Shown here: positions 1 to 64,000 of the stretch, one piece after another
How positions within the stretch are numbered: the stretch's first letter is position 1
Layout: each line of letters starts with the position of its first letter
NCBI GenBank assembly: GCA_964498425.1
Contig: CAZCGQ010000004.1
Location: 24,210-88,209 of the forward strand
Length of the DNA: 64,000 nucleotides
Direction of reading: 5' to 3'
Origin: an uncultured Gammaproteobacteria bacterium
GTDB taxonomy: Bacteria > Patescibacteriota > Microgenomatia > UBA12405 > JAHJSD01
Notes under the pieces: model-generated
What the model saw: only the letters and a program-made list of their open reading frames with translations
Told to the model about the DNA's origin: nothing
Database searches by the model: none
Made by a program: the position numbers and the translations under genes

Positions 1-186
1 TCTTTATCCTTAAACCGGCCATAGGCTGAAGAGCCTTTGTTATGAAAGGCGGTGTAAATTGGTGCCTGCGGCCAAATCTCGGAAAGAGCCAAGAGCACCC
101 GTTCGGCTCCGCCAAACTCACTTAGGTAATCATGGACCAAAGCAACCTTCATACCCAATTATATCAATAATTACCGTATGCCTTCA

Positions 187-195
187 TGATATAAT
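187..195 (+). promoter_or_regulatory. Extended -10 promoter element (TGaTATAAT) upstream of the CDS at 234
   Basis: tgatataat at 187-195, about 40 nt upstream of the ATG at 234. The -35 is weak. Confidence 0.3.
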
Positions 196-233
196 CCAAA
201 TCAAAATTACCTGCTCCTAGTTTTACTTACAAA

Positions 234-1205
234 ATGAATTTGGAAAGAGTTAGTGTTAATCAAGATAGGCTTGCTGAAGTTGTTGAACGCTGTTTAGAAG
301 CAAGAAAAAATCAGGAATTGATTTTTCGTGACCGACCGCGGCCGCCGGAAGAAGATTACATTAAATTACTGCAAAGTGTAGGAGAAAGCCTTGGTGATAA
401 TCGACTTGCCCTTAATGCTCTTTTTCTTACAACAATGCTGGTTAGAGGCGACAGTACCCGAAACCTGTTTAAAAGAATTTCTGATTCCTATAAGCTTGAT
501 CGAGACAGTTGGATATTCCAACCTGAAATAGTCGTCAACCAGGACAAAGAAGAAGTTACTGCTACCTGCTATCAATTTTTTCGACCGGGCAGTTTCAGCG
601 GCCAAGCAATTGATAACAGCTGGGTACACAACTGCCAACTGCTACACCAAAGATACGGCGGGAATATTAGAATTTTCTTTGAAGAACATGGGAATGATGC
701 TGTTAAAATTGTCGATGCTCTTTATTACAAGGCTAGAGCTAAAACCAAGGACAAAAAAAATAACCATGCCTTTTTAGGATTTGGCCCCAAACTTGCCTTA
801 CTTTATATTCAGTGGGCAAATCAATATCTGCATCCTTTAAAAAACGCTGAAAAAATTGGTCCACCAGTAGATTTCCAACTCAGCCGCGTATTTATTCAAA
901 CCGGAGCAGTTCATCTAGAAACCCCGGTCACTGCTCACCAACTAACCAATCGCATTCTTCACCCCAACCTCACCCGGTTATGCGAAGAACACCGCTGGCA
1001 TCCTCGAATGGTTTCTGAAACCATCTGGGAAGTCGGCAACCTAGCCTGCGGCCGACACGCCCATAGTTTGTGTCCAGTAGAAGATATGTGTACTCGATTA
1101 GTTTCTTACAAGCCCTATGACCGAGACGGGGTACTTGACCCAACCGATTCCGGTAGATTCGCCAAGCCGCAAAGCCACTTTTTCCGCCAACTCGACTCTT
1201 CCTGA
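234..1205 (+). CDS. Putative HhH-motif DNA-glycosylase-like protein (helix-hairpin-helix plus C-terminal Cys cluster)
   Basis: 323-aa ORF with an LGFGPKLALLYI HhH-like motif and a C-terminal CGRHAHSLCPVEDMC Cys cluster reminiscent of the EndoIII-family Fe-S loop. The family assignment is tentative. Confidence 0.3.
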   Translation: MNLERVSVNQDRLAEVVERCLEARKNQELIFRDRPRPPEEDYIKLLQSVGESLGDNRLALNALFLTTMLVRGDSTRNLFKRISDSYKLDRDSWIFQPEIVVNQDKEEVTATCYQFFRPGSFSGQAIDNSWVHNCQLLHQRYGGNIRIFFEEHGNDAVKIVDALYYKARAKTKDKKNNHAFLGFGPKLALLYIQWANQYLHPLKNAEKIGPPVDFQLSRVFIQTGAVHLETPVTAHQLTNRILHPNLTRLCEEHRWHPRMVSETIWEVGNLACGRHAHSLCPVEDMCTRLVSYKPYDRDGVLDPTDSGRFAKPQSHFFRQLDSS

Positions 1206-1208
1206 AGT

Positions 1209-1703
1209 TTACTCAAATCTCTGCCATTCCATCTTTTCGCCCTTCAATTGTTTTTCGGCCATGACCAATTCCTCGTAGATACCGTCAAGAAGGTCATAAT
1301 CCTTTGCTTCTTCTAAATCCACCCAGACAAATTTATCAGTTTCACCCTCTTGCAGGGTAACCTCGCCGGAAGCATAATCAGCCAAGCAGGAAATAACCAA
1401 GGAGGGATTGCCGTCGGAGTGAATTGTTGCCAAAGAAGTAACATAGTCAATGTTGTCAATATCAATGCCAACTTCTTCCATAACCTCACGCCGGAGGACC
1501 TTTTCCAACACGTTATACCAATAGAACTCTGTTTCCTTGGGTAAATCAATATAATCGCTGATCTCCAGCTTACCGCCAGGAACAGTCCACATCCCGGGAA
1601 AACGTTTTTTGTTAGGTGACCGTCGGGTAATCAAGTACTTGTCATCCTTAACGACAATGGCTGTTATTACCACTTCGTGAAGCTTGTCGTCATTAACTTT
1701 CAT
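1209..1703 (-). CDS. Nudix hydrolase
   Basis: Nudix box GGKLEISDY...REVMEEVGI (GX5EX7REVXEEXGI pattern). Confidence 0.7.
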   Translation of the reverse strand: MKVNDDKLHEVVITAIVVKDDKYLITRRSPNKKRFPGMWTVPGGKLEISDYIDLPKETEFYWYNVLEKVLRREVMEEVGIDIDNIDYVTSLATIHSDGNPSLVISCLADYASGEVTLQEGETDKFVWVDLEEAKDYDLLDGIYEELVMAEKQLKGEKMEWQRFE

Positions 1704-1739
1704 TGTTTTATTATAACAAAAAATACTAGTTCGTTCTTG

Positions 1740-2678
1740 CTAAATCAGTTTCATTTGGCTGTCGGTGTGGCCGGAATCGAACTTGTCTTCAATCCGGCGG
1801 ACAAGCGAACGGAAATTCAAGCTTTCCAGGGAATTTTTTAATCGAATTAGCTTTTGGTCAGTAAATTCGGCATTTTCCCAATCAACTTCTATCGGAGCAT
1901 CGGTAACAATTTCGGCTAATTCATAGGAAAGTTTAGCCGATTCCATTCCTTTTTCAAGCTTTGCCCGAGTAGTGTCGGGAAACTCATCCAAATGGTCATA
2001 GATTTCCTCAACCGTGTCATATTTGTCAAATAACTTAGCCGCTGTCTTTGGTCCAATGCCATAAACACCGGGATAATTGTCCGAAGAATCACCGATCAAG
2101 GCCTTATAGTCAATCACCTGTTCCGGCTTAACCCCAAGTTTTTCCTCAACTTCCTCCGGCCCAACTAATTCCCCGCCGGAAATACCCCGGCCAAGAATAT
2201 ACAAACTTGTTTGGTCATCAACCAACTGCATCAAGTCCTTATCCCCCGTTACAATAATCACATTATCAACTTTTAACTTTTCACCAGCCTCGACGGCAGG
2301 CGGGCTTTTAACTTTTAACTGACGAGAAATCGTTCCCGCCAAATCATCTGCTTCATAGCCCTCAAGCATTTTCATTGGAATACTGGAATTTTCAAGCGTC
2401 TCCCTAGTCAAATCAATCTGGCTTTTCAGCTCATCTTCCATCTTCGGCCGATGGGCTTGATAACCGACAAACTTTTCGTGTCGAAAGGTCGGACCGGGAG
2501 CATCAAAACAACAAACCAGATAATCTGGTTCCAGCTCATCAATTGAAGAAAGAAGCATTGAAAAAAAACCATAAACAGCATTTATTGGCTTACCGCCCTG
2601 AGTTAGACTGTCCTTGGGTAAGGCGTGATAGGCACGGTGAAGCAGGGCATGGGAATCAATAATGACTAACTTCGACAT
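1740..2678 (-). CDS. 5'-3' exonuclease / flap endonuclease (Pol I N-terminal-domain homolog)
   Basis: N-terminal VIIDSHALLHRAYHAL and H3TH motif GIGPKTAAKLF. Carries an in-frame KVKSPPAVEAGEKLKV insertion (see findings). Confidence 0.8.
   Translation of the reverse strand: MSKLVIIDSHALLHRAYHALPKDSLTQGGKPINAVYGFFSMLLSSIDELEPDYLVCCFDAPGPTFRHEKFVGYQAHRPKMEDELKSQIDLTRETLENSSIPMKMLEGYEADDLAGTISRQLKVKSPPAVEAGEKLKVDNVIIVTGDKDLMQLVDDQTSLYILGRGISGGELVGPEEVEEKLGVKPEQVIDYKALIGDSSDNYPGVYGIGPKTAAKLFDKYDTVEEIYDHLDEFPDTTRAKLEKGMESAKLSYELAEIVTDAPIEVDWENAEFTDQKLIRLKNSLESLNFRSLVRRIEDKFDSGHTDSQMKLI
2281..2319. repeat. Miniature GC-rich in-frame insertion element, copy B (inside the exonuclease gene), flanked by AAAAGTTAAAAG direct repeats
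   Basis: tcaccagcctcgacggcaggcgggcttttaacttttaac. Its reverse complement matches 3211-3246 with about 3 mismatches. The flanks are ttttaactttt on both sides. Confidence 0.5.
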
Positions 2679-2734
2679 ATACTATTATATATAATCAATT
2701 TTCGAATGTTCAATTTTCAAATTTTCAAAAAAAT

Positions 2735-3664
2735 TTGGTTGTAAATCAGTCTCCACTTGCTGTCAACTATTTACTGCTTTATACTGAAATAGATATGGAA
2801 CATCACCCAATACCACAGCAAATCAGTTCATATGAATTCCGCCTCGTCGGCAGTATGACTTTGAAGCAATTTATTAAATTGGCTGGTGGTTTAATTATCG
2901 CTTTTTTGTTTTATAACAGCAAACTGATTTTCTTTATTAAATGGCCGATGGTAATCCTCTTTGCCAGCTTAGGAGCGGGATTAGCCTTTATGCCAATTAA
3001 CGAACAACCATTGGAAAAGTGGATTCTTGCCTTTTTCAACAGTATTTACTCTCCATCCATCTATATTTGGCAAAAACAGCCGCAGTTATTAGGGTTTGAA
3101 GAAGGTTTTTATCAACCCCAAGAAGGATCACCCATGCCAGAGGAACCAGCTGAGTCGGAAGATAAGGAACCAAGGCTCGAAGAATTTCTTGCAACTATTG
3201 ATGAAGATAGAAAAGTGAAAAGCCCGCCTGGCGTCGAGGCCGGTGATAAGGAAACTACGCCAGTCGAAGAAGAAGTGAAAGAACCAGAAACGGAACCAAA
3301 ACCAAGAATTGAGCTTGAGCGGCAAAAACCGCTGGAAGCAACAGCTGAAGCCGAATACGGAGAAATTCCGATGCCAAAAACACCTCAAACTCCAAACAAG
3401 GTTGTCGGCATGGTTTTCACTAGAGAGGGTAAAATGGTCGAAAATGCAATTATTGAAATTCAGGATAAAAACGGCAATGCGGTTAGAGCTTTAAGAACCA
3501 ACCGCTTGGGCCAATTTGAAACAGCCACACCTCTATCAAAAGGTGAATACCTAGTAACCGTTGAGAAGGAAGGGTATGACTTTGATATACTGAAAATAGA
3601 AGCTAAAGGTGAAGTTTTAGAACCATTAATTATTAAAACAAAAAACGGGAAGGGTAACGGTTAA
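2735..3664 (+). CDS. PrgI-like T4SS membrane protein with C-terminal carboxypeptidase-regulatory-like beta domain
   Basis: Two TM helices after MEHHPIPQQISSYEF (typical of PrgI-family proteins upstream of VirB4). The C-terminus GMVFTREGKMVENAIIEIQDKNGNAV...GEYLVTVEKEGYDF resembles a CarboxypepD_reg fold. The true start may be the internal Met at 2795. Confidence 0.45.
   Translation: MVVNQSPLAVNYLLLYTEIDMEHHPIPQQISSYEFRLVGSMTLKQFIKLAGGLIIAFLFYNSKLIFFIKWPMVILFASLGAGLAFMPINEQPLEKWILAFFNSIYSPSIYIWQKQPQLLGFEEGFYQPQEGSPMPEEPAESEDKEPRLEEFLATIDEDRKVKSPPGVEAGDKETTPVEEEVKEPETEPKPRIELERQKPLEATAEAEYGEIPMPKTPQTPNKVVGMVFTREGKMVENAIIEIQDKNGNAVRALRTNRLGQFETATPLSKGEYLVTVEKEGYDFDILKIEAKGEVLEPLIIKTKNGKGNG
3211..3246. 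repeat. Miniature GC-rich in-frame insertion element, copy A (inside the PrgI-like gene)
   Basis: aaaagtgaaaagcccgcctggcgtcgaggccggtga encodes KVKSPPGVEAGD. It is near-identical to the reverse complement of 2281-2319. Confidence 0.5.
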
Positions 3665-3754
3665 GACGCCCGTATCGGTAATGTAAAGGGGCAGCGTGAC
3701 CGAAAACGAAAGACGATACGAGTTTCGTAACCTTAACCGATAAACGATATAAGT

Positions 3755-4480
3755 ATGGATTTAAAGGAAATCGCCATTAAAGGAACCAGTCAAGATCATT
3801 TGCCGATTGAGGATATTCAAAACAATTTGGTTATTCTCAAAGACGGAACAACAGTGATGATTGTTAAAACATCATCAGTCAACTTTGATCTACTTTCTGA
3901 AAAAGAACAAGACGCAATGATTTATGCCTACGCCGCTATGCTTAATTCCCTGACCTACCCAATAGAAATTATTGTCAGATCAACCGCCAAGGATGTTTCT
4001 AACTATTTAAAAAGAATAAAAAAGCAGGGTACTAAAATCAGCAACCCCCTGCTGAAAAAACAAATACAATCCTATCACGACTTCGTTGAGGAAGTAGTGG
4101 AAAAAAACAATGTTCTAGCTAAAACATTTTATATTGCTGTTCCCTTTTACCCGGCGGAGATGGGAACAGCGGCGGCCGCCCATTCATCAGTACCCGGATT
4201 TCTGTCATTTCTTAAAAAGGAAAAGAAAACTTTGCCAATGAGTAAAGAAAAAATCGTTGAAAAAGCCAATGCCGCCTTGGAACCAAAGCTGGAACACCTG
4301 ACCCGGCTTTTTGGCCGACTGGGCTTAACCGTAAAGCAATTGGAAACTAAAGAGCTTATCCGCTTATTTTATAAAATTTACAACCCAGAATCGTCTTTGG
4401 GAGAAAATATCGAAGCCTTAAATCAACAAGGTGTAATGATTCATGGACCAAAACAAGATGTTCAACAAAATACTCAATAA
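3755..4480 (+). CDS. VirB4-like ATPase N-terminal domain, encoded as a separate ORF (split from the ATPase core)
   Basis: 241-aa ORF whose last 38 nt overlap the start of the VirB4-like ATPase in another frame. Domain identity is inferred from position. Confidence 0.4.
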   Translation: MDLKEIAIKGTSQDHLPIEDIQNNLVILKDGTTVMIVKTSSVNFDLLSEKEQDAMIYAYAAMLNSLTYPIEIIVRSTAKDVSNYLKRIKKQGTKISNPLLKKQIQSYHDFVEEVVEKNNVLAKTFYIAVPFYPAEMGTAAAAHSSVPGFLSFLKKEKKTLPMSKEKIVEKANAALEPKLEHLTRLFGRLGLTVKQLETKELIRLFYKIYNPESSLGENIEALNQQGVMIHGPKQDVQQNTQ

Positions 4481-6464
4481 AATCAAACCGGGAAAATCAT
4501 CCTCGGCTGAAAACCAGCAAGGCAAGGAACAACAAACCAACCAGAAAAAGCAAAAGCAGCTTGACCCCAAAATTAGGGATTTTGGCGAAGGCCTGGTTTC
4601 TGTTCAAGATATCATTGCCCCATCAGCGATTGAGGTTGATTTCGACTGGATAAGAATCAATAATCATTACTACCGAACCTTGTTTGTCGTCAATTATCCT
4701 CGTTTCGTTTCCGCCAACTGGCTGTCTTCATTGATTAATTTTGATCACTCTTTAGATATATCGATGAACGTTTATCCAACTGAGGGAAAGGAAATCCTCT
4801 CTAACCTGAGAAGAAAAATTGCTGAAATGGAAGCAGAAATTTCTTCAGATGTCCAACGCGGTAAGGTTGTTGATCCTTCTACCAAAGCTAAACTGGAGGA
4901 CGCGCTAAGTTTACAGGAGGAACTGGTAAAGGGAGTTGAAAAATTCTTCCAGTTCGGCCTCTATATTACTATTGGATCAGAGTCAGTTAAGGAGCTTAAC
5001 CAGATTACTAAGGAATTGGAATCAAACCTCGGTTCGTTGTTGATTATTCCTAAACACGCTACTTTACAAATGGAAAATGGTTTCAAAACCACTCTGCCCT
5101 TAGCCAATGACAAATTAAATGTAACCCGTAACATGGATACTACTTCTCTGGCAACTACCTTTCCTTTCGTTTCATCTGATTTGTCAGATGACAAAGGGAT
5201 AATGTACGGGCTGAATGAACACAATGGCTCATTAATTGTTTTTGACCGGTTCAGTATGGAAAACGCTAACTCCATCCTTTTTGCTAAATCCGGTGCTGGT
5301 AAATCCTATCTAGTTAAGCTCGAAGCTCTGCGTTCACTGATGTTCGGCACCGAAGTCATTGTTCTTGACCCTGAAAATGAATACAAAGCTTTAGCGGAAG
5401 CCGCCGGCGGCCAATTTATTACTTTTAGTTTTGAATCTGAATCCAAGATTAACCCCTTTGACCTAGAAATTACCCCGGATGAAGAAAGCAAAAATCAGCT
5501 CGGCCGGAAAATTATGGCTTTGCACAGCCTCTTTGCCCTAATCATGGGAGACATGAATGCTAAAGAAGAAGCTCTACTTGACCGGGCTTTAGTTCAAACT
5601 TACAAAATGCGAGGTATTACTCCAACTAACCCACCTAAACCAGATACGGAAATGCCCTTAGTTGAAGACCTCTATAAAGTGCTTTTAGGAATGGAAGAAG
5701 AACAGGCCGCGTCCCTAGCTGCCAGGTTGGAAAAGTTTATTAAGGGATCATTTTCCGGCTTGTTTAACTCCCAAACTAACGTAGAACTCGATAACGAGTT
5801 CATTGTTTTTGGTATCCGTGACCTGGAGGAAGAACTTCGACCTATTGCCATGCACATTGTTTTGGACTTCATTTGGAATAAAATTCGGAAAGAAATGAAA
5901 AAAAGAATCTTAATTGTCGACGAGGCCTGGTACCTAATGCAATACGCTGACACGGCTCAGTATCTCTACAGTTTAGCCAAACGGGCCAGAAAATACTACT
6001 TGGGCATGACAACAATCACTCAGGATGTTCAAGACTTCCTTGGTTCGGATTACGGTAAGGCCATTGTAACCAACTCCTCCATTCAAATACTCCTTAAACA
6101 GCATCCGGCGGCGATTGATCAAGTTGCCGAAGTGTTTTACCTTTCTGAAGGAGAAAAGCAGTTGCTTTTAGGGGCTGACATCGGTGAAGGTATATTCTTT
6201 GCCGGCCAAAATCACGTTGCTATTAGAGTTATCGCCTCTCCTGATGAACATAAACTAATTACCTCCAGCCCGAAGGATATTTTGGCAATGAAGAAAGGTA
6301 AAGGCCCGGAATCTCAACCCAAATCTACTCAACTAGATGAACAGGCAACAGAGGAACAACCACCCCAACAAAGATTAGAAACCGACCCCCCGCCGCAAGC
6401 TTCGCAGCAGTCAGACGGGGCTCCGCAAGCAGGCGGGCAAGGCACCGGTCGCGAACAGTATTAA
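4443..6464 (+). CDS. virB4: VirB4/TraC/CagE-family type IV secretion ATPase
   Basis: Walker A AKSGAGKS, Walker B ILIVDEAWYLM, and VirB4-like conserved blocks. Low-complexity Q/P-rich C-terminal tail. Confidence 0.7.
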   Translation: MDQNKMFNKILNKIKPGKSSSAENQQGKEQQTNQKKQKQLDPKIRDFGEGLVSVQDIIAPSAIEVDFDWIRINNHYYRTLFVVNYPRFVSANWLSSLINFDHSLDISMNVYPTEGKEILSNLRRKIAEMEAEISSDVQRGKVVDPSTKAKLEDALSLQEELVKGVEKFFQFGLYITIGSESVKELNQITKELESNLGSLLIIPKHATLQMENGFKTTLPLANDKLNVTRNMDTTSLATTFPFVSSDLSDDKGIMYGLNEHNGSLIVFDRFSMENANSILFAKSGAGKSYLVKLEALRSLMFGTEVIVLDPENEYKALAEAAGGQFITFSFESESKINPFDLEITPDEESKNQLGRKIMALHSLFALIMGDMNAKEEALLDRALVQTYKMRGITPTNPPKPDTEMPLVEDLYKVLLGMEEEQAASLAARLEKFIKGSFSGLFNSQTNVELDNEFIVFGIRDLEEELRPIAMHIVLDFIWNKIRKEMKKRILIVDEAWYLMQYADTAQYLYSLAKRARKYYLGMTTITQDVQDFLGSDYGKAIVTNSSIQILLKQHPAAIDQVAEVFYLSEGEKQLLLGADIGEGIFFAGQNHVAIRVIASPDEHKLITSSPKDILAMKKGKGPESQPKSTQLDEQATEEQPPQQRLETDPPPQASQQSDGAPQAGGQGTGREQY

Positions 6465-6505
6465 GTTTGATTTCAAATTCCAATCTGATGTGATAAATTA
6501 TAAGT

Positions 6506-9500
6506 ATGGCTAAGGATGATTCCAAGAAACCTCCACTAAGAATAAAAAAGAGGTCAACGCAAACCTCTGAATCAATCTTAAACGGCAAGGTCAAAACTAA
6601 CGCTTTATCCCAATTTTTTCTAGAAACAATAACTAAATATGAAATAACCGAAAACGACAACTGGCAGGAGGTATTAGATAAAACCGGGTTTAACAAAGCT
6701 GAATTTCAAAGAGTGATCGACTACTTGGGAAACTTATTCGGTTTAATACAAAAGGATAACGAAACCTTTGGTGAATTCTTGGAAAGAGCAGTAAACTATC
6801 TTCATTACCACTACCCTCAAGAAGGTGAGATAATAACCGAGGCGAATGTCCCGGCAAATCTTGAGGAGCTAGTTGCTGACTTTGAAGCTCATCAAAAAGA
6901 GATTGAGGATATTAAGGCAAAAGTCCAGCTTAAAAATCAAGAAGTTGTTGCCCTTTTAGAGAGATTGCAAACAGATATTACCCTTTTCACCGCACAATCT
7001 CCGAAAAATCTCCGCATACCCTTAGATAGAAAGATAAAACTAGCAAAAAATATTGTTATTGACCAAGTAGAAACTGTAGAAAATATAAATCGTTCGGATA
7101 GGATAAATATTCCTCCTGAAGCCACCGCCAAAGTGAGTGCTTTTAGCCTTACTGCTGAGGACCCTACTGAATTTGAAACGGTACTGAAAAGCTTAGGTGT
7201 CAAATCGCCTAAAATTCCGACTATTCTCGACCAACTTGCCGAAAATAAGCTAATTTTGCTCGGCCAAGCTATCGCCGTTGAAGATGTCCGCCAAGAAGCG
7301 GTAGATAAAGGTATCGATAATCAAACAATTGAAGCCAAGGCAAAGGAAATTGTCGTTGAGAAAAAAGAACTGGTTAAAGAGAAAATTGAGGAAGAACTTC
7401 CTCGACTGGATAGACAATCCAAAGCAGAAGTCATCTCTGCCAGCCTAACTGACGATTATCAACAAGTATCAGAGGTACTGGATAAAGCCAATGTTACAGC
7501 TTCAAGAAAGAATAAGATTATTTCTGAAATTAAAGTCAGAAATGCTGATTTGGCAGCCCAAGCAGTTGTCAAGATAGTTGCCGGTGGTTTTCCAGAAGTT
7601 GCTGACGAACAAATTACAGTTGATACCGCCCGATTGCTAGAATTACAAACCGAAAAGGCACAGGAAATAGCTGACCAAGCCGGCTTTAAAATACCAGCCG
7701 CCACGGCCGTTAAAATGGGCGCCCTCACTGTTGGCATTCCAGATTTAACCCAACCAGAAACAGATGCTGCTGCTGGAAAAGTTGATGAGTTTAAAAAATT
7801 GCTTGTTGACCTTGGTGAAAAGCCGCCTAAAATAGATACGATTTTAACTCAGCTCAGCCAAAATAGAAAAACACTTTTTAGTCAGGTTCAGGCTGAAAAA
7901 ACTATCAATCAAAAATTAGTTGAAAACAATCTTTCCATAGGCAGAGCTGAGGATACAGCCATTACCACAATCAAATCAAAAAAAGAGTTGATTGAGGAAA
8001 CAGTCGCCCAATACATTCCAGAGGCTAGTCAAAAAATCAGCGCTGAAATTGTTGCCTCCGCTTTAACTGATAATTTTGAATCTGTCCGCCAAAATCTTGA
8101 TCAAATTCCAAACCTTTCAAATGTTGACAAAACTGCTTTTTTTGAGGAAATTGCAGTAACCAACGAATTTTTGGCTGCCCAGGCAACAGTAGCGGACTTA
8201 ATCAAAAATTTACCAGATGAAATTGCCGCTACTGTTCCAGAAAGCTTTCAAGCTAAACTTAGACAACATCCGGAGGTTGTTAATCACATCGCCGGTCTAA
8301 TTGTTGACCAAACCGCTAAAGGCGCTTCTCAAGAAGAAATCCTTCCCTCAGTTATTATTCCAACAACAATTGCCATCAATAATTCCGGGATGACAATTGA
8401 AAAGGGTGAGGAAGAAGCTCTAAAACAAACGCTAACAAATATTCCCAACCCCACTTTGGAAATGGTTACTCTGGGAGAAGACGAATACTTTCAAACCTCA
8501 ATTCTGGTTGAACTAGAAAGGCAGATCCAAACCTATTTGGGAAGAAATATTCTTATTTCTCAACCTGATGGAAAGGCGAGATACTTAGATTTGGATGATA
8601 AAGTCAATGCTCGGGCAGCCAGAATGATGGCTGAGTTTCTCATCGTAAAGCCTAACGCCACCCAAGAGGAATTTTTAAACCAAAGCGAGGCTAAACTTGG
8701 CCTCCTTCCGGCTGAAAACCCAATTGAAGCCTTAGCCCAATTCAATACAGATCAGGATCCACTAATGGCTGCTGCTGTTGCCGCCAAAATGACTGAAGTT
8801 CCCCCTGACCAGCTTCAAGAACAAATAGTTGCTTGGCGGGATTTTGTTGACCAGCTTAAAGAAATGGGACAAGAGGAAGTAATTTATCAAGATAAACTGC
8901 TGGCAACCTTTGAGTCCTGGTACGGAGAGGAAGGAGTTGCTGAATATGTCTATAGCTCCCAGCTTTATCACGTCTACCACAACGTTAAACAAGTTTTTTC
9001 ACCGGTAATTAACCTTTATCAAAAACATATCCAGCCAAGAGTGAAAAAATTCTTAGCCGAAACAGCTGTGGGAAAAAGCATAAAAGCCGCGTTAGATAAA
9101 GGCAAAGATTATCTTAAAGAAAAAATCATTGAACCAGTTAAAAAATGGGTTTTTGAAAAAATAGCCCAAAAGCTCGCCGAAAAAGGGGTTGAAGTTGCCG
9201 TTAATGAAGGTGTTACTGCAGCAATTGCCGCCATTCTTGGCGTGCCAACTGTAGGTGTATCTGTTGCCCTTTGGCTTCTCTGGGAAGGAATTAAAATTGG
9301 CTATAACGCTCTCAAAACTGGCCTAGAAAAACTCGGCGTTGACCCGGTTACTATTTCCGAAAAAATTAATCGAACCTTTGGTTTTGGCATCGCTCCCCGA
9401 GTGAATAGAATTATTGATAAACTTCTCTTCTTCATCCCAGAAATCTTCCGGGATTTTATCAAATTTGTCTTTAACCTCTGGGAACCGGTTTTTTACGCCG

Positions 9501-10195
9501 GAGTTGGCGGTTTAGTAATTGCTGGAGTAACCATTGCTATTGGCATCCCGATTGTTTTTCAAATAATTCCCCGGGGGCTGGTTAACACAACCTTGGCTCC
9601 GCCTATCGGCCGAGGAGGCCAGGGTGTACCAATGAGCCAACCCGGTTTAGGGAATATTGAAATAGCGGATATTGATAAAGACCAGTGTCTAAATTTAAGC
9701 GGCAGTGCTCAACGCGCCTGTATTGTAACTCTCGTCATTGAAGCCTGCAGTACTACTCAGGGAGCAGTTACCAGCTCCAACGTAAATACAGTCAGAGGTT
9801 GTTTTCAAGAAGCAATGGCTGATGACAGCGATATTAATAGCATATTATCCGGTCATGTTGACCATATCGTTAATGCCTTTACCACCTCGACAGACAGTTA
9901 TCACTATTTACAATGTGTTGGTTATAAAATTGCTGTTGAACCAGCCTTACCCGGCTGTGGAGATGCTAAGCGTTACTATAATAATGGCTGCGGAAACTGT
10001 GATCCTGTTCCCGTTAGCAACGTCCAAATCGGAGACAATGCCGTTTGGACAACTGGGGCTTACGGCCATATTGCTATTGTTATAGATGTTGATGATAACT
10101 ACGTTTATTTATCCCAGGCCTGGGGCGGCTCTGGTACAATTAATTTTACCCGTTTACCAAAAACTGACCCAACTGGCTATATCCGATGTCGATAA
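6506..10195 (+). CDS. Giant T4SS-associated surface/membrane protein with C-terminal CHAP peptidoglycan-hydrolase domain (PrgK/TcpG analogue)
   Basis: 1229 aa. About 900 aa of helical repeats (LGVKSPKIPTILDQL / LGEKPPKIDTILTQL), then TM helices, then a C-terminal CHAP signature YLQCVGY...GAYGHIAIVIDVDDNYVYLSQ (Cys/His catalytic pair). Confidence 0.6.
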   Translation: MAKDDSKKPPLRIKKRSTQTSESILNGKVKTNALSQFFLETITKYEITENDNWQEVLDKTGFNKAEFQRVIDYLGNLFGLIQKDNETFGEFLERAVNYLHYHYPQEGEIITEANVPANLEELVADFEAHQKEIEDIKAKVQLKNQEVVALLERLQTDITLFTAQSPKNLRIPLDRKIKLAKNIVIDQVETVENINRSDRINIPPEATAKVSAFSLTAEDPTEFETVLKSLGVKSPKIPTILDQLAENKLILLGQAIAVEDVRQEAVDKGIDNQTIEAKAKEIVVEKKELVKEKIEEELPRLDRQSKAEVISASLTDDYQQVSEVLDKANVTASRKNKIISEIKVRNADLAAQAVVKIVAGGFPEVADEQITVDTARLLELQTEKAQEIADQAGFKIPAATAVKMGALTVGIPDLTQPETDAAAGKVDEFKKLLVDLGEKPPKIDTILTQLSQNRKTLFSQVQAEKTINQKLVENNLSIGRAEDTAITTIKSKKELIEETVAQYIPEASQKISAEIVASALTDNFESVRQNLDQIPNLSNVDKTAFFEEIAVTNEFLAAQATVADLIKNLPDEIAATVPESFQAKLRQHPEVVNHIAGLIVDQTAKGASQEEILPSVIIPTTIAINNSGMTIEKGEEEALKQTLTNIPNPTLEMVTLGEDEYFQTSILVELERQIQTYLGRNILISQPDGKARYLDLDDKVNARAARMMAEFLIVKPNATQEEFLNQSEAKLGLLPAENPIEALAQFNTDQDPLMAAAVAAKMTEVPPDQLQEQIVAWRDFVDQLKEMGQEEVIYQDKLLATFESWYGEEGVAEYVYSSQLYHVYHNVKQVFSPVINLYQKHIQPRVKKFLAETAVGKSIKAALDKGKDYLKEKIIEPVKKWVFEKIAQKLAEKGVEVAVNEGVTAAIAAILGVPTVGVSVALWLLWEGIKIGYNALKTGLEKLGVDPVTISEKINRTFGFGIAPRVNRIIDKLLFFIPEIFRDFIKFVFNLWEPVFYAGVGGLVIAGVTIAIGIPIVFQIIPRGLVNTTLAPPIGRGGQGVPMSQPGLGNIEIADIDKDQCLNLSGSAQRACIVTLVIEACSTTQGAVTSSNVNTVRGCFQEAMADDSDINSILSGHVDHIVNAFTTSTDSYHYLQCVGYKIAVEPALPGCGDAKRYYNNGCGNCDPVPVSNVQIGDNAVWTTGAYGHIAIVIDVDDNYVYLSQAWGGSGTINFTRLPKTDPTGYIRCR

Positions 10196-10647
10196 TGAAA
10201 AAACTACTTAAGTTTATTAAAAAGTACCGATTAATTATCACCCTGGCTGTAATTGCGGGCGTTCTCTTAGCAGTCAGAATGTTCCTTACTGCCGAAGAAG
10301 AACCTAGCCAATACCCCAAACCAACGCCCCGTCCAACTTCCGAAATACCACTGCCAACCGAAAAGCCAATTTCACCAACGGCGACTCCCGGACAACCAAC
10401 AGAACCTTACGGTAAAGGTGTAACCGAAGAAGAGTTCGTTCAACAAACGCTAAACAAATATCCTCTTCTTCCCTATCTACCTTATGAGCAAGATGAGGAT
10501 ATTGAAATTGCTTACACTCAACCCTTAACCATTAAGGTTAGTAAGCCCGGAGCAATAACCGCCGAAGATAAAAAGGAAGTTTTAATCTGGATTAGAGACA
10601 AAGACGTTAACCCCGATACTCATGAGATTCAATGGCAAGTTGAATAA
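10186..10647 (+). CDS. Small membrane-anchored protein with Pro/Thr-rich linker (paralog 1)
   Basis: N-terminal TM (LIITLAVIAGVLLAV) then PKPTPRPTSEIPLPTEKPISPTATPGQPTEP. Its start overlaps the stop of the upstream gene (ATGA). Confidence 0.5.
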   Translation: MSIMKKLLKFIKKYRLIITLAVIAGVLLAVRMFLTAEEEPSQYPKPTPRPTSEIPLPTEKPISPTATPGQPTEPYGKGVTEEEFVQQTLNKYPLLPYLPYEQDEDIEIAYTQPLTIKVSKPGAITAEDKKEVLIWIRDKDVNPDTHEIQWQVE

Positions 10648-10650
10648 ACT

Positions 10651-10959
10651 ATGGCCAAATTTTTCAAAAAATATTCTCTGGTTTTACTAATTTCAGTCAT
10701 TGCCGGCCTTCTTCTTGGATTCAAAACCCTTGATTCTTCTGATCAACAAAATGTCTTGCCTACTCCTACACCAACTCCAACTACTGGCCCCATTTCAACA
10801 CCATCACCAGTGCCAATACCAACCTTAAACCTCTTGCCAAATCTATCTGATGAGGAAATCGAAGAGTTACGTGATGAAATCGGTATCGACCCCAACGCCT
10901 CCGATGAAGAAAATATTCAAAAAATTCTCGAATGGCTAGAATTAGAAGATAGAAACTAG
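10651..10959 (+). CDS. Small membrane-anchored protein with Pro/Thr-rich linker (paralog 2)
   Basis: Same architecture as 10186-10647: MAKFFKKYSLVLLISVIAGLLLG then PTPTPTPTTGPISTPSPVPIPT. The 3' end runs into an AGAAGATAGAA tandem repeat. Confidence 0.5.
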   Translation: MAKFFKKYSLVLLISVIAGLLLGFKTLDSSDQQNVLPTPTPTPTTGPISTPSPVPIPTLNLLPNLSDEEIEELRDEIGIDPNASDEENIQKILEWLELEDRN

Positions 10960-10978
10960 AAGATAGAATTTAGAAGTT
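10941..10978. repeat. Tandem tagaagatagaa(a/t) repeat; a related copy lies at 44741-44775
   Basis: gaattagaagatagaaactagaagatagaatttagaag. A similar ggaagatagaaattagaagctggaagataggga is at 44741-44775. Confidence 0.5.
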
Positions 10979-11041
10979 AAATATAGGGATATAAATAAAA
11001 TAAAGTATTCTTTCTTCCATATTCCATCTTCAATTTTCTAT

Positions 11042-12181
11042 TTACAAATCCACTTTAACCGGCATGATGATGTGCAGCCAGTTTTTATCTGAAGGAATCT
11101 TGAACATTCCCGGAGTTAAGGCTTCATTAAATTCCATTTGAACCTGCTGTTCACTTGAAGGAACAGCCTTGAGAAAGTCAAGCATAAACCGATAGTTAAA
11201 GGCTATTTCTAAATCATCTCCTTCTATTTGTGCTCCAACCTCAGTTTTGTTTTCTCCAACACTGGGGGCATTGGAGGAAATGGCTACTTTACCTTTACCA
11301 ACATTAAATTTAACTACATTGGCTGACTCCCGGGCAAAAACAGATGCCATCCGAACAGACTGATGAAATTCTTCTTTGTCAACTAAAACCTTGGTTGAAG
11401 TTTCCTCGGGAATAATTTTTTGATATTCAGGGAACTCACCTTCAATTAATCGTGAGGTTAATTGTAAATCGGGCAGAACAAAAACCACTTGATTTTCATC
11501 TTCAGTTAAGCCAACTTTCAGTTCGCTTTCTCCAGATGCAAGCCTTACAATTTCTGTTAAACTACGGGCTGGAATTAAGAAATTACCTGAATTTTCTGTT
11601 TTGTCCATATTAACCTCAACACCTGAAACATCACGAAGAGATAATCGGTAACCATCAGTAGATACCATTCGATAACCGTCTTTTGAAAATTCCCAATTAA
11701 CCGCAGCTAAAACTGGTCGAGCGTCATCATCGGCAGCAGCAAAACCAACAAAGTTAACCGCTTCTTCTAAATTAGCTAGAGGTAAAGAGGCTGTTTTCCC
11801 CTGGTCAATTACTGGAATTTCTGGAAATTCTTCCGCATCCATTCCAGCGAATGAACTTTCCCCTTGACTGGAACTGATTTTAACCTGACCTTGTTTTACC
11901 GTTTCCAGTTCTAGCTTTCCGGGAGAAAGATAAGAAACAAATTCCGAAATTTCTTTAGCGGGGACAGTTATCTGGCCGGGCTTTTCTACTTTGGCATCAA
12001 TCCAATACTGAATACCAATATCAAGGTTAGTTGCTGATAACTTAAGCCGGTTATTTTTATCGGCTGAAAAAAGAACATTAGCCAAGACCGGAAGCTGAGG
12101 ACGAGATGCAATAAATCTTGAAACAACCGATAAACTTTGGTTAAGGTCTTCTTGAAGAACTTCTAATTTCATGTTAACCAA
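11042..12181 (-). CDS. dnaN: DNA polymerase III beta subunit (sliding clamp)
   Basis: MKLEVLQEDLNQSLSVVSRFI...LPVLANVLFSADKNNRLKLSATNLDIGI, typical DnaN N-terminus and length (379 aa). Confidence 0.85.
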   Translation of the reverse strand: MVNMKLEVLQEDLNQSLSVVSRFIASRPQLPVLANVLFSADKNNRLKLSATNLDIGIQYWIDAKVEKPGQITVPAKEISEFVSYLSPGKLELETVKQGQVKISSSQGESSFAGMDAEEFPEIPVIDQGKTASLPLANLEEAVNFVGFAAADDDARPVLAAVNWEFSKDGYRMVSTDGYRLSLRDVSGVEVNMDKTENSGNFLIPARSLTEIVRLASGESELKVGLTEDENQVVFVLPDLQLTSRLIEGEFPEYQKIIPEETSTKVLVDKEEFHQSVRMASVFARESANVVKFNVGKGKVAISSNAPSVGENKTEVGAQIEGDDLEIAFNYRFMLDFLKAVPSSEQQVQMEFNEALTPGMFKIPSDKNWLHIIMPVKVDL

Positions 12182-12403
12182 TCTTAACCGACAGACCCCT
12201 TTCTGTCAATGCTGTTTTTCCCACATTTTATTTACTCGGGGTTATTATAATATCACCTTGGAGGTGTAATTAGGTATACACCTTGGGAAATTTTCTTTTT
12301 CTTCATTTTCAGTGTTTAACCCAAAAGGATTACAAGGAAAAAATGGAGAATTATCGAAGCTGGAAATACATTGATTATGAATTAATTATGATAAAATTGG
12401 CCA

Positions 12404-13174
12404 ATGTTAAGAGAAATGCAACAATATATTGATAACGTATCTTGCCTGTGGAAAGAGCAACCCGAAGAAGATGTCTTACGGTATTCTGAATACCTTATGA
12501 GTCAGTTTTCTACCAATTCTCAAGTTACGGCATTCATATCAGGAATGATAAGAATGGCAATTGTCAGTGAAGATACTATTTATAAGCAAATAGCTACTGC
12601 ATGTTTTAGATCCGCAAAAAAACAAAACATCTTTCCGTTGGATTTGCTGCCAGTAAAACTCCCGCCCGAGGATGGAGGTAGTTCTCTACAAATATCTATA
12701 GAAAAAGCTTCAGAAGTTTCTAGTAAACAACAGGAGCAAGAAAAAACTGTTGGATTACTACATGGTCATTATAGATTACTGACTCCAGGCAATTTAGCTA
12801 ATATTGCACTAACAAATACTGAATGTGACGTTTTACTGCTCGGCATGGAAAGAGGTAGCAGAACAGCAAAATATAAAGGGGTCGATCCGGTTTATAGTGA
12901 CTGGGAGAGGGCAGTAATGGTTTTAGCTTCTGGACTTTCTGATTATTTAGTTTGGATCTCGAGATTAGATTATTCGAACGACGGCTATCGACGAATGGTT
13001 GAGGATATTTGTCCGAATATTTACTTTGGTAATGCCGGTGATCCGGTCTCGTTGCGAGAAGAAATGCAATTTAGAGCCAACACTATTGGAGCTGAATACC
13101 ATGAGATAAAAAGAATTAAAAGCTTCTCTTCAACAGATTTCAAGGAAGGAAATGTAATTGTACCAGTTCTATAG
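12404..13174 (+). CDS. Hypothetical protein, possible nucleotidyltransferase-like C-terminal half
   Basis: The C-terminal segment LLHGHYRLL...ERAVMVLASGLSDYLVWIS...YFGNAGD loosely resembles the cytidylyl/adenylyltransferase fold. The match is weak. Confidence 0.25.
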   Translation: MLREMQQYIDNVSCLWKEQPEEDVLRYSEYLMSQFSTNSQVTAFISGMIRMAIVSEDTIYKQIATACFRSAKKQNIFPLDLLPVKLPPEDGGSSLQISIEKASEVSSKQQEQEKTVGLLHGHYRLLTPGNLANIALTNTECDVLLLGMERGSRTAKYKGVDPVYSDWERAVMVLASGLSDYLVWISRLDYSNDGYRRMVEDICPNIYFGNAGDPVSLREEMQFRANTIGAEYHEIKRIKSFSSTDFKEGNVIVPVL

Positions 13175-13524
13175 CCTTACACACTTTATCATGGATAAAA
13201 AATATTACCTTAAAGTTTAAGTTTAATAATCATCTTGGGAGATTTTTTCTTTTCCCCATTTTGGATTTAAATGGAGTTAATAGATATTTGAGTATTTAAT
13301 ATAGTAGTAGTATTAGTATAGTCGGTGGAAATGTGAATTATCCTACTTTGGCTGGGCGTAACTAAGCTGTTGAAAAACAGATAAATGAAGCTTTTTCACC
13401 GAAAGAACAAAAAAGACGTAATTATTTATCTGATAATCTTCTACTTGTTATCGACTATAGGAAGTGGAAAAGGCAAAGTTTTTGGGGAGAAAATTGTGGA
13501 TAAATAAAGGGGTTTTGTGGAATA
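13175..13524. other. oriC: Candidate chromosomal replication origin (AT-rich, with DnaA boxes) between dnaA and the dnaN region
   Basis: Perfect DnaA box TGTGGATAA at 13495-13503 and degenerate boxes (CATGGATAA 13191-13199, TTATCCTAC 13337-13345, TTATCTGAT). Strongly AT-rich and directly downstream of dnaA. Confidence 0.35.
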
Positions 13525-14940
13525 CTAAGAATATATTGTCTTTCTCATTTCCAGAATATCGTGACGAATTTCTTGATTGGTGGAAAACAAGCGGTCAACT
13601 TTTTCTTCAGAGTGCATAATCGTTGTATGATCCCGTCCGCCAAGAATTTCCCCAACTCTTTTTAATGGATATTCCAGTTCTTTTCGTAAAAGGTAAGCAG
13701 CTATGTGCCTAGCTGTTGCCACTTCTTTCTTTCGCGATCTCCCTTTAACTTCTTTGGTTTTCAAATCATAATGGTTGGCAACAACAGACAAAATTCTTCG
13801 ATAGGATATTGATTTTCTTTTTTTAGATTGTTTTTTGATCCCAAAAAAGTTTTTCACATAGCCGAGGTTTGGCTGTTGATTATCGGCAGTAGCTGCGGCC
13901 GCAATTTGGGTCAATTTTCCTTCTAATTCTCGGGCATTGGATTCGATTGTTTCAGCAATAAAGGTGATGGCATCTTCGGTGATGTTAATTCCTCGCTGTT
14001 CAGATTTTTGTTTAAGGATTGCTACCCGCATTTCAAAATCCGGTGACTGGACGTCAACTGTCAGCCCGCCCATGAATCGGGAAGTTAGTCTATCCTTAAG
14101 GGGTTGAACTTCTTCCGGTTTACGGTCAGAGGTTAAAATAACTTGTTTCTGGTTAAGGTAGAGGTCGTTAAAAGTGTGGAAAAACTCATCTTGAATGTAT
14201 TCTTTACCGGCGATGAATTGGACATCGTCAACTAGGAAAACGTCGACTTGACGGTATTTGTGCTTAAATTTATTTGTTGTTTGATCTTTCAATGAAGCGA
14301 CGAGTTCATTTCCAAAAGTTTCTGCTGAAATGCACAGAACTTTCCAATCTGGGTTGTCTTGACTGAGTTGATTACCAATAGCGTGGAGAAGATGTGTTTT
14401 ACCAACACCGACCCCGCCCCAAAGAAAAAGAGGGTTATAGGCGGTTCCTGGTTGTTTAACAATTCCTTGGGCGGCAGCAAAGGCGAAGTGATTGGTATCG
14501 CCGACAACAAAGTTGCTAAAGTTGAATCGTGGACTAAGCCCAGAGCGTCTATTAAAAGAGTTGTTTGGGGCTAGTGGCTGGCCGTTAGCAGATGCAGAAA
14601 CATTGTGTTTCGAGCCTTGCCTCGTCGAAGCCTTTGGCGAAGGCGGGTTTTCTTGAAAAAGCGGCCCCGTCTCACCCTTTTTCTCCTTTGGCTTTTCCAC
14701 CTCGAAAATTAAAGTGGATTGTTCACCAGTTTGTCTATCTAGGGCGGATTGAACTAGACTGGCATAGCGTTTTTTTATCAGGTCTGCCAGGTAAGAGTTA
14801 GGGCAAACAATTGTTGCTTTTTTGTTTTTGTAGTTTTTAAGCTCGGTGTTAGAAAAAAGAGTAGTAAATATTGTTTTAGACAAAGAAAGTTTAAGTTCGG
14901 CTAAAACACTAGACCAAAGTGAATCTAAATTTTGTTTCAC
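13525..14940 (-). CDS. dnaA: Chromosomal replication initiator protein DnaA
   Basis: AAA+ Walker A GVGKTHLLHAIGN and C-terminal DnaA signature helix ...HTTIMHSEEKV. 471 aa. Confidence 0.9.
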   Translation of the reverse strand: MKQNLDSLWSSVLAELKLSLSKTIFTTLFSNTELKNYKNKKATIVCPNSYLADLIKKRYASLVQSALDRQTGEQSTLIFEVEKPKEKKGETGPLFQENPPSPKASTRQGSKHNVSASANGQPLAPNNSFNRRSGLSPRFNFSNFVVGDTNHFAFAAAQGIVKQPGTAYNPLFLWGGVGVGKTHLLHAIGNQLSQDNPDWKVLCISAETFGNELVASLKDQTTNKFKHKYRQVDVFLVDDVQFIAGKEYIQDEFFHTFNDLYLNQKQVILTSDRKPEEVQPLKDRLTSRFMGGLTVDVQSPDFEMRVAILKQKSEQRGINITEDAITFIAETIESNARELEGKLTQIAAAATADNQQPNLGYVKNFFGIKKQSKKRKSISYRRILSVVANHYDLKTKEVKGRSRKKEVATARHIAAYLLRKELEYPLKRVGEILGGRDHTTIMHSEEKVDRLFSTNQEIRHDILEMRKTIYS

Positions 14941-14947
14941 AAAATTT

Positions 14948-15045
14948 AATTTCGAAATCCGAATATCGAAATTCGAAAAGTTTTGAATTTGATAATTTTT
15001 AATTTGATCATTGTTTCGTATTTCGTGCTTCGTGTTTCGGGTTTG
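14948..15045. repeat. Intergenic TTCGAAAT / CGTGCTTCG repeat-family copies upstream of dnaA and rnpA
   Basis: aatttcgaaatccgaatatcgaaattcgaaaagtttt and gtttcgtatttcgtgcttcgtgtttcgggttt. Segment 14961-14984 is the exact reverse complement of 61424-61447. Confidence 0.55.
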
Positions 15046-15141
15046 GAGCCGATTATTAAATCGGCGAGGGGGTTATTAACATTGTAAGATTTTTTTCCAC
15101 AATTGACAAGAGGCAAAATGATTTGTGTTATAATTCTACTC

Positions 15142-15483
15142 ATGGCTTTGCCAAAAGAATTCCGATTGAAGAAGCAGAAAGAATTTGATAAGGTAAAGCA
15201 GCAAGGCCAAACGGTTCACTCCTCCTTGTTTGTTGTTTCATACATCGACAATCAGAGTGATGGACCGAAATTTGGATTTGTTGTCTCGAAGAAAATTGAC
15301 AAAAAGGCAGTAGTTAGAAACAAAATTCGGCGGAGGCTAAGCGAAGCAATTCGATGTTTGTTTCCGCAGTTAAAAAAGGATATCTACGCTGTTTTCTTGG
15401 TCAAGAAAAGAATAAAAGAGGCAAATTTTAAAGAAATTAAAGAGGAAATCGAGAGTATATCCCAATTATTAGGGGAAAAGTAA
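15142..15483 (+). CDS. rnpA: RNase P protein component
   Basis: KEFRLKKQKEFDKVKQQGQTVHSSLFVV...FGFVVSKKIDKKAVVRNKIRRRLSEA, typical RnpA. The start is placed at the internal ATG at 15142; the ORF-track start at 15103 lies inside a promoter-like TTGACA...TGTTATAAT. Confidence 0.75.
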   Translation: MALPKEFRLKKQKEFDKVKQQGQTVHSSLFVVSYIDNQSDGPKFGFVVSKKIDKKAVVRNKIRRRLSEAIRCLFPQLKKDIYAVFLVKKRIKEANFKEIKEEIESISQLLGEK

Positions 15484-15516
15484 ATGCGATAATAATTCGG
15501 AGAATATGCGGTAAAT

Positions 15517-16275
15517 ATGTGGCAGACACTATTATTACAACCATTATTAAATGCCTTAATTGCTTTTTATCACTTGTTTGGTAATTTAGGAGCAGCAATT
15601 ATTGGTTTAACCGTTAGTTTACGCACTTTGCTTTTACCGTTAACTTTACCAACTTTGAAAACAGCCGAAAAAATGAAGGAGATTGCTCCTAAGTTGGAAA
15701 AATTAAAAAAGAAACACAAGGACGATAAAGAAGCTTTAGCCAAGGCTCAAATGGCTCTTTACCGAGAAGCGGGTGTTAAGCCGTTCGCCGGTTTTTTACC
15801 TCAAATCCTTCAAATTGTTATTTTAATTGCTTTATATCAGGCCTTCCGGCGGGTATTGGGAGATAATGGTGGAGTGGCTAAGGTTAATGACCTTCTTTAT
15901 TCTTTCTTGAAGCTTCCGGAGTCGGCAGAGTTAAGCTTGCGATTTCTATATTTAAAATTAACGGAACCGGATACGATAGCCCTGTTTGGCCGGCAGGTAC
16001 CAGGCCCCTTTTTGATTGGAGCGGCAGTTACTCAATTTTTATCCGCTAGGGTAATGATGCCGGCAGCAGAAAAGGAAAAGGAAGTAGCTAAGGAGACCGA
16101 GGATAAGGCAGATGACTTTTCTTCGATGATGAGAACTCAGTCAATGTATTTATTCCCAATAATGACTCTCTTTATTGGTATGCAGTTCCCATCGGGTTTG
16201 GTCCTTTATTGGTTTGTTTTTAGTTTGTTTAATTTGGCCCAACAGTTTATAATTCGGAAATTAAAAGCGAAGTGA
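15517..16275 (+). CDS. yidC: Membrane protein insertase YidC (short form)
   Basis: Multi-TM protein with YidC/Oxa1 conserved blocks (LLPLTLPTLKTAEKMKEIAPKLEKLKKK...GFLPQILQIVILIALY). Confidence 0.8.
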   Translation: MWQTLLLQPLLNALIAFYHLFGNLGAAIIGLTVSLRTLLLPLTLPTLKTAEKMKEIAPKLEKLKKKHKDDKEALAKAQMALYREAGVKPFAGFLPQILQIVILIALYQAFRRVLGDNGGVAKVNDLLYSFLKLPESAELSLRFLYLKLTEPDTIALFGRQVPGPFLIGAAVTQFLSARVMMPAAEKEKEVAKETEDKADDFSSMMRTQSMYLFPIMTLFIGMQFPSGLVLYWFVFSLFNLAQQFIIRKLKAK

Positions 16276-16334
16276 CTCCTGAGAGGTGTGCGCATGCACT
16301 CCTCTGAGGTGTTGCGTAGCGAAATATAAAAAAT

Positions 16335-16793
16335 ATGGAAAAAGAAAATATTGAATTGGTTCAAAAATTAGCCAAAGAACTATTTGATAACCTTGATCAG
16401 GAGGTTGAGTTGGAAGTAGTTGAAGAAGACGAGGCAATCAAGATAAACATTTCCTCGGAAGACCCGGGGCCGTTAATTGGCTTTCACGGGAAGACACTAT
16501 CTTCTATACAGCTAATTTTAGGCCTGATGGTTTTTCAAAAGCTTGGGGAATGGCAGCAAATTGTTGTTGATGTGGATAATTATCGTCAAGAACAAATAAA
16601 GCGTTTGCAGAAAATTGCTTTAAATTCAGCTAAAAGGGCAAAGTTTTCCGGCCGGCCTGTTGCTTTATCGCCAATGACCCCTTTTGAACGAAGAATAATT
16701 CATACCACCTTAAATGACGACCCATCGGTTACTACCGAATCCGAAGGTGACTCGCCGTACCGTTACGTTGTCATCACTCCAAAAACCAGCTGA
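16335..16793 (+). CDS. jag: Jag/KhpB-like RNA-binding protein (KH + R3H domains)
   Basis: C-terminal R3H signature FERRIIHTTLNDDPSVTTESEGDSPYRYVVITP. Conserved position after yidC. Confidence 0.7.
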   Translation: MEKENIELVQKLAKELFDNLDQEVELEVVEEDEAIKINISSEDPGPLIGFHGKTLSSIQLILGLMVFQKLGEWQQIVVDVDNYRQEQIKRLQKIALNSAKRAKFSGRPVALSPMTPFERRIIHTTLNDDPSVTTESEGDSPYRYVVITPKTS

Positions 16794-16814
16794 CCGCGTC
16801 ATATATAATAGTAT

Positions 16815-17264
16815 ATGAAGAAAATCGTTAATAAAAATGCCTATCGCAGGTATGAGGTTGAAGACACTCTTGAAGCAGGGATTGCTTTGACAGGAGCGGA
16901 GGCCAAGGCTATCCGAACCCGAGGGATTGAGCTTAGGGATTCCTTTGTTAAGATAATTGAGGGGGAACCCTACCTAATTAACGCCGTTATTCATCCTTAT
17001 CCCTTTGCCCGTCGGGAAGATCAGGATATGGCTAGAAGCAGGAAATTGCTTTTGAAGGAAGGCGAAATTAAGAAACTCATTGAAAAGAAAGGGCAAAAAT
17101 TGACGATTGTACCTCTTGCGTGTTATACTAAGGGCCGTTGGATCAAGGTACTTTTAGGTATTGGGAAGAGAAAGACAAAGCACAAGCGTAAACAAGATTT
17201 AATAGAGAAAGAGATAGATAGAAAAATTCGAAGCACGAAGCTCGAATTTCGAAACAATAATTAA
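16815..17264 (+). CDS. smpB: SsrA-binding protein SmpB
   Basis: AYRRYEVEDTLEAGIALTGAEAKAIRTRGIELRDSFVKI..., canonical SmpB. A tmRNA gene follows directly. Confidence 0.85.
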   Translation: MKKIVNKNAYRRYEVEDTLEAGIALTGAEAKAIRTRGIELRDSFVKIIEGEPYLINAVIHPYPFARREDQDMARSRKLLLKEGEIKKLIEKKGQKLTIVPLACYTKGRWIKVLLGIGKRKTKHKRKQDLIEKEIDRKIRSTKLEFRNNN

Positions 17265-17316
17265 ATTTAAAATAAAAATTTCAAAACTTTTCGGGTTTCG
17301 AATTTCGGATTTAAGG
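17226..17316. repeat. Intergenic repeat-family copies (CGAAGCACGAAG, TTTCGAATTTCGGATTTAAG) between smpB and ssrA
   Basis: aattcgaagcacgaagctcgaatttcgaaacaa at 17226-17256 and aaacttttcgggtttcgaatttcggatttaagg at 17284-17316. The latter resembles 61424-61500. Confidence 0.55.
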
Positions 17317-17341
17317 TTTTCTCGTGTATTGCACGAGGAAA

Positions 17342-17694
17342 GGGGATGTAATAGATTCGACGGAAAAAGCACGTTTAAAAACAGCAAGCTCTCTTTGGTA
17401 AAAGAGGTTAAACAGACCAAAACAAAACATGCCGAATCAAACTTTGGCACTCCGGCATACGCTTTTGCGTAATCTCGGAGCATCTGCTTGTTTCTTGTCT
17501 AGGGAAACAGGTTAGGTGACAACTTGCTAGACTTTTTCTTTTTAAATTGGCCGACTAAAGAGAAGAAAATTAGGCCAGTGCTAATTGCAGTTTTGAATAT
17601 TGTCTAACAATTAGCCGTAACTAAAATATTCTAAGCTTGTAGACGTTTTTATCGTATTTTTCTGGACCCGCGGTCACTCCGCGGCATCTCCACC
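17342..17694 (+). ncRNA. ssrA: tmRNA (transfer-messenger RNA)
   Basis: 5' GGGGATGTAATAGATTCGACGG matches the conserved tmRNA 5' acceptor/D-analogue (compare E. coli GGGGCUGAUUCUGGAUUCGACGGG). The 3' end GGAC-CCGCG-GTCACTC-CGCGG-CATCTCC-ACC forms a T-arm plus a 7-bp acceptor stem complementary to the 5' GGGGATG (one G-U). The internal tag frame ends ...PAYAFA-TAA at 17470. Immediately downstream of smpB. Confidence 0.65.
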
Positions 17695-17768
17695 GAGCGG
17701 AGTATTTCCTCGGACGGTGTTCCGAAGGAATTCCTCCGAGGTGGTACGAAGCGGAAGGTATAAAAACT

Positions 17769-18590
17769 ATGAGTAATAAAACTAAGAAAACTAAAAAACA
17801 AAAGGCTAAGGACTCAAAGCCGAAGGCGAAAAAATCAGCTACCAGTAGTAGACCGACCCTTAAGGTTGAAAAAAGGGAGTTGACTGGGCGGAAGGTTAAA
17901 AATCTTAGACAAGACGGTTTTTTGCCGGCTAGTGTTTATGGTCGGGAAATTGACTCAATGAGTTTAAAGGCTGATCTCCAAGCATCCAAGGAAATATTTA
18001 ATCAAGTTGGAGAAACTAGCCTTATTGATCTCAATGTTAAAGGCGAAAAGTCAAATCGTCCTGTTCTTATTAAAAATCCTCAATATGACCCAATTACAGA
18101 TAATCTTCTCCATATTGATTTCCATCAGGTTGATTTAAGTCAAAAGGTTACTGCCGAAGTTCCGGTGGAATTGGCTGGCAAATCGCCAGCGGCGGAATCC
18201 GGGGAAGGTGTTTTAGTTCAACTGGTTAGTGAGTTGGAAGTAGAAGCTTTGCCGACGGAATTACCGGAAAAATTTGTTGTTGATGTCAGTGGATTAGAGG
18301 AAGTAGACGATACGGTAACTATTGGCGACATGGAAAAGTACTCTGAAGAAGTTGAGATTAAGGCAGAAAAGGATCAGATTCTAGCCAAGGTCGAGCCATT
18401 GCTTGAGGAAATAGAGGAACCAACTGTTCCGGAAGAAGACCTTCTCGTTGGTGAAGAAGAGTTGGTTGAAGGTGAAGTACCAGTAGAAGAAGAAGCGGAA
18501 GAGGGTGAGGCTCAGCCAGCTGGCGGGCAAGCTCAGCCAGAGGCAAAACAAGCACCGAAAGAAAAATCTGGCCAAGATGAAGCTAAATAA
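17769..18590 (+). CDS. rplY: 50S ribosomal protein L25 / general stress protein Ctc form, with acidic C-terminal extension
   Basis: KVEKRELTGRKVKNLRQDGFLPASVYG, L25 N-terminal signature. Long Glu-rich tail. Confidence 0.75.
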   Translation: MSNKTKKTKKQKAKDSKPKAKKSATSSRPTLKVEKRELTGRKVKNLRQDGFLPASVYGREIDSMSLKADLQASKEIFNQVGETSLIDLNVKGEKSNRPVLIKNPQYDPITDNLLHIDFHQVDLSQKVTAEVPVELAGKSPAAESGEGVLVQLVSELEVEALPTELPEKFVVDVSGLEEVDDTVTIGDMEKYSEEVEIKAEKDQILAKVEPLLEEIEEPTVPEEDLLVGEEELVEGEVPVEEEAEEGEAQPAGGQAQPEAKQAPKEKSGQDEAK

Positions 18591-19608
18591 ACTTAATTTA
18601 GAAAACTTTAGAAATTATTCAAGGAAATTTGTCTTTTCTCCCCAATTAAATTTGATTATCGGCCAAAATACTGCTGGTAAAACAAACTTGCTGGAATCAA
18701 TTTTTTTACTTGCCTCAGGTGAAAGCTTTCGAGCAACCAGAAACGAAGAAATGATTCGCTGGGGTGAAAATCTGGCTTTAATTGAAGGTACGGTTAATGA
18801 CGAATTTTTAAAGATAGCTATTCAATCCGACCAAGGTGAAGTAGCCAAGCAGTTTTGGGTAGAAGGGGTTGATAAAAAGAAATCACAGTTAATCAAGCAT
18901 TTTAGTGCGGTGATTTTTCGACCGGAAGATATTCGGATGATTCAGGGTTCTCCCGGACGGCGGCGTGACTTTTTAGACGATGTTTGGTCTAGCTGGAGTT
19001 GGGAATATCAACAACCGTTGATAACTTACAACAAGGCGGTTACACGACGGAATAAGGTTTTGAGAAGAATCCAAGAAGGTCAAGCCAAGAAAGAAGAGCT
19101 TTATTTTTGGTCACAAACCCTCGAAAAAAATGGAGAAATTATTCGTCAGAAAAGAGAAGAATTTATAGACTTCGCCAATCGCTATTGGCAGGATAAAAGA
19201 TCAGAGTTCTCGCATTTGAAAGTGGATTATTTGTCCAGCCCGGTTACGGTTGACCTCCTTGAGGAGAGCTATCAGAAAGATTTGAATATGGGGATTACAA
19301 CCATTGGTCCTCAGCGCGACGACTTTGTTGTTAAAAGTAAGGAATTTGGTGACCAACCTAAAGATGTTGCTACTTGGGGATCACGCGGCCAGCAACGTTT
19401 GGCTACCTTAGCTTTGAAGCTGGCTCAGCTTGCTTTTATCGAAGATCAACAAGGTAAAAAGCCAGCTCTATTGCTGGACGATATTTTTTCCGAGCTTGAT
19501 CAAGACAATCAAGAACTGGTTGTTTCTCTCTTGCCCCGCTACCAGACCTTTCTTACCACTACCGAAGATATCATCGTTCCCTTCCAAGCCGAAGTAATCA
19601 AAATCTAA
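18577..19608 (+). CDS. recF: DNA replication and repair protein RecF
   Basis: MKLNKLNLENFRNY...LIIGQNTAGKTNLLESIFLLASGESFR (Walker A) and C-terminal ALLLDDIFSELD (Walker B/D-loop). The start overlaps the rplY stop. Confidence 0.8.
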   Translation: MKLNKLNLENFRNYSRKFVFSPQLNLIIGQNTAGKTNLLESIFLLASGESFRATRNEEMIRWGENLALIEGTVNDEFLKIAIQSDQGEVAKQFWVEGVDKKKSQLIKHFSAVIFRPEDIRMIQGSPGRRRDFLDDVWSSWSWEYQQPLITYNKAVTRRNKVLRRIQEGQAKKEELYFWSQTLEKNGEIIRQKREEFIDFANRYWQDKRSEFSHLKVDYLSSPVTVDLLEESYQKDLNMGITTIGPQRDDFVVKSKEFGDQPKDVATWGSRGQQRLATLALKLAQLAFIEDQQGKKPALLLDDIFSELDQDNQELVVSLLPRYQTFLTTTEDIIVPFQAEVIKI

Positions 19609-19620
19609 CCCGCACCATAG

Positions 19621-19668
19621 TTCTCGCCGTGCCCGCCAAAACTGGAGTCAAAGGCGACTGTGGATGGG
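19621..19668. repeat. ~48-nt GC-rich repeat element (copy 1), also present at 29686-29734
   Basis: ttctcgccgtgcccgccaaaactggagtcaaaggcgactgtggatggg versus ttctcgctgtgcccgccaaaactggagccaaaggcgactgtgggtgggg (about 94% identity). Confidence 0.6.
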
Positions 19669-19769
19669 ATCGAGAAAAAAAGTTACTACCTAAGTTATCC
19701 CTTTATTTTTGCCGGTTAGTTATTTTGGGATAGACGACTGATATGTTAGTATTAGTCATTCAATAGGAA

Positions 19770-20792
19770 ATGAGTAAGACAGCGATTATTACAGGAATTA
19801 CAGGTCAGGATGGCTCGCACCTCGCAGATTTTCTTCTAGAAAAAAACTACCAGGTTGTCGGAATGGTCAGACGAGTTAGTACTGAACCACCGAGTAGAGT
19901 TTCCGAGCACCTATGGAAAGAAGTGGAACAGTTTTCGGGGGATCTTTTAGATTCAGTTTCCATAGAGCGGGCAATCAAAAAATATCAGCCAGATGAGTTT
20001 TATAACTTGGCAGCCCAATCACATGTTGGAATGTCTTGGAAACAACCGGAGCTTACTTCAAAAATTAATTATTTTGGAGTTTCAAATTGCCTGAAGGCAA
20101 TCCAGGTTATTAAATCGGACACCAAGTTTTACCAGGCTTCAACCAGCGAAATGTTTGGCAAAGTTGTGGATGAAAGCCAAAATGAAGAAAGTCGCTTTTA
20201 TCCGCAAAGCCCATACGCTATCGCTAAGCTAGCCGCTCATTGGCTAACTATAAATTACCGTCAGTCTTATGACATGTTCACCGTAGCAGGTATACTTTTT
20301 AATCATGAAGGTCCGCGTAGAGGTTTAAATTTTGTTACTCATAAGATTAGCCATTACGCTGCTCGTTATAAATTGGGATTAACAGATAAACCGTTACAAC
20401 TAGGCAATCTTAACGCTAAGCGGGATTGGGGGTATGCTCCTGATTATGTTAGGGCGATGTGGATGATGCTTCAACAAGATAAACCCAATAATTATGTAGT
20501 AGGTACAGGTGAAACACATTCAGTAAGAGATTTTGTCAATGCCGCATTTAAGGCTATAAATGTAGAGTTAGTTTGGTCGGGAGAAGGAGTGGATGAAATC
20601 GCTAAAGGAAAGGAAACAGATGAGGTTATAGTTGAAGTTAATCCTGAATTTTTCCGGCCAGCAGATGTAGAAGTTTTAAAAGCTGACCCGACTAAAATAA
20701 AAAAAGAACTTGGTTGGGAACCAGAAGTAACTTTTGAGAAGCTGGTGGAAATCATGGTTAAGCATGATTTTGACTCGTTAAAAAGAGATTAA
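19770..20792 (+). CDS. gmd: GDP-mannose 4,6-dehydratase
   Basis: AIITGITGQDGSHLADFLLEKNYQVVGMVRR... and the YxxxK SDR catalytic region. 340 aa. Confidence 0.85.
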   Translation: MSKTAIITGITGQDGSHLADFLLEKNYQVVGMVRRVSTEPPSRVSEHLWKEVEQFSGDLLDSVSIERAIKKYQPDEFYNLAAQSHVGMSWKQPELTSKINYFGVSNCLKAIQVIKSDTKFYQASTSEMFGKVVDESQNEESRFYPQSPYAIAKLAAHWLTINYRQSYDMFTVAGILFNHEGPRRGLNFVTHKISHYAARYKLGLTDKPLQLGNLNAKRDWGYAPDYVRAMWMMLQQDKPNNYVVGTGETHSVRDFVNAAFKAINVELVWSGEGVDEIAKGKETDEVIVEVNPEFFRPADVEVLKADPTKIKKELGWEPEVTFEKLVEIMVKHDFDSLKRD

Positions 20793-20793
20793 A

Positions 20794-22185
20794 TTATCCC
20801 TTAATGTTTCCGATTGGGTGGAATTTGGCAATTGGGGTGGAAATGCCAGCGTCACTGACGGCTTTGATCACTTCGTCAATATCTTTGTAAGCGTGACCGC
20901 CTTCTTCGGCTAGCCCAGAGTAAGAGGCGGATTTGATATAGATCCCTTCATTTTCTAATTGTTGCTGTAATTGCTTCCCTTGTACTTCTTTTTTTGCCTG
21001 GGCGCGGGACTTAGTCCGGCCGGCTCCATGTGAAGTTGAACCAAAGGTTAATTTTTCCGCTTTCTTTGTTCCCAATAGTAAATAGGACGCGGTTTCCATT
21101 GACCCTCCGATAATAACTGGCTGACCGTCAAACGCCCGCGTCGCCCCCTTCCGGTGGACTAATATTTTGTTTTCTTCTTCTTTGTCACTTTTCACTTTTA
21201 ACTTTTCACTTTTAACTTCCAATTTTGCCATATTATGCGTCACGTCATAAACCAAATCCAACCCCAGCTTTTCCGGCTTAACTTGAAACACTTTGCCGAA
21301 AACTTGACGAGTTTTGTGCATTATTAACTGCCGATTGGCAAAGGCATAATTGGCGGCAGCATTCATTGCCTTAAAGTATTCTTGGCCTTCAGAAGTGTTA
21401 AACTCGGCATAAGGCATTGGCTCTTTATCGAGCTTTTTGGTGTAGTCAGTCGCTACTTGGTGGCCCAAACCTCTTGACCCGCAGTGGATCATTACCGTTA
21501 TCTGGCCCTCTTTTTCAATTCCTAATTCTTTGGCTTTTTTATCGTCAAATATTTTGGTTACCTTTTGAACTTCCAGAAAATGGTTACCGCTGCCGAGCGT
21601 TCCTAATTGCGGCCGGCCGCGGTTAATTGCTTTATCGGAAAGAGCATCCGGCTCAGCCGGCTTCATTTTCCCGCCATCTTCAGCGTGGCTCAAGTCTTCT
21701 TCTCGACCGTACCCCTTCTTAACGGCCCATTCCATTCCTTCAATTAAAACATCTTTTAATTCATCAGTTGTTAGTCTTATCCAGCTTTTTGAGCCTAGTC
21801 CTGCCCCAGCGATGTCAAACAAGCGATTAACTATTTTTTTAAGTTTTGGTTGAACGTCCTTTTCCATTAATTGGGTAGAAAGAAGTCTTACGCCGCAGTT
21901 GATGTCAAACCCAACAGCACCGGGAGAAATTACTCCGCCCTTGTTTGAATTGGTGGCAAAAACACAGCCAATTGGAACATCGTAGCCAATGTGAGTATCG
22001 GGCATTGCCCAAACTGGTTTAACCACTCCCGGCAAACTCGCCGCATTAGCCAGTTGATCAAAAACTTCCGGTTCAACCCCATTAATTATCTTCTTTGTCC
22101 CAATCACCCTCGCCGGAACTCGCATTCCCTCTTTAAAATCCTTTGCCAACTCCCAAACCGTCTCCGAAATCTGCTTTAACTCCAT
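20794..22185 (-). CDS. rtcB: RNA-splicing ligase RtcB
   Basis: Conserved RtcB blocks NCGVRLL, HCGSRGLGHQVATDY, VHRKGATRAF, SHGAGR. Contains an in-frame KVKSEKLKVKSDK tract (21184-21220) built from AAAAGTGAAAAG repeats. Confidence 0.85.
   Translation of the reverse strand: MELKQISETVWELAKDFKEGMRVPARVIGTKKIINGVEPEVFDQLANAASLPGVVKPVWAMPDTHIGYDVPIGCVFATNSNKGGVISPGAVGFDINCGVRLLSTQLMEKDVQPKLKKIVNRLFDIAGAGLGSKSWIRLTTDELKDVLIEGMEWAVKKGYGREEDLSHAEDGGKMKPAEPDALSDKAINRGRPQLGTLGSGNHFLEVQKVTKIFDDKKAKELGIEKEGQITVMIHCGSRGLGHQVATDYTKKLDKEPMPYAEFNTSEGQEYFKAMNAAANYAFANRQLIMHKTRQVFGKVFQVKPEKLGLDLVYDVTHNMAKLEVKSEKLKVKSDKEEENKILVHRKGATRAFDGQPVIIGGSMETASYLLLGTKKAEKLTFGSTSHGAGRTKSRAQAKKEVQGKQLQQQLENEGIYIKSASYSGLAEEGGHAYKDIDEVIKAVSDAGISTPIAKFHPIGNIKG
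21184..21220. repeat. AAAAGTGAAAAG / AAAAGTTAAAAG tandem tract inside rtcB (same flank motif as the mini-element, without the GC core)
   Basis: gtcacttttcacttttaacttttcacttttaacttcc, reverse complement gaagttaaaagtgaaaagttaaaagtgaaaagtgac. Encodes EVKSEKLKVKSD in frame. Confidence 0.45.
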
Positions 22186-22263
22186 ATACTATTATATAGC
22201 AGCCTTATCCTACTCCTTTTTCTTAGTTTCTATTCTCTGGTCTCTCCGGCCTTCGGCCGGCTC

Positions 22264-22292
22264 TTGACTTCTTCCTAGACTATACATATAAT
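22264..22292 (+). promoter_or_regulatory. Near-consensus sigma70-type promoter (TTGACT-N17-TATAAT) upstream of the 23S rRNA leader / candidate sRNA
   Basis: ttgact at 22264-22269, 17-nt spacer, tataat at 22287-22292. Preceded by the GC hairpin ccggccttcggccgg at 22246-22260. Confidence 0.4.
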
Positions 22293-22438
22293 ATGCCTAC
22301 CAGAAATTAAGTAGCTGGTGACCGGAGTTTCATGTCGGTTTTTTGGATATATCAAAAAAATGCAAAAAAATTTAAACTATCAAGTTTTCAGGCGAAAATT
22401 GCTGTAGCTTAAATCTACGTATTGATATATCTAGATAA

Positions 22439-22463
22439 CCGGGATGAATGTCCCGGTTTTTTC
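22439..22463 (+). terminator. Intrinsic-terminator-like hairpin plus T-run in the rRNA upstream region
   Basis: ccgggatgaatgtcccgg followed by ttttttc. About 150 nt downstream of the promoter at 22264-22292. Confidence 0.4.
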
Positions 22464-23073
22464 TTGCACTTTAACAAGTTATTGATGACGTAATATACCG
22501 TGCATCACATGTGTGTCTTTGACACACGTATTTCTCATGTGCTTTTTGCACATGAAATTAACCGTGTACCCTTTGTGGTACGCGGCCGGAACCCGCCTTT
22601 ATGGCGGGACACAATAATTCTAGTATTAAGGCAAAAGGTGGATACCTAGGTGGCAAGAGCCGAAGAAGGACGTGGTAGGCAGCGAAATATGTCGGGAAGG
22701 TGCCAAACAACCTTTGATCCGGCAGTGTCCGAATGGGGTAACCCACTCCTGTGTAAGCAGGAGGACTCCAACTTTAGTTGGAGAGGTAAGCTGGGGAACT
22801 GAAACATCTTATTACCCAGAGGAAAATAAAATTTCAATGATTCCCTTAGTAGCGGTGAGCGAAAAGGGATTAGCCCAAAGGTCGATTCGTCGACCGGTTG
22901 CAGGGTCCAGCCAAAAAATAATTCTAGCTAGCGGAAAACTTCGGAATAAGTTTCCAGAGAGGGTGAAAGGCCCGTACGCGAAAGCGCGAATTATTTAGGC
23001 GGATTCCTAAGTAGCTCCGACATAATCGGGGTGAATCAGGGGGAACCACTCCTCCAAGGCTAAATACTCTTGC

Positions 23074-23120
<47 letters not shown>

Positions 23121-24599
23121 GGGAGGGGAGTGAAATAGTATCTTGAAACCATTTGCTAACAAACAGAGAGAGTTCCGACCTTGTGTCGAGAATGATCTCG
23201 TGCTTTTTGGAGAACGAGCCGGCGAGTTTTCGTTGACTGCAGGTTTAACCGAGTCTGACTCGGGTAAGCGGAGGGAAACCAAGTTTGAATAGAGCGATAA
23301 GCAGTTAGCGTAAGACCCGAAACCGAGTGATCTAACCATGGGCAGGGTGATCTCTGACGAAAGTCAGGGGGAAGGCCGAACCAGTAGGGGATGCAAACCC
23401 TTTGGATGACCTGTGGTTCGTAGCAATATGCTAATCGTACTCGGAGATAGCTGGCTCTCCCCGAAATATATTTAGGTATAGCGTTCTATTGTCTCTTTCA
23501 GGGGTAAAGCCACTGGATGGGCGCAGGGTAGAAATACCTTGTGCTCAACCAAACTCTGAATACTGGAAGATTAAGTAGAACAAGTCGGTCTGATCGGGCT
23601 AAGCTGATCAGGCGAAAGGGAAAGAACCCAGACTCCCGTATAAGGTCCCTAAGTGTTTGCTAAGTGGCAAAGGAAGTGATTCGCCACAGACAGCCAGGAG
23701 GTTGGCCTAGAAGCAGCCATCCTTTAAAGAAAGCGTAACAGCTCACTGGTCGATGGCGAGTCGCGCCTAAAATTTAACGGGGCTAAGCAAACCACCGAAG
23801 ACGGAGTTCTGTACCATTTGGTGCAGGAGGTAGGGGAGCGTTCCCAGGGCGGTGAAGTCAAATCGTAAGGTTTGGTGGAGCGCTGGGAAGTGAGAATGCC
23901 GGCATAAGTAACTAGAATTCTGGTGAGAATCCGGAACGCCGAAAGCCTAAGGTTTCCAACGCAATGTTCGTCAGCGTTGGGTTAGGCGGGGCCTAACCCG
24001 AGTCCGTCAATTGACGGAGTAGGGGATGGACAGTCAGTTAATATTCTGACCCCACGGCTGTTTCGTTTTACTTAGGGAGTGACGCATTAGGATAAATCGG
24101 GTGGAGTAGTGAAATTGCTCCATTGATCAACCGAGTTAGTTTCAGCAGGCAAATCCGTTGAAATGTTTAAGGCAAGGTTGAACAGAACCCTGACCTTCGG
24201 GTCGTGGGAACTTGATCGATTTCTGATGCCGAGAAAAGCTTCGTAAGGAGAAACAGTTGTGCCCGTACCGCACAACCGACACAGGTAGGCAGGTCGAGTA
24301 GACCAAGGCGCGCGGGAAAAGGGAGGTTAAGGAACTCGGCAAAAAAGCTAGGCGTAACTTTGGGAGATGCCTTCCCTCGAGTTTTCGAGGGCACAGCTAA
24401 CGAGTGTTCGGCGACTGTTTACCAAAAACACAGGTCTCTGCAAACCCGTAAGGGGAAGTATAGGGGCTGAAGCCTGTCCAGTGCCGGAAGGTTAAGGGGA
24501 GTTGTTCGGTCGATTTTTCGACCGGGCGGCGAACTGAAGCCCCGGTGAACGACGGCGGTAACTCTAACCGTCCGAAGGTAGCGAAGTCCATTGTCGGGT

Positions 24600-25304
24600 A
24601 AGTTGGAACGAGCCCGTATTGGCTAATAACGGAAAAGCCCTAATTTAGGTTCAATGGCAACCGTTTTAGGATTAGGGTAATTGCGTGGGAAGTCCCGCAT
24701 CTGCGGGACCCCGTAACGACTTTTTTCGATTTTAATCGAAAAGGATAGATTTTGTGCCTATTTCAAGCTATGCTTAAGTTAGGCAAATCATGAAATCTAT
24801 AACACGCCAGTCACTGCTACAACAGGAATTGAATCCCAATTGGATTACTGGCTTAGTTGATGGTGAAGGATCATTTATGGTTCTTTTTAATCCAAATTCT
24901 AAGTTTAATACCAACTGGGAAGTCCGACCGAGTTTTGCTCTCTCCTTGAAAAAAGCGGATAAAAGTATTCTTTTAAGTTTAAAAGAATATTTTAAGTGTG
25001 GAAGTGTGCGTTTTTGTAAAACTGACTCTACTTACAAGTATGAGGTTAGAAGTTTACAAGATTTGCACTCTAGAGTAATACCACATTTTGATAAATATCC
25101 CCTTTTAATAAAGAGGAAAGAGTTCTTGGTTTTTAGGAAAGTTGTTTTTCTGATGAAGGCTAAAAAGCATTTAATGCCAGATGGTCTGAAAGAAATCTCA
25201 AGATTAGTTGGTTCAATTAATCGCGGGAGGGATAAGAAAAACTTTCCATCGTTGTAATTGGTGAAAGAGATAGTCTGCACCATTGGTAACAATGGAGGTT
25301 TGTG
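24600..25304 (+). mobile_element. Group I intron in 23S rRNA domain IV (insertion site equivalent to about E. coli position 1951) carrying a LAGLIDADG homing-endonuclease ORF
   Basis: Exon junction GUCGGGU|AAGUUCCGACC is restored when 24600-25304 is removed. The 5' exon ends in U and the intron ends in G (group I rule). Its 705-nt length accounts for the oversized 23S. The position was counted from the A2058 region by hand. Confidence 0.6.
24790..25257 (+). CDS. LAGLIDADG-family homing endonuclease (intron-encoded)
   Basis: NWITGLVDGEGSF motif at the N-terminus. 155 aa. Located entirely inside the 23S rRNA intron. Confidence 0.75.
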   Translation: MKSITRQSLLQQELNPNWITGLVDGEGSFMVLFNPNSKFNTNWEVRPSFALSLKKADKSILLSLKEYFKCGSVRFCKTDSTYKYEVRSLQDLHSRVIPHFDKYPLLIKRKEFLVFRKVVFLMKAKKHLMPDGLKEISRLVGSINRGRDKKNFPSL

Positions 25305-26383
25305 AAGTTCCGACCGGTATGAACGGCTTAACGACCGAACAACTGTCTACGACCTCTCACCCGGTGAAATTGAAATACCGGTAAAGATGCCGGTTAGTGA
25401 CGGCAGGACAGAAAGACCCCGTGGAGCTTAACTGAGGCTTAACGTTGGGAAAAATACTTTAATTGTTGAGAATAGGTGGGAGCCTTCGGGCGCCAGTGAA
25501 ATACCACTCTTTGAGGTATTGGACTCTAACCAATGTTCACTGCAAACGTGAACTGGGACGGCGTTTGGTTGTCAGTTTGACTGGGGCAGTCGTCTGCTAA
25601 AAAGTAACGCGGACGTACAAAGGTTGGCTTGGTCCGGCTAGAAATCGGACTGTAAGTATAAAGGCAAAAGCCAGCTTAACTGCGAGACCGACGGGTCGAG
25701 CTTGCAAAGCCACAAATATTTTGTTTGTGGGGATGCAACCGTGTACCTTTGGTACATGGAGGTGCGAAAGCAGGTCTTAATGATCTTCCGTCCCTTGTGG
25801 ATAGGGGCGGGACTTAACGGATAAAAGCTACCCCGGGGATAACAGCGTGGTCGGGCCCGATAGTCCATATTGACGGCTCGGATCGCGACCTCGATGTCGA
25901 CTTGGCGCATCCTGGCCCTGAAGAGGGGGCCAAGGGTTGGTCTGTTCGCCCATTAAAGCGCTGCGTTAGTTGGGTTCAGAACGTCGTAAGACAGTTCGGT
26001 CCATATCCGCCGTCACCGCACGATTTTTGAGAGGAGCTCACTACAGTACGAGAGGACCTAGTGGGAGGAACCTCTGGTGTGCCTGTTGTTCTGTCAAGAG
26101 CATTGCAGGGTAGCCATGTTCCTTCGGGATAACCGCTGAAAGCATCTCAAGCGGGAAGCCCACCTCAAGATAAGAAATCGATGACCGATTTATCGGTCTG
26201 AAGGCCTCCAGGAGACTACTGGTTATAGGTAGGAGGTGGAAGACCAGCAATGGTTTAAGCTGACCTATTCTTATTGGCCGACCTAGAATTTATTTTACAT
26301 CCGGTGCCACGTACCATTCGGTGCATGGCTAGCGTGATGCACTGTATACTATGTCATCAATACTTGTTGAGAGACAAGAAAAT

Positions 26384-26522
26384 CCGAAGCACGAAGCACG
26401 AAATCCGAAACAAATCCTAATATCAAATTATTAAGTTTTAAACATTAGAATTTATAATTTTGAAATTGTTTAGACCAAGTCAGACTTGGTTTCGAGTTTC
26501 GAAATTCAAATTTCGGATTTTT
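26384..26522. repeat. Intergenic repeat-family copies downstream of 23S rRNA (CGAAGCACGAAGCACGAAATCCGAAACAA ... TTTCGAGTTTCGAAATTCAAATTTCGGATTT) plus the ACCAAGTCAGACTTGGT hairpin
   Basis: aaaatccgaagcacgaagcacgaaatccgaaacaa at 26384-26420, hairpin gaccaagtcagacttggtt at 26473-26491, ggtttcgagtttcgaaattcaaatttcggattttt at 26486-26522. Confidence 0.55.
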
Positions 26523-26552
26523 CTAAAAACTGAAAGGAGAATTAATTAATCA

Positions 26553-27698
26553 ATGCCAAAAAAGAAAAAGAAAAAAGAAAGGGCTAAAGGCGAAAAGCTA
26601 AAGGCTGAAAGCAAGAAAGCAAAAAGCTCGGAGCCGCAGACAATGGAGGAGCTTTTGGCTCAAACAGAAGAAAAAATTAGCGGACTTAAACGAAAAGAAT
26701 ATATTATCGGTACTTTAGCCGATAAGCGTAAAAACACTATCTACTTCGATATTGGCGCAAAAACAGAAGGAATTGTCACCGGTAAAGAACTTAAGCGGGT
26801 TCAGGATTTTGCTGATCAACTGGAAATTGGTGACGAAGTTGAAGTTCAAGTCCGAGTGCCTGAAAATGACCGTGGGCAAACCCTTCTCTCCCTTCGCAAA
26901 GCGGCTGTTGATTCCGCCTGGGAATTTTTCCAAGAGAAAAAGGAAACTGGTGAAGCCATTGAGGTTTACGGTAAAGAAGAAAGTCACGGCGGATTGGTTG
27001 TTAGAGCACCTCACGGTCGGCTTGGTTTTATTCCCGGTTCGCAAATTGGCGAAAAATATGACCAGGATGCCAGGAATATGGTTGGTAAAAATGTAGAAGT
27101 TAAGGTTTTAGAAGTTAAACGTGACCAAAACAGGCTGGTTTTTTCTGAACGCCTAGTTTCCGAGCCGGAAGTGGTTAAAGAAGAAAAAGAATTAATTGAG
27201 AGTATTGAGGAAGGCGATAAATTCAAAGCGGAAGTTGCTCGGGTTGAGCCTTTTGGCCTTTTTGTTGAGATTCAAAAAGACGATACTACTCTGGAAGGGT
27301 TAGTTCATATCTCTGAAATTTCTTGGGAGAAGGTCAATAATCTTCAAGAAAAATATGAGGTTGGAGATGAAGTTGAAATTGTTCTGATTAATAAAAAAGG
27401 CGACCGCCTGCAGTTTTCAATTAAGCGGCTTAATCCAGATCCTTGGGAAGGAATTGAAGAAAAGTATCCTGAGGAAGAACAGTTCAAGGGCGAAGTTGTT
27501 CGTAAGGCCAGTTTCGGAGCCTTGGTTCGGTTAGAGCCTGGAATTGAGGGACTAATTCATATTTCCAAAATTCCACCAGATGTTGATTTAGAAGTCGGTC
27601 AAGAAGTTCAAGTTTATGTTGAATCATTGGATAAAGAGAAGCGTCGGCTTAGTCTTGGCCTCGTTCTCACCGGCGAAAAAATCCCGATTTATAAATAA
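26553..27698 (+). CDS. rpsA: Ribosomal protein S1-like protein (four S1 RNA-binding domains, K-rich N-terminus)
   Basis: Repeated S1-domain blocks (GIVTGKELKRV..., GGLVVRAPHGRLGFIPGSQIG, AEVARVEPFGLFVEI, GEVVRKASFGALVRLEPGIEGLIHISKI). Good RBS AAAGGAG. Confidence 0.7.
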   Translation: MPKKKKKKERAKGEKLKAESKKAKSSEPQTMEELLAQTEEKISGLKRKEYIIGTLADKRKNTIYFDIGAKTEGIVTGKELKRVQDFADQLEIGDEVEVQVRVPENDRGQTLLSLRKAAVDSAWEFFQEKKETGEAIEVYGKEESHGGLVVRAPHGRLGFIPGSQIGEKYDQDARNMVGKNVEVKVLEVKRDQNRLVFSERLVSEPEVVKEEKELIESIEEGDKFKAEVARVEPFGLFVEIQKDDTTLEGLVHISEISWEKVNNLQEKYEVGDEVEIVLINKKGDRLQFSIKRLNPDPWEGIEEKYPEEEQFKGEVVRKASFGALVRLEPGIEGLIHISKIPPDVDLEVGQEVQVYVESLDKEKRRLSLGLVLTGEKIPIYK

Positions 27699-27747
27699 TT
27701 ATTTAACTTTTTAGTCATTAGTCATCAATCATCAATCATTTCTTAAT

Positions 27748-28305
27748 GTGACCAAAGCAGGAAATTTACCAAAAGGAAAATACATTCTATACCGCGGCGA
27801 GCCGCGGGAAGTGGTTAAGCGAACTAAGGCCCATCACGGTCGGGGTTCAGCCCAAGCTCGTTTATGGCTGAAAAGTTTAATTTCCGGCAATACAATTCAA
27901 GAAGGTTTTACCGTTGATGAAGAACTAGAAGAGATTGATATCACCTTTCGTTCCGGCCAGTATTTGTATAAGCAGGGCGATACATTTATCTTCATGGACC
28001 AGGAAACCTATCACCAATACGAAGTTGATAAGAAAGTGATTGGTAACGCTGGAAACTATTTAATTGAAGGAGAAAAATATCAGTTAGGAATTTATGATGA
28101 CGAAGTTATTTCAATTCGCCTGCCTCAAAAGGTTGTTTTAGAAATCAAGGAAACAACTGCCGGGGTAAAGGGAAATACTGTTTCCGGTGCAACCAAACCG
28201 GCTGTGCTTGAAACCGGTTTGACTGTAAAAGTTCCGCTTTTTATTAAGCAAGGCGAAAAAATAATCGTCAATACCGACTCCGGCGAATACGTCTCCCGTG
28301 CATAA
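27748..28305 (+). CDS. efp: Elongation factor P (GTG start)
   Basis: KAGNLPKGKYILYRGEPREVVKRTKAHHGRGSAQARLWLKSLISGNTIQEGF with the conserved KxxG modification loop. 185 aa. Confidence 0.85.
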   Translation: MTKAGNLPKGKYILYRGEPREVVKRTKAHHGRGSAQARLWLKSLISGNTIQEGFTVDEELEEIDITFRSGQYLYKQGDTFIFMDQETYHQYEVDKKVIGNAGNYLIEGEKYQLGIYDDEVISIRLPQKVVLEIKETTAGVKGNTVSGATKPAVLETGLTVKVPLFIKQGEKIIVNTDSGEYVSRA

Positions 28306-28406
28306 ATTGTTATCTTTTTTCTCGACCAGCCTTGCCGGCAGGCAGGTCGACGGAAAATAACTTCCTCGTTATGGGATCTTGCATTTAACTTTGATAGAAT
28401 CTGATT
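28263..28406. repeat. Direct repeat copy 1: efp 3' end plus downstream promoter-like intergenic region. It is duplicated at 29620-29784.
   Basis: atcgtcaataccgactccggcgaat...atcttttttctcg ... acggaaaataacttcctcgttatgggatcttgcatttaactttgatagaatct. About 85% identical to copy 2, apart from a swapped 25/47-nt middle segment. Confidence 0.7.
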
Positions 28407-28886
28407 ATGAACAAGAAACCAACGCGAGTTGCTGGGATTGTTATTAAAGACAGCAAAGTTTTGCTGATCAATCGCAAGAAAAACAACAAAGAATACTATG
28501 TTTTCCCTGGCGGAAGTGTAGAAGAAAACGAGACTAAAGAGAAAGCGCTAATTCGGGAACTAAATGAAGAAACAAGTGTTAAGGTCAAAATTGATCGGCT
28601 AGTTTATGTTCACGATTATCAAACCAGCCAGCAGTTCTACTACCTTTGTGATTATCAAGGCGGTCGGCCGCAGTTAGCTGGGGGAAGCATTGAAAAGCAG
28701 CGAATGAAAACAAAACATGACTTTTATCAGCCGGTTTGGATCAGTATTCCCAAATTACCTAAATTACTGTTGTATCCATTGGAAATCCGCGATTGGCTTA
28801 TTGTAGACATTAAAAATGGTTTTCCCAGCGAGCCAAGAAAAGCTAGTTTAAAAATCCCCGATTTGAGGCAGGACTTGGTAGAATAA
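28407..28886 (+). CDS. Nudix hydrolase
   Basis: Nudix box GGSVEENETKEKALIRELNEETSV. Confidence 0.7.
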   Translation: MNKKPTRVAGIVIKDSKVLLINRKKNNKEYYVFPGGSVEENETKEKALIRELNEETSVKVKIDRLVYVHDYQTSQQFYYLCDYQGGRPQLAGGSIEKQRMKTKHDFYQPVWISIPKLPKLLLYPLEIRDWLIVDIKNGFPSEPRKASLKIPDLRQDLVE

Positions 28887-28990
28887 TCCACGAAAATTTA
28901 CATCCTTGGGCTGTCGGACAGAGCTATTCTTACATCATGCGCCTCAAGGCATTTGACAAATCTCCTTACATTTGATAGTATCTCCTTACT

Positions 28991-29239
28991 ATGGTGCAGT
29001 TAGCGACTTTAACCAGCAAAAGGCAATTAACAATACCGGCTGAAATTTTCAGGAAACTGAGGCTAAGAGCTGGCCAAAAACTTATTGTTCGAGAAAAAGA
29101 GGGCGAAATTACTTTAACTCCGGCTTTAAATTTAGTTGAAAATTTAGCTGGTTCAGTAACAGTTCCAGCTAAGTATAAGGGCTTATCTGCTGATAAAATT
29201 ATAGATAGGTCGAAAAAAGATTACTTTTCTAAAAAATGA
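28991..29239 (+). CDS. AbrB/SpoVT-type antitoxin (VapB-like)
   Basis: 82 aa. N-terminal swapped-hairpin motif LTSKRQLTIPAEIFRKLRLRAGQKLIV. Overlaps the downstream PIN gene by 4 nt. Confidence 0.6.
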   Translation: MVQLATLTSKRQLTIPAEIFRKLRLRAGQKLIVREKEGEITLTPALNLVENLAGSVTVPAKYKGLSADKIIDRSKKDYFSKK

Positions 29240-29616
29240 TTTTTGTTGATACCAATTATTTTCTACGTTTACTTTTAAAAGACGTTGATGAACAACATCA
29301 AAAAGCAAAAAAGCTTTTTGAACAAGCCGCTAAAGGAAAAAAACAGGTTTTTACTTCAATAATAGTTTTTTTTGAAATATATTGGGTATTATCTTCATTT
29401 TATGAACAAAATAAAGAAGAAGTGATCTCGATATTAAATAAAATTTTAGCAATGAAATTTATTGAGTTGGAAGAAAGAGATCTGCTTCTAACCGCATTAG
29501 AACTATTTAAAAACGAAAATATTGATCTAGAAGATGCTTATAATTTGGTTTACGCTCGATCCAACGAATCCTCAAAATTTAATACTTTCGACAAAAAGCT
29601 TAAAAGTTTATTTTAA
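29236..29616 (+). CDS. PIN-domain toxin (VapC-like)
   Basis: MIFVDTNYFLRLL N-terminal acidic-residue motif and 126-aa size typical of VapC. ATGA overlap with the antitoxin. Confidence 0.65.
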   Translation: MIFVDTNYFLRLLLKDVDEQHQKAKKLFEQAAKGKKQVFTSIIVFFEIYWVLSSFYEQNKEEVISILNKILAMKFIELEERDLLLTALELFKNENIDLEDAYNLVYARSNESSKFNTFDKKLKSLF

Positions 29617-29619
29617 GAT

Positions 29620-29784
29620 TATCGTCAATACCGACTCCGGCGAATCTGTCTTCAGAGCATAAGTTGTCATCTTTTTTCTCGCTGTGCCCGCCAAAACTGG
29701 AGCCAAAGGCGACTGTGGGTGGGGTATGACGGAAAATAACTTCCTCGTTATGGGATTTTGCACTTAGCTTTGGTAGAATTTCTT
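29620..29784. repeat. Direct repeat copy 2 (degenerate efp 3'-end pseudo-copy plus promoter-like region) carrying the 48-nt GC-rich element at 29686-29734
   Basis: attatcgtcaataccgactccggcgaatctgtcttcagagcataa ... acggaaaataacttcctcgttatgggattttgcacttagctttggtagaattt. It precedes the kinase ATG at 29785 just as copy 1 precedes the Nudix ATG at 28407. Confidence 0.7.
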
Positions 29785-30303
29785 ATGAAAATTTACATCC
29801 TTGGGCCGTCTGCCAGCGGTAAAACAACTCTAGCTAAAAAAATTGCTGAAAAGAAGGATCTTCCAGTATTCCACTCCGACTTTGTATTGACAGAATATAA
29901 TGGGAGGAAACGAAGAAAGCTAGATAAAGAAGACTATATGGAAAAAGTAGAAGATATTTTAGCTAAAGACAAGTGGATTTTTGAAGGCAAGCATATTATT
30001 TCTAGGCTTCTGAATGAGGCTGATCAAATAGTTTGGTTAAAAACACCCTTACTTGTAACCTTGTTTCGACAATGGAAACGGTATTTTACTGATCAGGACC
30101 AACGGAAAAGATTTACTTTTAAAAGCAATCTGCAATTATCAGTCGTAATTATTTGCCAGTATTTATGCTGGGAAGACAAGAGTAAAAAAGACGATCCCAG
30201 ACACTGTCGCCAAAAGAAATATGGTCGGATATTGAGGGAATATAAGGATAAAGTCGTCGAAATTAAAACAGATAAGGATATTGAAGATTTATTTACTATT
30301 TAA
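29785..30303 (+). CDS. P-loop NTPase / small-molecule kinase (adenylate-kinase / FlaR-like fold)
   Basis: MKIYILGPSASGKTTLAKKIAE Walker A at the extreme N-terminus, about 170 aa. The start is placed at the internal ATG at 29785. Confidence 0.5.
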   Translation: MKIYILGPSASGKTTLAKKIAEKKDLPVFHSDFVLTEYNGRKRRKLDKEDYMEKVEDILAKDKWIFEGKHIISRLLNEADQIVWLKTPLLVTLFRQWKRYFTDQDQRKRFTFKSNLQLSVVIICQYLCWEDKSKKDDPRHCRQKKYGRILREYKDKVVEIKTDKDIEDLFTI

Positions 30304-31306
30304 TTGCATCCTGAAAGGCCTGATTGAATTCCTTAATTGATTTATGTCTGTCCTCGGGGTTTTTGCTCAGCCCTTTACGCAGAACCTTTGAAATCTTTTT
30401 TCTTTGTTTCTCTGATAATCGCTCTAAATAATCCTCCCGAAATGGAATTTGATCAATTTGATCTTTTTCAAACTCTTCACGTGTACAGTATGTTTCAAAT
30501 TCGTTTTCTGTGCCGACGAAAATTGCAAAAATGGTTGCGGCTAAGCCGTATACGTCTGTTTGGATAGTTAAGGCGTTGAAGTCTGTACCCTTTTGTTCTG
30601 GAGCTGCGTAGTGATAGGTTCTTGCGTAACTGTTTACGGTGGTTCCATTTTCGCTTAGCTGTATAGCGAGTTCAAAATCAATTAATTTAGGATTGAATTC
30701 ACTATCAAGCCCAATATTAAGAGGCTTCATATCGGCATATACCAATTTTCTTTTGGTATGGATATTGGTTAAAGCAGAGGAAATTTTATCTATTATTTCG
30801 CCGACTTCTTCAATTGAATGCGGTTCTTCAGCCCAAGTTTGAATCGTTTCATTTGGCAGGTACTCCATGATTAAATAAATTTGTCCTGCAGATGTTACAG
30901 CAAGATCATAAATTGTGGCAATGTACGGGTGTTGTTCAACTCCGGCATAATGTCCCTCTTGAGGAATATTCATCGCTGTCCACCAACCAGAACCGGCCTT
31001 TTTCCAGTCGCCTCCCTTAGCAATCAATTTCCGGCCGATCTTTTTATCTCTAACTACTGTAATATGTTCTGGCAGTTCTATTTCCTCTTCGCCAACTTCA
31101 GAATATCTCGGATCGTCTGTTTTCGGTTCATAAAACATCTGGCGGTCTTTCCCGTCAACATCTCGGAAAGAAATCACTTTTTTACCAGGATTTTTTCTTA
31201 TCCACTCTAAAGAATTTACTTCTTCATCTGTTGGAGTTACTTTTATTTCAAAAAGTTCAAGTGGAGTTTTTTGCAGTTCTTCCTTTTCCGTAGATTGCTC
31301 GGGCAT
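30296..31306 (-). CDS. Atypical Hanks-type Ser/Thr protein kinase-like protein (possible pseudokinase)
   Basis: Kinase subdomains LIMEYLP (hinge), YADMKPLNI (catalytic loop with HRD replaced by YAD), DFE (DFG variant) and YAAPE. N-terminal 100 aa of unknown function. The 3' end overlaps the convergent P-loop kinase gene by 8 nt. Confidence 0.5.
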   Translation of the reverse strand: MPEQSTEKEELQKTPLELFEIKVTPTDEEVNSLEWIRKNPGKKVISFRDVDGKDRQMFYEPKTDDPRYSEVGEEEIELPEHITVVRDKKIGRKLIAKGGDWKKAGSGWWTAMNIPQEGHYAGVEQHPYIATIYDLAVTSAGQIYLIMEYLPNETIQTWAEEPHSIEEVGEIIDKISSALTNIHTKRKLVYADMKPLNIGLDSEFNPKLIDFELAIQLSENGTTVNSYARTYHYAAPEQKGTDFNALTIQTDVYGLAATIFAIFVGTENEFETYCTREEFEKDQIDQIPFREDYLERLSEKQRKKISKVLRKGLSKNPEDRHKSIKEFNQAFQDAIK

Positions 31307-31335
31307 GAATTAATTATACCAAGGGGAAAAAGTTT

Positions 31336-31710
31336 TTAATCATACCGGGGTTGGTTGTTGAACTTTGTTAAGTCAACAATTGGCAGTTTATTACCGTCGG
31401 GGTCTTCAATAACAGCACACATTCCCGACCGGATTTCGAACGGCTTCATAACAATGCTGTAGTCTTTTTTCCGATGTTTTTTGACAAAATCATCTACATT
31501 ATCTACTAAAAAATTGAAGTCAGGATTTGGCAAAGATTTGTCGTTATGAATAACAATTTCAGAATCATCGTTTTCAAAAACGAAACCAATCATCTTTCTT
31601 TCTTCATCTGTCCAAGCCTTATTCAACCCCAATACCTCTTCATAAAACTCCGATGATTTTTCCAAATCCTCAACATAAAACATAATATTGTCAATTTTCT
31701 TTAATTTCAT
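31336..31710 (-). CDS. VOC-family (glyoxalase/bleomycin-resistance fold) protein
   Basis: MKLKKIDNIMFYVEDLEKSSEFYEEVLGL, typical VOC N-terminal beta-alpha-beta-beta-beta start. The start is taken at the internal Met at 31710. Confidence 0.5.
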   Translation of the reverse strand: MKLKKIDNIMFYVEDLEKSSEFYEEVLGLNKAWTDEERKMIGFVFENDDSEIVIHNDKSLPNPDFNFLVDNVDDFVKKHRKKDYSIVMKPFEIRSGMCAVIEDPDGNKLPIVDLTKFNNQPRYD

Positions 31711-31712
31711 GG

Positions 31713-32093
31713 CTAGTTGGCCTTTAATAGTTTTTTGTCTAATGTGTAAAGTGGATATTTGGTATCTAAGTGTAGTTGCAGGTAACAAGCGTCATAAATT
31801 GATAACCCTTTTTCCAAAGCGAGTTTGGCTACTTTCTTCAAATTAAAGTCATAGACATATTCAATATTTTTTAAGTTCTCAAAAGTTTTAATTATTTTGA
31901 ACAGTTTATGCTTGGAAATTCTTTGTGACCCTAGAGCATATCTAAGTGCATTAGTAACTTCCAAACTAAAAATATAAGGCTCTACTAATTTAATTTTTCC
32001 CTCTTTAAATTGGCGAACAATTTCCTGACTGAGTTTTTCATCGGGGAGCAAGTAAGATAGAAAGAAGCTGGCATCGAAAATAGCCTGTTTCAT
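31713..32093 (-). CDS. PIN-domain toxin (VapC-like)
   Basis: MKQAIFDASFFLSYLL...LSIYDACYLQL, 126 aa. Overlaps the upstream RHH gene by 1 nt. Confidence 0.65.
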   Translation of the reverse strand: MKQAIFDASFFLSYLLPDEKLSQEIVRQFKEGKIKLVEPYIFSLEVTNALRYALGSQRISKHKLFKIIKTFENLKNIEYVYDFNLKKVAKLALEKGLSIYDACYLQLHLDTKYPLYTLDKKLLKAN

Positions 32094-32332
32094 TATAGTC
32101 TTCCTTTTTTGATGTAGCCTTCCAAGTTATCTTTATCCATAATTACGTTTTCCTTTACCTCATCTAATTGCTCATAGAAGGCGGTATTATTTTCCTTTTT
32201 TCTTAATTTAGATAAGTAATTTCTAACCGCTTCGTTCACTAGTGCAGATAAACTCTTTTCCCTTTTGGCGGCAATTACCTTTAAGGATTTTAAATAGTTT
32301 TGGTTTAAGGCTATAGTTGTTCTCTTTTGCAT
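32093..32332 (-). CDS. Ribbon-helix-helix (CopG/VapB-like) antitoxin
   Basis: 79 aa. RTTIALNQNYLKSLKVIAAKREKSLSALVNEAVRNYL (beta strand plus two helices). Confidence 0.5.
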   Translation of the reverse strand: MQKRTTIALNQNYLKSLKVIAAKREKSLSALVNEAVRNYLSKLRKKENNTAFYEQLDEVKENVIMDKDNLEGYIKKGRL

Positions 32333-32410
32333 AAAGTCATCTTATCATCAAGGTGCGTTGATGTCAATGGCTCTTTCGTTAAGCTTAATATCCTCAATTA
32401 ACAGATATTA

Positions 32411-33028
32411 ATGTTAAAATATCTCATGAAAAGACTTGTATTGTTTTCTAATCCAACCGATGAGATTATTAATGATTTACTGGAACTAATCTTTCCGGAT
32501 GATATTGAGAATAAAGTTGCCGCCTATATGCCCAGTGACGGGGCAAACTTAAAAGAAAAATATATTAATCAATGGAAAGAATATGCTCAAAAAAGAAAAG
32601 CAAAATTTGTTTTAATTGACAACTCACAAAGGGGCGATGCCGCTAAAAAAGAAGCCGAAAAAGTTCTTGAAGCGGATATTTTAATTATCACCGGCGGCAA
32701 CACTTTTACCTTAATGAACCATCTCCGGCAGTCGGGCTTGGATAAAACTATCAAAGAATTTGTTAAGAAAGACAATTTTGTTTTAGCTGGATTCAGTGCT
32801 GGAGCAATTGTTTTAACGCCGACAATTGCCACCTCGGCAATTAAAAATTACGATAAAAATGAGGTTGGGTTAGAAAATCTAACTGGGGTAGATCTAGTTG
32901 ATTTTGAGTTTTTTGCTCACTATGCCCCGAAATGGGAAAAAGCCATTTCGGAATACGAAAAAACAACTGAAAATGAGGTTAAAAAACTCACCGACGAAGA
33001 TTATTTAGTAATTGATTTAGAAGCTTAG
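32411..33028 (+). CDS. Peptidase S51 (dipeptidase E / cyanophycinase-like) family protein
   Basis: ADILIITGGNTFTLMNHLRQSGLDKTIKEFVKKDNFVLAGFSAGAIV (nucleophile Ser in GFSAG). Confidence 0.6.
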   Translation: MLKYLMKRLVLFSNPTDEIINDLLELIFPDDIENKVAAYMPSDGANLKEKYINQWKEYAQKRKAKFVLIDNSQRGDAAKKEAEKVLEADILIITGGNTFTLMNHLRQSGLDKTIKEFVKKDNFVLAGFSAGAIVLTPTIATSAIKNYDKNEVGLENLTGVDLVDFEFFAHYAPKWEKAISEYEKTTENEVKKLTDEDYLVIDLEA

Positions 33029-33211
33029 ATCATGGATTATTCAAAAGGTTTCGGATAACGCCTCCCGTCCTCAAAAAAATCTGGGGATAAGTTAGCACCC
33101 GCCCGTTGTAAGTATACAAAATTTATTACTTCTAATGGATGAAACAAGCCAAACAGTCTAATGATACGAATCATTAGACTATTTATATGTCCTTTCTTAT
33201 AAATCGATCCG

Positions 33212-33937
33212 TTATTTTTTTACAACAGAATCAATAAATTCCCTAGCGGTATCTCTTAGTTTCTTGACATATGGGTTTTGGCCTTCATATCTCCATCCAG
33301 CATTAAGTAAATCCTGGACCTCATTGGGGTTTATTTTAGATTTAAGTAACGAAAAATCTTGTCTATCTTTGATTCTCGACGTAACCCACATCGGAAAAAT
33401 ATTAAATGGCATTTTTCTTGAACTGAAAATAGCTCCGTGCTTAAGCAGGTATAATGCTTCTTTCGTAAAGGTAGGAAAAGAGGCATTGCCTAAATTTCCC
33501 CTACCTTCCAGTGCTTGTTTGGGAATAAAAAGATTTCCGTCGAGGGCTTCAATTGGGAGGCGAAAAATGTTTTCATCCTCTTCATAAATTACTCCTAAAT
33601 CGATCTCAGTTTCATCTTCGTGGATTAGTCGAGTTGCATCATCTTTTACCCACTTTAATTTTTCTTTAATTTCCTCTTCAGTGGGTTCCCGATAGTCAAG
33701 GTTAATTAAACGTTGTTTTGCATCTTCGAAAACTTCTCTAGAGATTACCCAAATATCCAAATCGTCATGGGGTCTTGTTTCGGTTCCTAAAACTCCATCT
33801 ACAGCCACACCACCAAAATAGAAGTGAGGTATATCGAAAAGATTTTGCTCTACCTCTTTTATGTGTTGTACCAGTAATCGATTTTCTGGGTATTTCGGGG
33901 TTAGGGGTTGCGGTTGGCTTTCGCGACCTTCAGACAT
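33212..33937 (-). CDS. ANT(2'')/AadB-like nucleotidyltransferase-family protein
   Basis: FYFGGVAVDGVLGTETRPHDDLDIWV aligns well with AadB LWIGGGWAIDARLGRVTRKHDDIDLTF. The function here is unknown. Confidence 0.5.
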   Translation of the reverse strand: MSEGRESQPQPLTPKYPENRLLVQHIKEVEQNLFDIPHFYFGGVAVDGVLGTETRPHDDLDIWVISREVFEDAKQRLINLDYREPTEEEIKEKLKWVKDDATRLIHEDETEIDLGVIYEEDENIFRLPIEALDGNLFIPKQALEGRGNLGNASFPTFTKEALYLLKHGAIFSSRKMPFNIFPMWVTSRIKDRQDFSLLKSKINPNEVQDLLNAGWRYEGQNPYVKKLRDTAREFIDSVVKK

Positions 33938-33980
33938 ATTGGTAATTTATTATAACTGATTATTATTATAGAATTGGATA

Positions 33981-34970
33981 ATGAAACTTACAAAAGTTAA
34001 AACGGTTGAGATTGTTCCATCTTTTCCGTTTGATTTTGATTCGACTTTTCATAAACCGGATCATTTTACGTCTGGGGACAACGAATGGCAACCGGGAATT
34101 CGTTGGCAAACCTGGAGACATAACGATAAATGCTTAGGGCTGAAGTTTGTCAACCAGGGTGTGGTTGATAAACCAAAGATTAAAGTTGAAATTTACAGCG
34201 ATTCAGAAATTAACAAAGAAGATACAGCGGCTTTAATCGATGAAATTAAGTATCGATATAATCTTAATCTAGATTTAACCGATTTTTATAATCAGTTTAA
34301 AGACGAGAAAACGCTTGGGCCAATAATTAAAAAGTGGCGGGGAATGCGGCCGGGACATCCGAGCTCTCTTTATGAATACTTGATTATTGGAGTTGTTTTG
34401 CAAAATGCCACTGTTGCCCGGTCGGTCCAGATGTTTACTGCCCTTCTTGAAAATTACGGCACCTTACTGGAATTTGACAAAAAAAACCTGCCTCGCCGTA
34501 AGGCTGGGTTGTGGTGTTTTTGGGAAGAAGGTGGTTTGCAAGAAGCAACCGAAGAGGATTTAAGAGCTTTAAAGGTTGGTTATCGGGCCAAGAGAATAAA
34601 AAAAATTGACGACCATTTTTTCAACGGAAAAATTAATGAATTTGATTTACGCCAAAAAGATTTGGAAACGCAAAAAGAAATCCTTCTTGATATTTACGGC
34701 GTTGGTCCGGCAACAGTTTGGTATTTGCTTTTTGACGTTTTTCACCATTGGGATCACTTTGACCATGTTTCGCCCTGGGAGCAGAAAATATATTCAAAGT
34801 TATTTTTTGACCAAGACCCGGACGACCCCGTTCCAGTAGAAAAAATATTAAAACATTTTGAAAAGTACGGTGACTACAAGCAACTTGCCGTTCACTATAT
34901 TTGGGAAGACCTCTGGTGGCGGCGCAAGAATAAGGACATCGCCTGGCTGGAGAAGTTAATTAGGATTTAA
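33981..34970 (+). CDS. HhH-GPD superfamily DNA glycosylase (OGG/AlkA-like)
   Basis: HhH-GPD motif ILLDIYGVGPATVWYLLFDVF... with a catalytic Asp region downstream. 329 aa. Confidence 0.6.
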   Translation: MKLTKVKTVEIVPSFPFDFDSTFHKPDHFTSGDNEWQPGIRWQTWRHNDKCLGLKFVNQGVVDKPKIKVEIYSDSEINKEDTAALIDEIKYRYNLNLDLTDFYNQFKDEKTLGPIIKKWRGMRPGHPSSLYEYLIIGVVLQNATVARSVQMFTALLENYGTLLEFDKKNLPRRKAGLWCFWEEGGLQEATEEDLRALKVGYRAKRIKKIDDHFFNGKINEFDLRQKDLETQKEILLDIYGVGPATVWYLLFDVFHHWDHFDHVSPWEQKIYSKLFFDQDPDDPVPVEKILKHFEKYGDYKQLAVHYIWEDLWWRRKNKDIAWLEKLIRI

Positions 34971-35036
34971 TAATTTTTGACAACCTAGTATTTTACGTAT
35001 ATAATTTAAATAATTTGAAAGTTAAATTTTCAAACA

Positions 35037-35309
35037 ATGCAACAAAAAGATCAAAATCAAGAAAACTGGCTTAAGGTTTTAGACCGGGGAATGGTAACTA
35101 TTCCCAAAAAGTGGCGGGATGAATTGGCTATCAAGCCTGGTCAAGTATTGAAGGCCAAAAAGCAGGGCCAAAAAATTATTATTGAGCCGAAAGATAAACC
35201 AGCACCTTATCGCGTTTATAGCCAGGAAGAGCTATCTGATTTTGTAGCCAGAGATGCCCTGCCCGAAGATTTGCAAAAGAAAATTGACGATAAATTGAAA
35301 AATGACTAA
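35037..35309 (+). CDS. AbrB/SpoVT-type antitoxin
   Basis: GMVTIPKKWRDELAIKPGQVLKAKKQGQKIIIEP swapped-hairpin motif. 8-nt overlap with the downstream PIN gene. Confidence 0.55.
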   Translation: MQQKDQNQENWLKVLDRGMVTIPKKWRDELAIKPGQVLKAKKQGQKIIIEPKDKPAPYRVYSQEELSDFVARDALPEDLQKKIDDKLKND

Positions 35310-35730
35310 GTTATTTCTTGATGCTTCAGTACTTTTTTCTGCACTTAATTCTAAAGTTGGAGGTTCTCGGCAAATAATTCGTTTAGCCAAACACGGCAAA
35401 GTGTTTGTTGTCACCAGTCAGTTAGTGATTGAAGAGGTTATCCGGAATTTAGATAAAATTGATAATCTGAGCTATGATGACTTCTACAGCTTTTTAGCTG
35501 AAACGCCAATGATTATCCGTGAGCAGATCACAGAAACCGAAATTGAGCCATTTTTAGATTTAGTTGTGGAAAAAGATGCCCATGTTATTGCTGGTGCGGT
35601 TTTGACGGACTGCGATTATTTAGTTACTTTAGACCTCAAACATTTATACAATCCGGAAATCAAGGAAAAGGTAAAAGAAGTAGAAATAGTTACTCCAAGA
35701 GTTTACTTAGAAAAATTTGTTAATTCTTAA
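35302..35730 (+). CDS. PIN-domain toxin
   Basis: MTKLFLDASVLFSAL ... TLDLKHL. 142 aa. Confidence 0.6.
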   Translation: MTKLFLDASVLFSALNSKVGGSRQIIRLAKHGKVFVVTSQLVIEEVIRNLDKIDNLSYDDFYSFLAETPMIIREQITETEIEPFLDLVVEKDAHVIAGAVLTDCDYLVTLDLKHLYNPEIKEKVKEVEIVTPRVYLEKFVNS

Positions 35731-35735
35731 ATTTA

Positions 35736-36116
35736 ATGAAGAAAAAGTTAGGTAAAAAGGCATTTGAACTAGCAAAAAGCTCTTTTGGAGAATTGATTGT
35801 CGGTCTTGCATTTGGAAAGTTCAGCGGTCTTTTGCCAGTCAAGAAAATCAAAGAAACCAAAAAAGTTATTGCCTTTTGGCATCCAAAGCCGTTTTACGAA
35901 AAACACATCCTGATTGTCCCCAAAAAGCCAATTAAGAAGTTAACTTCCTTGCAAGAAAAAGACATGAAATATATTAATGAGATTTTTAGAGTTGCCAGAG
36001 AAATTATTGAGGAGTTGGGTTGGGAAAAAACTGGCTATACTCTTTTGGCCAACGGTGGCAGCCGACAAAAAATCGCCCAATTGCATTTCCACTTAGTCAG
36101 TGGAGAGGAATTGTAG
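35736..36116 (+). CDS. HIT-family (histidine triad) hydrolase
   Basis: C-terminal histidine triad QLHFHLVSG and the HIT-like core HILIVPKKPIKKLTSL. Confidence 0.6.
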   Translation: MKKKLGKKAFELAKSSFGELIVGLAFGKFSGLLPVKKIKETKKVIAFWHPKPFYEKHILIVPKKPIKKLTSLQEKDMKYINEIFRVAREIIEELGWEKTGYTLLANGGSRQKIAQLHFHLVSGEEL

Positions 36117-36138
36117 AATATTTTGATAAAATAGAATT

Positions 36139-36414
36139 ATGACGAAAATAGACAAAGATTTTCGAAAAAAATTTGTGGTTATTGTTCAAACCGGGGCGTT
36201 AACGTTTGACCGGAAATACGACAAACGGATGGCTCACCACGTTGTTGATATGGCGATGAAAATTCCGGATGAGTTGTTTTCAGATGAAAGGCTGACTGCC
36301 TACAACTATGCCTGCGACCTCCTCGACTTTGAATACGGCTTATTTGACGCGGCAGACGAAGAATATCCGGAATGGATAAAAAAGTATTTCAAATGGAAAA
36401 GGAAAGATTTGTAG
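36139..36414 (+). CDS. Hypothetical small protein
   Basis: 91-aa ORF inside a tight same-strand gene array. No recognisable motif. Confidence 0.3.
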   Translation: MTKIDKDFRKKFVVIVQTGALTFDRKYDKRMAHHVVDMAMKIPDELFSDERLTAYNYACDLLDFEYGLFDAADEEYPEWIKKYFKWKRKDL

Positions 36415-36451
36415 TGGTGGTCTTTTATACAACTTCATTGTATAATGAATC

Positions 36452-38536
36452 ATGCGGTTGTCGGAGACGTCACAGAAAATACTCTCGGTCTTTTTTGGTC
36501 ACCCGGGTGACCAGCTTTATGTCAATGAGTTGATCCGCAAAACCGGTCTTTATCCCAACTCCGTTTCCCAATCCCTAAAAACGCTCGAAAAACAAAACAT
36601 TCTCGCCTCCGTCAAAAAAGGCAGAAAGAAATTTTACTTTGTCAACGATAAACATGACCATCTGGAAGAAATCAAATCGATAGTTGGAGTAAAAAAAATC
36701 CAAACGGGGCAGGGTAAATGGGAGCGCTTATTGGGGAGAAAATCGGCAATGGTTCTAGCTTATGCGATCCAAAAGGCCTATCTTGATTATTTGAAAACGT
36801 TGGATATTGAATCCGAAATCAATCACTTTTGGTACAACGATGTGACCTCAGGTGTTTACTTATATCCGTTGGAAATCAGGAGTGTGGGACAGGAAATTGC
36901 CAAGAAACTTAGAAATGATATTGGTTTTGCCCGGGAAATAATTGACAAATGCCGTGACAGCTGCCGGATACTAATAAATGCAACGGAAGATATCACCAAC
37001 TTGGATTTGCCGAACCTGACCAAGAAAGAATTATCTAGTTTATTAAAGGAAATAGATCACAAGTATTGTAACGTAACCAGATTTATGCTTATCCCGCATG
37101 CAATTGAAAGAGACCTCTTTAACGAAGTGAAAAATGAAATAAAAAAAACGCTCGACAAGAAGGGCAAAAAGAAGAAATTTAAGAAATACTTAGAGATACT
37201 AACTGAACCGGTAAGTTTAGAGTTTGAAGAAAGAAAAGAAGCTCTTAAGGTAGCAGCTAAGTTTAAAAAACAAGGCTTGACGGATGAAGTTAAAAGCTTG
37301 ATCCAAGAGCACGGGAACAATTATTGCTGGCTTCCACTTTTTGATAACCGGGCCGAGCCTTTATCGTATGAATATTTTGAGAACCAAATAGAACTTTTAG
37401 CGGAAAAAGAAGCAAACCCTCTTAGAGAAATTTCTCGAATTGAAAAAATTGAAGAAAAGAAAGAAAAGGCACTGAAAAAGGTTTTTGAAAAAATAGAGGT
37501 CGATAGTCACTTTAGAACGATAGTTAATTTACTTCAAAAATATATTGTTTTGCGAACTACTCGGCGGGATGCAATCGCCAAGGCTAATTATCACATTTTA
37601 CCCCTGCTCCATGAGTTGGCTGAACGCATGGAGTTAGATGAAGCAGAAGTAAAACTTCTTTGCTTTGATGAACTTTTGAGTTGGCTTAAACATGGTTATG
37701 GAAAAAAGTTTGGTTATCGTCAGGAAACCTTGGAAGACGAGATTGATAGAAGAAAACAGGGATGGGCGGTTTTGTTTAAAAACAAGCGGTTAACGATAAT
37801 TTCCGGCATAACCAAAATAATTGAGGCGATAGAGCAGAATCAAATAATTGCTGAAACACCGAGTGTCAAAAAAAGGTTAAAAGGCAACCCGGCCTGTCGC
37901 GGTGAAATAGTCGGAAACGTGAAGATAGTTACCCAGTTATCAGAATTGGATAAAGTTGAAGAGGGCGATATCCTGGTTGCCAAAATGACGACGCCAGATT
38001 ATATGTCAGCAATTGGCAAAGCCGCCGGGATAGTTACCGATGAGGGAGGAGTAACTTGTCATGCGGCTATTGTTTCCCGGGAGTTTAATATTCCTTGTGT
38101 TGTGGCAACAAAGAATGCAACCCAGATACTAAGTGATAATGATTTGGTCCAAGTTGATGCAAACAAAGGTGTTATTCGAGTCATGGAATCAGCTGATTAC
38201 CCGCAGGATATCAAAGAAATATTTGGTAAAACTATTTACGAAGGGAAGGTTCGCGGGAAAGCGAGAATTATCTTGGACTCATCAGATTTTGAAAAAGTGA
38301 AAGACGGTGATATTTTAATTGCTCCGCAGACAACACCGGAGTATTTGTCGTCGCTTTATCGGGTTAAGGGGTTTGTTGTTGACGAAGAGTCGCTGACTTC
38401 ACACGCCGCTTTATACGGTCAGGCGTTAAAACTCCCTTCAATCATGGGAACAGAGTTCGCCCGGAATGCCATCGAAGATGGCGAACTTGTTGAGCTCAAC
38501 GCCACCAAAGGTTTCCTCAAACGCCTGAAAAAATAG
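36452..38536 (+). CDS. Winged-helix HTH protein fused to a PEP-synthase/PPDK-like N-domain and two tandem PEP-utilising-enzyme mobile (swivel phosphohistidine) domains
   Basis: N-terminal wHTH (LYVNELIRKTGLYPNSVSQSLKTLEKQNIL). Two swivel-domain signatures: GGVTCHAAIVSREFNIPCVVAT and SLTSHAALYGQALKLPSIMGT. No PEP-binding TIM barrel is present. Confidence 0.55.
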   Translation: MRLSETSQKILSVFFGHPGDQLYVNELIRKTGLYPNSVSQSLKTLEKQNILASVKKGRKKFYFVNDKHDHLEEIKSIVGVKKIQTGQGKWERLLGRKSAMVLAYAIQKAYLDYLKTLDIESEINHFWYNDVTSGVYLYPLEIRSVGQEIAKKLRNDIGFAREIIDKCRDSCRILINATEDITNLDLPNLTKKELSSLLKEIDHKYCNVTRFMLIPHAIERDLFNEVKNEIKKTLDKKGKKKKFKKYLEILTEPVSLEFEERKEALKVAAKFKKQGLTDEVKSLIQEHGNNYCWLPLFDNRAEPLSYEYFENQIELLAEKEANPLREISRIEKIEEKKEKALKKVFEKIEVDSHFRTIVNLLQKYIVLRTTRRDAIAKANYHILPLLHELAERMELDEAEVKLLCFDELLSWLKHGYGKKFGYRQETLEDEIDRRKQGWAVLFKNKRLTIISGITKIIEAIEQNQIIAETPSVKKRLKGNPACRGEIVGNVKIVTQLSELDKVEEGDILVAKMTTPDYMSAIGKAAGIVTDEGGVTCHAAIVSREFNIPCVVATKNATQILSDNDLVQVDANKGVIRVMESADYPQDIKEIFGKTIYEGKVRGKARIILDSSDFEKVKDGDILIAPQTTPEYLSSLYRVKGFVVDEESLTSHAALYGQALKLPSIMGTEFARNAIEDGELVELNATKGFLKRLKK

Positions 38537-38550
38537 CCGTGTGATAGAAT

Positions 38551-38868
38551 TTGCCAATGAGAAAATTACAGAAGAAAGTAAAAGACTTTTGTGAGGAGCA
38601 TAGTTTAGAGTCGCCTCTGGAGCATCGGCTTTTGGACACATTTTCCGAGATGGGGGAAGTGGCCAAAGAAGTTTTAAAAATGTCCAATTACGGTCGGGAC
38701 GAATTTCAATTTCAGGATGAGGTAAAGGGTGAACTCGGCGATGCTTTATATTCACTGATCACGGTGGCTAACTCCCTGGGCGTTGATTTAGAAAAAGAAC
38801 TAGAAATGGTTTTGGAAAAATATAAAAAAAGAATGGAAAAAGGCACGCCGGATTCAGAAAATGATTAA
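38551..38868 (+). CDS. MazG-like nucleoside triphosphate pyrophosphohydrolase
   Basis: EVAKEV...GDALYSLITVANSLGVDLEKELEMVLEKYKKR (MazG EExxE/D helix pair). 105 aa. 15 nt downstream of the swivel-domain gene. Confidence 0.6.
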   Translation: MPMRKLQKKVKDFCEEHSLESPLEHRLLDTFSEMGEVAKEVLKMSNYGRDEFQFQDEVKGELGDALYSLITVANSLGVDLEKELEMVLEKYKKRMEKGTPDSEND

Positions 38869-38907
38869 ATAGACTATTACAAAAGTCAATAAGGTAAAAT
38901 GTAAATT

Positions 38908-40590
38908 ATGTCAGTTCCTACAGAGCCAATCCCTGGACAGTCTCCTTTGGAAGAAACTACGCCTGAAAAAAGACCTCGCCACGAAATTGACGCAGATTTT
39001 CAAATTTTAGAGCAAGAGAAAGAACAATTTGAAGAAGATATCGAGCCACTAAGGGAGTGGATAGCGGCGTTATCTGAAGATCAAAGGGAAATAATAAATG
39101 AGTTTGCCTTTAATTTAGATCAAGATGACCCCGAAAGGGAGGTGGTGGAAGTGCCAGGGAATCTAGCTCCTTTAGCCGAAGAAATTGAGAAAAGCCAAAA
39201 ACAGGCAGAAAACTTGATGGAAAAGCAGTTGAGGTTGGAGAAAGAAATGACACCTTATCGAAAAGAAGATTTGATTAAATTAGTTAACGACTTATCCGCA
39301 AGGATTGATTATGATGCCGCTTTCAATTATTACCGAGAAAAAGAATATCCCGGTGCAACAGCAGACTTAATTGAAAATACTGTTAGTGATTTGTTTAGAT
39401 TGAGGAAATATCAATTTGAAGTGTCTGAAGACGAAGGCGTACGGGATTTTGATTTTTATGACCGTCGATGTTTTGATTTGGAGGAATCACAAAAGGCTTG
39501 GCAGGAGAAAGGTTTTTTAAAGGATAGTTCTGATGTAGACGAACAAGGCGTAGGGGTAATTGAAAATCCAGTAACAGAAGAGCGTCAAGAATTGGTTAGA
39601 AAAATGGGAGAGGTATTGGCTGATTTAGATACATATCGACGGTTGGCCGGCATATACCAATTTAAAATTTCTTATTCTTACCCATTTGACGCAAAACTTG
39701 AAGAAGTTTACCGGGTTTTAAATGTTGAGAAATATAAACCAAGAAGTGGATATAGAAAATTCGAAGAAATAGGTTTTGATCCCCGATTTATTGAAGCGGC
39801 AATACGTAATGCTGACCGGGTTGTCACTGAACATCAGAAGTTAGGCCATTTACCTTCCGAAGAAAGAACGGGGGAAGAAGTACGGTCTCTAGAGAAAATT
39901 AGAATTGAAGGATTTCAACCATCTGAAGGCATGGTTAGCGCTCTTACGCCTCAGGAAATCCAAGCGGAAATTAAAAACTATCTTCCCCCTTATTTTCTTG
40001 ATAAATTAAAAGCTATTACTCACCGAAAGAAGCCGGAAAATTTTCAAAATGAAGAAGGAATTGAAACCATTGGTTGTTGTCGACCGTCTTATGACAAAGA
40101 TAAAAAACTGACAGGATTAGGAATCGAAATTTATAGGTCGCCTTTTTTGCCCGAAGGTGCCAGTGAAGCACAGTTAGCATTTTTAATGTCGGATTTGAAA
40201 GATAGTTTATGGCATGAACTCGGTCATGCTGCCCAGCATTTGATGCGGTTTGAGGAGTTAGTTGCTTGGGAAGAGGCAATAAATGATGATGACATGGCAG
40301 TTAGCAGGTATGTTAAAAGATCAAGAAGTGAGAGCGAAATTAAAGGGAAGCAAGAGGATTTTGCTGATACTTTTTCCTTGTTCGTATCTGATCCCGCTAA
40401 GTTAATTGCTATCTCACCATCCAGATTTGGATTTATGGTTGATTTTTTCAAGCAGCGGTTAACTGATGACCAGAGAGAGGCATTTAGTATGCGGATGGCG
40501 GAGAGGCTTACTGTCACGCATTCCCTTTGGAAAGAATTGGGACTATCCACCAAAGACATTAGGGTATGCCACCTTTATTACTTGGGTTGA
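38908..40590 (+). CDS. Large acidic protein with C-terminal HExxH (ImmA/IrrE-like) metallopeptidase motif
   Basis: 560 aa. LWHELGHAAQHLM near the C-terminus, preceded by a CC pair (IGCCRPSY). No other recognisable domains. Confidence 0.35.
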   Translation: MSVPTEPIPGQSPLEETTPEKRPRHEIDADFQILEQEKEQFEEDIEPLREWIAALSEDQREIINEFAFNLDQDDPEREVVEVPGNLAPLAEEIEKSQKQAENLMEKQLRLEKEMTPYRKEDLIKLVNDLSARIDYDAAFNYYREKEYPGATADLIENTVSDLFRLRKYQFEVSEDEGVRDFDFYDRRCFDLEESQKAWQEKGFLKDSSDVDEQGVGVIENPVTEERQELVRKMGEVLADLDTYRRLAGIYQFKISYSYPFDAKLEEVYRVLNVEKYKPRSGYRKFEEIGFDPRFIEAAIRNADRVVTEHQKLGHLPSEERTGEEVRSLEKIRIEGFQPSEGMVSALTPQEIQAEIKNYLPPYFLDKLKAITHRKKPENFQNEEGIETIGCCRPSYDKDKKLTGLGIEIYRSPFLPEGASEAQLAFLMSDLKDSLWHELGHAAQHLMRFEELVAWEEAINDDDMAVSRYVKRSRSESEIKGKQEDFADTFSLFVSDPAKLIAISPSRFGFMVDFFKQRLTDDQREAFSMRMAERLTVTHSLWKELGLSTKDIRVCHLYYLG

Positions 40591-40624
40591 TTGGAACAGT
40601 CAATTAGGATATAATCCCTCTAAT

Positions 40625-41197
40625 ATGGCAAAAGAAAGGGATAGAGCTGATTTAGATGCCGAAATTGAGGCGATAAAGGAACTTTTAGCCGTTCCGGTTA
40701 GGTCAAAGGATGACCGTTTGGCCTTAGAGGCGAATTTGAGGCCAGTTTTAACTAATGCCTCAAATGAAGCAATTATTACTCTTCGAAATAACCGCGGGAC
40801 AAGAAGTAAATACCCAGTTGAAGAATGCGAAAAAAGAATTGAGGCCGGAGAAGCATTTGGGTTATGTGATTTATTACAAATGGCAGAGCCTTTAGGATTA
40901 TCTGGTGTTACCGGAAATAGCAATAGGAAATTAGTTAACTTGGCGACAAGAGGTATAGATAGCTCTGCTCCCGTTGCTTCCCATGAAGAGGTTATTGAAG
41001 CATTTATCGAATACGGAGAAACGCAATTAGATGCGGGAACAACTTTATTGGATCGTATTTTAAGTTGTCGTGATGATTTTGGTGAAATAAAGCAAGCGTT
41101 TATTGAAAGAGCTGAGAATGAGAGTCGTTTTTACAACCCAGAAAAATATATTGATGGCGTGATTGCTAGGGCAAAAATAATTCAGGAGAAAAAGTAA
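40625..41197 (+). CDS. Hypothetical protein (about 190 aa)
   Basis: ORF 40466-41197 overlaps the upstream gene. The start is placed at the internal ATG at 40625 (MAKERDRADLDAEIEA...). Confidence 0.3.
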   Translation: MAKERDRADLDAEIEAIKELLAVPVRSKDDRLALEANLRPVLTNASNEAIITLRNNRGTRSKYPVEECEKRIEAGEAFGLCDLLQMAEPLGLSGVTGNSNRKLVNLATRGIDSSAPVASHEEVIEAFIEYGETQLDAGTTLLDRILSCRDDFGEIKQAFIERAENESRFYNPEKYIDGVIARAKIIQEKK

Positions 41198-41250
41198 TCA
41201 CAAGACAATCCTCAATTGAGTAATCGGATTTGTGTTAAGATGAATTTAGA

Positions 41251-42612
41251 ATGGGGAAAAAGGACTTACCGAATCCGCCGAGGTTGGGAGAAATCATTGG
41301 ACCGTCATTTATTTTGCTTGGCTTGGCTTTGGGCAGCGGTGAGCTGATTTTATGGCCTTTTTTGGCCGCTAAACATGGTCTGGGGCTGATTTGGGGAGCT
41401 TTATTAGGAATTACCCTTCAATTTTTTTTAAACACAGAAATTATCCGTTACTCCCTCGTTTGGGGGGAAAGTGTATTTGTTGGTTTTAAGCGGTTATGGA
41501 AATGGTGGCCGGTTTGGTTTATTGCCTCGACCTTTATCCCCTGGGGTTTGCCCGGTTTTTCTTCGGCCTCGGCCCAGATAATATCAAAGATATTTGGTTT
41601 CAGCCAAACTAAATGGCTAGGGATCGGGTTGTTGATTTTAACCGGTGTGATTCTCAGCGTCGGCAAAGTTTTGTATCAGACGATGGAATATCTCCAACGG
41701 ACGATAATATTGGTCGGTCTACCATTAATTTTAATCTTAGTAGTTTTGCTGACTGGCAAACAGGATTGGGTGGATTTAGCTCAAGGCTTAGTTGGCAGAG
41801 GCAACGGCTTCTGGTTTTTTCCAGCTGGAATTGGTTTAGGGTCATTTCTAGGTGCCTTTGCTTACTCTGGTGCTGGCGGCAATTTGAACTTGTCCCAATC
41901 TTATAACGTTAAAGAAAAGGGTCTAGGAATGGGTAAATATGCTGACAAAATTGTCTCGCCGTGGCGTAAAAAAGTAACCAAATCTCGACTTGAGGGCCAG
42001 TCATTTAGTCTAACTCCTTTGAATTTAAACAAATTTAAAAAGTGGTGGAGATTGGTTTGCCGTGAGCATTTAATTGTTTTTTGGGGGCTTGGCTTTGTTT
42101 CAATTGTTCTTTTGTCAGTTCTGGCAAAAAGTCTTGTTTTCGGCCAGGTCGATGCCCAAGGAATAAACTTTATCTATCAGGAGGCGGCGGCCATACGCCA
42201 AATTTTGTCTCCAACGGTTGGGGTTATTTTTCTGATTGTTTCTGCTTTAATGCTTTATGCCACTCAGCTTGGGGTTTTAGAATCATCATCTCGAATTATT
42301 TCCGAGAACTTTATTTTATTTAATTGGGAAGAGGGGGAAAAGGCTAATCCGTCAAAGTGGTTTTACTTTGCTCTCTGGGGTCAAATTGGAGTTGGAATCA
42401 TTACCCTTTTGCTTGGAGTTAGTGAACCAAGGTTTTTGTTAACTTTGTCTGCTATACTCAACGCTTTGGCAATGACTGTTTTATTTCCGTTGATTTGGGT
42501 TTTGAACAAAAAGAGGTTAAAAAAAGAACTTCAGCCAAGCTTGTTGCGACAAGCAGTAATTATTTTAGGCTTTATTTTCTTCGCCGTTTTTTCCGGAGTT
42601 ACTTTACTCTAA
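41251..42612 (+). CDS. Polytopic membrane protein, possible transporter
   Basis: About 11-12 predicted TM helices. N-terminal GPSFILLGLALGSGELILWP is vaguely NRAMP/APC-like but lacks the DPGN motif. Confidence 0.35.
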   Translation: MGKKDLPNPPRLGEIIGPSFILLGLALGSGELILWPFLAAKHGLGLIWGALLGITLQFFLNTEIIRYSLVWGESVFVGFKRLWKWWPVWFIASTFIPWGLPGFSSASAQIISKIFGFSQTKWLGIGLLILTGVILSVGKVLYQTMEYLQRTIILVGLPLILILVVLLTGKQDWVDLAQGLVGRGNGFWFFPAGIGLGSFLGAFAYSGAGGNLNLSQSYNVKEKGLGMGKYADKIVSPWRKKVTKSRLEGQSFSLTPLNLNKFKKWWRLVCREHLIVFWGLGFVSIVLLSVLAKSLVFGQVDAQGINFIYQEAAAIRQILSPTVGVIFLIVSALMLYATQLGVLESSSRIISENFILFNWEEGEKANPSKWFYFALWGQIGVGIITLLLGVSEPRFLLTLSAILNALAMTVLFPLIWVLNKKRLKKELQPSLLRQAVIILGFIFFAVFSGVTLL

Positions 42613-42918
42613 CTTAGAAGGTTTTCGGGAGTGGCCGTTGCGAAATAAGCTGTCTGCATTTTCTACTCCAAGTATACGTCCACTTAAAGAAATGATTCTT
42701 TCGCAAGGCAATTCTTCTTTAATTGCACAGAAAGCAGAGTTAAATGAATGTAGGTGTTCGGACGGCTCGCCGTCTCTCCAGACTTCTCCCCCCGCTTGAC
42801 TCATTAAATTCCTCGTGATGGCATTTAACTGACGAGCTAACCTACCCGCTTTTTTCACTAGCTCTTGGGTTTCCTCCGGAGTAAGCCTTTTTCTTTCAAC
42901 CATAGAGAAGTATATCAT
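42604..42918 (-). CDS. Hypothetical small protein
   Basis: 104-aa ORF convergent with the membrane protein and divergent from radA. Confidence 0.25.
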   Translation of the reverse strand: MIYFSMVERKRLTPEETQELVKKAGRLARQLNAITRNLMSQAGGEVWRDGEPSEHLHSFNSAFCAIKEELPCERIISLSGRILGVENADSLFRNGHSRKPSKLE

Positions 42919-42942
42919 ATTTGCTTTCTGTTAAAATAGATT

Positions 42943-44286
42943 ATGGCTAAGAAATCAACAATTTATATGTGCCAGAACTGTGGCGCGCAGTCACCGCAGG
43001 AGTTGGGCAGATGTCCGGAGTGCGGCAAATGGGGCACATTGGTTGAAGAAGTAATGGAGCGTCAGGAGGATGAAAAAGGGAACAAGGTAAAGAAAAGACA
43101 GGCCAAGCTTATAAAAGTTGATGATGTTAAGGCTCAGAAAACAGAAAGACAATCCTCAAATCTTAGCGAATTAGACCGGGTTTTGGGTGGAGGTATAGTT
43201 CCGGGATCAGTTGTACTTTTTGCCGGTGAACCCGGCATTGGTAAATCAACCCTTTTAACTCAACTAGCCCTGAGATTATCAACTCGGAGTAAGCCACTAA
43301 CCACTATTTACGTTTGCGGTGAAGAATCTCCTGAACAAGTTAAGTTGCGACTAAATCGAATTGGTTCTGATCAGGATAATCAGGATAATCTATTTCTTTT
43401 TCCAGAAACAGACGTTGATAATATTCTTACCAAAATTCATGAATCATCATTCATAAATCATAAATCATTACTTATAGTTGATTCTATCCAAACTTTATCA
43501 ACCGATGACCTTAGCGGAGTAGCAGGTTCTATAAGTCAAATTAGAGAGTGTACCCATCGCTTAGTTAATTTAGCTAAAAATAACCAAATCCCGGTATTTT
43601 TAGTCGGACACGTTACCAAAAAGGGAAACATTGCTGGCCCAAAAGCAATTGAACACGCAATTGATACAGTTTTATACTTTGAAGGGGAAAGAACCGGACA
43701 ATTTAGATTGTTAAGAGCACAGAAAAATCGCTTCGGTCCAACGGATGAGGTGGGTGTTTTTAAAATGACTGATCAAGGTCTAATTGAAGTGACCGGATCA
43801 TCATTCATTAATAATGAGGAGAAATTACAAGACAAGGTTGGCTCATCCTATACAATAATATTTGAGGGGACAAGACCGATGTTAATAGAAGTTCAAGCTT
43901 TGGTCAGTAAATCCTATACCCCAATGCCGAAAAGAGTCATTAATGGTTTAGATAGACGACGATCAGAGATGCTTTTAGCCGTTTTGCAAAAGCATTTAAA
44001 CTTGCCTCTTTGGGACTATGATGTCTTTTTAAATGTAACTGGAGGGGTTAGGGTGCGTGAGCCTGCTGTTGACTTGGCTGTTTGCAGTGCCCTTTATTCA
44101 TCGTATAAGAATAAGCCTTTGCCTCAGGGGGCGGCTTTTATCGGTGAGGTTTCGCTTCTCGGTCGAGTTAGCCAGGTCAGCCGCTTAGATAAGCGTAAAA
44201 AACAGGCTAAAGCTGTTGGAATAGAAAAGGTTTATTCCTATCCAAAAATTAAAACAATCAGTCAGCTGAAATCTTCGCTGAAATAG
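42943..44286 (+). CDS. radA: DNA repair protein RadA/Sms
   Basis: N-terminal C4 zinc ribbon (CQNCGAQSPQELGRCPECGKWG), Walker A GEPGIGKSTLL, KNRFG motif, and Lon-like C-terminal domain. Confidence 0.85.
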   Translation: MAKKSTIYMCQNCGAQSPQELGRCPECGKWGTLVEEVMERQEDEKGNKVKKRQAKLIKVDDVKAQKTERQSSNLSELDRVLGGGIVPGSVVLFAGEPGIGKSTLLTQLALRLSTRSKPLTTIYVCGEESPEQVKLRLNRIGSDQDNQDNLFLFPETDVDNILTKIHESSFINHKSLLIVDSIQTLSTDDLSGVAGSISQIRECTHRLVNLAKNNQIPVFLVGHVTKKGNIAGPKAIEHAIDTVLYFEGERTGQFRLLRAQKNRFGPTDEVGVFKMTDQGLIEVTGSSFINNEEKLQDKVGSSYTIIFEGTRPMLIEVQALVSKSYTPMPKRVINGLDRRRSEMLLAVLQKHLNLPLWDYDVFLNVTGGVRVREPAVDLAVCSALYSSYKNKPLPQGAAFIGEVSLLGRVSQVSRLDKRKKQAKAVGIEKVYSYPKIKTISQLKSSLK

Positions 44287-45090
44287 CTACCAGGATAAAG
44301 TTTTAAACCTTGCGGGCAATTTTTTTCTTTGAGGCGGAGTATATTCTTTTCCTCGGTTTGGGCAGTTTATTTTACAGGTGGTTAGGCATTTACTTCTAGG
44401 TACCAGCGTGCCGTCTTGAATTTCTTCCAAACCGGCTTTTTGGAGCAAATCACGCTCAATAATAGATGATGAGCAGATAACAAATTCTTCTTTTCTGAAT
44501 ATTTCTCCCATAAATATTTGGGAGAGGGGAGAAATATGGGTGACCCTTTTCCAAGTTATCAGTTGTTTATTTGTTTGTCAACACTAGTCCACATAAGTTT
44601 TCCACATTAACTTGCTGGGCACTAGAAATAGCGGTTTTTGTACTTAAAATACAACGTAACAAATAATATGAGATGCCATTTTTTATACCTTTAAAATACT
44701 ATAAGACTTGACAAGGGCTGCAGGCAGTGTTAGATTAAAAATGGAAGATAGAAATTAGAAGCTGGAAGATAGGGATAATATTAATATGAAGAAGATAGTT
44801 GAATTGATTAGAGCCATTTTAAGCGTTTTTTTTAAAAAAGAGAAAGAGCAGGATTGGGCGCGAGACCAAATTTTGAAAATGGCAAAGTTAGGTGGAAGAC
44901 TAATTCTTTAAAAAGTAATTGGGCATTACAAAAAAAAGAGCATCATTATCGTCATTCCGGGCAAGTAAATATTGTGGAACGCGAATAACAATGCCCTTTA
45001 AGCTATGATAGCAAATGGTCAAGAATTGTCAACAAGATTTTTATCAAGAAATTTCGGAAAAAGGGACGAAATTTATACTTAAATAAGATA

Positions 45091-45099
45091 TGTTATAAT
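45091..45099 (+). promoter_or_regulatory. Extended -10 promoter (TGTTATAAT) driving a candidate small RNA
   Basis: tgttataat at 45091-45099, identical to the element upstream of rnpA (15126-15134). Confidence 0.35.
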
Positions 45100-45105
45100 T
45101 GGCAC

Positions 45106-45182
45106 ACCAAGCAAGACTTGGTAACAGAATGAAGGGTAGTTCGAGGGGCAGGAGAACTACCCTTCATTTGTTTAATATTTTG
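45106..45182 (+). ncRNA. Candidate small RNA (about 75 nt): hairpin ACCAAGCAAGACTTGGT followed by an intrinsic-terminator hairpin
   Basis: accaagcaagacttggt at 45106-45122, then gaagggtagttc-gaggggcagga-gaactacccttc at 45131-45165 followed by atttgtttaatatttt. A second similar terminator-like hairpin lies near 45260-45290. Confidence 0.35.
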
Positions 45183-45318
45183 GAGGGCACGTGTCCGCCA
45201 GAATTCGCAGTATGAGCCGTGTATGAATAATACTGAAAAGGTAAATACTAAGATTTAGGCGGAGGAGAACTACTCTCCATTTTATATAAATTAGTCAGTA
45301 GAGAAAAAAATTAAAGAT

Positions 45319-46794
45319 ATGCGAGGACAAACAATCGAAGGGCAAGTCGTTAGTCATTCTCCGTCATTGATGGTTGAAAATGGTTCATTGTTTGTTCAGG
45401 CTTCGGGACATCGGCAAGAGCTTTTTGGCGTAGATGGAAACCAAATAACTTCAGAAGTAGTTTTTGAATTAGCTGATAAGCTTGATTCAGCGCCTGAAGA
45501 AGTTAAGGCTGTACTTTTAAGTTCAGCGATAGAACAGGCTGATTCCTGGAGTGGAAAAGAAACAGGCTTATTGCACGAGCGATTATCTTCCGGTAATTAT
45601 TCCGAAGATGAAGTTGGGCGAGTAATTAGTTCGGCTTTGGAAAAAACAAAGCGGGAAGCAAAAAATAAGCGTAATCTTGTTGCCAGAAAAGATATTCAAC
45701 CGGAAACGAGTATTGATGGGAATCAAGAAGAGGGAATTATGTCAAGATTCATGGGATTAGTGGGACAAATTAACCGAAATAAAGTTAATAGTTTGAACCC
45801 AGATGTTGTTCATCAGCAAGCTTTAAATTCAATTGAGGAACAAGGTTTAAGAAAGGCCTTGGATCAAGTAGAAACAACCAGTGATGTTTTAACTGTTGAG
45901 TACGCTGGTAAAGTTTTAGAGAGAATGAGCGGCCAACGTCTTCCGGCTGATGATGGGGAAAGGCATCAAAGGATAATGTCCTTTATTATATTTGCCAAGG
46001 AAGCTGCTTTAGAAGTTGAAAGATACGACACTAAAATTGAGCAGGAGCATGCCAAACAAGTTGTTTACCAAGGGGTTGCAGCTGCAGCGGGTAGTTTTTT
46101 AAGGAAGCAGTTTGCCCCTGGTGAAATTAAACAGGCCCTTACTGAAATTAGTAGGATGGCTTCGGCAAAGTTAACAACTGAAATTTCCTCAACTATTGAT
46201 GAGCGTCAGCTTGAACGTTTGGGCAGGATTAGTGCGAGTTTAGCAGATTTAGAAGTTAAGCGTCGGAGTGTGGATACCAGAGTTAGGGAAGAGGCGAATA
46301 GGGAAAGATTAAAAACAAGAGAGGAAGAATCTAAGCTTCGAACTAAAAAAGCGGAGCATTTAGGTGATGCGGCAGCGGTCTTTATGGAGAAAACATCTAC
46401 AGGTGCTAGAAATTCTTCTAAAAATATTATTGGTATCGCCGTTGGTGAAGAAGGTTTAATAGATCAAAGTGCAAATTTGGTAACCGGTCTTATGAAGGAA
46501 ACAATGGACTTAATTATGGATGAAGATGGCCTAGTTGTTAAAACAATTGATGGTGGTAAACGGGCACTTAGACATCTTGGGGAAGCAAAAATAGTATTTT
46601 CCGTTATTTTGGGGACAGCGGGATGCTTAGTTGGACTCTCTGCTTCACCGGATGCGTTTCCAGGTGTAAGTAGGGAGGTTGTTGTTGCTGGAACTACAGC
46701 ATTAGGTTTGTTTGGAGGGTACGCACTAGCACAGGGTACGGAAAATTTGATTGAACAGCGGCAAAGCCAATCAGAGCGAAGACTTCAAAATTAA
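45319..46794 (+). CDS. Hypothetical protein with C-terminal hydrophobic segments
   Basis: 491-aa ORF. The C-terminus has two hydrophobic stretches (IVFSVILGTAGCLVGL, VVVAGTTALGLFGGYALA). Confidence 0.3.
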   Translation: MRGQTIEGQVVSHSPSLMVENGSLFVQASGHRQELFGVDGNQITSEVVFELADKLDSAPEEVKAVLLSSAIEQADSWSGKETGLLHERLSSGNYSEDEVGRVISSALEKTKREAKNKRNLVARKDIQPETSIDGNQEEGIMSRFMGLVGQINRNKVNSLNPDVVHQQALNSIEEQGLRKALDQVETTSDVLTVEYAGKVLERMSGQRLPADDGERHQRIMSFIIFAKEAALEVERYDTKIEQEHAKQVVYQGVAAAAGSFLRKQFAPGEIKQALTEISRMASAKLTTEISSTIDERQLERLGRISASLADLEVKRRSVDTRVREEANRERLKTREEESKLRTKKAEHLGDAAAVFMEKTSTGARNSSKNIIGIAVGEEGLIDQSANLVTGLMKETMDLIMDEDGLVVKTIDGGKRALRHLGEAKIVFSVILGTAGCLVGLSASPDAFPGVSREVVVAGTTALGLFGGYALAQGTENLIEQRQSQSERRLQN

Positions 46795-47363
46795 CTGCTA
46801 TTTTTCGGTTCGACCCAGAGGAATTCTTTTTGGAGTAGGAGTAGATTTGCCCACCGGCCGGCGATTTTAGCAAATTCCCGACCGGACGTTAAAAAGTCAG
46901 TAATTGGTTTGATATCTTCAGCCTTTTCTCCAAAATTTTCTTTTTCTTCGGCCCAGAACATTTTGGCTCCGAACAAGCTATTTTCCAGTTGGAATAATTG
47001 AATGGCTAATTCACTACCGCGGGGCATAACCGGCACATCTCTTTTCGGCAAATTATCATTTAAATGCTGGCTGATTTTCGCCAGGCTTTGTTCCATATTG
47101 TGAAAGCTTTGGAGTTTAATTTTTCCAGCTAATTCCGCATTTTCTTCAGTGAGGAGGATTATAAAATCGGCCAGGCTTATTTGAAGTTCAGCCACAATTC
47201 GGATCAATTGTTCAATGTCTTTGAGAGTTTTTTCTTTTTCATCATTTCCGAGGTCATCCCTTGCTTTAAGTTGGGAATAAATCATATTGGAAGTATTGAT
47301 TATTTGGCCGATACTTGCTTGGCTGGCCTTTAAATAGTGGATGAGCATTTTTCTAATGGTCAT
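46791..47363 (-). CDS. Hypothetical protein
   Basis: 190-aa ORF convergent with the previous gene (4-nt overlap). Confidence 0.3.
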   Translation of the reverse strand: MTIRKMLIHYLKASQASIGQIINTSNMIYSQLKARDDLGNDEKEKTLKDIEQLIRIVAELQISLADFIILLTEENAELAGKIKLQSFHNMEQSLAKISQHLNDNLPKRDVPVMPRGSELAIQLFQLENSLFGAKMFWAEEKENFGEKAEDIKPITDFLTSGREFAKIAGRWANLLLLQKEFLWVEPKNSS

Positions 47364-47504
47364 GTTTAATTATATATGAAAATTTAGAGGTTGTAAAAAT
47401 GAATGGTTACGCCACTTGCATAATATAGGATGTTTTTGGTAAAATTAGCTACATTTCTCTCGGAGGGGGAAATTAAATCTGTCGTAGGTAGTCAAGGAGG
47501 CTAA

Positions 47505-47615
47505 AATGCCAAGACCAGCGACTGGAAGAAAAGAAGAACGGCGATTCAGGAAGTCGAACGGCCGTGATTTGAGGGGGGCTGGCAAGCGTCCTAAGAAGAG
47601 TAAGTCTTCGAAGTA
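47505..47615 (+). CDS. Small basic protein (36 aa), possibly ribosome-associated
   Basis: Strong RBS AAGGAGG 5 nt upstream of the ATG. MPRPATGRKEERRFRKSNGRDLRGAGKRPKKSKSSK. Embedded in a region with a long-range pairing (ctcggaggggga at about 47460 with tccccctccgggag at about 47628). Confidence 0.3.
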
Positions 47616-47971
47616 GCATTTGACCTCTCCCCCTCCGGGAGATAGATAGGGGTGAACCGTTAGGTTTGCCCCGAAGGTGCGGTTGGAATATAGTTTTTCG
47701 CGGCGGCGGAAAAGCTCCGCTGACTGCGAAAAATTAGGTCTCAACCATGGGTTGAGGCCATCAGATATATCAAGAAATTATTAAACATAAATTAAGACAA
47801 CCCAACCACCAACCGCACCTTTCCATTCACTTTTTGGCAGTTACAATTGCAGAAATGAATTTAAAAATTTCGGAAACAGCACTGATTAGTGCGGAACAAA
47901 GTAGACAAGTTAGAGAACAGCAAGTGAATTCTCTTGCCTTACGGCTGCGGGCGGTCACCAGCCACCAGCCA

Positions 47972-50098
47972 CTAGCCACTACTTTGTATTTTCTCGCCGA
48001 AGCGCTCCCGGGTGACGCGGATGATTTTATCCCGATTTTTATTATTGCAGTCAGGCAAAGGCAGGGTTTGGGCGTAAAAGGGATTGGATGTTTCCCCGTC
48101 AATACATAATTTTAGTAAAGTTCGGTAGCGCCCCATTGAAACCAAATCATTTTCGGTGAATTCCTCCCCAAATTCGCGTTGGAGAATTTGAGCGTCTTGT
48201 GCACCAACTAAGAAGGAAATAAGGGTTCCAACGTTGCCAAAAATAGCATCGGAAATTTCTCGGTCGAGTTGAGCCATGTATTGATTAGCAACCGTCAAAT
48301 TCAACTTATATTTTCTCGCTTCAGATAGGATGCGGATAAAGGACTTAGTGGCAAAATTTTGGAACTCGTCAACAAAGAGGTAAAAGGGTTTTCTTTCCTC
48401 TTCTGGAATAAAGGCCCGGTTCATTGCAGATAACTGCATTTGGGTGATAATCATTGCCCCGAGCAGAGCGGAATTATCCTCACCAATTTTTCCGGCTGAC
48501 AAATCACAAAGCAAAATTTTTCCCTCGTTCATAAATTCTTCGATATTAATTTTGGAATTTTCCTTGCTGAGAACTCGGCGAATTAAGGGCGAGGAAACAA
48601 ATTGGCCAACTTTATTAAGAATAGGATTAATTGCTTCTTGTTGAAACCTCTGTCCCATTTGGTCATATTCTTCTCGCCAGAAGCGAAGGAGAATCTTGTC
48701 ATCAAGTTTATTAATCATTCTTTCCCGGTATTTCTTGTTAGTTAGTATTCTGATAACACCAGCTAAAGTTGCTCCGCCGACTGAGGTGAGAGTAAGGAGG
48801 GTATTTCTCAAAATATGTTCCATTCTTGGCCCCCAGGAATGACCGTAAAGCTTATGGAAAATAGAAACAATTCCGGAAGCAACTAATTCATGTTGGGCTG
48901 GGTTGTGAACCTCTAAAGGGTTGAGGGGGTAAGCATAATCCGGGTCAGCTGGGTTGAAGAAACAGGTTTCGTTAATCCGTTCACTGGGAATGTAGTCGAG
49001 GAGGATTTTAATTAAGTCTCCGTGGGGATCGACAACGGCAACTCCTTCCCCTTTACGGATGTCCTCGATGGCCATATTCGCCAAGAGCCAGGATTTACCT
49101 GTCCCCGTTTTTCCGATGGTGTAAACGTGACGCGGCCGGTCTTTGCGTTTAATGCCAAAAGTGGTTAGCTGGTTTTTGTATTCAGTTTTTCCAATGAAAG
49201 TAATATCTTTTTTCTCTTTCTCGCTTAACTGGCCGGTTGCCGCCGGTAAATTATCCGGTGGTTCGGAACGTAATTCTTTTCCCCAAGCAATGTTTGGCAG
49301 TTTTATTTTTTCAGTCGGTAGATGCCAGAGTGAAGAAATTTCCTTAATGTTTAAGATTTGGCTGACACCCGTTGGTTGTCGATTAATGATTGCTTGTTCA
49401 ATTTTTCCCTTTAATAACCAACCCGGCGTTTTTTCAGATAAGGAATTAGATGCCGGATCAGTGTAAACACCAAACGAACCGGCTAAAGCATTTAGGGTGG
49501 TTTGTTTGTTGGTCATTAGCCGTAGGTAGGTTTTAAACCCGGGGTGGGCTATTTTTTCCTCAATAAGATTTTTTTGAGGGTGGGGAAGGTAGTTACCTTC
49601 TTCGTTCTTGCCGCCGCCGGTTTCGGCAATGCGGCCAAAATTTGCCTGCCAATTTTTGGAAGCGGGGGCAAGTAAAAGTTGATAAACAAACTTATTTTTT
49701 GGGTCAGCAGATTTAGCCATTGTTGCTAAGATTGAGGAAATTGGGTCGGTTTCTTCAAACTGGTCGGCTGTTTTAATCGGAAAATACTCCGGCGCGTTAA
49801 GATTAAGTTGGGAAAAATAACCGGTACTAAAATTAGGTGGAGAAAATTTTTCAATCAAGGCATCTTTATATTGAGCTAAAAGTTGGGCTTTAAAAAATTC
49901 CAATTTGTCATCAGGAACACCAACAACAAAATAAATTTTTTGGTCAAAACACGTAACTTCTAAGGAATAAACTGGTCCCAGTTTGCCGATAAGCGGAAGA
50001 GTAAAGCCTTTTTCCTTAATTAGGTTGGAAAGAAGGGCGTAGGTCTGCTCAATTTTATATTCGTTTGCCTTAGGTACCCGGATGGCCAAAAACTTCAT
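47972..50098 (-). CDS. VirD4/TraG/TraD-family (T4SS coupling-protein-like, DUF87/AAA-like) ATPase lacking N-terminal TM helices
   Basis: Walker A GKTGTGKSWLLANM followed by VAVVDPHGDL. Walker B FYLFVDEFQNF. C-terminal TraD/TraG-like region. 708 aa. Confidence 0.5.
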   Translation of the reverse strand: MKFLAIRVPKANEYKIEQTYALLSNLIKEKGFTLPLIGKLGPVYSLEVTCFDQKIYFVVGVPDDKLEFFKAQLLAQYKDALIEKFSPPNFSTGYFSQLNLNAPEYFPIKTADQFEETDPISSILATMAKSADPKNKFVYQLLLAPASKNWQANFGRIAETGGGKNEEGNYLPHPQKNLIEEKIAHPGFKTYLRLMTNKQTTLNALAGSFGVYTDPASNSLSEKTPGWLLKGKIEQAIINRQPTGVSQILNIKEISSLWHLPTEKIKLPNIAWGKELRSEPPDNLPAATGQLSEKEKKDITFIGKTEYKNQLTTFGIKRKDRPRHVYTIGKTGTGKSWLLANMAIEDIRKGEGVAVVDPHGDLIKILLDYIPSERINETCFFNPADPDYAYPLNPLEVHNPAQHELVASGIVSIFHKLYGHSWGPRMEHILRNTLLTLTSVGGATLAGVIRILTNKKYRERMINKLDDKILLRFWREEYDQMGQRFQQEAINPILNKVGQFVSSPLIRRVLSKENSKINIEEFMNEGKILLCDLSAGKIGEDNSALLGAMIITQMQLSAMNRAFIPEEERKPFYLFVDEFQNFATKSFIRILSEARKYKLNLTVANQYMAQLDREISDAIFGNVGTLISFLVGAQDAQILQREFGEEFTENDLVSMGRYRTLLKLCIDGETSNPFYAQTLPLPDCNNKNRDKIIRVTRERFGEKIQSSG

Positions 50099-50131
50099 AA
50101 TCTTATTTTAGCATTAGTTGTATATAATTAA

Positions 50132-51781
50132 ATGATGACCAGGTTTTATCGTCCGTTGATAGGTTTGTTTTGTTTAATAGCTTGCTTTTATGTTTTTGGT
50201 CAATTTGCCACGGCAGCTTATCAGAATCACGTTTGTCCGCAAGGAAAGCCTTGGAATGTCCCCGACCCGGATTTGCCGGAATATAATTTCCTTCCAGCTT
50301 TTCCTGGAGCAGAGGGGTATGGGGCAATGACTAAAGGTGGACGAGGAGACGGTAGTCAAACGCCACGCATATTTGTTATTGATAATTTAGCTGATAGCGG
50401 GCCTGGAACATTGCGGGAGTGTATTCAGGCAAGCGGGCCCAGGTTTTGTATTTTTACCGTTTCCGGTTATATTTGGTTGGAGTCCTCCTTAAGGATTGAA
50501 AATCCCTACATCACTATTGATGGGCAAACAGCTCCAGGAGATGGAATAACTATTGCCCGCCAGCCACTTGATATTAAAACTGATGACGTTATCATTCGTT
50601 ATCTAAGGGTAAGGCTTGGAGATTGGGAATGTCAGCTTGATGAAAACGATGACACGATTGAAATTAGTGATTCTAAAAGAGTAATTTTAGATCATGTTTC
50701 TGCCAGCTGGAGTATTGACGAGACATTGTCGGTAGTCGAGGATAAAACCACTGACAACATTACTATTCAATGGTCATTTATTACGGAAAGTTTAAATGAC
50801 TCCTGTCATGATGAGGGAGAACACGGAATGGGGTCAATATTAGGTGGAGATATGGAAAGATATCAGGGAATAACTGTCCATCATTCGCTCTACGCTCATC
50901 ATCGGAATCGAAGTCCCAAGTTTGCTTCAGAATCAAGCCCGCCATCTCCGCCCATTTTTGATTTTCGAAATAATGTTATTTATAACTGGCAGACTAACTC
51001 CGCCTATACTAGTTCTGATCAGTGTACGATGATTAACTATGTTGGAAACTACCTTAAATATGGGCCTAACACGCCGGACAAAAAACGTACAACTGCTCTT
51101 GCTTCCGGGGGAATAGGAACAAATGTTTATTTAAGTAATAATTATCTGTACGAACGAGGGGATATTGGTTGGCAGATGATCGAGGGGAATGCAACCAAGC
51201 TAGAATCGGCAATACCGGTATATTCCGTGACAACCACAGATCCTCAAACCGCTTACACTCAGGTTTTAGCTCAAGCCGGGGCAAGTTTACCCAATAGGGA
51301 TGAGGTTGATAGGCGAATAGTTAACGAGGTGCGTAATCGAGGGGGTAGAATAATTGATTCTCAAAGCCAAGTAGGTGGTTGGCCGAATTTGCATTCGGCT
51401 TCTGCCTCGCTAGATTCTGATAACGATGGTCTGCCGGATGAGTGGGAAAATCTGTATGGGCTAAACCCCAACAATGCCGGGGATAATGTGATTGATAGTG
51501 ATGGTGACGGTTATTTAAATATTGAAGAATACCTTAATGGGACTGTGCCCGCTCAGCCGACGCCGACGCCGGTTGAAAGTTGTTTGTTAGGCGACAGTGA
51601 TTGTAATCAAAAGGTTGAATTTGGCGATTATTCAGCTTGGAGGACGGCTAATTGGGATTGGGTTTCTGGTGATACTGGCGATTGTTTAGGCAGTGGTAAA
51701 AGTATCTACGGGGATGCCAGCTGTGACGGGAGGGTTAACAACTTTGATTTTTCTATTTGGCGGTCGGAGATGTTTGACTAG
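50132..51781 (+). CDS. Secreted pectate-lyase-fold (right-handed beta-helix) protein with thrombospondin-type-3 Ca-binding repeats and dockerin-like C-terminal repeats
   Basis: N-terminal signal/TM. PelC-like block SGPGTLRECIQASGPRFCIFTVSGYIWLESSLRIENPYITIDGQTAPG. TSP3-like DSDNDGLPDEWE...DSDGDGYLNIEEY. Two dockerin-like segments: GDSDCNQKVEFGDYSAW and GDASCDGRVNNFDFSIW. Confidence 0.55.
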   Translation: MMTRFYRPLIGLFCLIACFYVFGQFATAAYQNHVCPQGKPWNVPDPDLPEYNFLPAFPGAEGYGAMTKGGRGDGSQTPRIFVIDNLADSGPGTLRECIQASGPRFCIFTVSGYIWLESSLRIENPYITIDGQTAPGDGITIARQPLDIKTDDVIIRYLRVRLGDWECQLDENDDTIEISDSKRVILDHVSASWSIDETLSVVEDKTTDNITIQWSFITESLNDSCHDEGEHGMGSILGGDMERYQGITVHHSLYAHHRNRSPKFASESSPPSPPIFDFRNNVIYNWQTNSAYTSSDQCTMINYVGNYLKYGPNTPDKKRTTALASGGIGTNVYLSNNYLYERGDIGWQMIEGNATKLESAIPVYSVTTTDPQTAYTQVLAQAGASLPNRDEVDRRIVNEVRNRGGRIIDSQSQVGGWPNLHSASASLDSDNDGLPDEWENLYGLNPNNAGDNVIDSDGDGYLNIEEYLNGTVPAQPTPTPVESCLLGDSDCNQKVEFGDYSAWRTANWDWVSGDTGDCLGSGKSIYGDASCDGRVNNFDFSIWRSEMFD

Positions 51782-51975
51782 CTGATTCCTTGACATTAAT
51801 AGGGGGGTTTGGTATAAACAGCTTAGCCTCAAAGAAAAGTATTTTGTGTTTAGAACTTTGAACTTAGAACTTAGTGAATTTCAACCAGTAACCACTTTTA
51901 TTTTATGGCGAGCTCTTATTGAATAGATCGGAAAAAAAATTATTAAAAATTACATATTAAGCAAATTATAAAGAT

Positions 51976-53247
51976 ATGCCTCAGAAAAATGATTCTCAAA
52001 TTGTAACTGCAGATGATGTCGACGCTAAAAGTAAAGAAACTAAGGATTTAGATAGCAAAGACATTAAGAATAAGGAAGAAAAAAAAGAAGATTTACTAGA
52101 AGTAGATGGTCGGATTATCCCTGATGCCGGGGTACCAACTGATTATCGAGAGGGCGTTTTGGATACTCAACCCAAAGGGCACGGTTTCCTACGGCCGAGT
52201 TATACCCCGACTAGAGAAGACATTTATATTTCCAATTCCCAGATTCGGCGGTTTAAACTGCGTGAAGGTGATATGGTTGGCGGTCAGGTTCGGGAACCGA
52301 AGGAAAATGAGCGTTATCACGGTTTACTTAAGGTAGAAAAAATTAATGGGAAGAGTTTAGATAAAGTTGGTGACCGGCCTTGGTTTGATAAGCTTACTCC
52401 GGTTTATCCTCAGCCTCAAATTAAACTGGAAACTAAATCGGACAAGTTAACTACTCGGATGATGGATTTGGTTGCTCCGATTGGTTTTGGTCAACGTGGA
52501 ATGATTGTTTCTCCGCCAAAAGCAGGGAAAACATGGTTGTTAAAGGACATGGCAGAGGGTATATCCGCTAATCATCCTGATGTTCATTTAATGGCGGTAT
52601 TGATTGCCGAGCGACCTGAAGAAGTAACCGATATTAGACGGTCAGTTAAAGGGGAAGTTATTGCCAGTAACTTTGACGAGAACCCCATACAGCAAACTCG
52701 GGCGGCAGAGATGGCTCTTGCCCGGGCAAAAAGGTTAGTTGAAATGGGCAAGGATGTATTTATTTTGCTGGATTCAATTACTCGGTTGGCTCGGGCGTAT
52801 AACCTAGTTACACCGACTTCTGGAAGAACTCTTTCCGGAGGATTTGATCCGGCTGCTTTGTCTCCGGCTAAGCAATTTCTTGGCGCAGCCCGGAAAATTG
52901 AAAACGACGGGTCGTTGACAATAATTGGAACAGCCTTAGTTCAAACGGACAGCCGAATGGATGATTTAATTTATGAAGAATTCAAGGGAACCGGGAATAT
53001 GGAATTGCACCTAGACAGAGGGTTAGCCGAGAGGCGAATCTTTCCAGCAATTGATATTCAACGGTCCGGGACGCGAAAAGAAGAACTTCTCTTTGGAGAT
53101 GACAAAATGAAGGCTGTACGGAGAATGCGCCGGATGATTGATCTTCTTGGTGAGGAAGAAAGAACCGAAGCCTTTGTTCAAAAGCTCGAAAAAACCAAAA
53201 GCAATGAGGATTTTCTCACGGAGATACTTGAAGCCTCTGAACTATAA
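51976..53247 (+). CDS. rho: Transcription termination factor Rho
   Basis: RNA-binding OB region (RFKLREGDMVGGQVR), Walker A GQRGMIVSPPKAGKTWLL, Q and R loops. 423 aa. Confidence 0.85.
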   Translation: MPQKNDSQIVTADDVDAKSKETKDLDSKDIKNKEEKKEDLLEVDGRIIPDAGVPTDYREGVLDTQPKGHGFLRPSYTPTREDIYISNSQIRRFKLREGDMVGGQVREPKENERYHGLLKVEKINGKSLDKVGDRPWFDKLTPVYPQPQIKLETKSDKLTTRMMDLVAPIGFGQRGMIVSPPKAGKTWLLKDMAEGISANHPDVHLMAVLIAERPEEVTDIRRSVKGEVIASNFDENPIQQTRAAEMALARAKRLVEMGKDVFILLDSITRLARAYNLVTPTSGRTLSGGFDPAALSPAKQFLGAARKIENDGSLTIIGTALVQTDSRMDDLIYEEFKGTGNMELHLDRGLAERRIFPAIDIQRSGTRKEELLFGDDKMKAVRRMRRMIDLLGEEERTEAFVQKLEKTKSNEDFLTEILEASEL

Positions 53248-53264
53248 AATTAAACAATAAAACC

Positions 53265-54374
53265 ATGGAAATCGTTAATGATGTCCAGGACCAGTTAAAG
53301 CTTTTGGGAAAGGATTTAGGCGCTTTCTTTTCCGCCTATTTTAATTTCATTAAAAACTTTCTTGCAGGTTTATTTTGGAATTTTGAATCAGTCAAGAATT
53401 TCTTTTCTGGTTTGCTTTATCGAAAAAGGGGTCGTTGGGCAAGACCGTTTGCCCATTTTTTTCTCGGCCTGTTTATTTTCCTTGGAATTACCCTAACCCC
53501 TCGAATTGAAAGAGCGCTAGAAAGTGAAGATATTCAGTGGAATACATATTCTCCTAGTTCGGCTTATGCGACCTACAATCAAAATGATAAAAGTGTTACA
53601 ACAATAGAATCCTCACATCAACGTGGTGAAATTATTACCTATGTTGTTAGAAAGGGAGATACGGTTTCATCAATAGCTGAGAAGTTCGGTGTTTCCATTG
53701 AAACAATTATTTGGGCTAATGACATTAGTTCGGTTACTAAAATTAAAAGCGGACAAAGACTGAAAATTCCTCCGGTTACTGGAATTGTTCACGAAGTTCA
53801 ACGAGGAGAAACGGTTTATTCAATAGCTGAAAAATTTGAGGCAAATCCTCAGGCAATTGTTGATTTTCCCTTTAATTCCTTTGCCAATGATGAAACCTTT
53901 GCTTTAGCAGTTGGTCAGTCATTAATAGTTCCAGATGGAGTTAAGCCTAAGGCCCGGCCGGCAGCTCCTCGACCGACTTCATATTTGGCCCAAGCCGATG
54001 TTCAAACCGGCGGAGGCGGGACATTTATCTGGCCAACAAGTGGACAGATTACCCAGCGTTATGTTTGGTATCACCGTGGTTTAGATATTGCTAATAAAAG
54101 TGGTCCGGCCATCGTTGCTGCTCGGGCTGGCCGCATTTCCGCTGTTATTTACGGCCGATACGGTTACGGAAATCATGTTGTTGTTGATCATGGAGACGGT
54201 TACCAGACACTGTACGGCCACATGAATCGGATTTATGTTCAGGCTAACCAGCAGGTATCGGCTGGACAAGCGTTGGGGCAAATGGGCTCAACCGGTCGAT
54301 CAACTGGCACTCACTTGCATTTCGAAGTAATTCAGAATGGAGTTAAACTTAATCCGTTAAGTGTTTTGAAATAA
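53265..54374 (+). CDS. LysM-domain M23 family peptidoglycan endopeptidase
   Basis: Two LysM repeats (YVVRKGDTVSSIAEKFGVSIETIIWAN, HEVQRGETVYSIAEKFEANPQAI) and the M23 signature HxxxD...HLHFEV. Confidence 0.75.
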   Translation: MEIVNDVQDQLKLLGKDLGAFFSAYFNFIKNFLAGLFWNFESVKNFFSGLLYRKRGRWARPFAHFFLGLFIFLGITLTPRIERALESEDIQWNTYSPSSAYATYNQNDKSVTTIESSHQRGEIITYVVRKGDTVSSIAEKFGVSIETIIWANDISSVTKIKSGQRLKIPPVTGIVHEVQRGETVYSIAEKFEANPQAIVDFPFNSFANDETFALAVGQSLIVPDGVKPKARPAAPRPTSYLAQADVQTGGGGTFIWPTSGQITQRYVWYHRGLDIANKSGPAIVAARAGRISAVIYGRYGYGNHVVVDHGDGYQTLYGHMNRIYVQANQQVSAGQALGQMGSTGRSTGTHLHFEVIQNGVKLNPLSVLK

Positions 54375-54375
54375 T

Positions 54376-54678
54376 TTACCCGGCAACGCTTATTCCAAAC
54401 AAAAGTTCGGCAATTTGGAGAATAAAAAAGGCGCTGAGAATAATAATGAAACCGACCAAAGCATAGGTGATGCGATTGGTTCCTCTTTTGATTCCTTCGG
54501 GATTACCGCCGGAAGTGAGTAGGTCAAACCCGCCAGCAATTAGAAAACCAAGGAGGGCAATGCCGGCAATGACAATGGCATAATTGAGGGCTTCAGTTAC
54601 TATTTGACCAAGAGTAGAAGAACCAAATTTGAAATTTGCAGGATAATTAGGTAAATTTACTTGGGCGTAAGCTTTCAT
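54376..54678 (-). CDS. Small two-TM membrane protein, VirB2/TrbC-pilin-like (paralog A)
   Basis: 100 aa. Two hydrophobic helices separated by a TSGGNPEGIKRG loop. Confidence 0.35.
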   Translation of the reverse strand: MKAYAQVNLPNYPANFKFGSSTLGQIVTEALNYAIVIAGIALLGFLIAGGFDLLTSGGNPEGIKRGTNRITYALVGFIIILSAFFILQIAELLFGISVAG

Positions 54679-54992
54679 TATTGTAAACCTGGGATGTGTA
54701 AAATATCAATACCAATTAATTCTAGAATGAACAAGGAAAAAATAGCAAAAACCAAACCGGCAATGGCACTGGTTATTGTTTCCTGGCCAGCTTGAAGTTT
54801 TTCCTGGTTGCCGCCGGAGGTAATGACTAAAAACCCGCCGTATATCATTAATAAAAAAGCAATTCCGCCCATTATTCCTAACAATCGAGGAAACAACCAT
54901 TCGACAAAAACATTGCCGTCTGAAATTGGTATGCAGCCAATTGCGGTATTAATGTGTGAATCTCCGCCGGGACAAAATGGATCAACAGCCAT
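54678..54992 (-). CDS. Small two-TM membrane protein, VirB2/TrbC-pilin-like (paralog B)
   Basis: 104 aa. Two hydrophobic helices separated by a TSGGNQEKLQAG loop. Tandem to paralog A with a 1-nt overlap. Confidence 0.35.
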   Translation of the reverse strand: MAVDPFCPGGDSHINTAIGCIPISDGNVFVEWLFPRLLGIMGGIAFLLMIYGGFLVITSGGNQEKLQAGQETITSAIAGLVFAIFSLFILELIGIDILHIPGLQ

Positions 54993-56863
54993 GGTTGAAT
55001 TATAGCCAAGCTTTGTTTACTTCACAAGTATGTTCTATAATGACTTTAATGAAATTCCAGACCGAAGTTAAGCAGGTTTTGGGTACGCCGGACCAAGGCG
55101 CGTGGAGTCAAGTCCATCACTTTATCCCCAATCAAGAAGAAAAGTTTCTTAAACGTGGGGAATTGATTCTTTTGGTAAGTTTAGGAGAAATAGATGAGGA
55201 ACAACCAACAGCGAGCGTGGGCAGGGAAATTATATCGCGGTTTCATGAGGAATATTACGGCTCACTTGATAAAAAACCAATGGCAGCGTTGGAAGAGGCA
55301 GTTAATAAAGTTGCTAAGGAAAAATCGCAATATTTTGACAAGCCGGAAGAAATAAGTTTAATCAGCTTGGCTCTTTGGAAAAATATTGCTTATTTAGTTG
55401 TTTATCATCGAGGGAAAATTCTTCTTCGTCGGCAGGGAAAAACGGTGGATTTAGTTCAAACTGAAAATGGCCAGCCAATATCTGCTTCTGGCTTTATTCA
55501 ACCGGGCGATATTTTTATTTTAGGTACAACGGATTTTTTTGAAAAAATGCCGCAAACAATGATCCCATCAGGTATAGCTACCGAAGATATTGAGAGGATG
55601 TCAGAAATATGGGGGCCGGTTGTTCATGCGCGTGAAGATCAAGGTCGATTGGGAGTAGTGATGATTGAAATTGGAGCGGAGGAAAAAAAGATTGAGTTTG
55701 TTTCCGCTGATATGGAGGATAAGCCAAAGAAAATCAAAAAAAAACCAAAGTTGAAACTGCCTAAAATTAAGTTTGGTTGGTTGACAGGTTTCTTTAAAAA
55801 AATTTCAGGTTTATCAATTGCCATTGGTTTTTTAGCTTTGCTTGGTATTTCTATTTTTTTTGGCTGGAAAAAGCGTCGAGACCAAAAAAGATTAGATCAA
55901 GTGTCGGTTTTATCCACCCAAGTTGAGGAGAAGATTTCTAATGCCAATTCCATTCGAAATTTGGATCCAGAAGAGAGTATCAATTTGCTAAATCAGGCTG
56001 GTGAAATTAATCAGGAGCTTAAGGCTTATTCTCCGGCTCAAGCTAATACATATAAGCAAAGAATAGAGGAAATAAAGAGTAATTTGGGAGAAAAGGCTTT
56101 ATCTCCGGAGATGTTTTATGATTTGCATTTGGTTGCGGAGGGTATTGAAATTTCCTCGGTTTATACTGCTGATCAACAGGCTACAATTTTGGATACAAAG
56201 GGAAAGCGGTTGATTAGTGTTAATTTGTCTGATAAATCCGCCGAAATTGTTGCCGGCGGGGAGCCCCTCTCGCAATCAGGTTTAGTTGTAACATCTACGG
56301 ATAGAAATTATATCGTTACTGACAATATTTATTGGATTGATGATGAAGAAGTTGAGGAGTTAATTGACTTGGAAGATGATTATGAGCCGCAGTCAGCAGA
56401 TGGTTGGTTGGGGTCGCTTTATTTGCTTGACCGTGGGCAGGAGGAAATTTGGAAATTTCCCTCAATTACCGGGGGCTTAGGTGACGCGCGGCCTTGGCTA
56501 AATTCTAAGAGCGGTTTAGATTTTGATCAGCTTGTTGATATGGCGATTGACAGTAATATTTGGTTGTTGAGTAAAAATGGTCAGATTTATAAGTATTTGT
56601 CTGGGAACAGACAGGACTTGGAAATGGAAACACCTTCGGGGATTGGTGAGGCTAGATATTTAGCTCTTGCTGATGAAGCAGAAAGACTTGCTCTTTGGGA
56701 TAAAGGAAGCAAGATCGTTTGGCTTTTTTCAAAGCAGGGAACATTTTTAGCCCGCCAGCCGGTAGAAATGGAGAGTGTTCGGGGATTAGCGATTTCCTCT
56801 GACGGGACAGAAGTCTTTTTGTTTGGAGCTGATAAAATATACCGGGTTGAATTTCAATTGTAG
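54956..56863 (+). CDS. Hypothetical membrane protein (N-terminal domain vaguely PP2C/SpoIIE-like, central TM, C-terminal beta-rich domain)
   Basis: 635-aa ORF. Single TM GLSIAIGFLALLGISIFFGW mid-protein. The true start is probably downstream of 54956 (the 5' end overlaps the minus-strand gene). Confidence 0.3.
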   Translation: MNLRRDKMDQQPWLNYSQALFTSQVCSIMTLMKFQTEVKQVLGTPDQGAWSQVHHFIPNQEEKFLKRGELILLVSLGEIDEEQPTASVGREIISRFHEEYYGSLDKKPMAALEEAVNKVAKEKSQYFDKPEEISLISLALWKNIAYLVVYHRGKILLRRQGKTVDLVQTENGQPISASGFIQPGDIFILGTTDFFEKMPQTMIPSGIATEDIERMSEIWGPVVHAREDQGRLGVVMIEIGAEEKKIEFVSADMEDKPKKIKKKPKLKLPKIKFGWLTGFFKKISGLSIAIGFLALLGISIFFGWKKRRDQKRLDQVSVLSTQVEEKISNANSIRNLDPEESINLLNQAGEINQELKAYSPAQANTYKQRIEEIKSNLGEKALSPEMFYDLHLVAEGIEISSVYTADQQATILDTKGKRLISVNLSDKSAEIVAGGEPLSQSGLVVTSTDRNYIVTDNIYWIDDEEVEELIDLEDDYEPQSADGWLGSLYLLDRGQEEIWKFPSITGGLGDARPWLNSKSGLDFDQLVDMAIDSNIWLLSKNGQIYKYLSGNRQDLEMETPSGIGEARYLALADEAERLALWDKGSKIVWLFSKQGTFLARQPVEMESVRGLAISSDGTEVFLFGADKIYRVEFQL

Positions 56864-56886
56864 GGACAATAGTAGGATTGTCCCTG
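56861..56886. repeat. Palindrome TAGGGACAAT-agtag-GATTGTCCCT (copy 1 of 3) at the junction between the hypothetical gene and the SpoIID-like gene
   Basis: tagggacaatagtaggattgtccctg. Related to the perfect 28-bp palindrome at 60569-60596. Confidence 0.6.
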
Positions 56887-56895
56887 CGCATAACA

Positions 56896-58617
56896 ATGAA
56901 AAAAATTATTTTATTTCTAATCATATTTTTCGTTTTGGCCGTACCGGCAGGTGCGGCGGAATGTCATAAAGATTGTTCTACTATTGATGAATGCCAGCGG
57001 TTTATTGATGAATGCGGCGATGTTTTGGACCTTTATGATCAAGCAAATTTAAAGAACAAGGAAACTCTAGAGGAGTTTAGAACTCAGGTTAACCGTTTCG
57101 AAGCGATGATTGCTACGGCTGATAGGCAAGTTAACAATTTGGAAGAGGAAATAGTTGACCAAGAAGCGGATATAGAAGTGCAAAAAATTCTTTTGGCAAA
57201 CCGTGTTCGCCGGCTTTATGTTCATCAACAAAGTTTTTCAACTTTGACCATGTTCTTCGCGGCAGAGAACAGTGGCCATTTTATTCGAAAGATGTTTTAT
57301 CAACAGTTGGTGGCTAATGAAGACAAAAAAGCAATCGAAAAATTGTCCAGTCAACTAGCAGAATTAAAGGAGAGTAAGGACAAGGTTGAAGAAAATAAGG
57401 TATGGTTGGCCCAGAAAAAGAAGGAAATGGAATCAAAAATTTCTTTCATGGAAGGCGAAATTGCCAAAACAGAGGATTATTTAGATGTTCTGTCTACAAC
57501 AATTAAGAAGTTATCAGAAAAGCAGGAGAATTTGTTGGCCGCTCGTTCGGGTGATTTTACAACTAGTGTCGGAAATGTTCCGGTCAGTAAGATTCCCTGT
57601 TCAGGACCGCCGGGAAGCCCCAGCTATTGCGACCCCGGTGGAGGAAATTGGTTTGCTGCCTTTTCTCTTGGGGCCTGGACTCACCGTAAGGGAATGAGTC
57701 AATATGGGGCAAAGGGTAGAGCTGACGCCGGTCAGTCGGTTGATCAGATTTTGCAGGCTTATTACGGTAAGACTCCAGTTGATAAAGACACTTCGGGGAC
57801 AATTTCAGTTTCTGGTTACGGTAACCTTGATTTTGAAAACTACTATTTATATGGAATAGCAGAAATGCCAAGCAGTTGGCATAATGAGGCCCTAAAAGCT
57901 CAAGCAATTGCTGCCCGTACTTACGCCTATCGTTATAAGGCGGAAGGAAAAACGATATGTACAACCCAAGCCTGTCAGGTTTTTCGAAATGACAAGGCAG
58001 CGAGCCCGCCAGCGGCGTGGAAGCAAGCAGTTGATGAAACTCGAGGAAAGGTTCTGGAAGATGTAATTACCTACTATTCATCCACAGCCGGAGGTTATTT
58101 AACCACGCATTGTGGTTGGGATACGACTGATGGTCAAGGCGGTCCGGGTTTTGCTTCTCGGGCTTGGGAGTCAAAGGCCGGTTCTCCCTGGTTTTATTCC
58201 AGCTGGTACACTCAAAATTATACTTCTGGTTCGGCTAAATGCGGCCGTTCACACCCTTGGTTATCCGAGGAAGAGACAGCAGATATTCTTAATGCCTGGC
58301 TGGTTTTGAATAAACAGGGAAATGATGATCGTATTTTGCCAACAACAATAAACTCCTGCCCGATCGGTGGAGTTAGCGGCAATCCATATTCAATTGATGA
58401 AATGAGAAACAAAGCCGACGAGCATGGGGGAGCGTTTACATCGGTTACCAGTGCCTCCGTATCTTACAGTAATGATGGTTATACCTCGACGGTTACCCTA
58501 TCTACTAACAAGGGAACAGTTAATATTCCGGGATCAGAGTTTAAAAAAGCCTTTAATCTTCGCGCGCCGGGTTACATTGCTATCCGCAGCCCGCTCTTCA
58601 ACTTCGAAAGAAAGTAA
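56896..58617 (+). CDS. SpoIID/LytB-domain protein (peptidoglycan lytic enzyme / amidase enhancer) with N-terminal coiled coil
   Basis: SpoIID signature WTHRKGMSQYGAKGRA. Signal peptide MKKIILFLIIFFVLAVPAGA. Long coiled-coil N-terminal half. Confidence 0.55.
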   Translation: MKKIILFLIIFFVLAVPAGAAECHKDCSTIDECQRFIDECGDVLDLYDQANLKNKETLEEFRTQVNRFEAMIATADRQVNNLEEEIVDQEADIEVQKILLANRVRRLYVHQQSFSTLTMFFAAENSGHFIRKMFYQQLVANEDKKAIEKLSSQLAELKESKDKVEENKVWLAQKKKEMESKISFMEGEIAKTEDYLDVLSTTIKKLSEKQENLLAARSGDFTTSVGNVPVSKIPCSGPPGSPSYCDPGGGNWFAAFSLGAWTHRKGMSQYGAKGRADAGQSVDQILQAYYGKTPVDKDTSGTISVSGYGNLDFENYYLYGIAEMPSSWHNEALKAQAIAARTYAYRYKAEGKTICTTQACQVFRNDKAASPPAAWKQAVDETRGKVLEDVITYYSSTAGGYLTTHCGWDTTDGQGGPGFASRAWESKAGSPWFYSSWYTQNYTSGSAKCGRSHPWLSEEETADILNAWLVLNKQGNDDRILPTTINSCPIGGVSGNPYSIDEMRNKADEHGGAFTSVTSASVSYSNDGYTSTVTLSTNKGTVNIPGSEFKKAFNLRAPGYIAIRSPLFNFERK

Positions 58618-58620
58618 TTG

Positions 58621-58646
58621 TAGGGATAATTCTAGGATTGTCTTTA
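58621..58646. repeat. Degenerate copy of the TAGGGACAAT..GATTGTCCCTA palindrome (copy 2 of 3) between the SpoIID-like and ftsH stops
   Basis: tagggataattctaggattgtcttta. Confidence 0.45.
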
Positions 58647-60515
58647 TGAGTTTTCTTTAATAATATCCTCGAATTCTTCGCGGTTTAAAGTTTCCTTGGA
58701 CATTAGTTTATCTGCAACGGCGTCCAGGGATTTTTTCTGCTTTTTAAGGATGTCTTTAGCTGTTTGATAGGATTGGTTAACAAACCTTTTAATCTCTTCA
58801 TCAACACTGGCTTTAGTTTGAGGGGATACCTCGTCAGGCTCCATGTAGGCACTACCCCATTCAGTTGTGTCCATTTGGCGGCCAAAATAAAGTGGCCCGA
58901 GGTTGCTCATTCCGTATTCAACAACCATTTTACGGGCAATTTTAGTTGCGTGTTCAATATCTTTGGATGCACCTGAAGTCATTTCATCAAAAATCATTTC
59001 TTCAGCGGCTCGACCTCCCATCAAGGTAGTAATTCTCGACATTAGTCTGGTTTTACTTTCATGAACCCGGTCCTTTTCCGGCGGCATTAGGGTATAACCG
59101 AGGGCAATACCTCGGGCAACGACGGAAATTTTTTCAACGGGATCAGCTTCCGGACTGAAATGGCTGACGACTGCATGCCCAGCTTCGTGATAGGCCGAAA
59201 TTTTTTTCTCGTCTTCTGAAACTAATCTTTTCTTTTGCGGTCCTAGCTTAACCTTTATTGCCGCTTCGTCCAGCTCCTCCGGATCAATTTTTTCTTTATT
59301 ATTCCGGGCCGCTAAAATTGCTGCTTCGTTAAGCATATTTTCCAAATCAGCTCCTGAAAAACCAACAGTTCGGCGGGCAACATCTTTGAAAGAAACATTT
59401 TTGGCAAACGGCTTGCCTTCCGAATGCAGTTTGAGAATAGCTGTTCTTTCTCCCAGGTCAGGGAGATTAAAGACGATTCTTCTGTCAAATCTACCTGGTC
59501 GGGTTAAAGCCGGATCTAGAATATCGGGACGGTTAGTTGCTGCCAAAATAATTATTGTTTCATTGGGTTCCAAACCATCCATTTCAACTAATAGCTGATT
59601 TAAAGTTTGTTCTCTTTCTCCATGCCCACCGGCAAATCCCCCCATGCCTCGAACACCGCCGATAGCGTCAAGCTCGTCAATAAAAATAATTGCTTTTTGG
59701 GCCTTTCGAGCGTTTTCAAATAAGTCTCTGACCCGGCTGGCACCAATACCGACGAGCATTTCCATAAATTCCGATCCAGCCATGTGGAGAAAGGGAACTT
59801 TGGCCTCACCGGCAATTGCTCTAGCCATTAAGGTTTTTCCGGTTCCGCTTGGGCCAACTAAAAGGACTCCTTTTGGGATTCTGGCTCCCATTTTTTGATA
59901 TTTTTTCGGATTTTTTAGAAAGTCAACGATTTCTTTAATTTCATTCTTAGCCTCATCTAACCCGGCAACATCATCAAAGGTGGCTTTACCGTTCTTTTTG
60001 AAGAACTTAGCTTTTGATTTCCCGAAGGAAAAAATGCTTGATTGTGCTTGGCCGGCTTTTTTATAGATCATCCAGAAAATAAAACCGGTCAAAATGATTG
60101 GCCCTAATGTTCCAACCAAGTTGCCAATTATTTTTAGTAAGTCCTGGTTGTTAACTTGAAAATCTACTGATGTTGGTTCAATGCCGGCGTCAGCTAAGAT
60201 TTCACTAAAACTGACATTTGTTTCCTTTTGAGCAAAGACGGTTTGGTCATCTTCCAGGGTTAGCCTGATTCGGTCATCGATGACAACAATTTTCTCTACT
60301 TCATTGTTTTTTATTCTTTCTAAGGCCTTGGACAAACTGATTTCATTGTCCGGTTGATCAGTGAAAGAGGCAATGCCGCTGAGGGCGTAAACCACTAAAA
60401 GTCCAATAAGTACCGCCTGCCCAATTTTTTTCCAGAGCGGCTCTTTTGATTTTTTTTTCTTTCTTTTTTTCTTCGTCTTTTTTTGGTCAAAGATACTTAT
60501 TTTTTTCATCGCCAT
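58644..60515 (-). CDS. ftsH: ATP-dependent zinc metalloprotease FtsH
   Basis: AAA+ Walker A GVLLVGPSGTGKTLMARAIAGEA, SRH, and zinc-binding HEAGHAVV. N-terminal TM. 623 aa. Confidence 0.9.
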   Translation of the reverse strand: MAMKKISIFDQKKTKKKRKKKKSKEPLWKKIGQAVLIGLLVVYALSGIASFTDQPDNEISLSKALERIKNNEVEKIVVIDDRIRLTLEDDQTVFAQKETNVSFSEILADAGIEPTSVDFQVNNQDLLKIIGNLVGTLGPIILTGFIFWMIYKKAGQAQSSIFSFGKSKAKFFKKNGKATFDDVAGLDEAKNEIKEIVDFLKNPKKYQKMGARIPKGVLLVGPSGTGKTLMARAIAGEAKVPFLHMAGSEFMEMLVGIGASRVRDLFENARKAQKAIIFIDELDAIGGVRGMGGFAGGHGEREQTLNQLLVEMDGLEPNETIIILAATNRPDILDPALTRPGRFDRRIVFNLPDLGERTAILKLHSEGKPFAKNVSFKDVARRTVGFSGADLENMLNEAAILAARNNKEKIDPEELDEAAIKVKLGPQKKRLVSEDEKKISAYHEAGHAVVSHFSPEADPVEKISVVARGIALGYTLMPPEKDRVHESKTRLMSRITTLMGGRAAEEMIFDEMTSGASKDIEHATKIARKMVVEYGMSNLGPLYFGRQMDTTEWGSAYMEPDEVSPQTKASVDEEIKRFVNQSYQTAKDILKKQKKSLDAVADKLMSKETLNREEFEDIIKENS

Positions 60516-60568
60516 TTAGTATAACACAAGTTTAGCCGAAGGCTGAACGCATAATGCTAAACGCCTTT

Positions 60569-60596
60569 GTAGGGACAATCCTAGGATTGTCCCTAC
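60569..60596. repeat. Perfect 28-bp palindrome GTAGGGACAATC-CTAG-GATTGTCCCTAC in the divergent ftsH / 60622 promoter region (copy 3 of 3)
   Basis: gtagggacaatcctaggattgtccctac is exactly self-complementary. Confidence 0.7.
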
Positions 60597-60621
60597 GGAA
60601 TATCAGACTTTAGTCTGCGTT

Positions 60622-61359
60622 GTGTTAAAATATGTCATGGCAGATATTTATAAGCCTGAGCCGCCACCCTCACGAGTTGAAGAAGAGGAAGAAACCCCTA
60701 AGGTTGACAAATCCAAGCCCAAAAAGAAAAAAAGAAAAGCGGATGAAACGAAGAGCTCGAAAACTCCCCGTGATAAAGTTTACCAAATTGTAGGGACAAG
60801 TTACAATCCTTTATCCTCCTTTGTTGCCCGACCAAAACATACTAATTTTGAAACACAATATGACGGTGAAGAAGTAATTTTGCTTCTCCGTCGGCACGTT
60901 ATTACTAATGTCGGTTGGATGATTATGTCTTTTCTCTTGATTTTTGTTCCTTTATTAGTAACCAATTTTCCCTTAATTAGTTTTTTACCGTCCCGATTTC
61001 AATTTGTTTTTTTACTGATGTGGTATTTGTTTGTTTTTGCCTATACTTTAGAAAGCTTTCTTTCCTGGTATTTTAATGTTTACATTATTACTGATGAGAG
61101 AATTGTTGATGTTGATTTTTACAATTTAGCTTACAAAGAAATTTCGGACGCGGAGATAGAAAACATTGAAGATGTAACCCTGGTTATGGGTGGGGCGATT
61201 CAAACAATTTTTAATTATGGTAACGTAAGGATACAAACGGCTGGTCAAGTTCCAGAATTCTGCTTCGAGTTAGTTCCACAGCCCTCCAAAATCGTTGATA
61301 TTTTAAAGCAATTACAGTTAGAAGAGAAGCAGGAAGAGCTTGAAGGGAGAGTAATGTAA
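60622..61359 (+). CDS. Membrane protein with bacterial PH-like (YdbS/bPH_2-like) C-terminal domain
   Basis: K/E-rich N-terminus, two TM helices (MIMSFLLIFVPLLVTNFPLISF, FVFLLMWYLFVFAYTL), then ITDERIVDVDFYNLAYKEISDAEIENIEDV. Confidence 0.3.
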   Translation: MLKYVMADIYKPEPPPSRVEEEEETPKVDKSKPKKKKRKADETKSSKTPRDKVYQIVGTSYNPLSSFVARPKHTNFETQYDGEEVILLLRRHVITNVGWMIMSFLLIFVPLLVTNFPLISFLPSRFQFVFLLMWYLFVFAYTLESFLSWYFNVYIITDERIVDVDFYNLAYKEISDAEIENIEDVTLVMGGAIQTIFNYGNVRIQTAGQVPEFCFELVPQPSKIVDILKQLQLEEKQEELEGRVM

Positions 61360-61423
61360 TGAAGAAAACACGAAGCACTAAGTACGAATTACTAAACAAT
61401 ATTAAAATTTTAATTATTAATTA

Positions 61424-61500
61424 TCAAAACTTTTCGAATTTCGATATTCCCCGGTCTCGCCGAGGCGAAGCCGAGGGCGGACGAATTTCGGATTTAAGTC
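61424..61500. repeat. Intergenic repeat-family copy (AAAACTTTTCGAATTTCGATATTC ... GAATTTCGGATTTAAG) with an embedded GC hairpin
   Basis: Segment 61424-61447 is the reverse complement of 14961-14984. The terminal gaatttcggatttaag matches 17300-17316. Confidence 0.55.
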
Positions 61501-61501
61501 A

Positions 61502-61732
61502 ATGAACGCTTTCATTGAATTTGTAACTGGTGTTTCTATTTGGCAGGTGGCTAAGATATTTGTTTTAGTTGCTTTAGTTATTTATGCTATTTTTGCCTGG
61601 GTAGTTGTTCGACAGGTGAATTTAATGACAAGGGTAGTTTCGGGAGAATTAGACCTGCCAATCAAGATTATTTCTTGGCTGCACTTTTTCTTTTCCATTT
61701 TCATTATCTTCCTCGCCTTTGTTGTCCTATAA
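61502..61732 (+). CDS. Small hydrophobic membrane protein
   Basis: 76 aa with two predicted TM helices. Confidence 0.3.
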   Translation: MNAFIEFVTGVSIWQVAKIFVLVALVIYAIFAWVVVRQVNLMTRVVSGELDLPIKIISWLHFFFSIFIIFLAFVVL

Positions 61733-61772
61733 TCTGCCAACAATTATTCACGATCGTGAGCAATTGTTGAAG

Positions 61773-63560
61773 TTAGGTTTTCTTTAGGTCTTCTAAAGAA
61801 AGGTTGTAGTCGTGGGAAAATTGTTCCCATTGACAGCGGCATTTTCCGGATAGGTGGACGGTATCTGGAACTAGCTTTTTATTTTCTAGGTGAGCCTGCC
61901 AAATTTTCAATCGTTCTTTTTTTCCATCAATTTTTACTTTGGTGTAAGCTCCTGGCCAGGGGTTAAAAGCCCGTACTTGGTTGACAATTTCTTCAGCCGG
62001 TTGAGCCCAATTAATTTCCGCTTCATCTTTTTTAATTTTACTAGCGTAGGTAGCCTCCTTTTCACTTTGAGGGTCCATAACCCAGAATTGAGGCTGATTG
62101 GTTTGATAGAGGTCGGAGAAAATTGGAACGATTTTTTGGGCAGCTGACTGAAATAACCGGTTTGTTAATTGTCCGGCGGTTTCATCAGACTTAACTGATG
62201 TTTTTTCTTGGGTAATTATTGGGCCGGCATCCATTGCTTCAACAAGTTTGAAAATCGTCCAGCCGGTTTCTTTTTCACCGGCTTCAATCGTTCTAATTGT
62301 TGGAGCGGCTCCACGCCATTTGGGCAAAAGTGAGGGGTGAATGTTTAAAAGTATATTAAACCAATTTAACCATGATTTGGGAATTATATTTCCATAGACG
62401 GCAACGATACCCCAATGAGGCTTATATTTAAGTTTTCTTTCCACTTTTTGGCGGGTTTTGTAGCTAAGCTTTTCCAATTTAAAAGTTGTTAGATTTTGTT
62501 TCTTGGCGAATTGGCCGAGTGGGCATGCTTTGACTTTTTGGCCGCGGCCGCATTGACGGTCGGGTTTAGTAATTACTGCTCCGACAGGGATATCCGCTTT
62601 CAATAATTCTTTTAAAATTAAGACGGATTCCGCACTTGAACCGAAAAATAATAACGGTTGTTTGAAAACATCTTGCTTGTGGGGCGGAGTATGTTTAAGA
62701 ATGAGGTGCTTGGTGTTAGTGGTTAGCGATTGGTCGATATTTTTACCGCGTATTAAGGCAGTTGGACCAATAAAATTAGCTGGGTAAACAATTTTGTCAC
62801 TGGGTTGAGCCAGTTCTTCTAGCCGTTTGTTTTCGTCTTCATCCTTACCAATAATTACCAAACGATCACCTTGCCAAAAATGTCGGCCGACTTTTAATAA
62901 TTTTGCATCATCAACATGCAAATTAGAGAAGTGATCTTTAAGGTCAAACACTTTTTCTCCAAATCCCTTTTCAGTCAGCATGCATCCACCAGCCGGTTGT
63001 TGATAGGAAAGATTAGCCTTATTTGCTAAATCAATTTGAGTTTTTCTGCTTCTGCCGCTGATGCCAAAAAGTTCTTCTCGGTTAAGCCAGCCTTTTTTTT
63101 CAGGACCGGTTGGCTCCAATTTTTGGGCAGACAACGGGCGGACAAGAAGCTCATTTAGTCCGGATTTAGTAGCTAAAAGTTCCATTGCCTCTTTGTTTTG
63201 GGAGAACGGTCGTTGACCGATAACTTCACCGGTAGCAACAAAATTAAAGTTTTCCTTGTCAAGAATTTCTTTGGACTTTTTAAGCATAATCAGGTGGCAG
63301 TCGATGCAGGGGTTAGCTGCTCCGCCAAAGCCGTGTTCCGGACTTTCAATCGCTTCCAACAGTTCTTTAGAAATATCAATAACCTCGTAAGGAATATTTA
63401 GTTGTTTTGCCGCCTGGACACCACGTTGGGAATCAAAGAAGACACTTTCAAAAATTAGGCCTTTTATCTCAATCCCTTGCTGCCTAATTAACCAAGCAGC
63501 TAGAACCGAATCCAAGCCACCTGAAATTAAAACCAAAGCTTTAATGTCTTTTTTCTTCAT
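61773..63560 (-). CDS. fmt: Fusion protein: N-terminal PP-loop ATP pyrophosphatase domain (SGGxDS; QueC/ThiI/LarE-like) joined to a complete methionyl-tRNA formyltransferase
   Basis: N-terminus ALVLISGGLDSVLAAW (PP-loop) with Cys motifs PCIDCH and GGCM. C-terminal half carries the Fmt signature HPSLLPKWRGAAPI and the Fmt C-terminal domain. Continuous 595-aa ORF. Confidence 0.6.
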   Translation of the reverse strand: MKKKDIKALVLISGGLDSVLAAWLIRQQGIEIKGLIFESVFFDSQRGVQAAKQLNIPYEVIDISKELLEAIESPEHGFGGAANPCIDCHLIMLKKSKEILDKENFNFVATGEVIGQRPFSQNKEAMELLATKSGLNELLVRPLSAQKLEPTGPEKKGWLNREELFGISGRSRKTQIDLANKANLSYQQPAGGCMLTEKGFGEKVFDLKDHFSNLHVDDAKLLKVGRHFWQGDRLVIIGKDEDENKRLEELAQPSDKIVYPANFIGPTALIRGKNIDQSLTTNTKHLILKHTPPHKQDVFKQPLLFFGSSAESVLILKELLKADIPVGAVITKPDRQCGRGQKVKACPLGQFAKKQNLTTFKLEKLSYKTRQKVERKLKYKPHWGIVAVYGNIIPKSWLNWFNILLNIHPSLLPKWRGAAPTIRTIEAGEKETGWTIFKLVEAMDAGPIITQEKTSVKSDETAGQLTNRLFQSAAQKIVPIFSDLYQTNQPQFWVMDPQSEKEATYASKIKKDEAEINWAQPAEEIVNQVRAFNPWPGAYTKVKIDGKKERLKIWQAHLENKKLVPDTVHLSGKCRCQWEQFSHDYNLSLEDLKKT

Positions 63561-63593
63561 ACCTGGATTATATCATCCGGAAGTAGACGGAAG

Positions 63594-63670
63594 TGGTGGC
63601 AGGGAAGGGAGTCGAACCCTTGACCTCCGGGTTATGATTCCGACGCTCTAACCAACTGAGCTACCCTGCC
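63594..63670 (-). tRNA. tRNA-Met (anticodon CAT; elongator Met or Ile2 type)
   Basis: The reverse complement folds as GGCAGGG-TA-GCTC..GAGC-..loop ATCATAA..-T arm GGTTCGA(C)TCC-CCCTGCC-A-CCA. The CCA is encoded. Confidence 0.75.
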
Positions 63671-63676
63671 TGAGTC

Positions 63677-63753
63677 TGGTGGACCCGAGCGGATTCGAAC
63701 CGCTGACCTTCCGAATGCAAATCGGATGCTCTAGCCAACTGAGCCACGGGCCC
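63677..63753 (-). tRNA. tRNA-Ala (anticodon TGC)
   Basis: Reverse complement GGGCCCGTGGCTCAGTTGGCTAGAGCATCCGATTTGCATTCGGAAGGTCAGCGGTTCGAATCCGCTCGGGTCCACCA. Anticodon loop TTTGCAT. G3:U70 is absent, but the anticodon is unambiguous. Confidence 0.75.
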
Positions 63754-63764
63754 TTAGGGGAAAT

Positions 63765-63837
63765 TGGTTGCGGGGCCAGGAGTCGAACCTGGTCTGTGAG
63801 GTTATGGGCCTCACGTGCTGCCGTACACTACCCCGCG
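63765..63837 (-). tRNA. Initiator tRNA-fMet (anticodon CAT, C1:A72 mismatch)
   Basis: Reverse complement CGCGGGG...CCCATAA...TTCGACT...CCCCGCAACCA closely parallels the E. coli tRNA-fMet ends (CGCGGGG / CCCCGCAACCA), including the C1-A72 mismatch. Confidence 0.7.
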
Positions 63838-64000
63838 CTAGTAGAGTTATTATACGTTTTATACCTAAGCGATGTCAAATTAACTAACTTTCTGCGAAGA
63901 AGAGGTCCCACCACTGTTTCCAGGCCGGTGAATTGGGAGATATTTTTCTTCCCTGGTGCTTATTCGGCAAATCCGGCAGTTCTGGAAGAACCAAAACAAG

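Follow-up and report, generated by a model that had tools for sequence, protein, structure and literature searches.

A 21-nt GC-rich hairpin block in frame within an exonuclease gene and a PrgI-like gene: probable relics of a tiny non-autonomous palindromic element

Introduction

How the same GC-rich sequence came to lie in frame, and in opposite orientations, within two unrelated genes is the question raised by one end of the 64-kb stretch of DNA analysed here (the window), which comes from an ultra-small bacterium of CPR type. The first host gene (nt 1740–2678, minus strand) codes for a stand-alone 5'-3' exonuclease (FEN-like; Pfam PF02739, 5_3_exonuc_N, and PF01367, 5_3_exonuc), and the second (nt 2795–3664, plus strand) for a PrgI-family membrane protein with Pfam PrgI and a C-terminal CarboxypepD_reg domain. 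The original prediction took the pair for a 36-nt unit inserted in frame, likened it to Rickettsia palindromic elements (RPE) and proposed a related footprint in rtcB; its naming of the exonuclease, PrgI-like and RtcB genes is upheld by the Pfam domains.

Results

Scanning of the window with the 36-nt pattern retrieved only two matches, at nt 2281–2316 (minus strand) and nt 3211–3246 (plus strand), identical at 33 of 36 positions; none of 100 shuffled sequences gave a match and none is expected by chance. The roughly three mismatches predicted between the inverted copies are thus borne out on alignment, at an identity above random. As for the exonuclease copy, its predicted start is correct, while the predicted end (2319) lies 3 nt too far. 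The base differences are G/T, G/C and C/T and do not fall on template adenines, and the adjacent genes contain no RT domain, so that a diversity-generating retroelement was discarded. The inverted repeat extends to 40 nt (nt 2277–2316 and 3211–3250, 90% complementary) around a spacer of 894 nt. Both copies, read in the sense frame of their host genes, encode KVKS-PP[A/G]VEAG-[E/D]K, confirming the shared peptide. The GC-rich core occurs twice in the 64-kb window (n = 2), left of oriC, which is at about 15 kb, and the two copies have opposite orientation relative to the replication fork.

Comparison with orthologous sites reduced the mobile block to 21 nt, so the 36-nt unit was not retained. 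The exonuclease orthologs L001 and L002 (proteins 89% and 82% identical, respectively) carry the same DNA minus exactly 21 nt, the empty site reading CAGTTAAAAGTTAAAAG^TGAAAAGTTAAAAG when set against the window. The core is absent from 39 of 39 exonuclease homologs, the two closest having the empty site, in agreement with the predicted in-frame insertion, which is a recent one. The peptide is also missing from PrgI and RtcB homologs among the matches listed, and a conserved protein motif was ruled out by its absence from the homologs listed. A second empty/filled pair is formed by paralogous repeats within L052 (at 5016 and 5354), and a third lies upstream of dnaK (L146 vs L016). Each of the three pairs differs by exactly 21 nt and in none is a target duplication present, unlike what is seen with MITEs, derivatives of DDE transposons that have terminal inverted repeats plus a target-site duplication. 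At the level of aligned sequence, these pairs show that the block appears and disappears as an exact 21 nt without target duplication.

In the PrgI-like gene the core (nt 3223–3243, plus strand; CCCGCCTGGCGTCGAGGCCGG), encoding (S)PPGVEAG, falls in a K/E/P-rich linker according to the linker alignment. It is preceded by an A-rich heptamer flank (nt 3211–3222, plus strand; AAAAGTGAAAAG) and followed by TGATAAG (nt 3244–3250, plus strand), a degenerate heptamer unit matching TGAAAAG of the exonuclease copy. The closest ortholog (L001 / P0122, 83%), the only close one for this site, carries, where the core would be, a heptamer array of 21 nt encoding EKLKKQS, with total length equal and a surrounding linker ~70% identical at the DNA level. 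Here the core may have taken the place of three heptamer units, or these units may be a gain of the sister lineage.

The canonical unit, CCCGCCTGCCGTCGAGGCAGG, is exactly 21 nt (seven codons) and is laid out as CCCG-CCTGCC-GTCGA-GGCAGG, that is a 4-nt tag, a 6-bp stem (CCTGCC/GGCAGG) and a 5-nt loop (GTCGA). Because its seven codons contain no stop whichever of the six frames is read, the element never truncates its host gene. The canonical hairpin has a folding energy of -11.0 kcal/mol, compared with about -7 for the weakened copies of the window. The exonuclease core (nt 2284–2304, minus strand; CCCGCCTGCCGTCGAGGCTGG), encoding (S)PPAVEAG, has a single mismatch to the canonical unit, A19>T, which is synonymous and breaks a stem pair; the PrgI-like core has two, C9>G and A19>C, each breaking a stem pair. 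Since stem-breaking changes, including synonymous third-position ones, have accumulated, the hairpin is no longer maintained in the window, and we infer that both copies now evolve merely as coding sequence. In the structure model of the exonuclease, residues 125–133 are the only internal segment with pLDDT <50, modelled as a coil separating helix 110–123 from strand 139–144. The insert coincides with this segment, and its peptide thus falls in a disordered surface loop. Searching 19 carrier loci against Rfam 15 gave only tRNA and 5S matches, the best match over the element (E = 0.44) being under the gathering threshold; for lack of a match at gathering score, a known structured RNA family was ruled out.

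The A-rich surroundings of the exonuclease core have a history of their own. They consist of an (AAAAGTK)n heptamer array on the minus strand, with an upstream half at nt 2305–2318 (TTAAAAGTTAAAAG) and a downstream half at nt 2268–2283 (TGAAAAGTTAAAAGTT). TRF reports period 7 at nt 2305–2320, and the heptamer phase runs unbroken across the insertion point (period-7 score over the junction, 0.90). The array is also found in the empty-site orthologs L001, L002 and L168, with unit number unchanged in the first two and 5.9 heptamer copies in the same loop of L168. Direct repeats of AAAAGTTAAAAG (nt 2270–2281 and 2305–2316) do bracket the core as predicted, but a target-site duplication was ruled out, because the repeats pre-exist in the empty orthologous sites; they are 35 nt apart, which is no multiple of 3, and are read in different frames. 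Judged from these orthologs, the A-rich flanks are a pre-existing (AAAAGTK)n heptamer microsatellite.

The same (AAAAGTK)n array, without any GC core, occupies nt 21180–21218 (minus strand) of rtcB (TRF period 7, 5.4 copies; encoding EVKSEKLKVKSDK), with AAAAGTGAAAAGTTAAAAGTGAAAAG at nt 21188–21213. Precisely at this loop the protein is 7 residues longer than Pyrococcus RtcB (1uc2), matching the predicted length difference. The ortholog L167 (84% identical) has the array unchanged, and a footprint or excision scar is not supported. The rtcB repeat is best viewed as an unoccupied example of the arrays favoured by the element. This part of the prediction is plausible, because RtcB genes of other lineages have related hairpins of 21–43 nt at this loop, likewise within heptamer arrays; the loop is hypervariable among CPR RtcB proteins.

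In public genomes and metagenomes, scans placed the same 21-mer at ~55 distinct sites in low-GC bacteria of at least six phyla (against an estimated ~0.1 expected by chance in low-GC DNA), the cross-phylum identity being partly an ascertainment effect of a scan pattern with 19 fixed bases. Carriers include Patescibacteria, Bacteroidota and Ignavibacteria; the core belongs to a dispersed repeat family spread over many unrelated genes and genomes. The low-GC carriers are metagenome-assembled genomes with the sole exception of the isolate Bowmanella (L030); among carriers is a complete long-read chromosome, OY969116 (L072), and one filled locus was assembled independently from separate samples (L008 / L053). 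Exact copies number 1–4 per genome in these scans, far below classical REPs, an observation that speaks against a mobile reading. Around 20 further CCTGCC...GGCAGG variants were counted in 0.5 Mb of carrier loci. There are also longer relatives with the same termini, in heptamer arrays and in the same protein loops of other lineages, namely in the exonuclease of L164 (42 nt) and in RtcB of L165 and L166. A composite of ~58–60 nt (array arms plus core) recurs at at least 8 sites in some genomes, a recurrence hard to explain if the core alone were recognised.

Most sites (34/55, 62%) lie outside ORFs of at least 100 aa, some of them in intergenic hairpin loops and heptamer arrays. The host genes are unrelated and mostly essential, coding for PolA, RecG, UvrC, PriA, RadA, PheT, CysS, PurA and RimM, in addition to PDH-E1, an ABC transporter, a GH2 enzyme with a T9SS tail and an RfbB-like dehydratase. 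The 22 in-gene copies use the frames very unevenly (PASTAGG 16, PPAVEAG 3, PACRRGR 2, LPRRQAG 1, the other two frames 0), which shows that they are translated and filtered by selection. Surviving copies are thereby shown to sit mostly in the harmless frames PASTAGG or PPAVEAG.

Alignment of the sites gave the target consensus G^WA, with G at position -1 in 34/49 (69%) and A at position +2 in 30/49 (61%). Short tandem repeats flank 12 of 53 sites, compared with 1.2% of controls, and have period 7 in 10 of these 12. When hairpin loops and arrays are taken together, 16/53 sites qualify vs 4% of controls (odds ratio 10.5, p = 5e-10). For hairpin loops, a general fold-based test did not discriminate sites from controls (45% vs 47%), and a stricter perfect-stem test gave only a 2.7-fold enrichment. 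The element strongly prefers heptamer microsatellites and, less so, the loops of existing hairpins. With respect to transcription, 28 of 35 copies are oriented one way (17:4 in ORFs, 11:3 between co-directional genes); of the 14 in the second group, 10 lie closer to the end of the upstream gene.

Transposases and integrases are not enriched among the 148 ORFs neighbouring copies, where no transposase family is present, and a transposase adjoining the copies was ruled out on this ground. That no mobilising enzyme was found within this scope, which for the present genome is 64 kb, is a point against mobility. A phage or plasmid origin was likewise rejected: IMG/VR returned one match only, GC-rich and due to chance, and PLSDB chance-level matches only (E >= 0.9). 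Literature searches with the 17-mer, 13-mers and the peptide PASTAGG yielded nothing relevant, and searches by subject (in-frame GC-rich hairpins; heptamers with stem-loops; RAYT/REPIN in Patescibacteria) turned up no description of the element.

Discussion

We favour, with a probability of about 60%, the reading that the two copies are relics of a tiny non-autonomous palindromic element of the REP/RPE kind, belonging to a new family. A wider claim, which we put forward tentatively and at somewhat below even odds, is that the block forms the core of a class of ultra-small mobile DNA not described before, which would be the smallest known transposable unit, distributed over at least six phyla, moved in trans by an enzyme recognising the CCCG-tagged hairpin and landing on heptamer microsatellites or hairpin loops, where single strands are exposed.

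REPs are imperfect palindromes of 20–40 nt with a 4-nt tag, a 6–9 bp stem and a short loop; they also occur inside genes, many of replication and repair, and some families are common to distant taxa (Di Nocera et al. 2013, PMC3733652). The present element has the same tag-stem-loop anatomy as REP/BIME, and its 21 nt, 6-bp stem and 5-nt loop fit the REP range. It is likewise mostly intergenic, close to the 3' end of the upstream gene and free of target duplication, with some copies read through in genes, notably those of replication and repair, and with a spread over distant taxa. Unlike REPs, it starts with CCCG and ends with GGCAGG, the GTAG/CGTC termini being absent and CGTC occurring only at the stem-loop junction; it has few copies per genome instead of hundreds (in a scan limited to exact copies); and its carriers are CPR, Bacteroidota and Ignavibacteria rather than mainly Proteobacteria. 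Moreover, a flanked RAYT gene (REPtron) is not in view among the neighbouring ORFs, and the marked preference for heptamer microsatellites is unreported for REPs.

IS200/IS605-type elements and their derivatives (PATEs, RAYT-mobilised REPINs) have two end hairpins and insert 3' of a defined 4–5 nt target; their orientation bias is linked to replication, and non-autonomous derivatives are moved in trans. Seamless insertion and excision, a hairpin with a short adjacent motif and an orientation bias are features in common, whereas the present element has a single hairpin of 17 nt and shows no target rule beyond a G^WA preference, and no Y1 transposase was found among the neighbouring ORFs. The GC clusters of yeast mitochondria and the coding palindromes of organelles, 30–50 nt or longer, have characteristic AT-rich target duplications. 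These, too, are short GC-rich palindromes that have spread in AT-rich genomes and are tolerated in coding sequence, but they are organellar rather than bacterial, longer and unrelated in sequence. RPE-1 is reportedly ~100–150 nt long and restricted to Rickettsia. With RPE the element shares the nature of palindromic selfish DNA placed in frame in unrelated, often essential genes, the surface peptide and the decay in place; it differs in its 21 nt, its occurrence in several phyla and the absence of sequence similarity. The predicted parallel is hence apt as a description of behaviour, namely in-frame insertion in unrelated ORFs; RPE are also mentioned in PMC3733652. The repeats that border the element, (AAAAGTK)n, (AAAAATC)n, (ATTTCGG)n and (AAAATTG)n, are ordinary heptamer microsatellites, comparable to known heptanucleotide repeats such as the cyanobacterial STRR and TAACTGA (PMC4679880; Mrazek 2007). 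Heptamer microsatellites are the commonest class of long simple repeats in prokaryotes and occur in genes in three-unit sets. Such repeats account for the flanks alone and not for the GC-rich block, and the papers examined make no connection between heptamer arrays and the insertion of one particular hairpin.

If the block is indeed mobile, an enzyme acting in trans would move it in the form of a folded single strand. The obvious candidate would be a transposase of the HUH/Y1 group, either RAYT-like or IS200/IS605-like, since these enzymes combine seamless insertion and excision with recognition of a short tag plus hairpin and give rise to an orientation bias. Entry into the exonuclease array would postdate the divergence of this lineage from its 89%-identical relative. 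The second copy might then derive from a ~40-nt patch (flank, core and flank) copied between arrays, through template switching or short-patch conversion, or from a new insertion of the element into the same kind of array. Given the opposite fork polarity of the window copies, a strictly strand-specific single-strand insertion cannot explain both, and template switching or short-patch conversion is probably the origin of the second one.

Should the mobile reading be true, it would describe a sequence-defined selfish DNA of seven codons, small enough for the essential genes of streamlined genomes, which the 3x7 nt length and stop-free frames would permit it to colonise, and bearing a clear selection signature on reading frame. 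It would add a family of the REP/RPE kind in phyla where none has been described, with a target rule that lends itself to testing (G^WA, heptamer arrays, hairpin loops), and would tie heptamer microsatellites to insertion of one specific sequence. It would further provide a way for hypervariable surface loops to arise in CPR proteins, and the defined 21-mer would be a handle on the mobilising enzyme via co-occurrence across genomes.

Spread without any enzyme, by template switching or short-patch ectopic conversion only, seems unlikely to us as a general account. A polymerase would slip or stall at heptamers and hairpins, and the nascent end would anneal by microhomology, copy the block and return. 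Heptamer arrays, in which the sites are enriched, are treated as slippage-prone (Mrazek 2007, as cited in PMC4679880), and both target duplication and a nearby transposase are absent. The window pair fits such a route well, being inverted, 894 nt apart, of opposite fork polarity and with 12 + 7 nt of flank in common, as does the PrgI-like block, which stands in place of exactly three heptamer units at unchanged length. Yet most sites (PurA, CysS, RecG, RfbB, PheT and others) have no common flanks while their ends are the same within 1 nt, and the G^WA preference, the 80% orientation bias and the presence of the same 21-mer in at least six phyla, which requires a vehicle, all tell against it. 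We regard it as still less probable that the hairpin serves chiefly as an RNA or DNA signal (stabilising or terminating mRNA, or binding a conserved protein) under intergenic selection, with in-gene copies as by-products. All 21 bases are conserved across phyla and 62% of sites are outside ORFs, as such a signal would have it, and the stem-loop CTGCCGTCGAGGCAG resembles the hairpin that Cas6f binds in type I-F CRISPR repeats (CTGCCGTATAGGCAG). The intergenic 11:3 orientation bias and the closeness to the 3' end of the upstream gene, as in REPs (PMC3733652), point the same way. Against this, Rfam holds no match at gathering threshold or with E < 0.4, and the window copies have lost stem pairs via synonymous changes, so that function is unmaintained here; entry into genes would also stay unexplained, a signal complementing a mobility mechanism rather than replacing one.

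The geometry of the locus, with inverted 40-nt arms 362 and 415 nt into two divergent genes, the same peptide and frame in both arms, and a shared promoter region plus both 5' gene ends between them, could also be that of an invertible segment (nt 2277–3250), recombination at the arms swapping the N-terminal parts in frame. This is very improbable, as the swapped proteins would be chimaeras, one half nuclease and the other half membrane protein, the divergent exonuclease / PrgI-like layout is kept in the arm-less L001, L002 and L164, the Pfam content of the adjacent genes includes no recombinase, and the same 21-mer is found singly at dozens of other sites. We give equally little credit to an ordinary conserved or low-complexity protein feature, given that the peptide is in 0/39 exonuclease homologs and in no PrgI or RtcB homolog among the matches listed, or to a sequencing or assembly artefact. 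The latter might be suspected from the fact that low-GC carriers are nearly all metagenome assemblies and that 21 nt is a common minimum k-mer size, but it is incompatible with the 16:3:2:1:0:0 frame distribution. Copies diverge, moreover, through point substitutions, the L008 / L053 filled locus comes from different samples, and the carriers include the complete chromosome OY969116 and the isolate L030.

Filled and Empty Sites of the 21-nt Element

Pfam domains agreed with the host genes of the original prediction, namely a stand-alone 5'-3' exonuclease (1740-2678, (-) strand; PF02739 and PF01367), a PrgI-family protein with a CarboxypepD_reg domain (2795-3664, (+) strand) and RtcB (20794-22185, (-) strand), the first two being adjacent and divergent. 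Homologues bore the names of Woesebacteria, Shapirobacteria, Gottesmanbacteria and the Patescibacteria group, so that the window probably belongs to the CPR/Patescibacteria. The 36-nt sequence at 3211-3246 (+) had a single further match in the window, at 2281-2316 (-), with 33 of 36 bases identical (0 matches in 100 dinucleotide-preserving shuffles). The match forms part of a 40-nt inverted repeat whose arms are 90% complementary and 894 nt apart. Both copies read KVKS-PP[A/G]VEAG-[E/D]K in the sense frame.

The inserted peptide was found in none of 39 aligned exonuclease homologs, the closest of which (P0002, 89%; P0003, 82%) read QLKVKS-EKLKVEN. The empty site in the DNA of the relative L002 is CAGTTAAAAGTTAAAAG^TGAAAAGTTAAAAGTTGAAAATGTG, and the window exonuclease is this same string with exactly CCCGCCTGCCGTCGAGGCTGG added at the caret. 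Because the empty site is seen in the DNA of both these homologs (L001 and L002), the insert is 21 nt long and without duplication, and not the 36-nt unit first proposed. The AAAAGTTAAAAG direct repeats, 35 nt apart and in different reading frames, had been taken as a target-site duplication; they are instead units of an (AAAAGTK)n microsatellite, already present in equal number in the empty sites. In L168, whose exonuclease is 64% identical, an (AAAAGTK)n array of 5.9 units also lies at the corresponding loop. In the PrgI-like gene the sole close ortholog (83%) reads DRKEKS-EKLKKQS-DRET versus DRKVKS-PPGVEAG-DKET in the window, so that 21 nt of array in the former and the 21-nt core (3223-3243) in the latter fill equal space. 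Three independent comparisons gave a filled/empty difference of exactly 21 nt: the window exonuclease versus its relatives, a pair of paralogous repeats in locus L052 that are separated by 340 nt (CATTCG^TAGTTTCG), and L146 versus L016 in the sequence upstream of dnaK (GATTYG^TAGCTGA).

The canonical element consists of CCCG followed by CCTGCC-GTCGA-GGCAGG, a hairpin with a 6-bp stem and a 5-nt loop (-11.0 kcal/mol), which may resemble the type I-F CRISPR repeat hairpin; no Rfam family matched it. In the window the two copies, with one and two stem-breaking substitutions, fold more weakly (about -7 kcal/mol), and their changes at A19 are synonymous (GCA>GCT, GCA>GCC). The hairpin has thus decayed in the window copies. 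In the AlphaFold model of the exonuclease (mean pLDDT 86.8), residues 125-133 (SPPAVEAGE) are the sole internal stretch with pLDDT below 50 and form the coil that joins helix 110-123 to strand 139-144; the PrgI-like copy is located in a linker that is rich in K, E and P and varies in length.

Distribution and Reading Frame

Scanning one genome per GTDB species with the pattern CCCGCCTGNCGTCGAGGCNGG returned 72 loci, and JGI/ENA metagenomes added 88. High-GC genomes gave matches that look coincidental or like normal coding sequence; an example is a FPPAVEAGADAV stretch conserved in several actinobacterial genes, taken by eye as putative HisF. Below about 52% GC nearly all matches were CCCGCCTGCCGTCGAGGCAGG, at about 55 distinct sites; an estimate from base composition gives about 0.1 chance matches for the low-GC share of the collection. 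Carriers included Patescibacteria (Levy-, Morani-, Berkel-, Saccharibacteria and further groups), Bacteroidota (among them Flavobacteriia, Saprospiraceae and Chitinophagaceae), Ignavibacteria, Melioribacter, Omnitrophota, Acidobacteriota, Baltobacteraceae, a low-GC gammaproteobacterial MAG, one Bowmanella isolate (L030) and one complete long-read chromosome (OY969116, L072). The element was essentially absent from IMG/VR and from PLSDB plasmids, and no transposase or integrase family recurred among the 148 ORFs neighbouring its copies.

ORFs of at least 100 aa contained 21 of the 55 sites. Pfam identified the hosts as DNA polymerase I (L014, L080), RecG, UvrC, PriA, RadA, PheT, CysS, adenylosuccinate synthetase, RimM, pyruvate dehydrogenase E1, an RfbB-like dehydratase, an ABC transporter with a C39 peptidase domain and a GH2 enzyme, a T9SS sorting-tail domain being recognised in the L127 copy. 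About one third were replication or repair genes, which have likewise been reported as hosts of intragenic REPs (PMC3733652). Among 22 in-gene copies, those of the window included, 16 were read as PASTAGG, three as PPAVEAG (two of them supplied by the window), two as PACRRGR and one as LPRRQAG, the remaining two frames being unused. Since mechanisms acting on DNA are blind to frame and all six frames of the 21-mer, read off its sequence, are open, this skew shows the block to be translated and its survival to depend on frame, with benign peptides alone retained. An assembly artefact is ruled out by the same skew.

Target Site and Orientation

Across 49 family-collapsed sites, position -1 was G in 34 and position +2 was A in 30; position +1 was T or A in 38, little above the roughly 59% A+T of the loci, and the target is summarised as G^WA. 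Short tandem repeats flanked 12/53 sites versus 1.2% of 2,022 control positions, with period 7 in 10 of the 12 and no preference for 7 in the controls. Perfect stems of at least 5 bp with a loop of at most 10 nt surrounded 23% of sites versus 8% of controls, and either an array or a stem-loop was present at 16/53 sites versus 4% of controls (odds ratio 10.5, p = 5e-10). The sequence target is weak, and the structural or microsatellite target strong. At array sites the repeat phase continues across the insert, as seen in the exonuclease of the window and in the arrays of L067, (ATTTCGG)n; L131, (AAAATTG)n; and L164, (AAAAATC)n. The element was also found within loops of other common hairpins, for instance GTCATTCCCGCG^AAGGCGGGAATC (L048, L063). 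Host hairpins of the form GTCATT-stem-loop-stem-AATC were noted at L048 753, L063 1644, L153 1637 and L162 186, and a different 21-nt hairpin occupied the corresponding loop position in L048 (1733) and L126 (4095).

Orientation relative to transcription was alike in 28 of 35 orientable copies (17:4 in ORFs, 11:3 between co-directional genes); for intergenic copies, the 3' end of the upstream gene was the nearer in 10/14.

Related Hairpins and the rtcB Array

Carrier loci also hold other hairpins with CCTGCC...GGCAGG ends, both 21 nt long (CCTGCCTGCCGGCGAGGCAGG, and CCTGCCTGTCCGGTAGGCAGG, the hairpin in L048 and L126) and in longer forms (CCCGCCTGCC-...-GGCGGGCAGG). A composite of about 58-60 nt, TTCGTAGATTCGTWTTTCATTCG-core-TAGTTTCGCATCGG, occurred at at least eight sites in some CPR genomes; a core-less form of it was seen as well. 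Downstream of a tRNA-Gln gene in L084 (662-1066) lie partial copies of the gene's 3' half and a 74-nt tandem duplication, each unit of which has one element copy; the region may be an integration-site remnant.

The window rtcB carries an (AAAAGTK)n array and no core, lengthening the RtcB loop by 7 residues compared with Pyrococcus RtcB. The array had been interpreted as a footprint, which is unproven; it is base-for-base identical in an 84%-identical ortholog and is therefore no fresh footprint. It is plausible that the array is an unoccupied landing site. This loop has from 0 to about 50 extra residues across CPR RtcB proteins. In RtcB genes from two further lineages an insert lies in a loop matching that of the window array, flanked by CAAANNN heptamers: a member of about 43 nt of the wider hairpin family in L165, and a 21-nt member, read LPRRQAG, in L166. 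Similarly, a 56%-identical exonuclease (L164) bears a 42-nt member in the corresponding loop, inside its (AAAAATC)n array. Member hairpins thus sit in arrays of the same exonuclease and RtcB loops, and the combination is recurrent. Many other lineage-specific inserts were seen in the same loops of RtcB (P0253, P0266, P0274, P0279) and exonuclease homologs (P0005, P0007, P0009, P0017), among them a GC-rich-looking insert of about 40 aa in P0253 and KIQSSNIQKLKK-type peptides that appear heptamer-encoded. Across CPR bacteria, both loops seem to collect short insertions in general.

Possible Mechanism and Origin of the Window Pair

The 21-nt block is defined, with invariant ends, seamless presence/absence and an orientation bias. 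HUH/Y1 enzymes make seamless joins, read a short tag beside a hairpin, target single-stranded DNA at forks and produce an orientation bias. The block probably moves as a single strand in folded form, on which an HUH/Y1-type enzyme would act in trans, as for REPs with RAYTs or for IS200/IS605. Heptamer arrays and hairpin loops, which expose single strands, would for that reason be preferred sites. Heptamer arrays are given as the commonest slippage-prone prokaryotic repeats by Mrazek 2007, as cited in PMC4679880.

The two window copies are inverted, 894 nt apart, share their flanks (11/12 and 6/7 identical bases) and one minority frame, and have opposite polarity with respect to the replication fork. 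Their proximity, inversion, flanks, frame and fork polarity together argue for a local copy, in which template switching or short-patch conversion linking the like-sequenced arrays produced one from the other, a reading to which we assign a probability of about 55%. To a second, independent insertion into a like array we give slightly less than even odds.

The description of a miniature GC-rich palindromic element living in frame and behaving like an RPE was right in substance. The element shares with RPEs its in-frame life inside genes, but is unrelated to them in size and sequence; it is REP-like in architecture and behaviour, but lacks the defining GTAG or CGTC tag. The lack of a target duplication sets it apart from MITEs as DDE-transposon derivatives. 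It is unusual in size, phyletic spread and landing-site preference. The searchable literature, whose coverage is incomplete so that an earlier description is possible, contained no account of the 21-mer or of its association with heptamer arrays.

Other Repeats of the Window

Seven was the commonest tandem-repeat period in the window (13 of 47 TRF rows, with period 14 in four). The origin region (11042-17264) comprises dnaN (-) and dnaA (-), then rnpA, yidC, jag/KhpB and smpB (+), with cumulative GC skew lowest near 12 kb and oriC between dnaA and rnpA at about 15 kb. The spacer separating these two genes (14940-15103) is dense in the 7-nt repeats TTCGAAA and TGTTTCG, and no canonical DnaA box was obvious in it by eye. 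Dispersed intergenic modules at 14955-15044, 17213-17312, 26369-26513 and 61355-61500 (families D1, D12, I1-I6) are inverted pairs of CGAANNN heptamer arrays separated by about 40 nt of AT-rich sequence; in the Ignavibacteria loci L067 and L112, the 21-nt element lies between similar arrays of CGAAATC. At 61449-61481 a 32-nt GC-rich island (CCCCGGTCTCGCCGAGGCGAAGCCGAGGGCGG, with GCCGAGG twice) interrupts an ATTTCGN heptamer array, in the same layout as the cores in their arrays and with a different sequence. The GTAG-headed perfect palindrome TTGTAGGGACAATCCTAGGATTGTCCCTAC, at three gene ends (56858-56888, 58618-58648, 60567-60597), looks like a classical GTAG-type REP, which, if so, would imply REP-handling machinery in the genome.

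Relatives have extra genes around the PrgI-like and exonuclease genes (L002 4134-4831 and 5957-6680; L168 875-4420), with a PhdYeFM/PIN toxin-antitoxin pair between the two and a nucleotidyltransferase/HEPN pair downstream; the VirB4/TraG-like ATPase of L168 contains an intein with a LAGLIDADG domain. Direct repeats of families D3, D6, D7 and D8 (48-67 nt, 87-94% identity), which pair 28258-28400 with 29615-29779 and 19621-19668 with 29676-29723, connect several genes through their 3' ends and spacers.

Follow-up and report, generated by a model that had tools for sequence, protein, structure and literature searches.

The region at positions 2735 to 10959 of the 64,000-nucleotide stretch of DNA analyzed here (the window) is very probably a six-gene operon encoding the chromosomal core of a Patescibacteria-type type IV secretion system (T4SS). 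The genome is that of a member of the Shapirobacteria (Microgenomatia), and the operon would be vertically inherited, adjacent to the replication origin, and derived from a monoderm conjugation system. As a whole, the cluster is a further example of a system reported between 2023 and 2025. One of its products, a giant protein with an exchangeable hydrolase end domain, is not yet described in the literature that we searched, and the rest of the cluster is already published. Comparison of related loci indicates that this protein has a conserved chassis, in which a long helical N terminus leads through a hydrophobic block to a Cys-rich ectodomain, and that its hydrolase cassette has been replaced several times.

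All six open reading frames (ORFs) of the initial annotation were recovered with the same coordinates, adjoining dnaN (11042-12181, - strand) and dnaA (13525-14940, -). The cumulative GC skew reached its minimum at ∼12.0 to 12.3 kb, which also places the origin here. We compared 68 related loci, 67 from species genomes and 1 from a JGI metagenome contig, many of them on truncated contigs. Gene order was constant across dozens of Shapirobacteria species genomes: exo53 (-), PrgI, TrsD, VirB4, a large variable protein, small anchored proteins, dnaN (-), and dnaA (-). PrgI and TrsD were neighbors in 59/68 loci, exo53 lay upstream in 48/68, and, with many contigs truncated, dnaN (-) was found no more than 7 kb downstream in 39/68. 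The GC content of the cluster (0.41) was similar to that of its surroundings. When the operon was scanned for promoters and terminators, the counts were close to those expected from shuffled sequence.

The first gene encodes a VirB3/PrgI-like membrane protein of 309 amino acids (aa) (2735-3664, +; Pfam PrgI, 6.1e-7, 30.3 bits against a cutoff of 27). Hydropathy analysis places a hydrophobic hairpin of two adjacent segments at aa 49 to 89. Behind the hairpin, a Pro-rich acidic linker leads to an Ig-like domain at the C terminus, which resembles CarboxypepD_reg but matched that Pfam family only weakly (2.8e-6, below its cutoff). Next is a 241-aa TrsD-type protein (3755-4480, +), a stand-alone homolog of the extreme N-terminal domain of VirB4. 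It matched positions 103 to 232 of the 894-position NCBIfam VirB4_plasma model (8.7e-11), far under the curated cutoff, and was likewise subthreshold for NCBIfam TrsD/TraD (1.7e-10; 41 bits against a cutoff of 200). An identical gene carries the precomputed Pfam family PF26593 (TraC-like), and the 10 best PDB fold matches of the AlphaFold2 (AF2) model were all to R388 TrwK/VirB4, consistent with a predicted VirB4-type N-terminal fold.

The third gene encodes a 673-aa VirB4 ATPase of the monoderm (MPF-FATA-like) type (4443-6464, +). Its best curated model was the FATA-type NCBIfam CD1110 family (2.2e-119; 399.9 bits against a cutoff of 325; model positions 171 to 733), with a further match to Pfam P-loop_TraG (5.2e-34), and its close relatives were all Shapirobacteria or Patescibacteria. 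Both Walker motifs, A (GAGKS) and B (LIVDE), are intact in the translation. This ORF lacks the first ∼170 model positions, which are covered by TrsD, such that the two proteins are complementary on full-length VirB4 models. As first reported, the two ORFs overlap by 38 nt in different frames, or by 23 nt if VirB4 begins at the alternative start 4458 chosen by gene callers. Both genes were present in 65 related loci and were separate ORFs in 65/65. In addition, TrsD had 832 homologs in the database, and the 120 among the matches listed were stand-alone proteins of 226 to 293 aa. These observations rule out a sequencing frameshift at the overlap (4443-4480), and the split is real and old. The initial annotation was thus right that the VirB4 N-terminal domain has an ORF of its own, but the arrangement is not peculiar to one genome: it is the known component for which the name TrsD was given (Quinonero-Coronel et al. 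2025, PMC12102498).

Other T4SS parts lie elsewhere in the window. A VirD4-like type IV coupling protein homolog (47972-50098, -; Pfam TrwB_AAD_bind, 6.2e-8, and TraG-D_C, 9.9e-7, both above cutoffs) is encoded 37 kb from virB4, and the reported lack of VirD4 therefore holds for the immediate neighborhood but not for the window. Two tandem genes for VirB2-like T4SS pilins of 100 and 104 aa (54376-54992, -; Pfam T4SS_pilin PF18895, 1.9e-9 and 1.4e-6, above cutoff), each with two hydrophobic helices by hydropathy, lie 44 kb from the core cluster. The absence of an adjacent VirB6-like channel was borne out: neither the genes of the cluster nor the scanned ORFs of the window matched VirB6, PrgH, or TrbL, and no VirB8-like protein was recognized in the cluster. 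An unassigned polytopic 453-aa protein (41251-42612) is a VirB6 candidate, and VirB6 was scarce in Microgenomatia in a published survey (PMC12102498).

The giant protein (1,229 aa; 6506-10195, +) starts 41 nt past the virB4 stop codon, and in each of the 38 related loci that reach dnaN and have a large downstream ORF, its gene directly followed virB4. Its N-terminal ∼890 aa (6506-9175, +) are Cys free, fast evolving, and predicted to be nearly all helix in the AlphaFold model. The region had been described as ∼900 aa of helical repeats; the helical part of that description agrees with the model, but only a single internal duplication of ∼175 aa was found (aa 216 to 390 versus aa 422 to 596). 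These ∼890 aa had no match in Pfam, NCBIfam, PHROG, PDB, or BFVD, and PDB and BFVD fold searches with a 1,200-aa model matched the CHAP domain alone. An exhaustive HMMER search found only 36 relatives of the protein among 1.84 billion representatives, and a word-indexed database search returned, besides the protein itself, a single 60% relative. It is the fastest-evolving product of the locus, with 43% identity to its ortholog in locus L003 compared to 93% for VirB4.

The N-terminal region is followed by a hydrophobic block that serves as membrane anchor (9176-9583, +), with hydrophobic segments at aa ∼895 to 929 and ∼993 to 1026 and an amphipathic stretch between them (hydropathy). An equivalent block was present in 38/38 positional orthologs, and it is the most conserved part of the protein relative to the ortholog in locus L002 (90% identity). 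All nine Cys residues of the protein fall within aa 1061 to 1228, giving the C-terminal tail 4.4% Cys compared to 0% in VirB4, DnaN, Rho, and FtsH. Because the tail is Cys rich and export is predicted for other Cys-rich proteins of the window, the C terminus, including the terminal CHAP domain (9584-10195, +), is probably an ectodomain. We did not use the Cys-free N-terminal region as a clue to localization, since many cytoplasmic proteins here lack Cys. It is important to note that two clear hydrophobic segments would place both termini on the same side of the membrane and that an N-in/C-out topology would require a third span; in the AF2 model, the pLDDT is below 50 in the membrane region.

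The CHAP assignment is marginal in Pfam (7.1e-6; 26.9 bits against a cutoff of 26), increasing to 29.5 bits when the C-terminal 330 aa are searched alone, and Foldseek matched the modeled domain to the CHAP endolysin PlyGRCS (8xyf/8h1i) with a probability of 1.00, as well as to viral CHAP endolysins, pointing to a predicted CHAP fold. The motifs LQCVG, GHIAIV, and AQAWGG are conserved. Cys1137 (LQCVG) and His1188 (GHIAIV) were at least 90% conserved in 15 homologs and align to the CHAP domains of PcsB and endolysins, such that the catalytic Cys and His expected under the initial annotation are both present. Depending on the alignment, the third catalytic position is the invariant Gln1204 or Ser1203, where the usual residue is Glu, Asn, or Asp. 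A recognizable hydrolase domain was found in 31/38 positional orthologs (the copy in the window included), and the family differed by species, being CHAP, NlpC/P60, C39-like, M23, or VanY; in sister loci, the cassette was swapped on a homologous chassis. The proposed resemblance to PrgK/TcpG extends to the CHAP domain and the operon position, but not to the matchless N-terminal 890 aa or to an SLT or lysozyme domain, neither of which was found by Pfam, NCBIfam, PHROGs, or fold search.

Two small bitopic proteins are encoded downstream of the giant gene. The first, p153 (10186-10647, +), has an N-terminal anchor, a Pro/Thr linker, and a conserved 62-aa C-terminal domain that was present, irrespective of the hydrolase type, in 35/38 loci with a large downstream ORF, and p153 thus appears to be a conserved accessory component of the locus. 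This co-occurrence with every hydrolase type led us to reject a role of p153 as a cognate immunity protein, an idea considered for the small downstream proteins. A search of PDB sequences with the p153 family profile returned no relative, only noise driven by the anchor.

In the mechanism that we propose, TrsD and VirB4 would assemble on the PrgI-like anchor as an inner-membrane motor. The giant protein would be seated in the membrane with its helical N terminus inside and its disulfide-rich hydrolase outside, where the hydrolase may cleave peptide bonds of peptidoglycan and let the channel or a VirB2-type pilus pass through a cell wall, either that of the cell itself, which is the target of VirB1-type enzymes, or that of a host. 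Like the VirB1-type T4SS hydrolases of monoderms, the giant protein is membrane anchored, carries a CHAP peptidase domain, and is encoded in a T4SS operon. By analogy with Saccharibacteria, the system may serve an epibiotic lifestyle, through transfer of protein or other substrates or through attachment, rather than conjugation.

A different role for the giant protein, which we regard as possible but doubtful, is that of a channel scaffold replacing VirB6, VirB8, or VirB10, in which VirB4/TrsD would dock onto the helical domain in the cytoplasm, with the hydrolase as a fused accessory. The lack of a VirB6 or VirB8 homolog in the cluster, the invariable position after virB4, the strong conservation of the hydrophobic block, and the presence of a conserved bitopic partner, the p153 family, all fit. 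However, the protein has two or three hydrophobic segments compared to at least five in VirB6, no fold match to T4SS components was found, and the helical region diverges too quickly for a conserved docking scaffold.

We consider it unlikely that the giant protein is instead a host-directed weapon or conduit rather than a VirB1-like remodeler of the wall. Here, the T4SS would extrude the helical part in the manner of a tape measure, the hydrophobic block would enter the host membrane, and the interchangeable hydrolase, its family tracking the wall chemistry of the host, would breach host peptidoglycan. Phage tape-measure proteins such as T5 Pb2 combine a long helical region, hydrophobic segments, and a C-terminal peptidoglycan hydrolase, and the giant protein has the same architecture; its gene also diverges faster than the others of the locus, its cassette is swapped between sister loci, and it has no N-terminal signal peptide. 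Nevertheless, outside the hydrolase domains, the protein resembled tape-measure proteins in neither sequence nor fold, and its gene lies in a T4SS locus rather than a tail module. A PHROG scan of the giant protein and its relatives gave strong matches solely through the hydrolase domains and one marginal match elsewhere (locus L047, phrog_58, E 2.9e-4). Further, no secretion signal was identified, the VirB1-type hydrolases of monoderms also combine CHAP, NlpC/P60, and M23 domains (PMC12102498), and the swaps could also follow from changes in own-wall chemistry or from simple functional redundancy. We therefore offer only tentatively, as a rather improbable extension, the idea of a modular host-range determinant in which a conserved chassis carries an exchangeable cassette matched to host wall chemistry, and which may act as a T4SS-extruded, tape-measure-like conduit, not as a classical VirB1. 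If the cassette does track host wall type, sequence would offer a clue to the host range of Patescibacteria that have not been cultivated, and the cassette would point to the step where T4SS and host envelope meet.

The least tenable reading, that the cluster is a decayed integrative and conjugative element (ICE) that landed beside the origin and that a frameshift or an error of assembly accounts for the separate VirB4 N-terminal ORF, can draw on the closest curated models being conjugation proteins of Firmicutes and Mollicutes ICEs and on the horizontal T4SS transfer from monoderms proposed previously (PMC12102498), but it is extremely improbable and, as judged from sequence, already contradicted for the recent past by the identical flanks and gene order in dozens of species-level genomes, the ubiquity of the stand-alone TrsD-type ORF, the intact Walker motifs of VirB4, the GC content matching the surroundings, and a window in which no integrase was found, no relaxase family occurred among the scanned ORFs, and direct repeats were at chance level (at most 21 nt) with none att-like and flanking. 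Accordingly, the view in the initial annotation that the cluster has no adjacent relaxase and is not a conjugative element agrees with a locus fixed between exo53 and dnaN across species.

Neither the suggestion of a housekeeping role or of epibiont interaction nor the proximity to the origin is new (PMC12102498; PMC10633639; see also the review PMC12857230). Monoderm-type, relaxase-less T4SSs near dnaA/dnaN, with pilin arrays, have been reported in Patescibacteria including Microgenomatia (Quinonero-Coronel et al. 2025, PMC12102498), and the Saccharibacteria species Southlakia epibionticum cannot do without its T4SS when growing on the host (Wang et al. 2023, PMC10633639). The system described here shares with these (for S. 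epibionticum, SEML1_0006-0019) an MPF-FATA-like VirB4, a stand-alone TrsD, a PrgI/VirB3-like protein, and tandem VirB2-like pilins, as well as the lack of a nearby relaxase, a coupling protein far from virB4, and the dnaA/dnaN/rnpA position reported for Microgenomatia. The pilin genes of S. epibionticum are inside the cluster, whereas those in the window are distant. In the survey, VirB3 was associated with VirB4 for just 22.6% of Microgenomatia homologs, and VirB1 homologs were not VirB4 associated outside Paceibacteria (PMC12102498). In contrast, the PrgI-like gene adjoins TrsD in 59 Shapirobacteria loci and the giant gene, usually with a recognizable hydrolase, directly follows virB4. Nearly every Shapirobacteria locus examined here therefore has both the VirB1-type hydrolase and the VirB3 that the survey could not, or for VirB3 usually could not, tie to virB4 in Microgenomatia.

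The operon order of VirB3-like protein, TrsD, VirB4 (TrsE), and membrane-anchored CHAP hydrolase (TrsG/TraG/PrgK) is also that of pGO1/pSK41 (TrsC-TrsD-TrsE-TrsG) and of pIP501/pCF10 of Firmicutes. Compared to these conjugative systems, the locus is chromosomally fixed, with no relaxase or oriT found in the window; its hydrolase has no SLT or lysozyme domain and has ∼890 aa of orphan helical sequence ahead of the anchor; and its catalytic domain may come from any of five families. VirB2-like pilins, which Gram-positive systems lack, are present. The terminal domain shares with known CHAP hydrolases (PcsB, 4cgk; PlyGRCS, 8h1i/8xyf; PlyC) the papain-like CHAP fold, the Cys in a QC motif, and the His in a GH motif, but differs in its marginal sequence similarity (E ∼1e-3), its Gln or Ser at the third position, and its Cys-rich ectodomain with eight further cysteines.

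The last gene of the operon encodes the second small bitopic protein (10651-10959, +), with an N-terminal anchor and a Pro/Thr-rich linker. The two small proteins had been described as tandem Pro/Thr-rich, membrane-anchored paralogs; the anchors and linkers are as described, but the two are only weak paralogs (31% identity in a tblastn comparison, chiefly across anchor and linker), and the C-terminal 46 aa of the second protein are limited to the closest relatives.

The T4SS (type IV secretion system) operon comprised six close-packed plus-strand genes (2735 to 10959; successive gaps of 90, -38/-23, 41, -10, and 3 nt), in exact agreement with the ORF map of the initial annotation. It was flanked by a divergent 5'-3' exonuclease gene (exo53; 1740 to 2678, minus strand) on one side and by a convergent dnaN (11042 to 12181, minus strand) on the other, with dnaA (13525 to 14940, minus strand) beyond. 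Cumulative GC skew reached its minimum at ~12.0 to 12.3 kb, which places the operon directly beside the replication origin. The entire operon lies left of this minimum (~12.2 kb) on the negative-skew strand, so that its transcription runs towards the origin and meets replication head-on; its convergence with dnaN was also kept in related loci. A 256-aa ORF without a Pfam match (12404 to 13174) sits between dnaN and dnaA, within the skew switch region. Only ~320 nt separate these genes in the closest relative, L002, which suggests that the ORF was inserted into what is probably the oriC region; a perfect DnaA box was found at 13495 to 13503. The wider window was typical of CPR (Candidate Phyla Radiation) bacteria, with an intron-bearing 23S rRNA gene, tmRNA, rnpA, yidC, khpB, smpB, recF, EF-P, rho, and ftsH. 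The 23S rRNA gene (22616 to 26292) measured 3677 nt against a 2925-nt model and held a LAGLIDADG homing-endonuclease ORF (24790 to 25257; Pfam, 4.7e-22) in an rRNA intron. Introns of this kind are common in CPR bacteria.

The first gene encoded a PrgI/VirB3-like protein (2735 to 3664, plus strand; over the Pfam cutoff) with a hydrophobic hairpin and a linker both acidic and Pro-rich; its C-terminal domain weakly resembled CarboxypepD_reg. A 40-nt inverted repeat (2277 to 2316 and 3211 to 3250; 90% complementary) links this gene with the divergent exo53 and encodes a near-identical 13-aa peptide in the sense of each (KVKSPPAVEAGEK in the exonuclease, KVKSPPGVEAGDK in the PrgI linker). Its appearance suggests that the neighbouring genes underwent a small duplication or gene conversion. 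VirB4 (4443 to 6464, plus strand) was of the monoderm CD1110 type (2.2e-119, over the curated cutoff), with Walker A and B motifs intact, and covered model positions 171 to 733 only. The N-terminal positions of full-length VirB4 models that it lacks were supplied by the preceding ORF (3755 to 4480, plus strand), which matched VirB4_plasma positions 103 to 232 and, weakly, the TrsD/TraD family; Pfam PF26593 (TraC-like) was precomputed for an identical gene and for every homologue listed.

The split of VirB4 proposed initially is genuine, and a sequencing frameshift at the junction was refuted. The TrsD-type ORF had 832 database matches, and the 120 listed measured 226 to 293 aa and thus all stood alone; in 65/65 related loci carrying both genes, it had a stop codon of its own, located no further downstream than the VirB4 start. 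The 10 best PDB matches of its AlphaFold model (55 homologues; mean pLDDT, 76) were all R388 TrwK/VirB4 chains (probability, 0.91 to 1.00; ~200 aligned columns). While the structural intuition was correct, the split is not a new feature but the known TrsD arrangement: among T4SS components in Patescibacteria, TrsD is reported to be the most abundant, and its only other occurrence is in monoderm systems of the pGO1 subclass (PMC12102498).

By tblastn of window proteins against 68 related loci, 67 of them from the lineage Candidatus Shapirobacteria (class Microgenomatia), most contigs of sufficient length to include the flanks shared the order exo53(-), PrgI, TrsD, VirB4, a 3- to 6-kb variable stretch, dnaN(-), dnaA(-), rnpA, and yidC. 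This fixed order, the absence of relaxase and integrase among the scanned window ORFs and of att-like repeats flanking the cluster, and a GC content equal to that of the surroundings refute an ICE remnant and bear out the earlier view that the cluster is not a conjugative element. No VirD4 gene lies beside the cluster, as first noted, but a VirD4/TrwB-type coupling-protein homologue (47972 to 50098, minus strand) is present in the same window, as are two tandem T4SS_pilin genes (54376 to 54992, minus strand); the system is therefore dispersed, as in the literature on Patescibacteria. The pilin pair is flanked by genes for further cell-wall enzymes, namely an M23 peptidase carrying two LysM domains (53265 to 54374) and a protein that combines a SpoIID domain with a PcsB-like coiled coil (56878 to 58617), with an unassigned 635-aa protein (54956 to 56863) between these two. 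A 453-aa polytopic membrane protein with ~8 hydrophobic segments and no family match (41251 to 42612), adjoining radA (42943 to 44286), is a possible candidate for the missing VirB6-like channel.

Much of this system has been described. Patescibacteria, explicitly including Microgenomatia, carry a VirB4 whose clade is monophyletic and related to MPF-FATA, with TrsD, PrgI/VirB3, and arrays of VirB2-like pilins; their coupling proteins (T4CPs) are encoded away from virB4, relaxases are nearly absent, and the T4SS lies near dnaA, dnaN, and rnpA, for which a gene-dosage hypothesis was offered (PMC12102498, 2025; work reviewed in PMC12857230). A Saccharibacterium was shown to need its T4SS in order to grow as an epibiont (PMC10633639, 2023). 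The initial interpretation, a T4SS core next to the origin with a housekeeping or host-attachment role, is thus largely supported; it is a correct rediscovery of published findings, corrected here on TrsD, T4CP, and pilins. In the same survey, the association of VirB3 with virB4 extended to just 22.6% of Microgenomatia homologues, and VirB1 homologues were not associated with virB4 outside Paceibacteria (PMC12102498). By homology and from this literature, the locus probably encodes the core of a T4SS that is not conjugative but serves a host-dependent lifestyle, and that includes a VirB1-like component for cutting the wall.

That component would be the 1229-aa giant protein encoded directly after virB4 (6506 to 10195), whose target may be either the bacterium's own wall or that of its host. 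Its CHAP domain narrowly passed the Pfam cutoff, at 26.9 bits, and the C-terminal 330 aa scored 29.5 bits by themselves. When the protein was aligned with 14 homologues that an exhaustive search had returned, the motifs LQC(1137)VG and GH(1188)IAIV were at least 90% conserved, the sole exception being a homologue whose match apparently ends ahead of the domain, and Gln1204 in AQAWGG was invariant. Cys1137 and His1188 fall on the catalytic residues of the CHAP domains in PcsB and endolysins; the residue at the third catalytic position varies between Gln and Ser with the alignment used. An AF2 model of aa 30 to 1229 (mean pLDDT, 67) consisted of helix over nearly all of the first ~1000 residues and ended in a confident alpha/beta domain (pLDDT, about 88 to 95) that Foldseek matched to the CHAP endolysin PlyGRCS, MepS, PlyC, and viral CHAP endolysins, with no match for the rest of the protein. 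The ~900 aa of helical repeats first described are therefore helical in the model but not a repeat array: we found a single internal duplication (aa 216 to 390 versus 422 to 596), and the L003 orthologue has one copy of this segment. Two strong hydrophobic segments (aa ~895 to 929 and ~993 to 1026) lie between the helical part and the C-terminal 203 aa, which hold all nine cysteines. Many cytoplasmic proteins of the window are Cys-free while predicted exported ones are Cys-rich, and this compositional pattern suggests an extracytoplasmic, disulfide-bonded tail; a cytoplasmic N-terminus would require a third membrane span.

No other gene of the locus evolved nearly as fast as the giant (43% identity to L003, versus 93% for VirB4, 81% for TrsD, and 74% for exo53), and when 1.84 billion representatives were searched exhaustively with HMMER, only 36 relatives were returned. 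The variable stretch held one large ORF (647 to 1303 aa) in 38/41 related loci reaching dnaN. All 38 shared a design: 330 to 980 aa without hydrophobic segments and with 0 to 1 Cys, a central hydrophobic block, and a ~100- to 450-aa C-terminal tail, Cys-rich in nearly all. By Pfam, the 38 C-termini (the window copy and 37 related loci) carried Peptidase_M23 (12), Peptidase_C39_2 (7), NlpC/P60 (6), CHAP (4, rising to 9 after local profile iteration), and VanY (2). On a neighbour-joining VirB4 tree, not bootstrapped, these types switch several times between sister loci. Pairwise comparison of the giants shows a cassette exchange: L017 (C39-like) and L053 (M23) were 45% identical over aa 61 to 932, the alignment ending just ahead of the catalytic domain, whereas L053 and L025, both M23, aligned end to end. 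A hydrolase-bearing giant with an exchangeable catalytic cassette directly after virB4 in Shapirobacteria was not found in the searchable literature, and the modest new element here is this modular, rapidly evolving hydrolase.

Downstream of the large ORF were one to four small ORFs, mostly with a single hydrophobic anchor. The C-terminal 62-aa domain of the 153-aa protein (10186 to 10647) occurred in 35/38 loci irrespective of hydrolase type, which rules out a cognate immunity protein and points to a conserved component; the corresponding domain of the 102-aa protein (10651 to 10959) was confined to the closest relatives. Between dnaN and its small anchored proteins, the closest relative, L002, has an extra 122-aa gene (6727 to 7095; 23S_rRNA_IVP/bAvd family) that is absent from the window. 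In two loci not adjoining dnaN (L009, 2571 to 2831; L014, 943 to 1143), a gene like that for the 153-aa protein lies upstream of the PrgI-like gene rather than downstream of the giant, indicating occasional rearrangement of the cluster.

Follow-up and report, generated by a model that had tools for sequence, protein, structure and literature searches.

The direct duplication of the efp 3' end and of the intergenic region behind it, described by the first-pass annotation as a 165-bp repeat, can be read, with a probability of about 0.6, as two nested recombination scars at an accessory-gene hotspot directly downstream of efp in an uncultured CPR bacterium of Microgenomates-like affiliation. In the window, i.e. 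the whole 64-kb stretch of DNA that was analyzed, pairwise alignment confirms the duplication: positions 28258-28324 and 29615-29681 are 87% identical (58/67), and positions 28349-28400 and 29728-29779 are 92% identical (48/52), which gives 106/119 or 89% over the aligned blocks compared with the approximately 85% estimated before. The first block takes in the final 45 nt of efp, stop codon included, and 19 nt beyond, and the efp-tail and intergenic blocks are among the longest direct repeats of the whole window. The earlier view that the duplication is a product of recombination is retained here. The features of the locus, together with one distant repeat copy, are:

19621-19668, plus strand: second full-length copy of the GC-rich element, downstream of recF (45/48, or 94%, identical to 29676-29723)
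27748-28305, plus strand: efp, elongation factor P, intact, with GTG start (Pfam EFP_N, EFP and Elong-fact-P_C)
28258-28324, plus strand: R1, boundary repeat copy 1, the functional efp tail (last 14 codons and stop) and 19 nt (87% identical to 29615-29681)
28325-28348, plus strand: H1, a short GC hairpin of 24 nt (RNA fold -20.1 kcal/mol, z = -3.3)
28349-28406, plus strand: B, copy 1 of the predicted intergenic leaderless promoter (92% identical to 29728-29779), with the extended -10 box TGATAGAAT at 28392-28400
28407-28886, plus strand: Nudix hydrolase (Pfam NUDIX, 2.5e-14), with orthologues between efp and kinase in loci L083 and L090
28887-28926, plus strand: dead 5' stub of the kinase gene, with ACG at 28890-28892 for ATG, then 34 more nt (31/37 identical to 29785-29821)
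28927-28943, no strand: filler at the putative illegitimate junction between kinase stub and vapBC cassette; homology to the cassettes of L086, L087, L088 and L170 begins at about 28944
28944-28990, plus strand: predicted vapB promoter and putative operator, -35 TTGACA at 28953-28958, -10 TAGTAT at 28976-28981 (promoter scan 10/12, with TG extension)
28991-29239, plus strand: vapB antitoxin, AbrB/MazE fold (Pfam MazE_antitoxin, 1e-8)
29236-29616, plus strand: vapC PIN-domain toxin (Pfam PIN, 7.7e-15, above the curated cut-off)
29615-29681, plus strand: R2, displaced efp tail (IIVNTDSGESVFRA and stop) and 19 nt, beginning at the vapC stop codon (from the alignment to R1)
29682-29727, plus strand: H2, full-length GC-rich element of 46 nt (repeat unit 29676-29723), 94% identical to 19621-19668, with a homologue in L003
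29728-29784, plus strand: B', copy 2 of the predicted leaderless promoter, with TGGTAGAAT at 29771-29779, 5 nt before the kinase ATG
29785-30303, plus strand: P-loop kinase (adenylate-kinase/FlaR-like), intact (Pfam AAA_18, AAA_33 and Cytidylate_kin, all below curated cut-offs)

Scans of genome and metagenome contigs with efp were dominated by spirochaete EF-Ps and gave one close locus each, L003 and L090, whose EF-P proteins are 83-96% identical to that of the window; an exact look-up of the EF-P protein returned no match, with the start probably called differently. The informative loci came instead from kinase and VapC homologues. Two arrangements recur among the related loci, an X-type with efp, Nudix and kinase without vapBC, and a Y-type with efp, vapB and vapC followed by a second efp tail. 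No relative above about 90% nucleotide identity was found, the relatives' efp genes being 75-86% identical, so that both parental variants considered below are inferred from more distant lineages. In the other Microgenomates L006 and L009, a convergent gene lies right behind efp and there is no hotspot.

The X-type loci L083 and L090 have the order S1-efp-IGR-Nudix-kinase with neither vapBC nor a repeat, and their Nudix stop runs into the kinase ATG through the junction (G/A)TAGAATAATCCATG. Their Nudix orthologues end in the same GAATAATCCATG junction as that of the window, where the last Nudix codons (TTGGTAGAATAA, 28875-28886) double as the native -10 box of the kinase. The window retains this X-type junction, and a 37-nt kinase stub comes next; together with its -10 box, the initial 37 nt of the kinase are present right behind the Nudix stop. 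This forms a third repeat (28875-28926 against 29770-29821, 79% identical) that the earlier description had missed. As Nudix and kinase adjoin without vapBC in L083 and L090, and as the dead stub follows the Nudix gene in the window, the Nudix-kinase adjacency is likely to be the older one. Sequence affinities do not separate two donors, since the stub does not lie nearest to the X-type kinases; it is most similar to the kinase of the window itself and to that of L084, whose start is 93% identical to window 28876-28917. The predicted Nudix protein presents the Nudix box GX5EX7REUXEEXGU as G-SVEEN-E-TKEKALI-RELNEETSV, with complete catalytic positions and with the last Gly of the box replaced by Ser. 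The translated kinase shows the Walker A motif GPSASGKTT, and its homologues occur in varied gene contexts. Recombination at this locus is seen directly in L083 and L090: after 1.2 kb of complete identity to each other, they show 27 differences in the 250 nt that span the Nudix/kinase junction.

The Y-type loci L086, L087 and L170 encode VapC proteins of 73-81% identity, with a second efp tail directly behind the vapC stop. With L088, four other lineages possess this 0.7-kb vapBC cassette, bracketed by the last 14 efp codons; in these and in the window, the vapC stop meets R at one and the same position, and the R copies recur at a distance of 720-723 nt in L086, L170 and L088. An empty and a filled site can be compared in L084, which is efp-hairpin-kinase, and L086, which reads efp-vapBC-R and then the first 29 nt of the L084 hairpin, identical to the contig end. 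The Y-type contigs end soon after R2, and the presence of IGR and kinase behind R2 in these loci is suggested only by this shared hairpin. The L088/L089 array contains three TA cassettes, in L088 in the order MazE/PIN, R_a, vapBC, R_b fused with a Nudix fragment, a minus-strand PIN/RHH, and R_c, which encodes IVVNTDSPEYISRA and a stop. In addition to these three detected efp-tail copies there is a probable fourth, as the L088 contig starts with GAGCGTAA, by eye the last bases of such a copy. The cassette and its efp-tail repeat therefore form a unit separate from the Nudix gene, directly behind efp in L086, L087 and L170 and within an array in L088, and this, together with the X-type loci, speaks against the proposed joint arrival of Nudix and VapBC.

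The cassette itself is an ordinary type II VapBC module as judged from its PIN toxin and the coupled antitoxin upstream. The vapB stop and vapC start overlap by 4 nt (ATGA, 29236-29239), and the acidic VapC residues D5, E47 and D100 do not vary among 16 homologues, in which D119 is conserved to at least 90%. The GC content of vapBC is 0.31-0.36, compared with 0.39-0.41 in the flanks. Ahead of vapB, 17 nt separate TTGACA from TAGTAT, and ATCTCCTTAC occurs twice, at 28960-28969 and 28980-28989. Five lineages share TTGACA and both TCCTTAC motifs without change, and the repeats are a putative operator for autoregulation. A third efp-tail remnant to the left of the vapB promoter (28927-28947) was considered and rejected, the local alignment being not significant against shuffles (P = 0.07). 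More distant VapC homologues (61% identical, L172-L175) lie in a TA cluster next to lon without a flanking gene-tail repeat, and the association with efp is thus limited to VapC homologues of at least 73% identity. Scans of viral contigs for VapC relatives and for the efp-tail sequence gave no matches.

Among 165 loci with an efp 3' end, a second copy of this end occurs only in L086, L087, L170 and the window's own contig, and the other 161 lack it. On its left side, R begins at the codons ATY-ATC-GTC behind three different cassettes and on both strands, in L088 and elsewhere. The displaced tail of L086 has 12 nucleotide differences and only 2 amino acid differences (P about 1e-4), and the peptide is preserved likewise in R_c of L088 (P = 0.0005-0.018) and in the displaced tail of the window (P = 0.0004-0.049). 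This is not what is expected from neutral decay of an in-situ target duplication; as they continue to code for the EF-P C-terminus, the displaced copies look like gene ends that were once functional. R2 and the displaced copy of L086 have the Arg codon AGA, which is CGN in all functional efp ends. The first 27 nt from ATCGTC are the same in R1 and R2, including an AAT codon specific to the window, and further lineage-specific variants are common to both copies in L087 (ACT), L170 (CGG) and L088 (CCACC), which points to exchange between the copies.

The GC-rich element recurs near recF as had been stated (29676-29723 against 19621-19668, 45/48, 94%); the distant copy starts 13 nt downstream of a RecF/SMC_N-family ORF (18505-19608), and the core of the element is expected 0 times in 100 shuffles. 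The first-pass annotation took the short centre as the original one that was replaced by the GC-rich element in copy 2. The centres of the two copies do differ, and the direction is probably the opposite one: L003, the nearest species representative, has the long element behind efp (about 4762-4812, homologous to H2), the stem halves of H1 align to it by eye, and a similar short form exists in L085. H1 is thus probably a long element with an internally deleted loop. H1 and H2 are less alike than the sequences that flank them, so that an extra event is needed, either a deletion or a conversion from the recF copy. Rfam gave no match for the element over 28200-29850 at E up to 10 and none near 19621 at the gathering threshold, an nhmmer search found no further copies in any compared sequence, and a consensus fold of the three copies contained one compensatory pair only.

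The promoter-like character of the intergenic region was well founded, and the duplicated region matches what we predict to be the standard leaderless promoter of this genome. Among 48 ATG-started ORFs of at least 120 aa, 18 have a TANNNT whose end lies precisely 5-6 nt ahead of the ATG, in 10 of the 18 with a TG extension, and a Shine-Dalgarno-like core is found in only 2 of the 48. The extended -10 box of B ends 6 nt before the Nudix ATG, within the genome-wide -10 offset of 5-6 nt, and TTTGATAGAAT stands with the same 6-nt spacer ahead of the Nudix ATG in L083 and of the APH ATG in L085.

Taken together, the locus may have arisen in two layers. In the first, the efp stop, the 14 codons before it and a few bases beyond it would act as the boundary repeat R, which brackets the 0.7-kb self-promoted vapBC cassette wherever this adjoins efp. 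The cassette would have entered through recombination inside the efp tail, in which a new tail came with the incoming DNA and the previous one ended up downstream of vapC, on the principle of elements that insert at gene 3' ends. The exchange would be either RecA-type and homologous, on 45-55 nt of shared sequence, or the work of a site-specific recombinase acting in trans. The second layer would comprise the hairpin, the promoter and the first 37 nt of the kinase. Here, an older efp-IGR-Nudix-kinase locus is likely to have been joined head to tail with a vapBC-bearing efp-vapBC-R-IGR-kinase locus through one non-homologous junction between kinase codon 13 (28926) and a point (28944) that shortly precedes the vapB promoter. 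The joining could have happened by unequal exchange of two co-existing variants, or equally by integration of an R-IGR-Nudix-stub-vapBC circle. The outcome would be three independent transcription units, with Nudix driven by promoter copy 1 and vapBC by the TTGACA/TAGTAT promoter of the cassette, with its TCCTTAC operator repeats. The kinase, severed from its native start region, which would be the dead stub behind Nudix, now starts behind promoter copy 2, and the duplicated promoter region would keep the displaced gene expressed.

As alternative to this two-layer history, a tandem duplication in situ from the last 45 nt of efp to the first 37 nt of the kinase could be postulated in an efp-vapBC-R-IGR-Nudix-kinase ancestor, after which vapBC was lost from copy 1 and Nudix from copy 2, the latter by deletion between two TTGRTAGAAT -10 motifs. 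The order vapBC-R-(IGR)-Nudix once existed, as L088 indicates, the 10-nt TTG(A/G)TAGAAT before the Nudix ATG and again at the Nudix stop provides the microhomology for the Nudix deletion, and B and B' are mutually closest (92% identical, each about 75% to L085). However, three events are required instead of one illegitimate junction. A deletion of vapBC between R1 and R2 within their identical 27-nt stretch would leave an AGA-type tail on efp, yet efp is of the CGT type; H1, which is short, and H2, which is long and recF-like, are not simple copies of each other; and the spacer between -10 box and kinase ATG in copy 2 (TTCTT) is unlike either parental spacer. We therefore regard this route as rather unlikely.

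The insertion of one Nudix and VapBC module between efp and the kinase, which would have created or carried the second upstream copy, is in agreement with the repeats that bracket both genes and with an efp-kinase adjacency that indeed exists in one relative, L084. This adjacency may not be ancestral: L084 has a short AGGC-containing stretch upstream of the kinase -10 box that by eye resembles a Nudix 3' end, and a glyoxalase remnant, and may represent a reduced locus. The insertion of a single module is furthermore contradicted by the kinase stub between Nudix and vapBC, by the contiguous Nudix and kinase genes of L083 and L090, and by vapBC with R alone beside efp in L086, L087 and L170, and we think that it is improbable.

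That the efp-tail copies are relics of tandem efp paralogues, with bodies replaced by TA genes, and not integration scars would account for the EF-P peptide kept in the displaced tails, but the constant left boundary of R behind three cassettes and on both strands, the up to four R copies within 2.4 kb of the L088 array, and the lack of a second full or half efp in any relative make this very improbable. An independent assembly reproduces every junction of the locus at 100% identity, with Logan contigs of run SRR15425351 matching window 28103-29713 and 29694-31373, and the locus is hence not an assembly artefact. A chimera of two co-occurring strains joined at shared repeats, suggested by the repeat-rich locus and by several related contigs that end at R or H, is scarcely credible, since one of these contigs covers efp-R1-H1-B-Nudix-stub-filler-vapBC-R2 and half of H2, the other continues from H2 with a 20-nt overlap that includes a copy-2-specific base, and the stub/filler junction is unique sequence and not a shared k-mer.

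Among known systems, one close likeness is to CIMEs and microCIMEs, decayed integrative elements of streptococci that are flanked by att repeats at a housekeeping gene's 3' end and accrete in tandem (PMC7563491). The efp locus shares with them small recombinase-less elements between direct repeats of the target gene's 3' end (window, L086, L087, L170 and L088), tandem stacking with repeats in between (the L088/L089 array), and empty and filled sites among relatives. It differs in that the efp-side cassettes are only about 0.7 kb and consist of a TA pair alone, that the host is a CPR bacterium and the target efp, and that neither an integrase nor a related integrase-bearing element was found; the exchange may be purely homologous. 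Within the 64 kb and the short contigs covered, no Phage_integrase match occurred in the scanned ORFs; none of the 21 ORFs scanned encodes an integrase or transposase, no recombinase gene was found in the window, and its six-frame translation contains no tyrosine-recombinase (H-x-L-R-H-type) motif.

Prophage 21 and e14 integrate inside the coding 3' end of an essential gene, E. coli icd, and bring an alternative icd 3' end with mostly synonymous differences, the native end being left as a pseudo-fragment at the far side. These are prophages with their own integrase and a duplicated end of about 165 nt, whereas the duplicated end at efp is 45-55 nt and the insert a bare vapBC pair. The non-homologous junction 28926/28944 resembles homology-facilitated illegitimate recombination or unequal crossing-over, in which a homologous anchor and a non-homologous junction yield a head-to-tail duplication of the flank; here, the donor and recipient variants are hypothetical.

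Other type II VapBC modules likewise have a PIN toxin with an acidic quartet, an AbrB/MazE-type antitoxin upstream with a 4-nt overlap, their own promoter with operator-like repeats, AT-richer sequence than the flanks and a variable region with other PIN genes; this one is unusual only in being bracketed by efp tails. Integron arrays are similar in their small accessory cassettes, often TA pairs, separated by a recurring site-like repeat beside a fixed anchor. An integron cassette array was nevertheless rejected, as R is a piece of a coding gene without attC-like symmetry or attC hairpin, no IntI was found and no tyrosine-recombinase motif in the window, and each efp-side cassette has its own promoter, with mixed orientation in L088. 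A target-site duplication of a transposon or IS (2-15 bp) was rejected as well, the repeat being 45-55 nt or more with mostly synonymous differences; there was no transposase among the scanned ORFs and no terminal inverted repeat at the locus.

A bolder interpretation, which we put forward only tentatively, is that the efp tail serves as attachment site of undescribed minimal mobile cassettes of Microgenomates. Each would be a bare, self-promoted TA pair of some 0.7 kb with its own copy of the last 14 efp codons. Through recombination in that copy, by RecA or a recombinase in trans, such cassettes would excise as loops and integrate again, each time replacing the tail of the gene and leaving the old one, and would thus build arrays of TA pairs and fossil tails behind efp, an integron-like accretion without attC or IntI. 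A literature search returned no report of efp as integration site or of gene-tail-bracketed TA cassettes in CPR. The divergence of vapBC between lineages is similar to that of efp and a four-taxon comparison is star-like, so these distances do not separate vertical inheritance from transfer, and the pattern may reflect a long vertical co-inheritance with gene conversion instead of repeated mobility.

CPR bacteria (Patescibacteria) have small genomes with few recognizable mobile elements, and their exchange of accessory genes is poorly understood. The efp locus is a concrete example of such exchange at the sequence level: relatives appear to swap self-promoted leaderless cassettes (Nudix, APH, kinase and TA pairs) at a hotspot that adjoins an essential gene on its downstream side, the TA pairs are bracketed by fossil efp tails, and a promoter duplication would rescue the displaced gene. 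Annotators should be aware of three features of the locus: the pseudo-efp fragment, the dead stub of the kinase gene, and the repeated GC element, at which assemblies break. If the efp-tail repeats are true attachment sites, they would represent a new minimal integration system.

The interval between efp and the P-loop kinase gene is best read as a mosaic scar left by recombination, at a cassette hotspot linked to efp. The first-pass annotation had described a Nudix hydrolase gene and a VapB/VapC pair flanked by a duplication, and exact alignment bears this duplication out in two blocks, with 58/67 (87%) and 48/52 (92%) identical positions. The first block comprises the last 45 nt of efp (EF-P by Pfam) including the stop codon, plus 19 nt past the stop; the second terminates in TTTG(A/G)TAGAAT, 5-6 nt 5' of the ATG of the Nudix gene in copy 1 and of the kinase gene in copy 2. 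A third repeat (79% identity) is absent from that annotation: the Nudix gene ends in TTGGTAGAATAA and is followed by TCC and then by ACGAAAATTTACATCCTTGGGCTGTCGG..., which is a kinase gene start (31/37 identical) with its ATG mutated to ACG.

Order of features between efp and the kinase gene
efp
28258-28324: first repeat block, copy 1, with the efp tail R1
28325-28348: H1, a 24-nt GC hairpin (-20.1 kcal/mol, z = -3.3)
28349-28400: second repeat block, copy 1, in the intergenic copy B with its predicted promoter
Nudix hydrolase gene
28875-28926: third repeat, first copy, into the kinase stub
17 nt, unassigned
vapB promoter, vapB, vapC
29615-29681: first repeat block, copy 2, with the efp tail R2 directly after vapC
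29682-29727: H2, a 46-nt GC-rich element
29728-29779: second repeat block, copy 2, in the intergenic copy B'
29770-29821: third repeat, second copy, into the kinase gene

Six kinds of efp-downstream loci were recovered. The taxon-named efp loci nearest to the window are from Microgenomates and Shapirobacteria, one VapC homologue carries the annotation Curtissbacteria, and the window appears to come from a CPR bacterium of the Microgenomates type; its 23S gene measures 3.7 kb, and neither a 16S nor a 5S gene was found next to it. L086, L087, L088/L089 and L170 stem from runs SRR14492185, SRR7048227, SRR7048218/20 and SRR7614767.

Gene order at related loci
L003, nearest species representative (EF-P 83% identical): efp - long GC element - HIT - membrane protein - pyrG - radA
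L083 and L090: S1 - efp - short IGR - Nudix - kinase; no vapBC, no repeat
L084: efp - hairpin - GTGGTAGAATAATCC - ATG kinase - membrane protein - pyrG - radA
L085: H1/B-like IGR, then APH-family gene, then kinase
L086, L087 and L170 (closest VapC homologues, 81%, 79% and 73% identical): efp - vapB - vapC, second efp-tail copy immediately after the vapC stop
L088/L089 array: MazE/PIN pair - decayed tail - vapBC - truncated tail and Nudix fragment - PIN/RHH (other strand) - complete tail

L003 (CAYXSV010000017.1) is titled "uncultured Gammaproteobacteria bacterium", a label that is probably wrong. Its 23S gene is 90-95% identical to that of the window, and the S1-efp synteny is common to L003 and the CPR-like window.

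The 3' end of efp was present at 165 loci examined as a control, and a second copy of it was found only in L086, L087, L170 and the window's own contig. The junction between the vapC stop and the tail lies at the identical position in 5/5 lineages, and the repeats that flank vapBC are spaced by 720-723 nt in L086, L170 and L088. In L088, the left boundary of the tail (ATY-ATC/GTC-GTC...) also occurs after another cassette, which has the reverse orientation. The array of this contig (1-2405) holds three toxin-antitoxin cassettes in mixed orientation with three detected efp-tail copies, and the contig starts with GAGCGTAA, which by eye resembles the final bases of what would be a fourth. The truncated tail is fused to the middle of the Nudix fragment, the complete tail (R_c) encodes IVVNTDSPEYISRA followed by a stop, and the PIN/RHH pair has its orthologue in the window at 31728-32368.

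The decay of the displaced efp tails is not random. The displaced tail of L086 departs from the functional one at 12 of 45 nt, but in just 2 of the 15 codons (P about 1e-4, randomisation); the values are P = 0.0005-0.018 for R_c against every functional tail and P = 0.0004-0.049 for the displaced tail of the window. As all 45 sites of a neutral copy are free to change, compared with roughly a dozen synonymous ones in a functional tail, the neutral decay of a target duplicated in situ fits poorly, and the displaced tails look like once-functional gene ends. Variants specific to one lineage occur in both of its tails (AAT in the window, ACT in L087, CGG in L170, CCACC in L088), and paired tails have identical stretches of 23-27 nt in the window and L170 and of at least 24 nt in L087, which indicates an exchange between the two copies. 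We think that the first layer of the locus would have formed by integration into the efp 3' end with replacement of the gene end, the exchange being either homologous or site-specific; the observed tail pattern is the one that such an event is expected to leave. Phage 21/e14 in icd is a known case of integration into a gene 3' end in which the end is replaced. Decayed att-flanked elements located at gene 3' ends, known as CIMEs (PMC7563491), are a further example. A scan of 21 ORFs and a six-frame search for the tyrosine-recombinase motif found no recombinase in the 64-kb window. It is also possible that long vertical inheritance together with gene conversion accounts for the association of vapBC with efp, as both diverge similarly between lineages.

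With respect to the Nudix gene, the proposal of a single Nudix-VapBC insertion holds insofar as repeats flank the block, but L083 and L090 have Nudix and kinase without vapBC, and in three relatives vapBC, together with the tail that follows it, adjoins efp independently, without Nudix. Since Nudix and kinase are contiguous in L083 and L090, where the Nudix stop and the kinase start together form (G/A)TAGAATAATCCATG, and since a kinase stub follows Nudix in the window, theirs is the older adjacency. The proposal as a whole is therefore only partly supported: the efp-kinase adjacency that it predicted is present in L084, but the stub and the Nudix-kinase contiguity without vapBC speak against it. 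The "minimal" L084 locus itself looks reduced rather than ancestral, because a probable frameshift has divided its kinase orthologue (124-637) into ORFs of 60 and 119 aa, and a glyoxalase-gene remnant comes after it.

In the simplest history, a Nudix-type and a vapBC-type locus would have been joined head to tail as a second layer. This would require one non-homologous junction, from kinase nt 37 (28926) to the start of the cassette homology (28944), and could have proceeded by unequal exchange between variants or by integration, through R, of a circle with R-IGR-Nudix-stub-vapBC. In L086, vapBC and its tail are followed by 29 nt that match the beginning of the L084 hairpin without a difference up to the contig end, and in L084 this hairpin precedes the kinase. 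Relatives give a direct view of recombination at the Nudix/kinase spot: over 1.2 kb including efp, L083 is 100% identical to L090, then the two have 27 differences in 250 nt (L083 1391-1640, from the 3' end of Nudix into the 5' end of the kinase), and beyond this they are identical again. The divergent stretch looks like an imported recombination patch. A tandem duplication in situ with two later losses is possible but less likely. It needs more events and, if vapBC was lost via exchange in the stretch of R that is identical, would leave efp with the wrong type of tail. An assembly artefact is ruled out, because two Logan contigs (run SRR15425351) are 100% identical to the window over 28103-29713 and 29694-31373, with a 20-nt overlap that includes a copy-2-specific base.

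The GC-rich element of copy 2 does recur downstream of recF, as had been noticed: 29676-29723 and 19621-19668, the latter just 3' of a RecF/SMC_N-family ORF, are identical at 45/48 positions (94%), and the core is expected by chance 0 times. Only three full-length copies were present in all sequence searched. The central segment had been regarded as replaced in copy 2, but the direction is probably the reverse, with a deletion in copy 1; the long form is probably ancestral here, because L003 has it directly 3' of efp and the stem halves of H1 align with it (3' half 13/17 by eye). L085 has a short form resembling H1. H2 resembles the recF copy more than the L003 element, so that a conversion between dispersed copies is possible. 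The element had no Rfam match and no U-tract after the stem on either strand, and one compensatory pair gives weak support to its hairpin consensus; that it is terminator-like or REP-like is a guess.

The earlier description of the duplicated intergenic region as promoter-like agrees with a survey of the window's 48 ORFs that start with ATG and have at least 120 aa: 18 of them carry a TANNNT with its end exactly 5-6 nt 5' of the ATG, compared with about 1-2 for other offsets. A TG extension of the -10 hexamer is present in 10 of these 18, and an SD-like core in only 2/48 ORFs. As B (TGATAGAAT-6-ATG) and B' (TGGTAGAAT-5-ATG) have this layout, they are typical predicted leaderless promoters of this genome. 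Their motif also lies 5' of Nudix (L083), APH (L085) and kinase (L084, L171). The native -10 box of the kinase is formed by the last Nudix codons, which results in a 10-nt microhomology between start and end of the Nudix gene. The vapB promoter (TTGACA-17-TAGTAT) and its two TCCTTAC motifs are invariant in five lineages, and these motifs plausibly form the VapB operator. The identical string TATATAATAGTAT directly adjoins the ATG of three unrelated genes, at 2679-2691 (-), 16801-16813 (+) and 22186-22198 (-).

The counterpart of the L003 membrane protein lies 13 kb further along in the window, at 41251, and 28.3-41.2 kb is therefore a variable region (28306-41250, ~13 kb, from efp to the conserved membrane-protein gene); the equivalent gap in L003 is ~0.6 kb. 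It contains three PIN genes, a Ser/Thr kinase, glyoxalase, peptidase S51, HIT, a PEP-utiliser protein and MazG, and several ORFs without a Pfam match. Elsewhere in the window, the 23S rRNA gene (22616-26292, 3677 nt) carries an insertion of ~700 nt (about 24604-25305), missing from the L003 23S, which weakly matches a group I intron and encodes a LAGLIDADG homing endonuclease (24790-25257, Pfam 4.7e-22); no 16S or 5S genes were found within the 64 kb. Members of a 78-nt repeat family (..CGAAGCACGAAGC.CGAA...CGAAACAA.., 68-72% identical) lie just 5' of the tmRNA gene (17213-17290), between the 23S and S1 genes (26369-26446) and near 61.4 kb (61355-61432). A 31-nt palindromic repeat (TTGTAGGGACAAT..TAGGATTGTCCCT) sits at gene boundaries ~1.8-1.9 kb apart (56858-56888, 58618-58648, 60567-60597).

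The genes at the locus are ordinary members of known families, VapBC, Nudix hydrolase and P-loop kinase, with an intact acidic quartet in the VapC PIN domain and a near-canonical Nudix box. What is unusual is that bare toxin-antitoxin cassettes are bracketed by coding-preserving tail copies of an essential gene, in several CPR lineages, one array among them.
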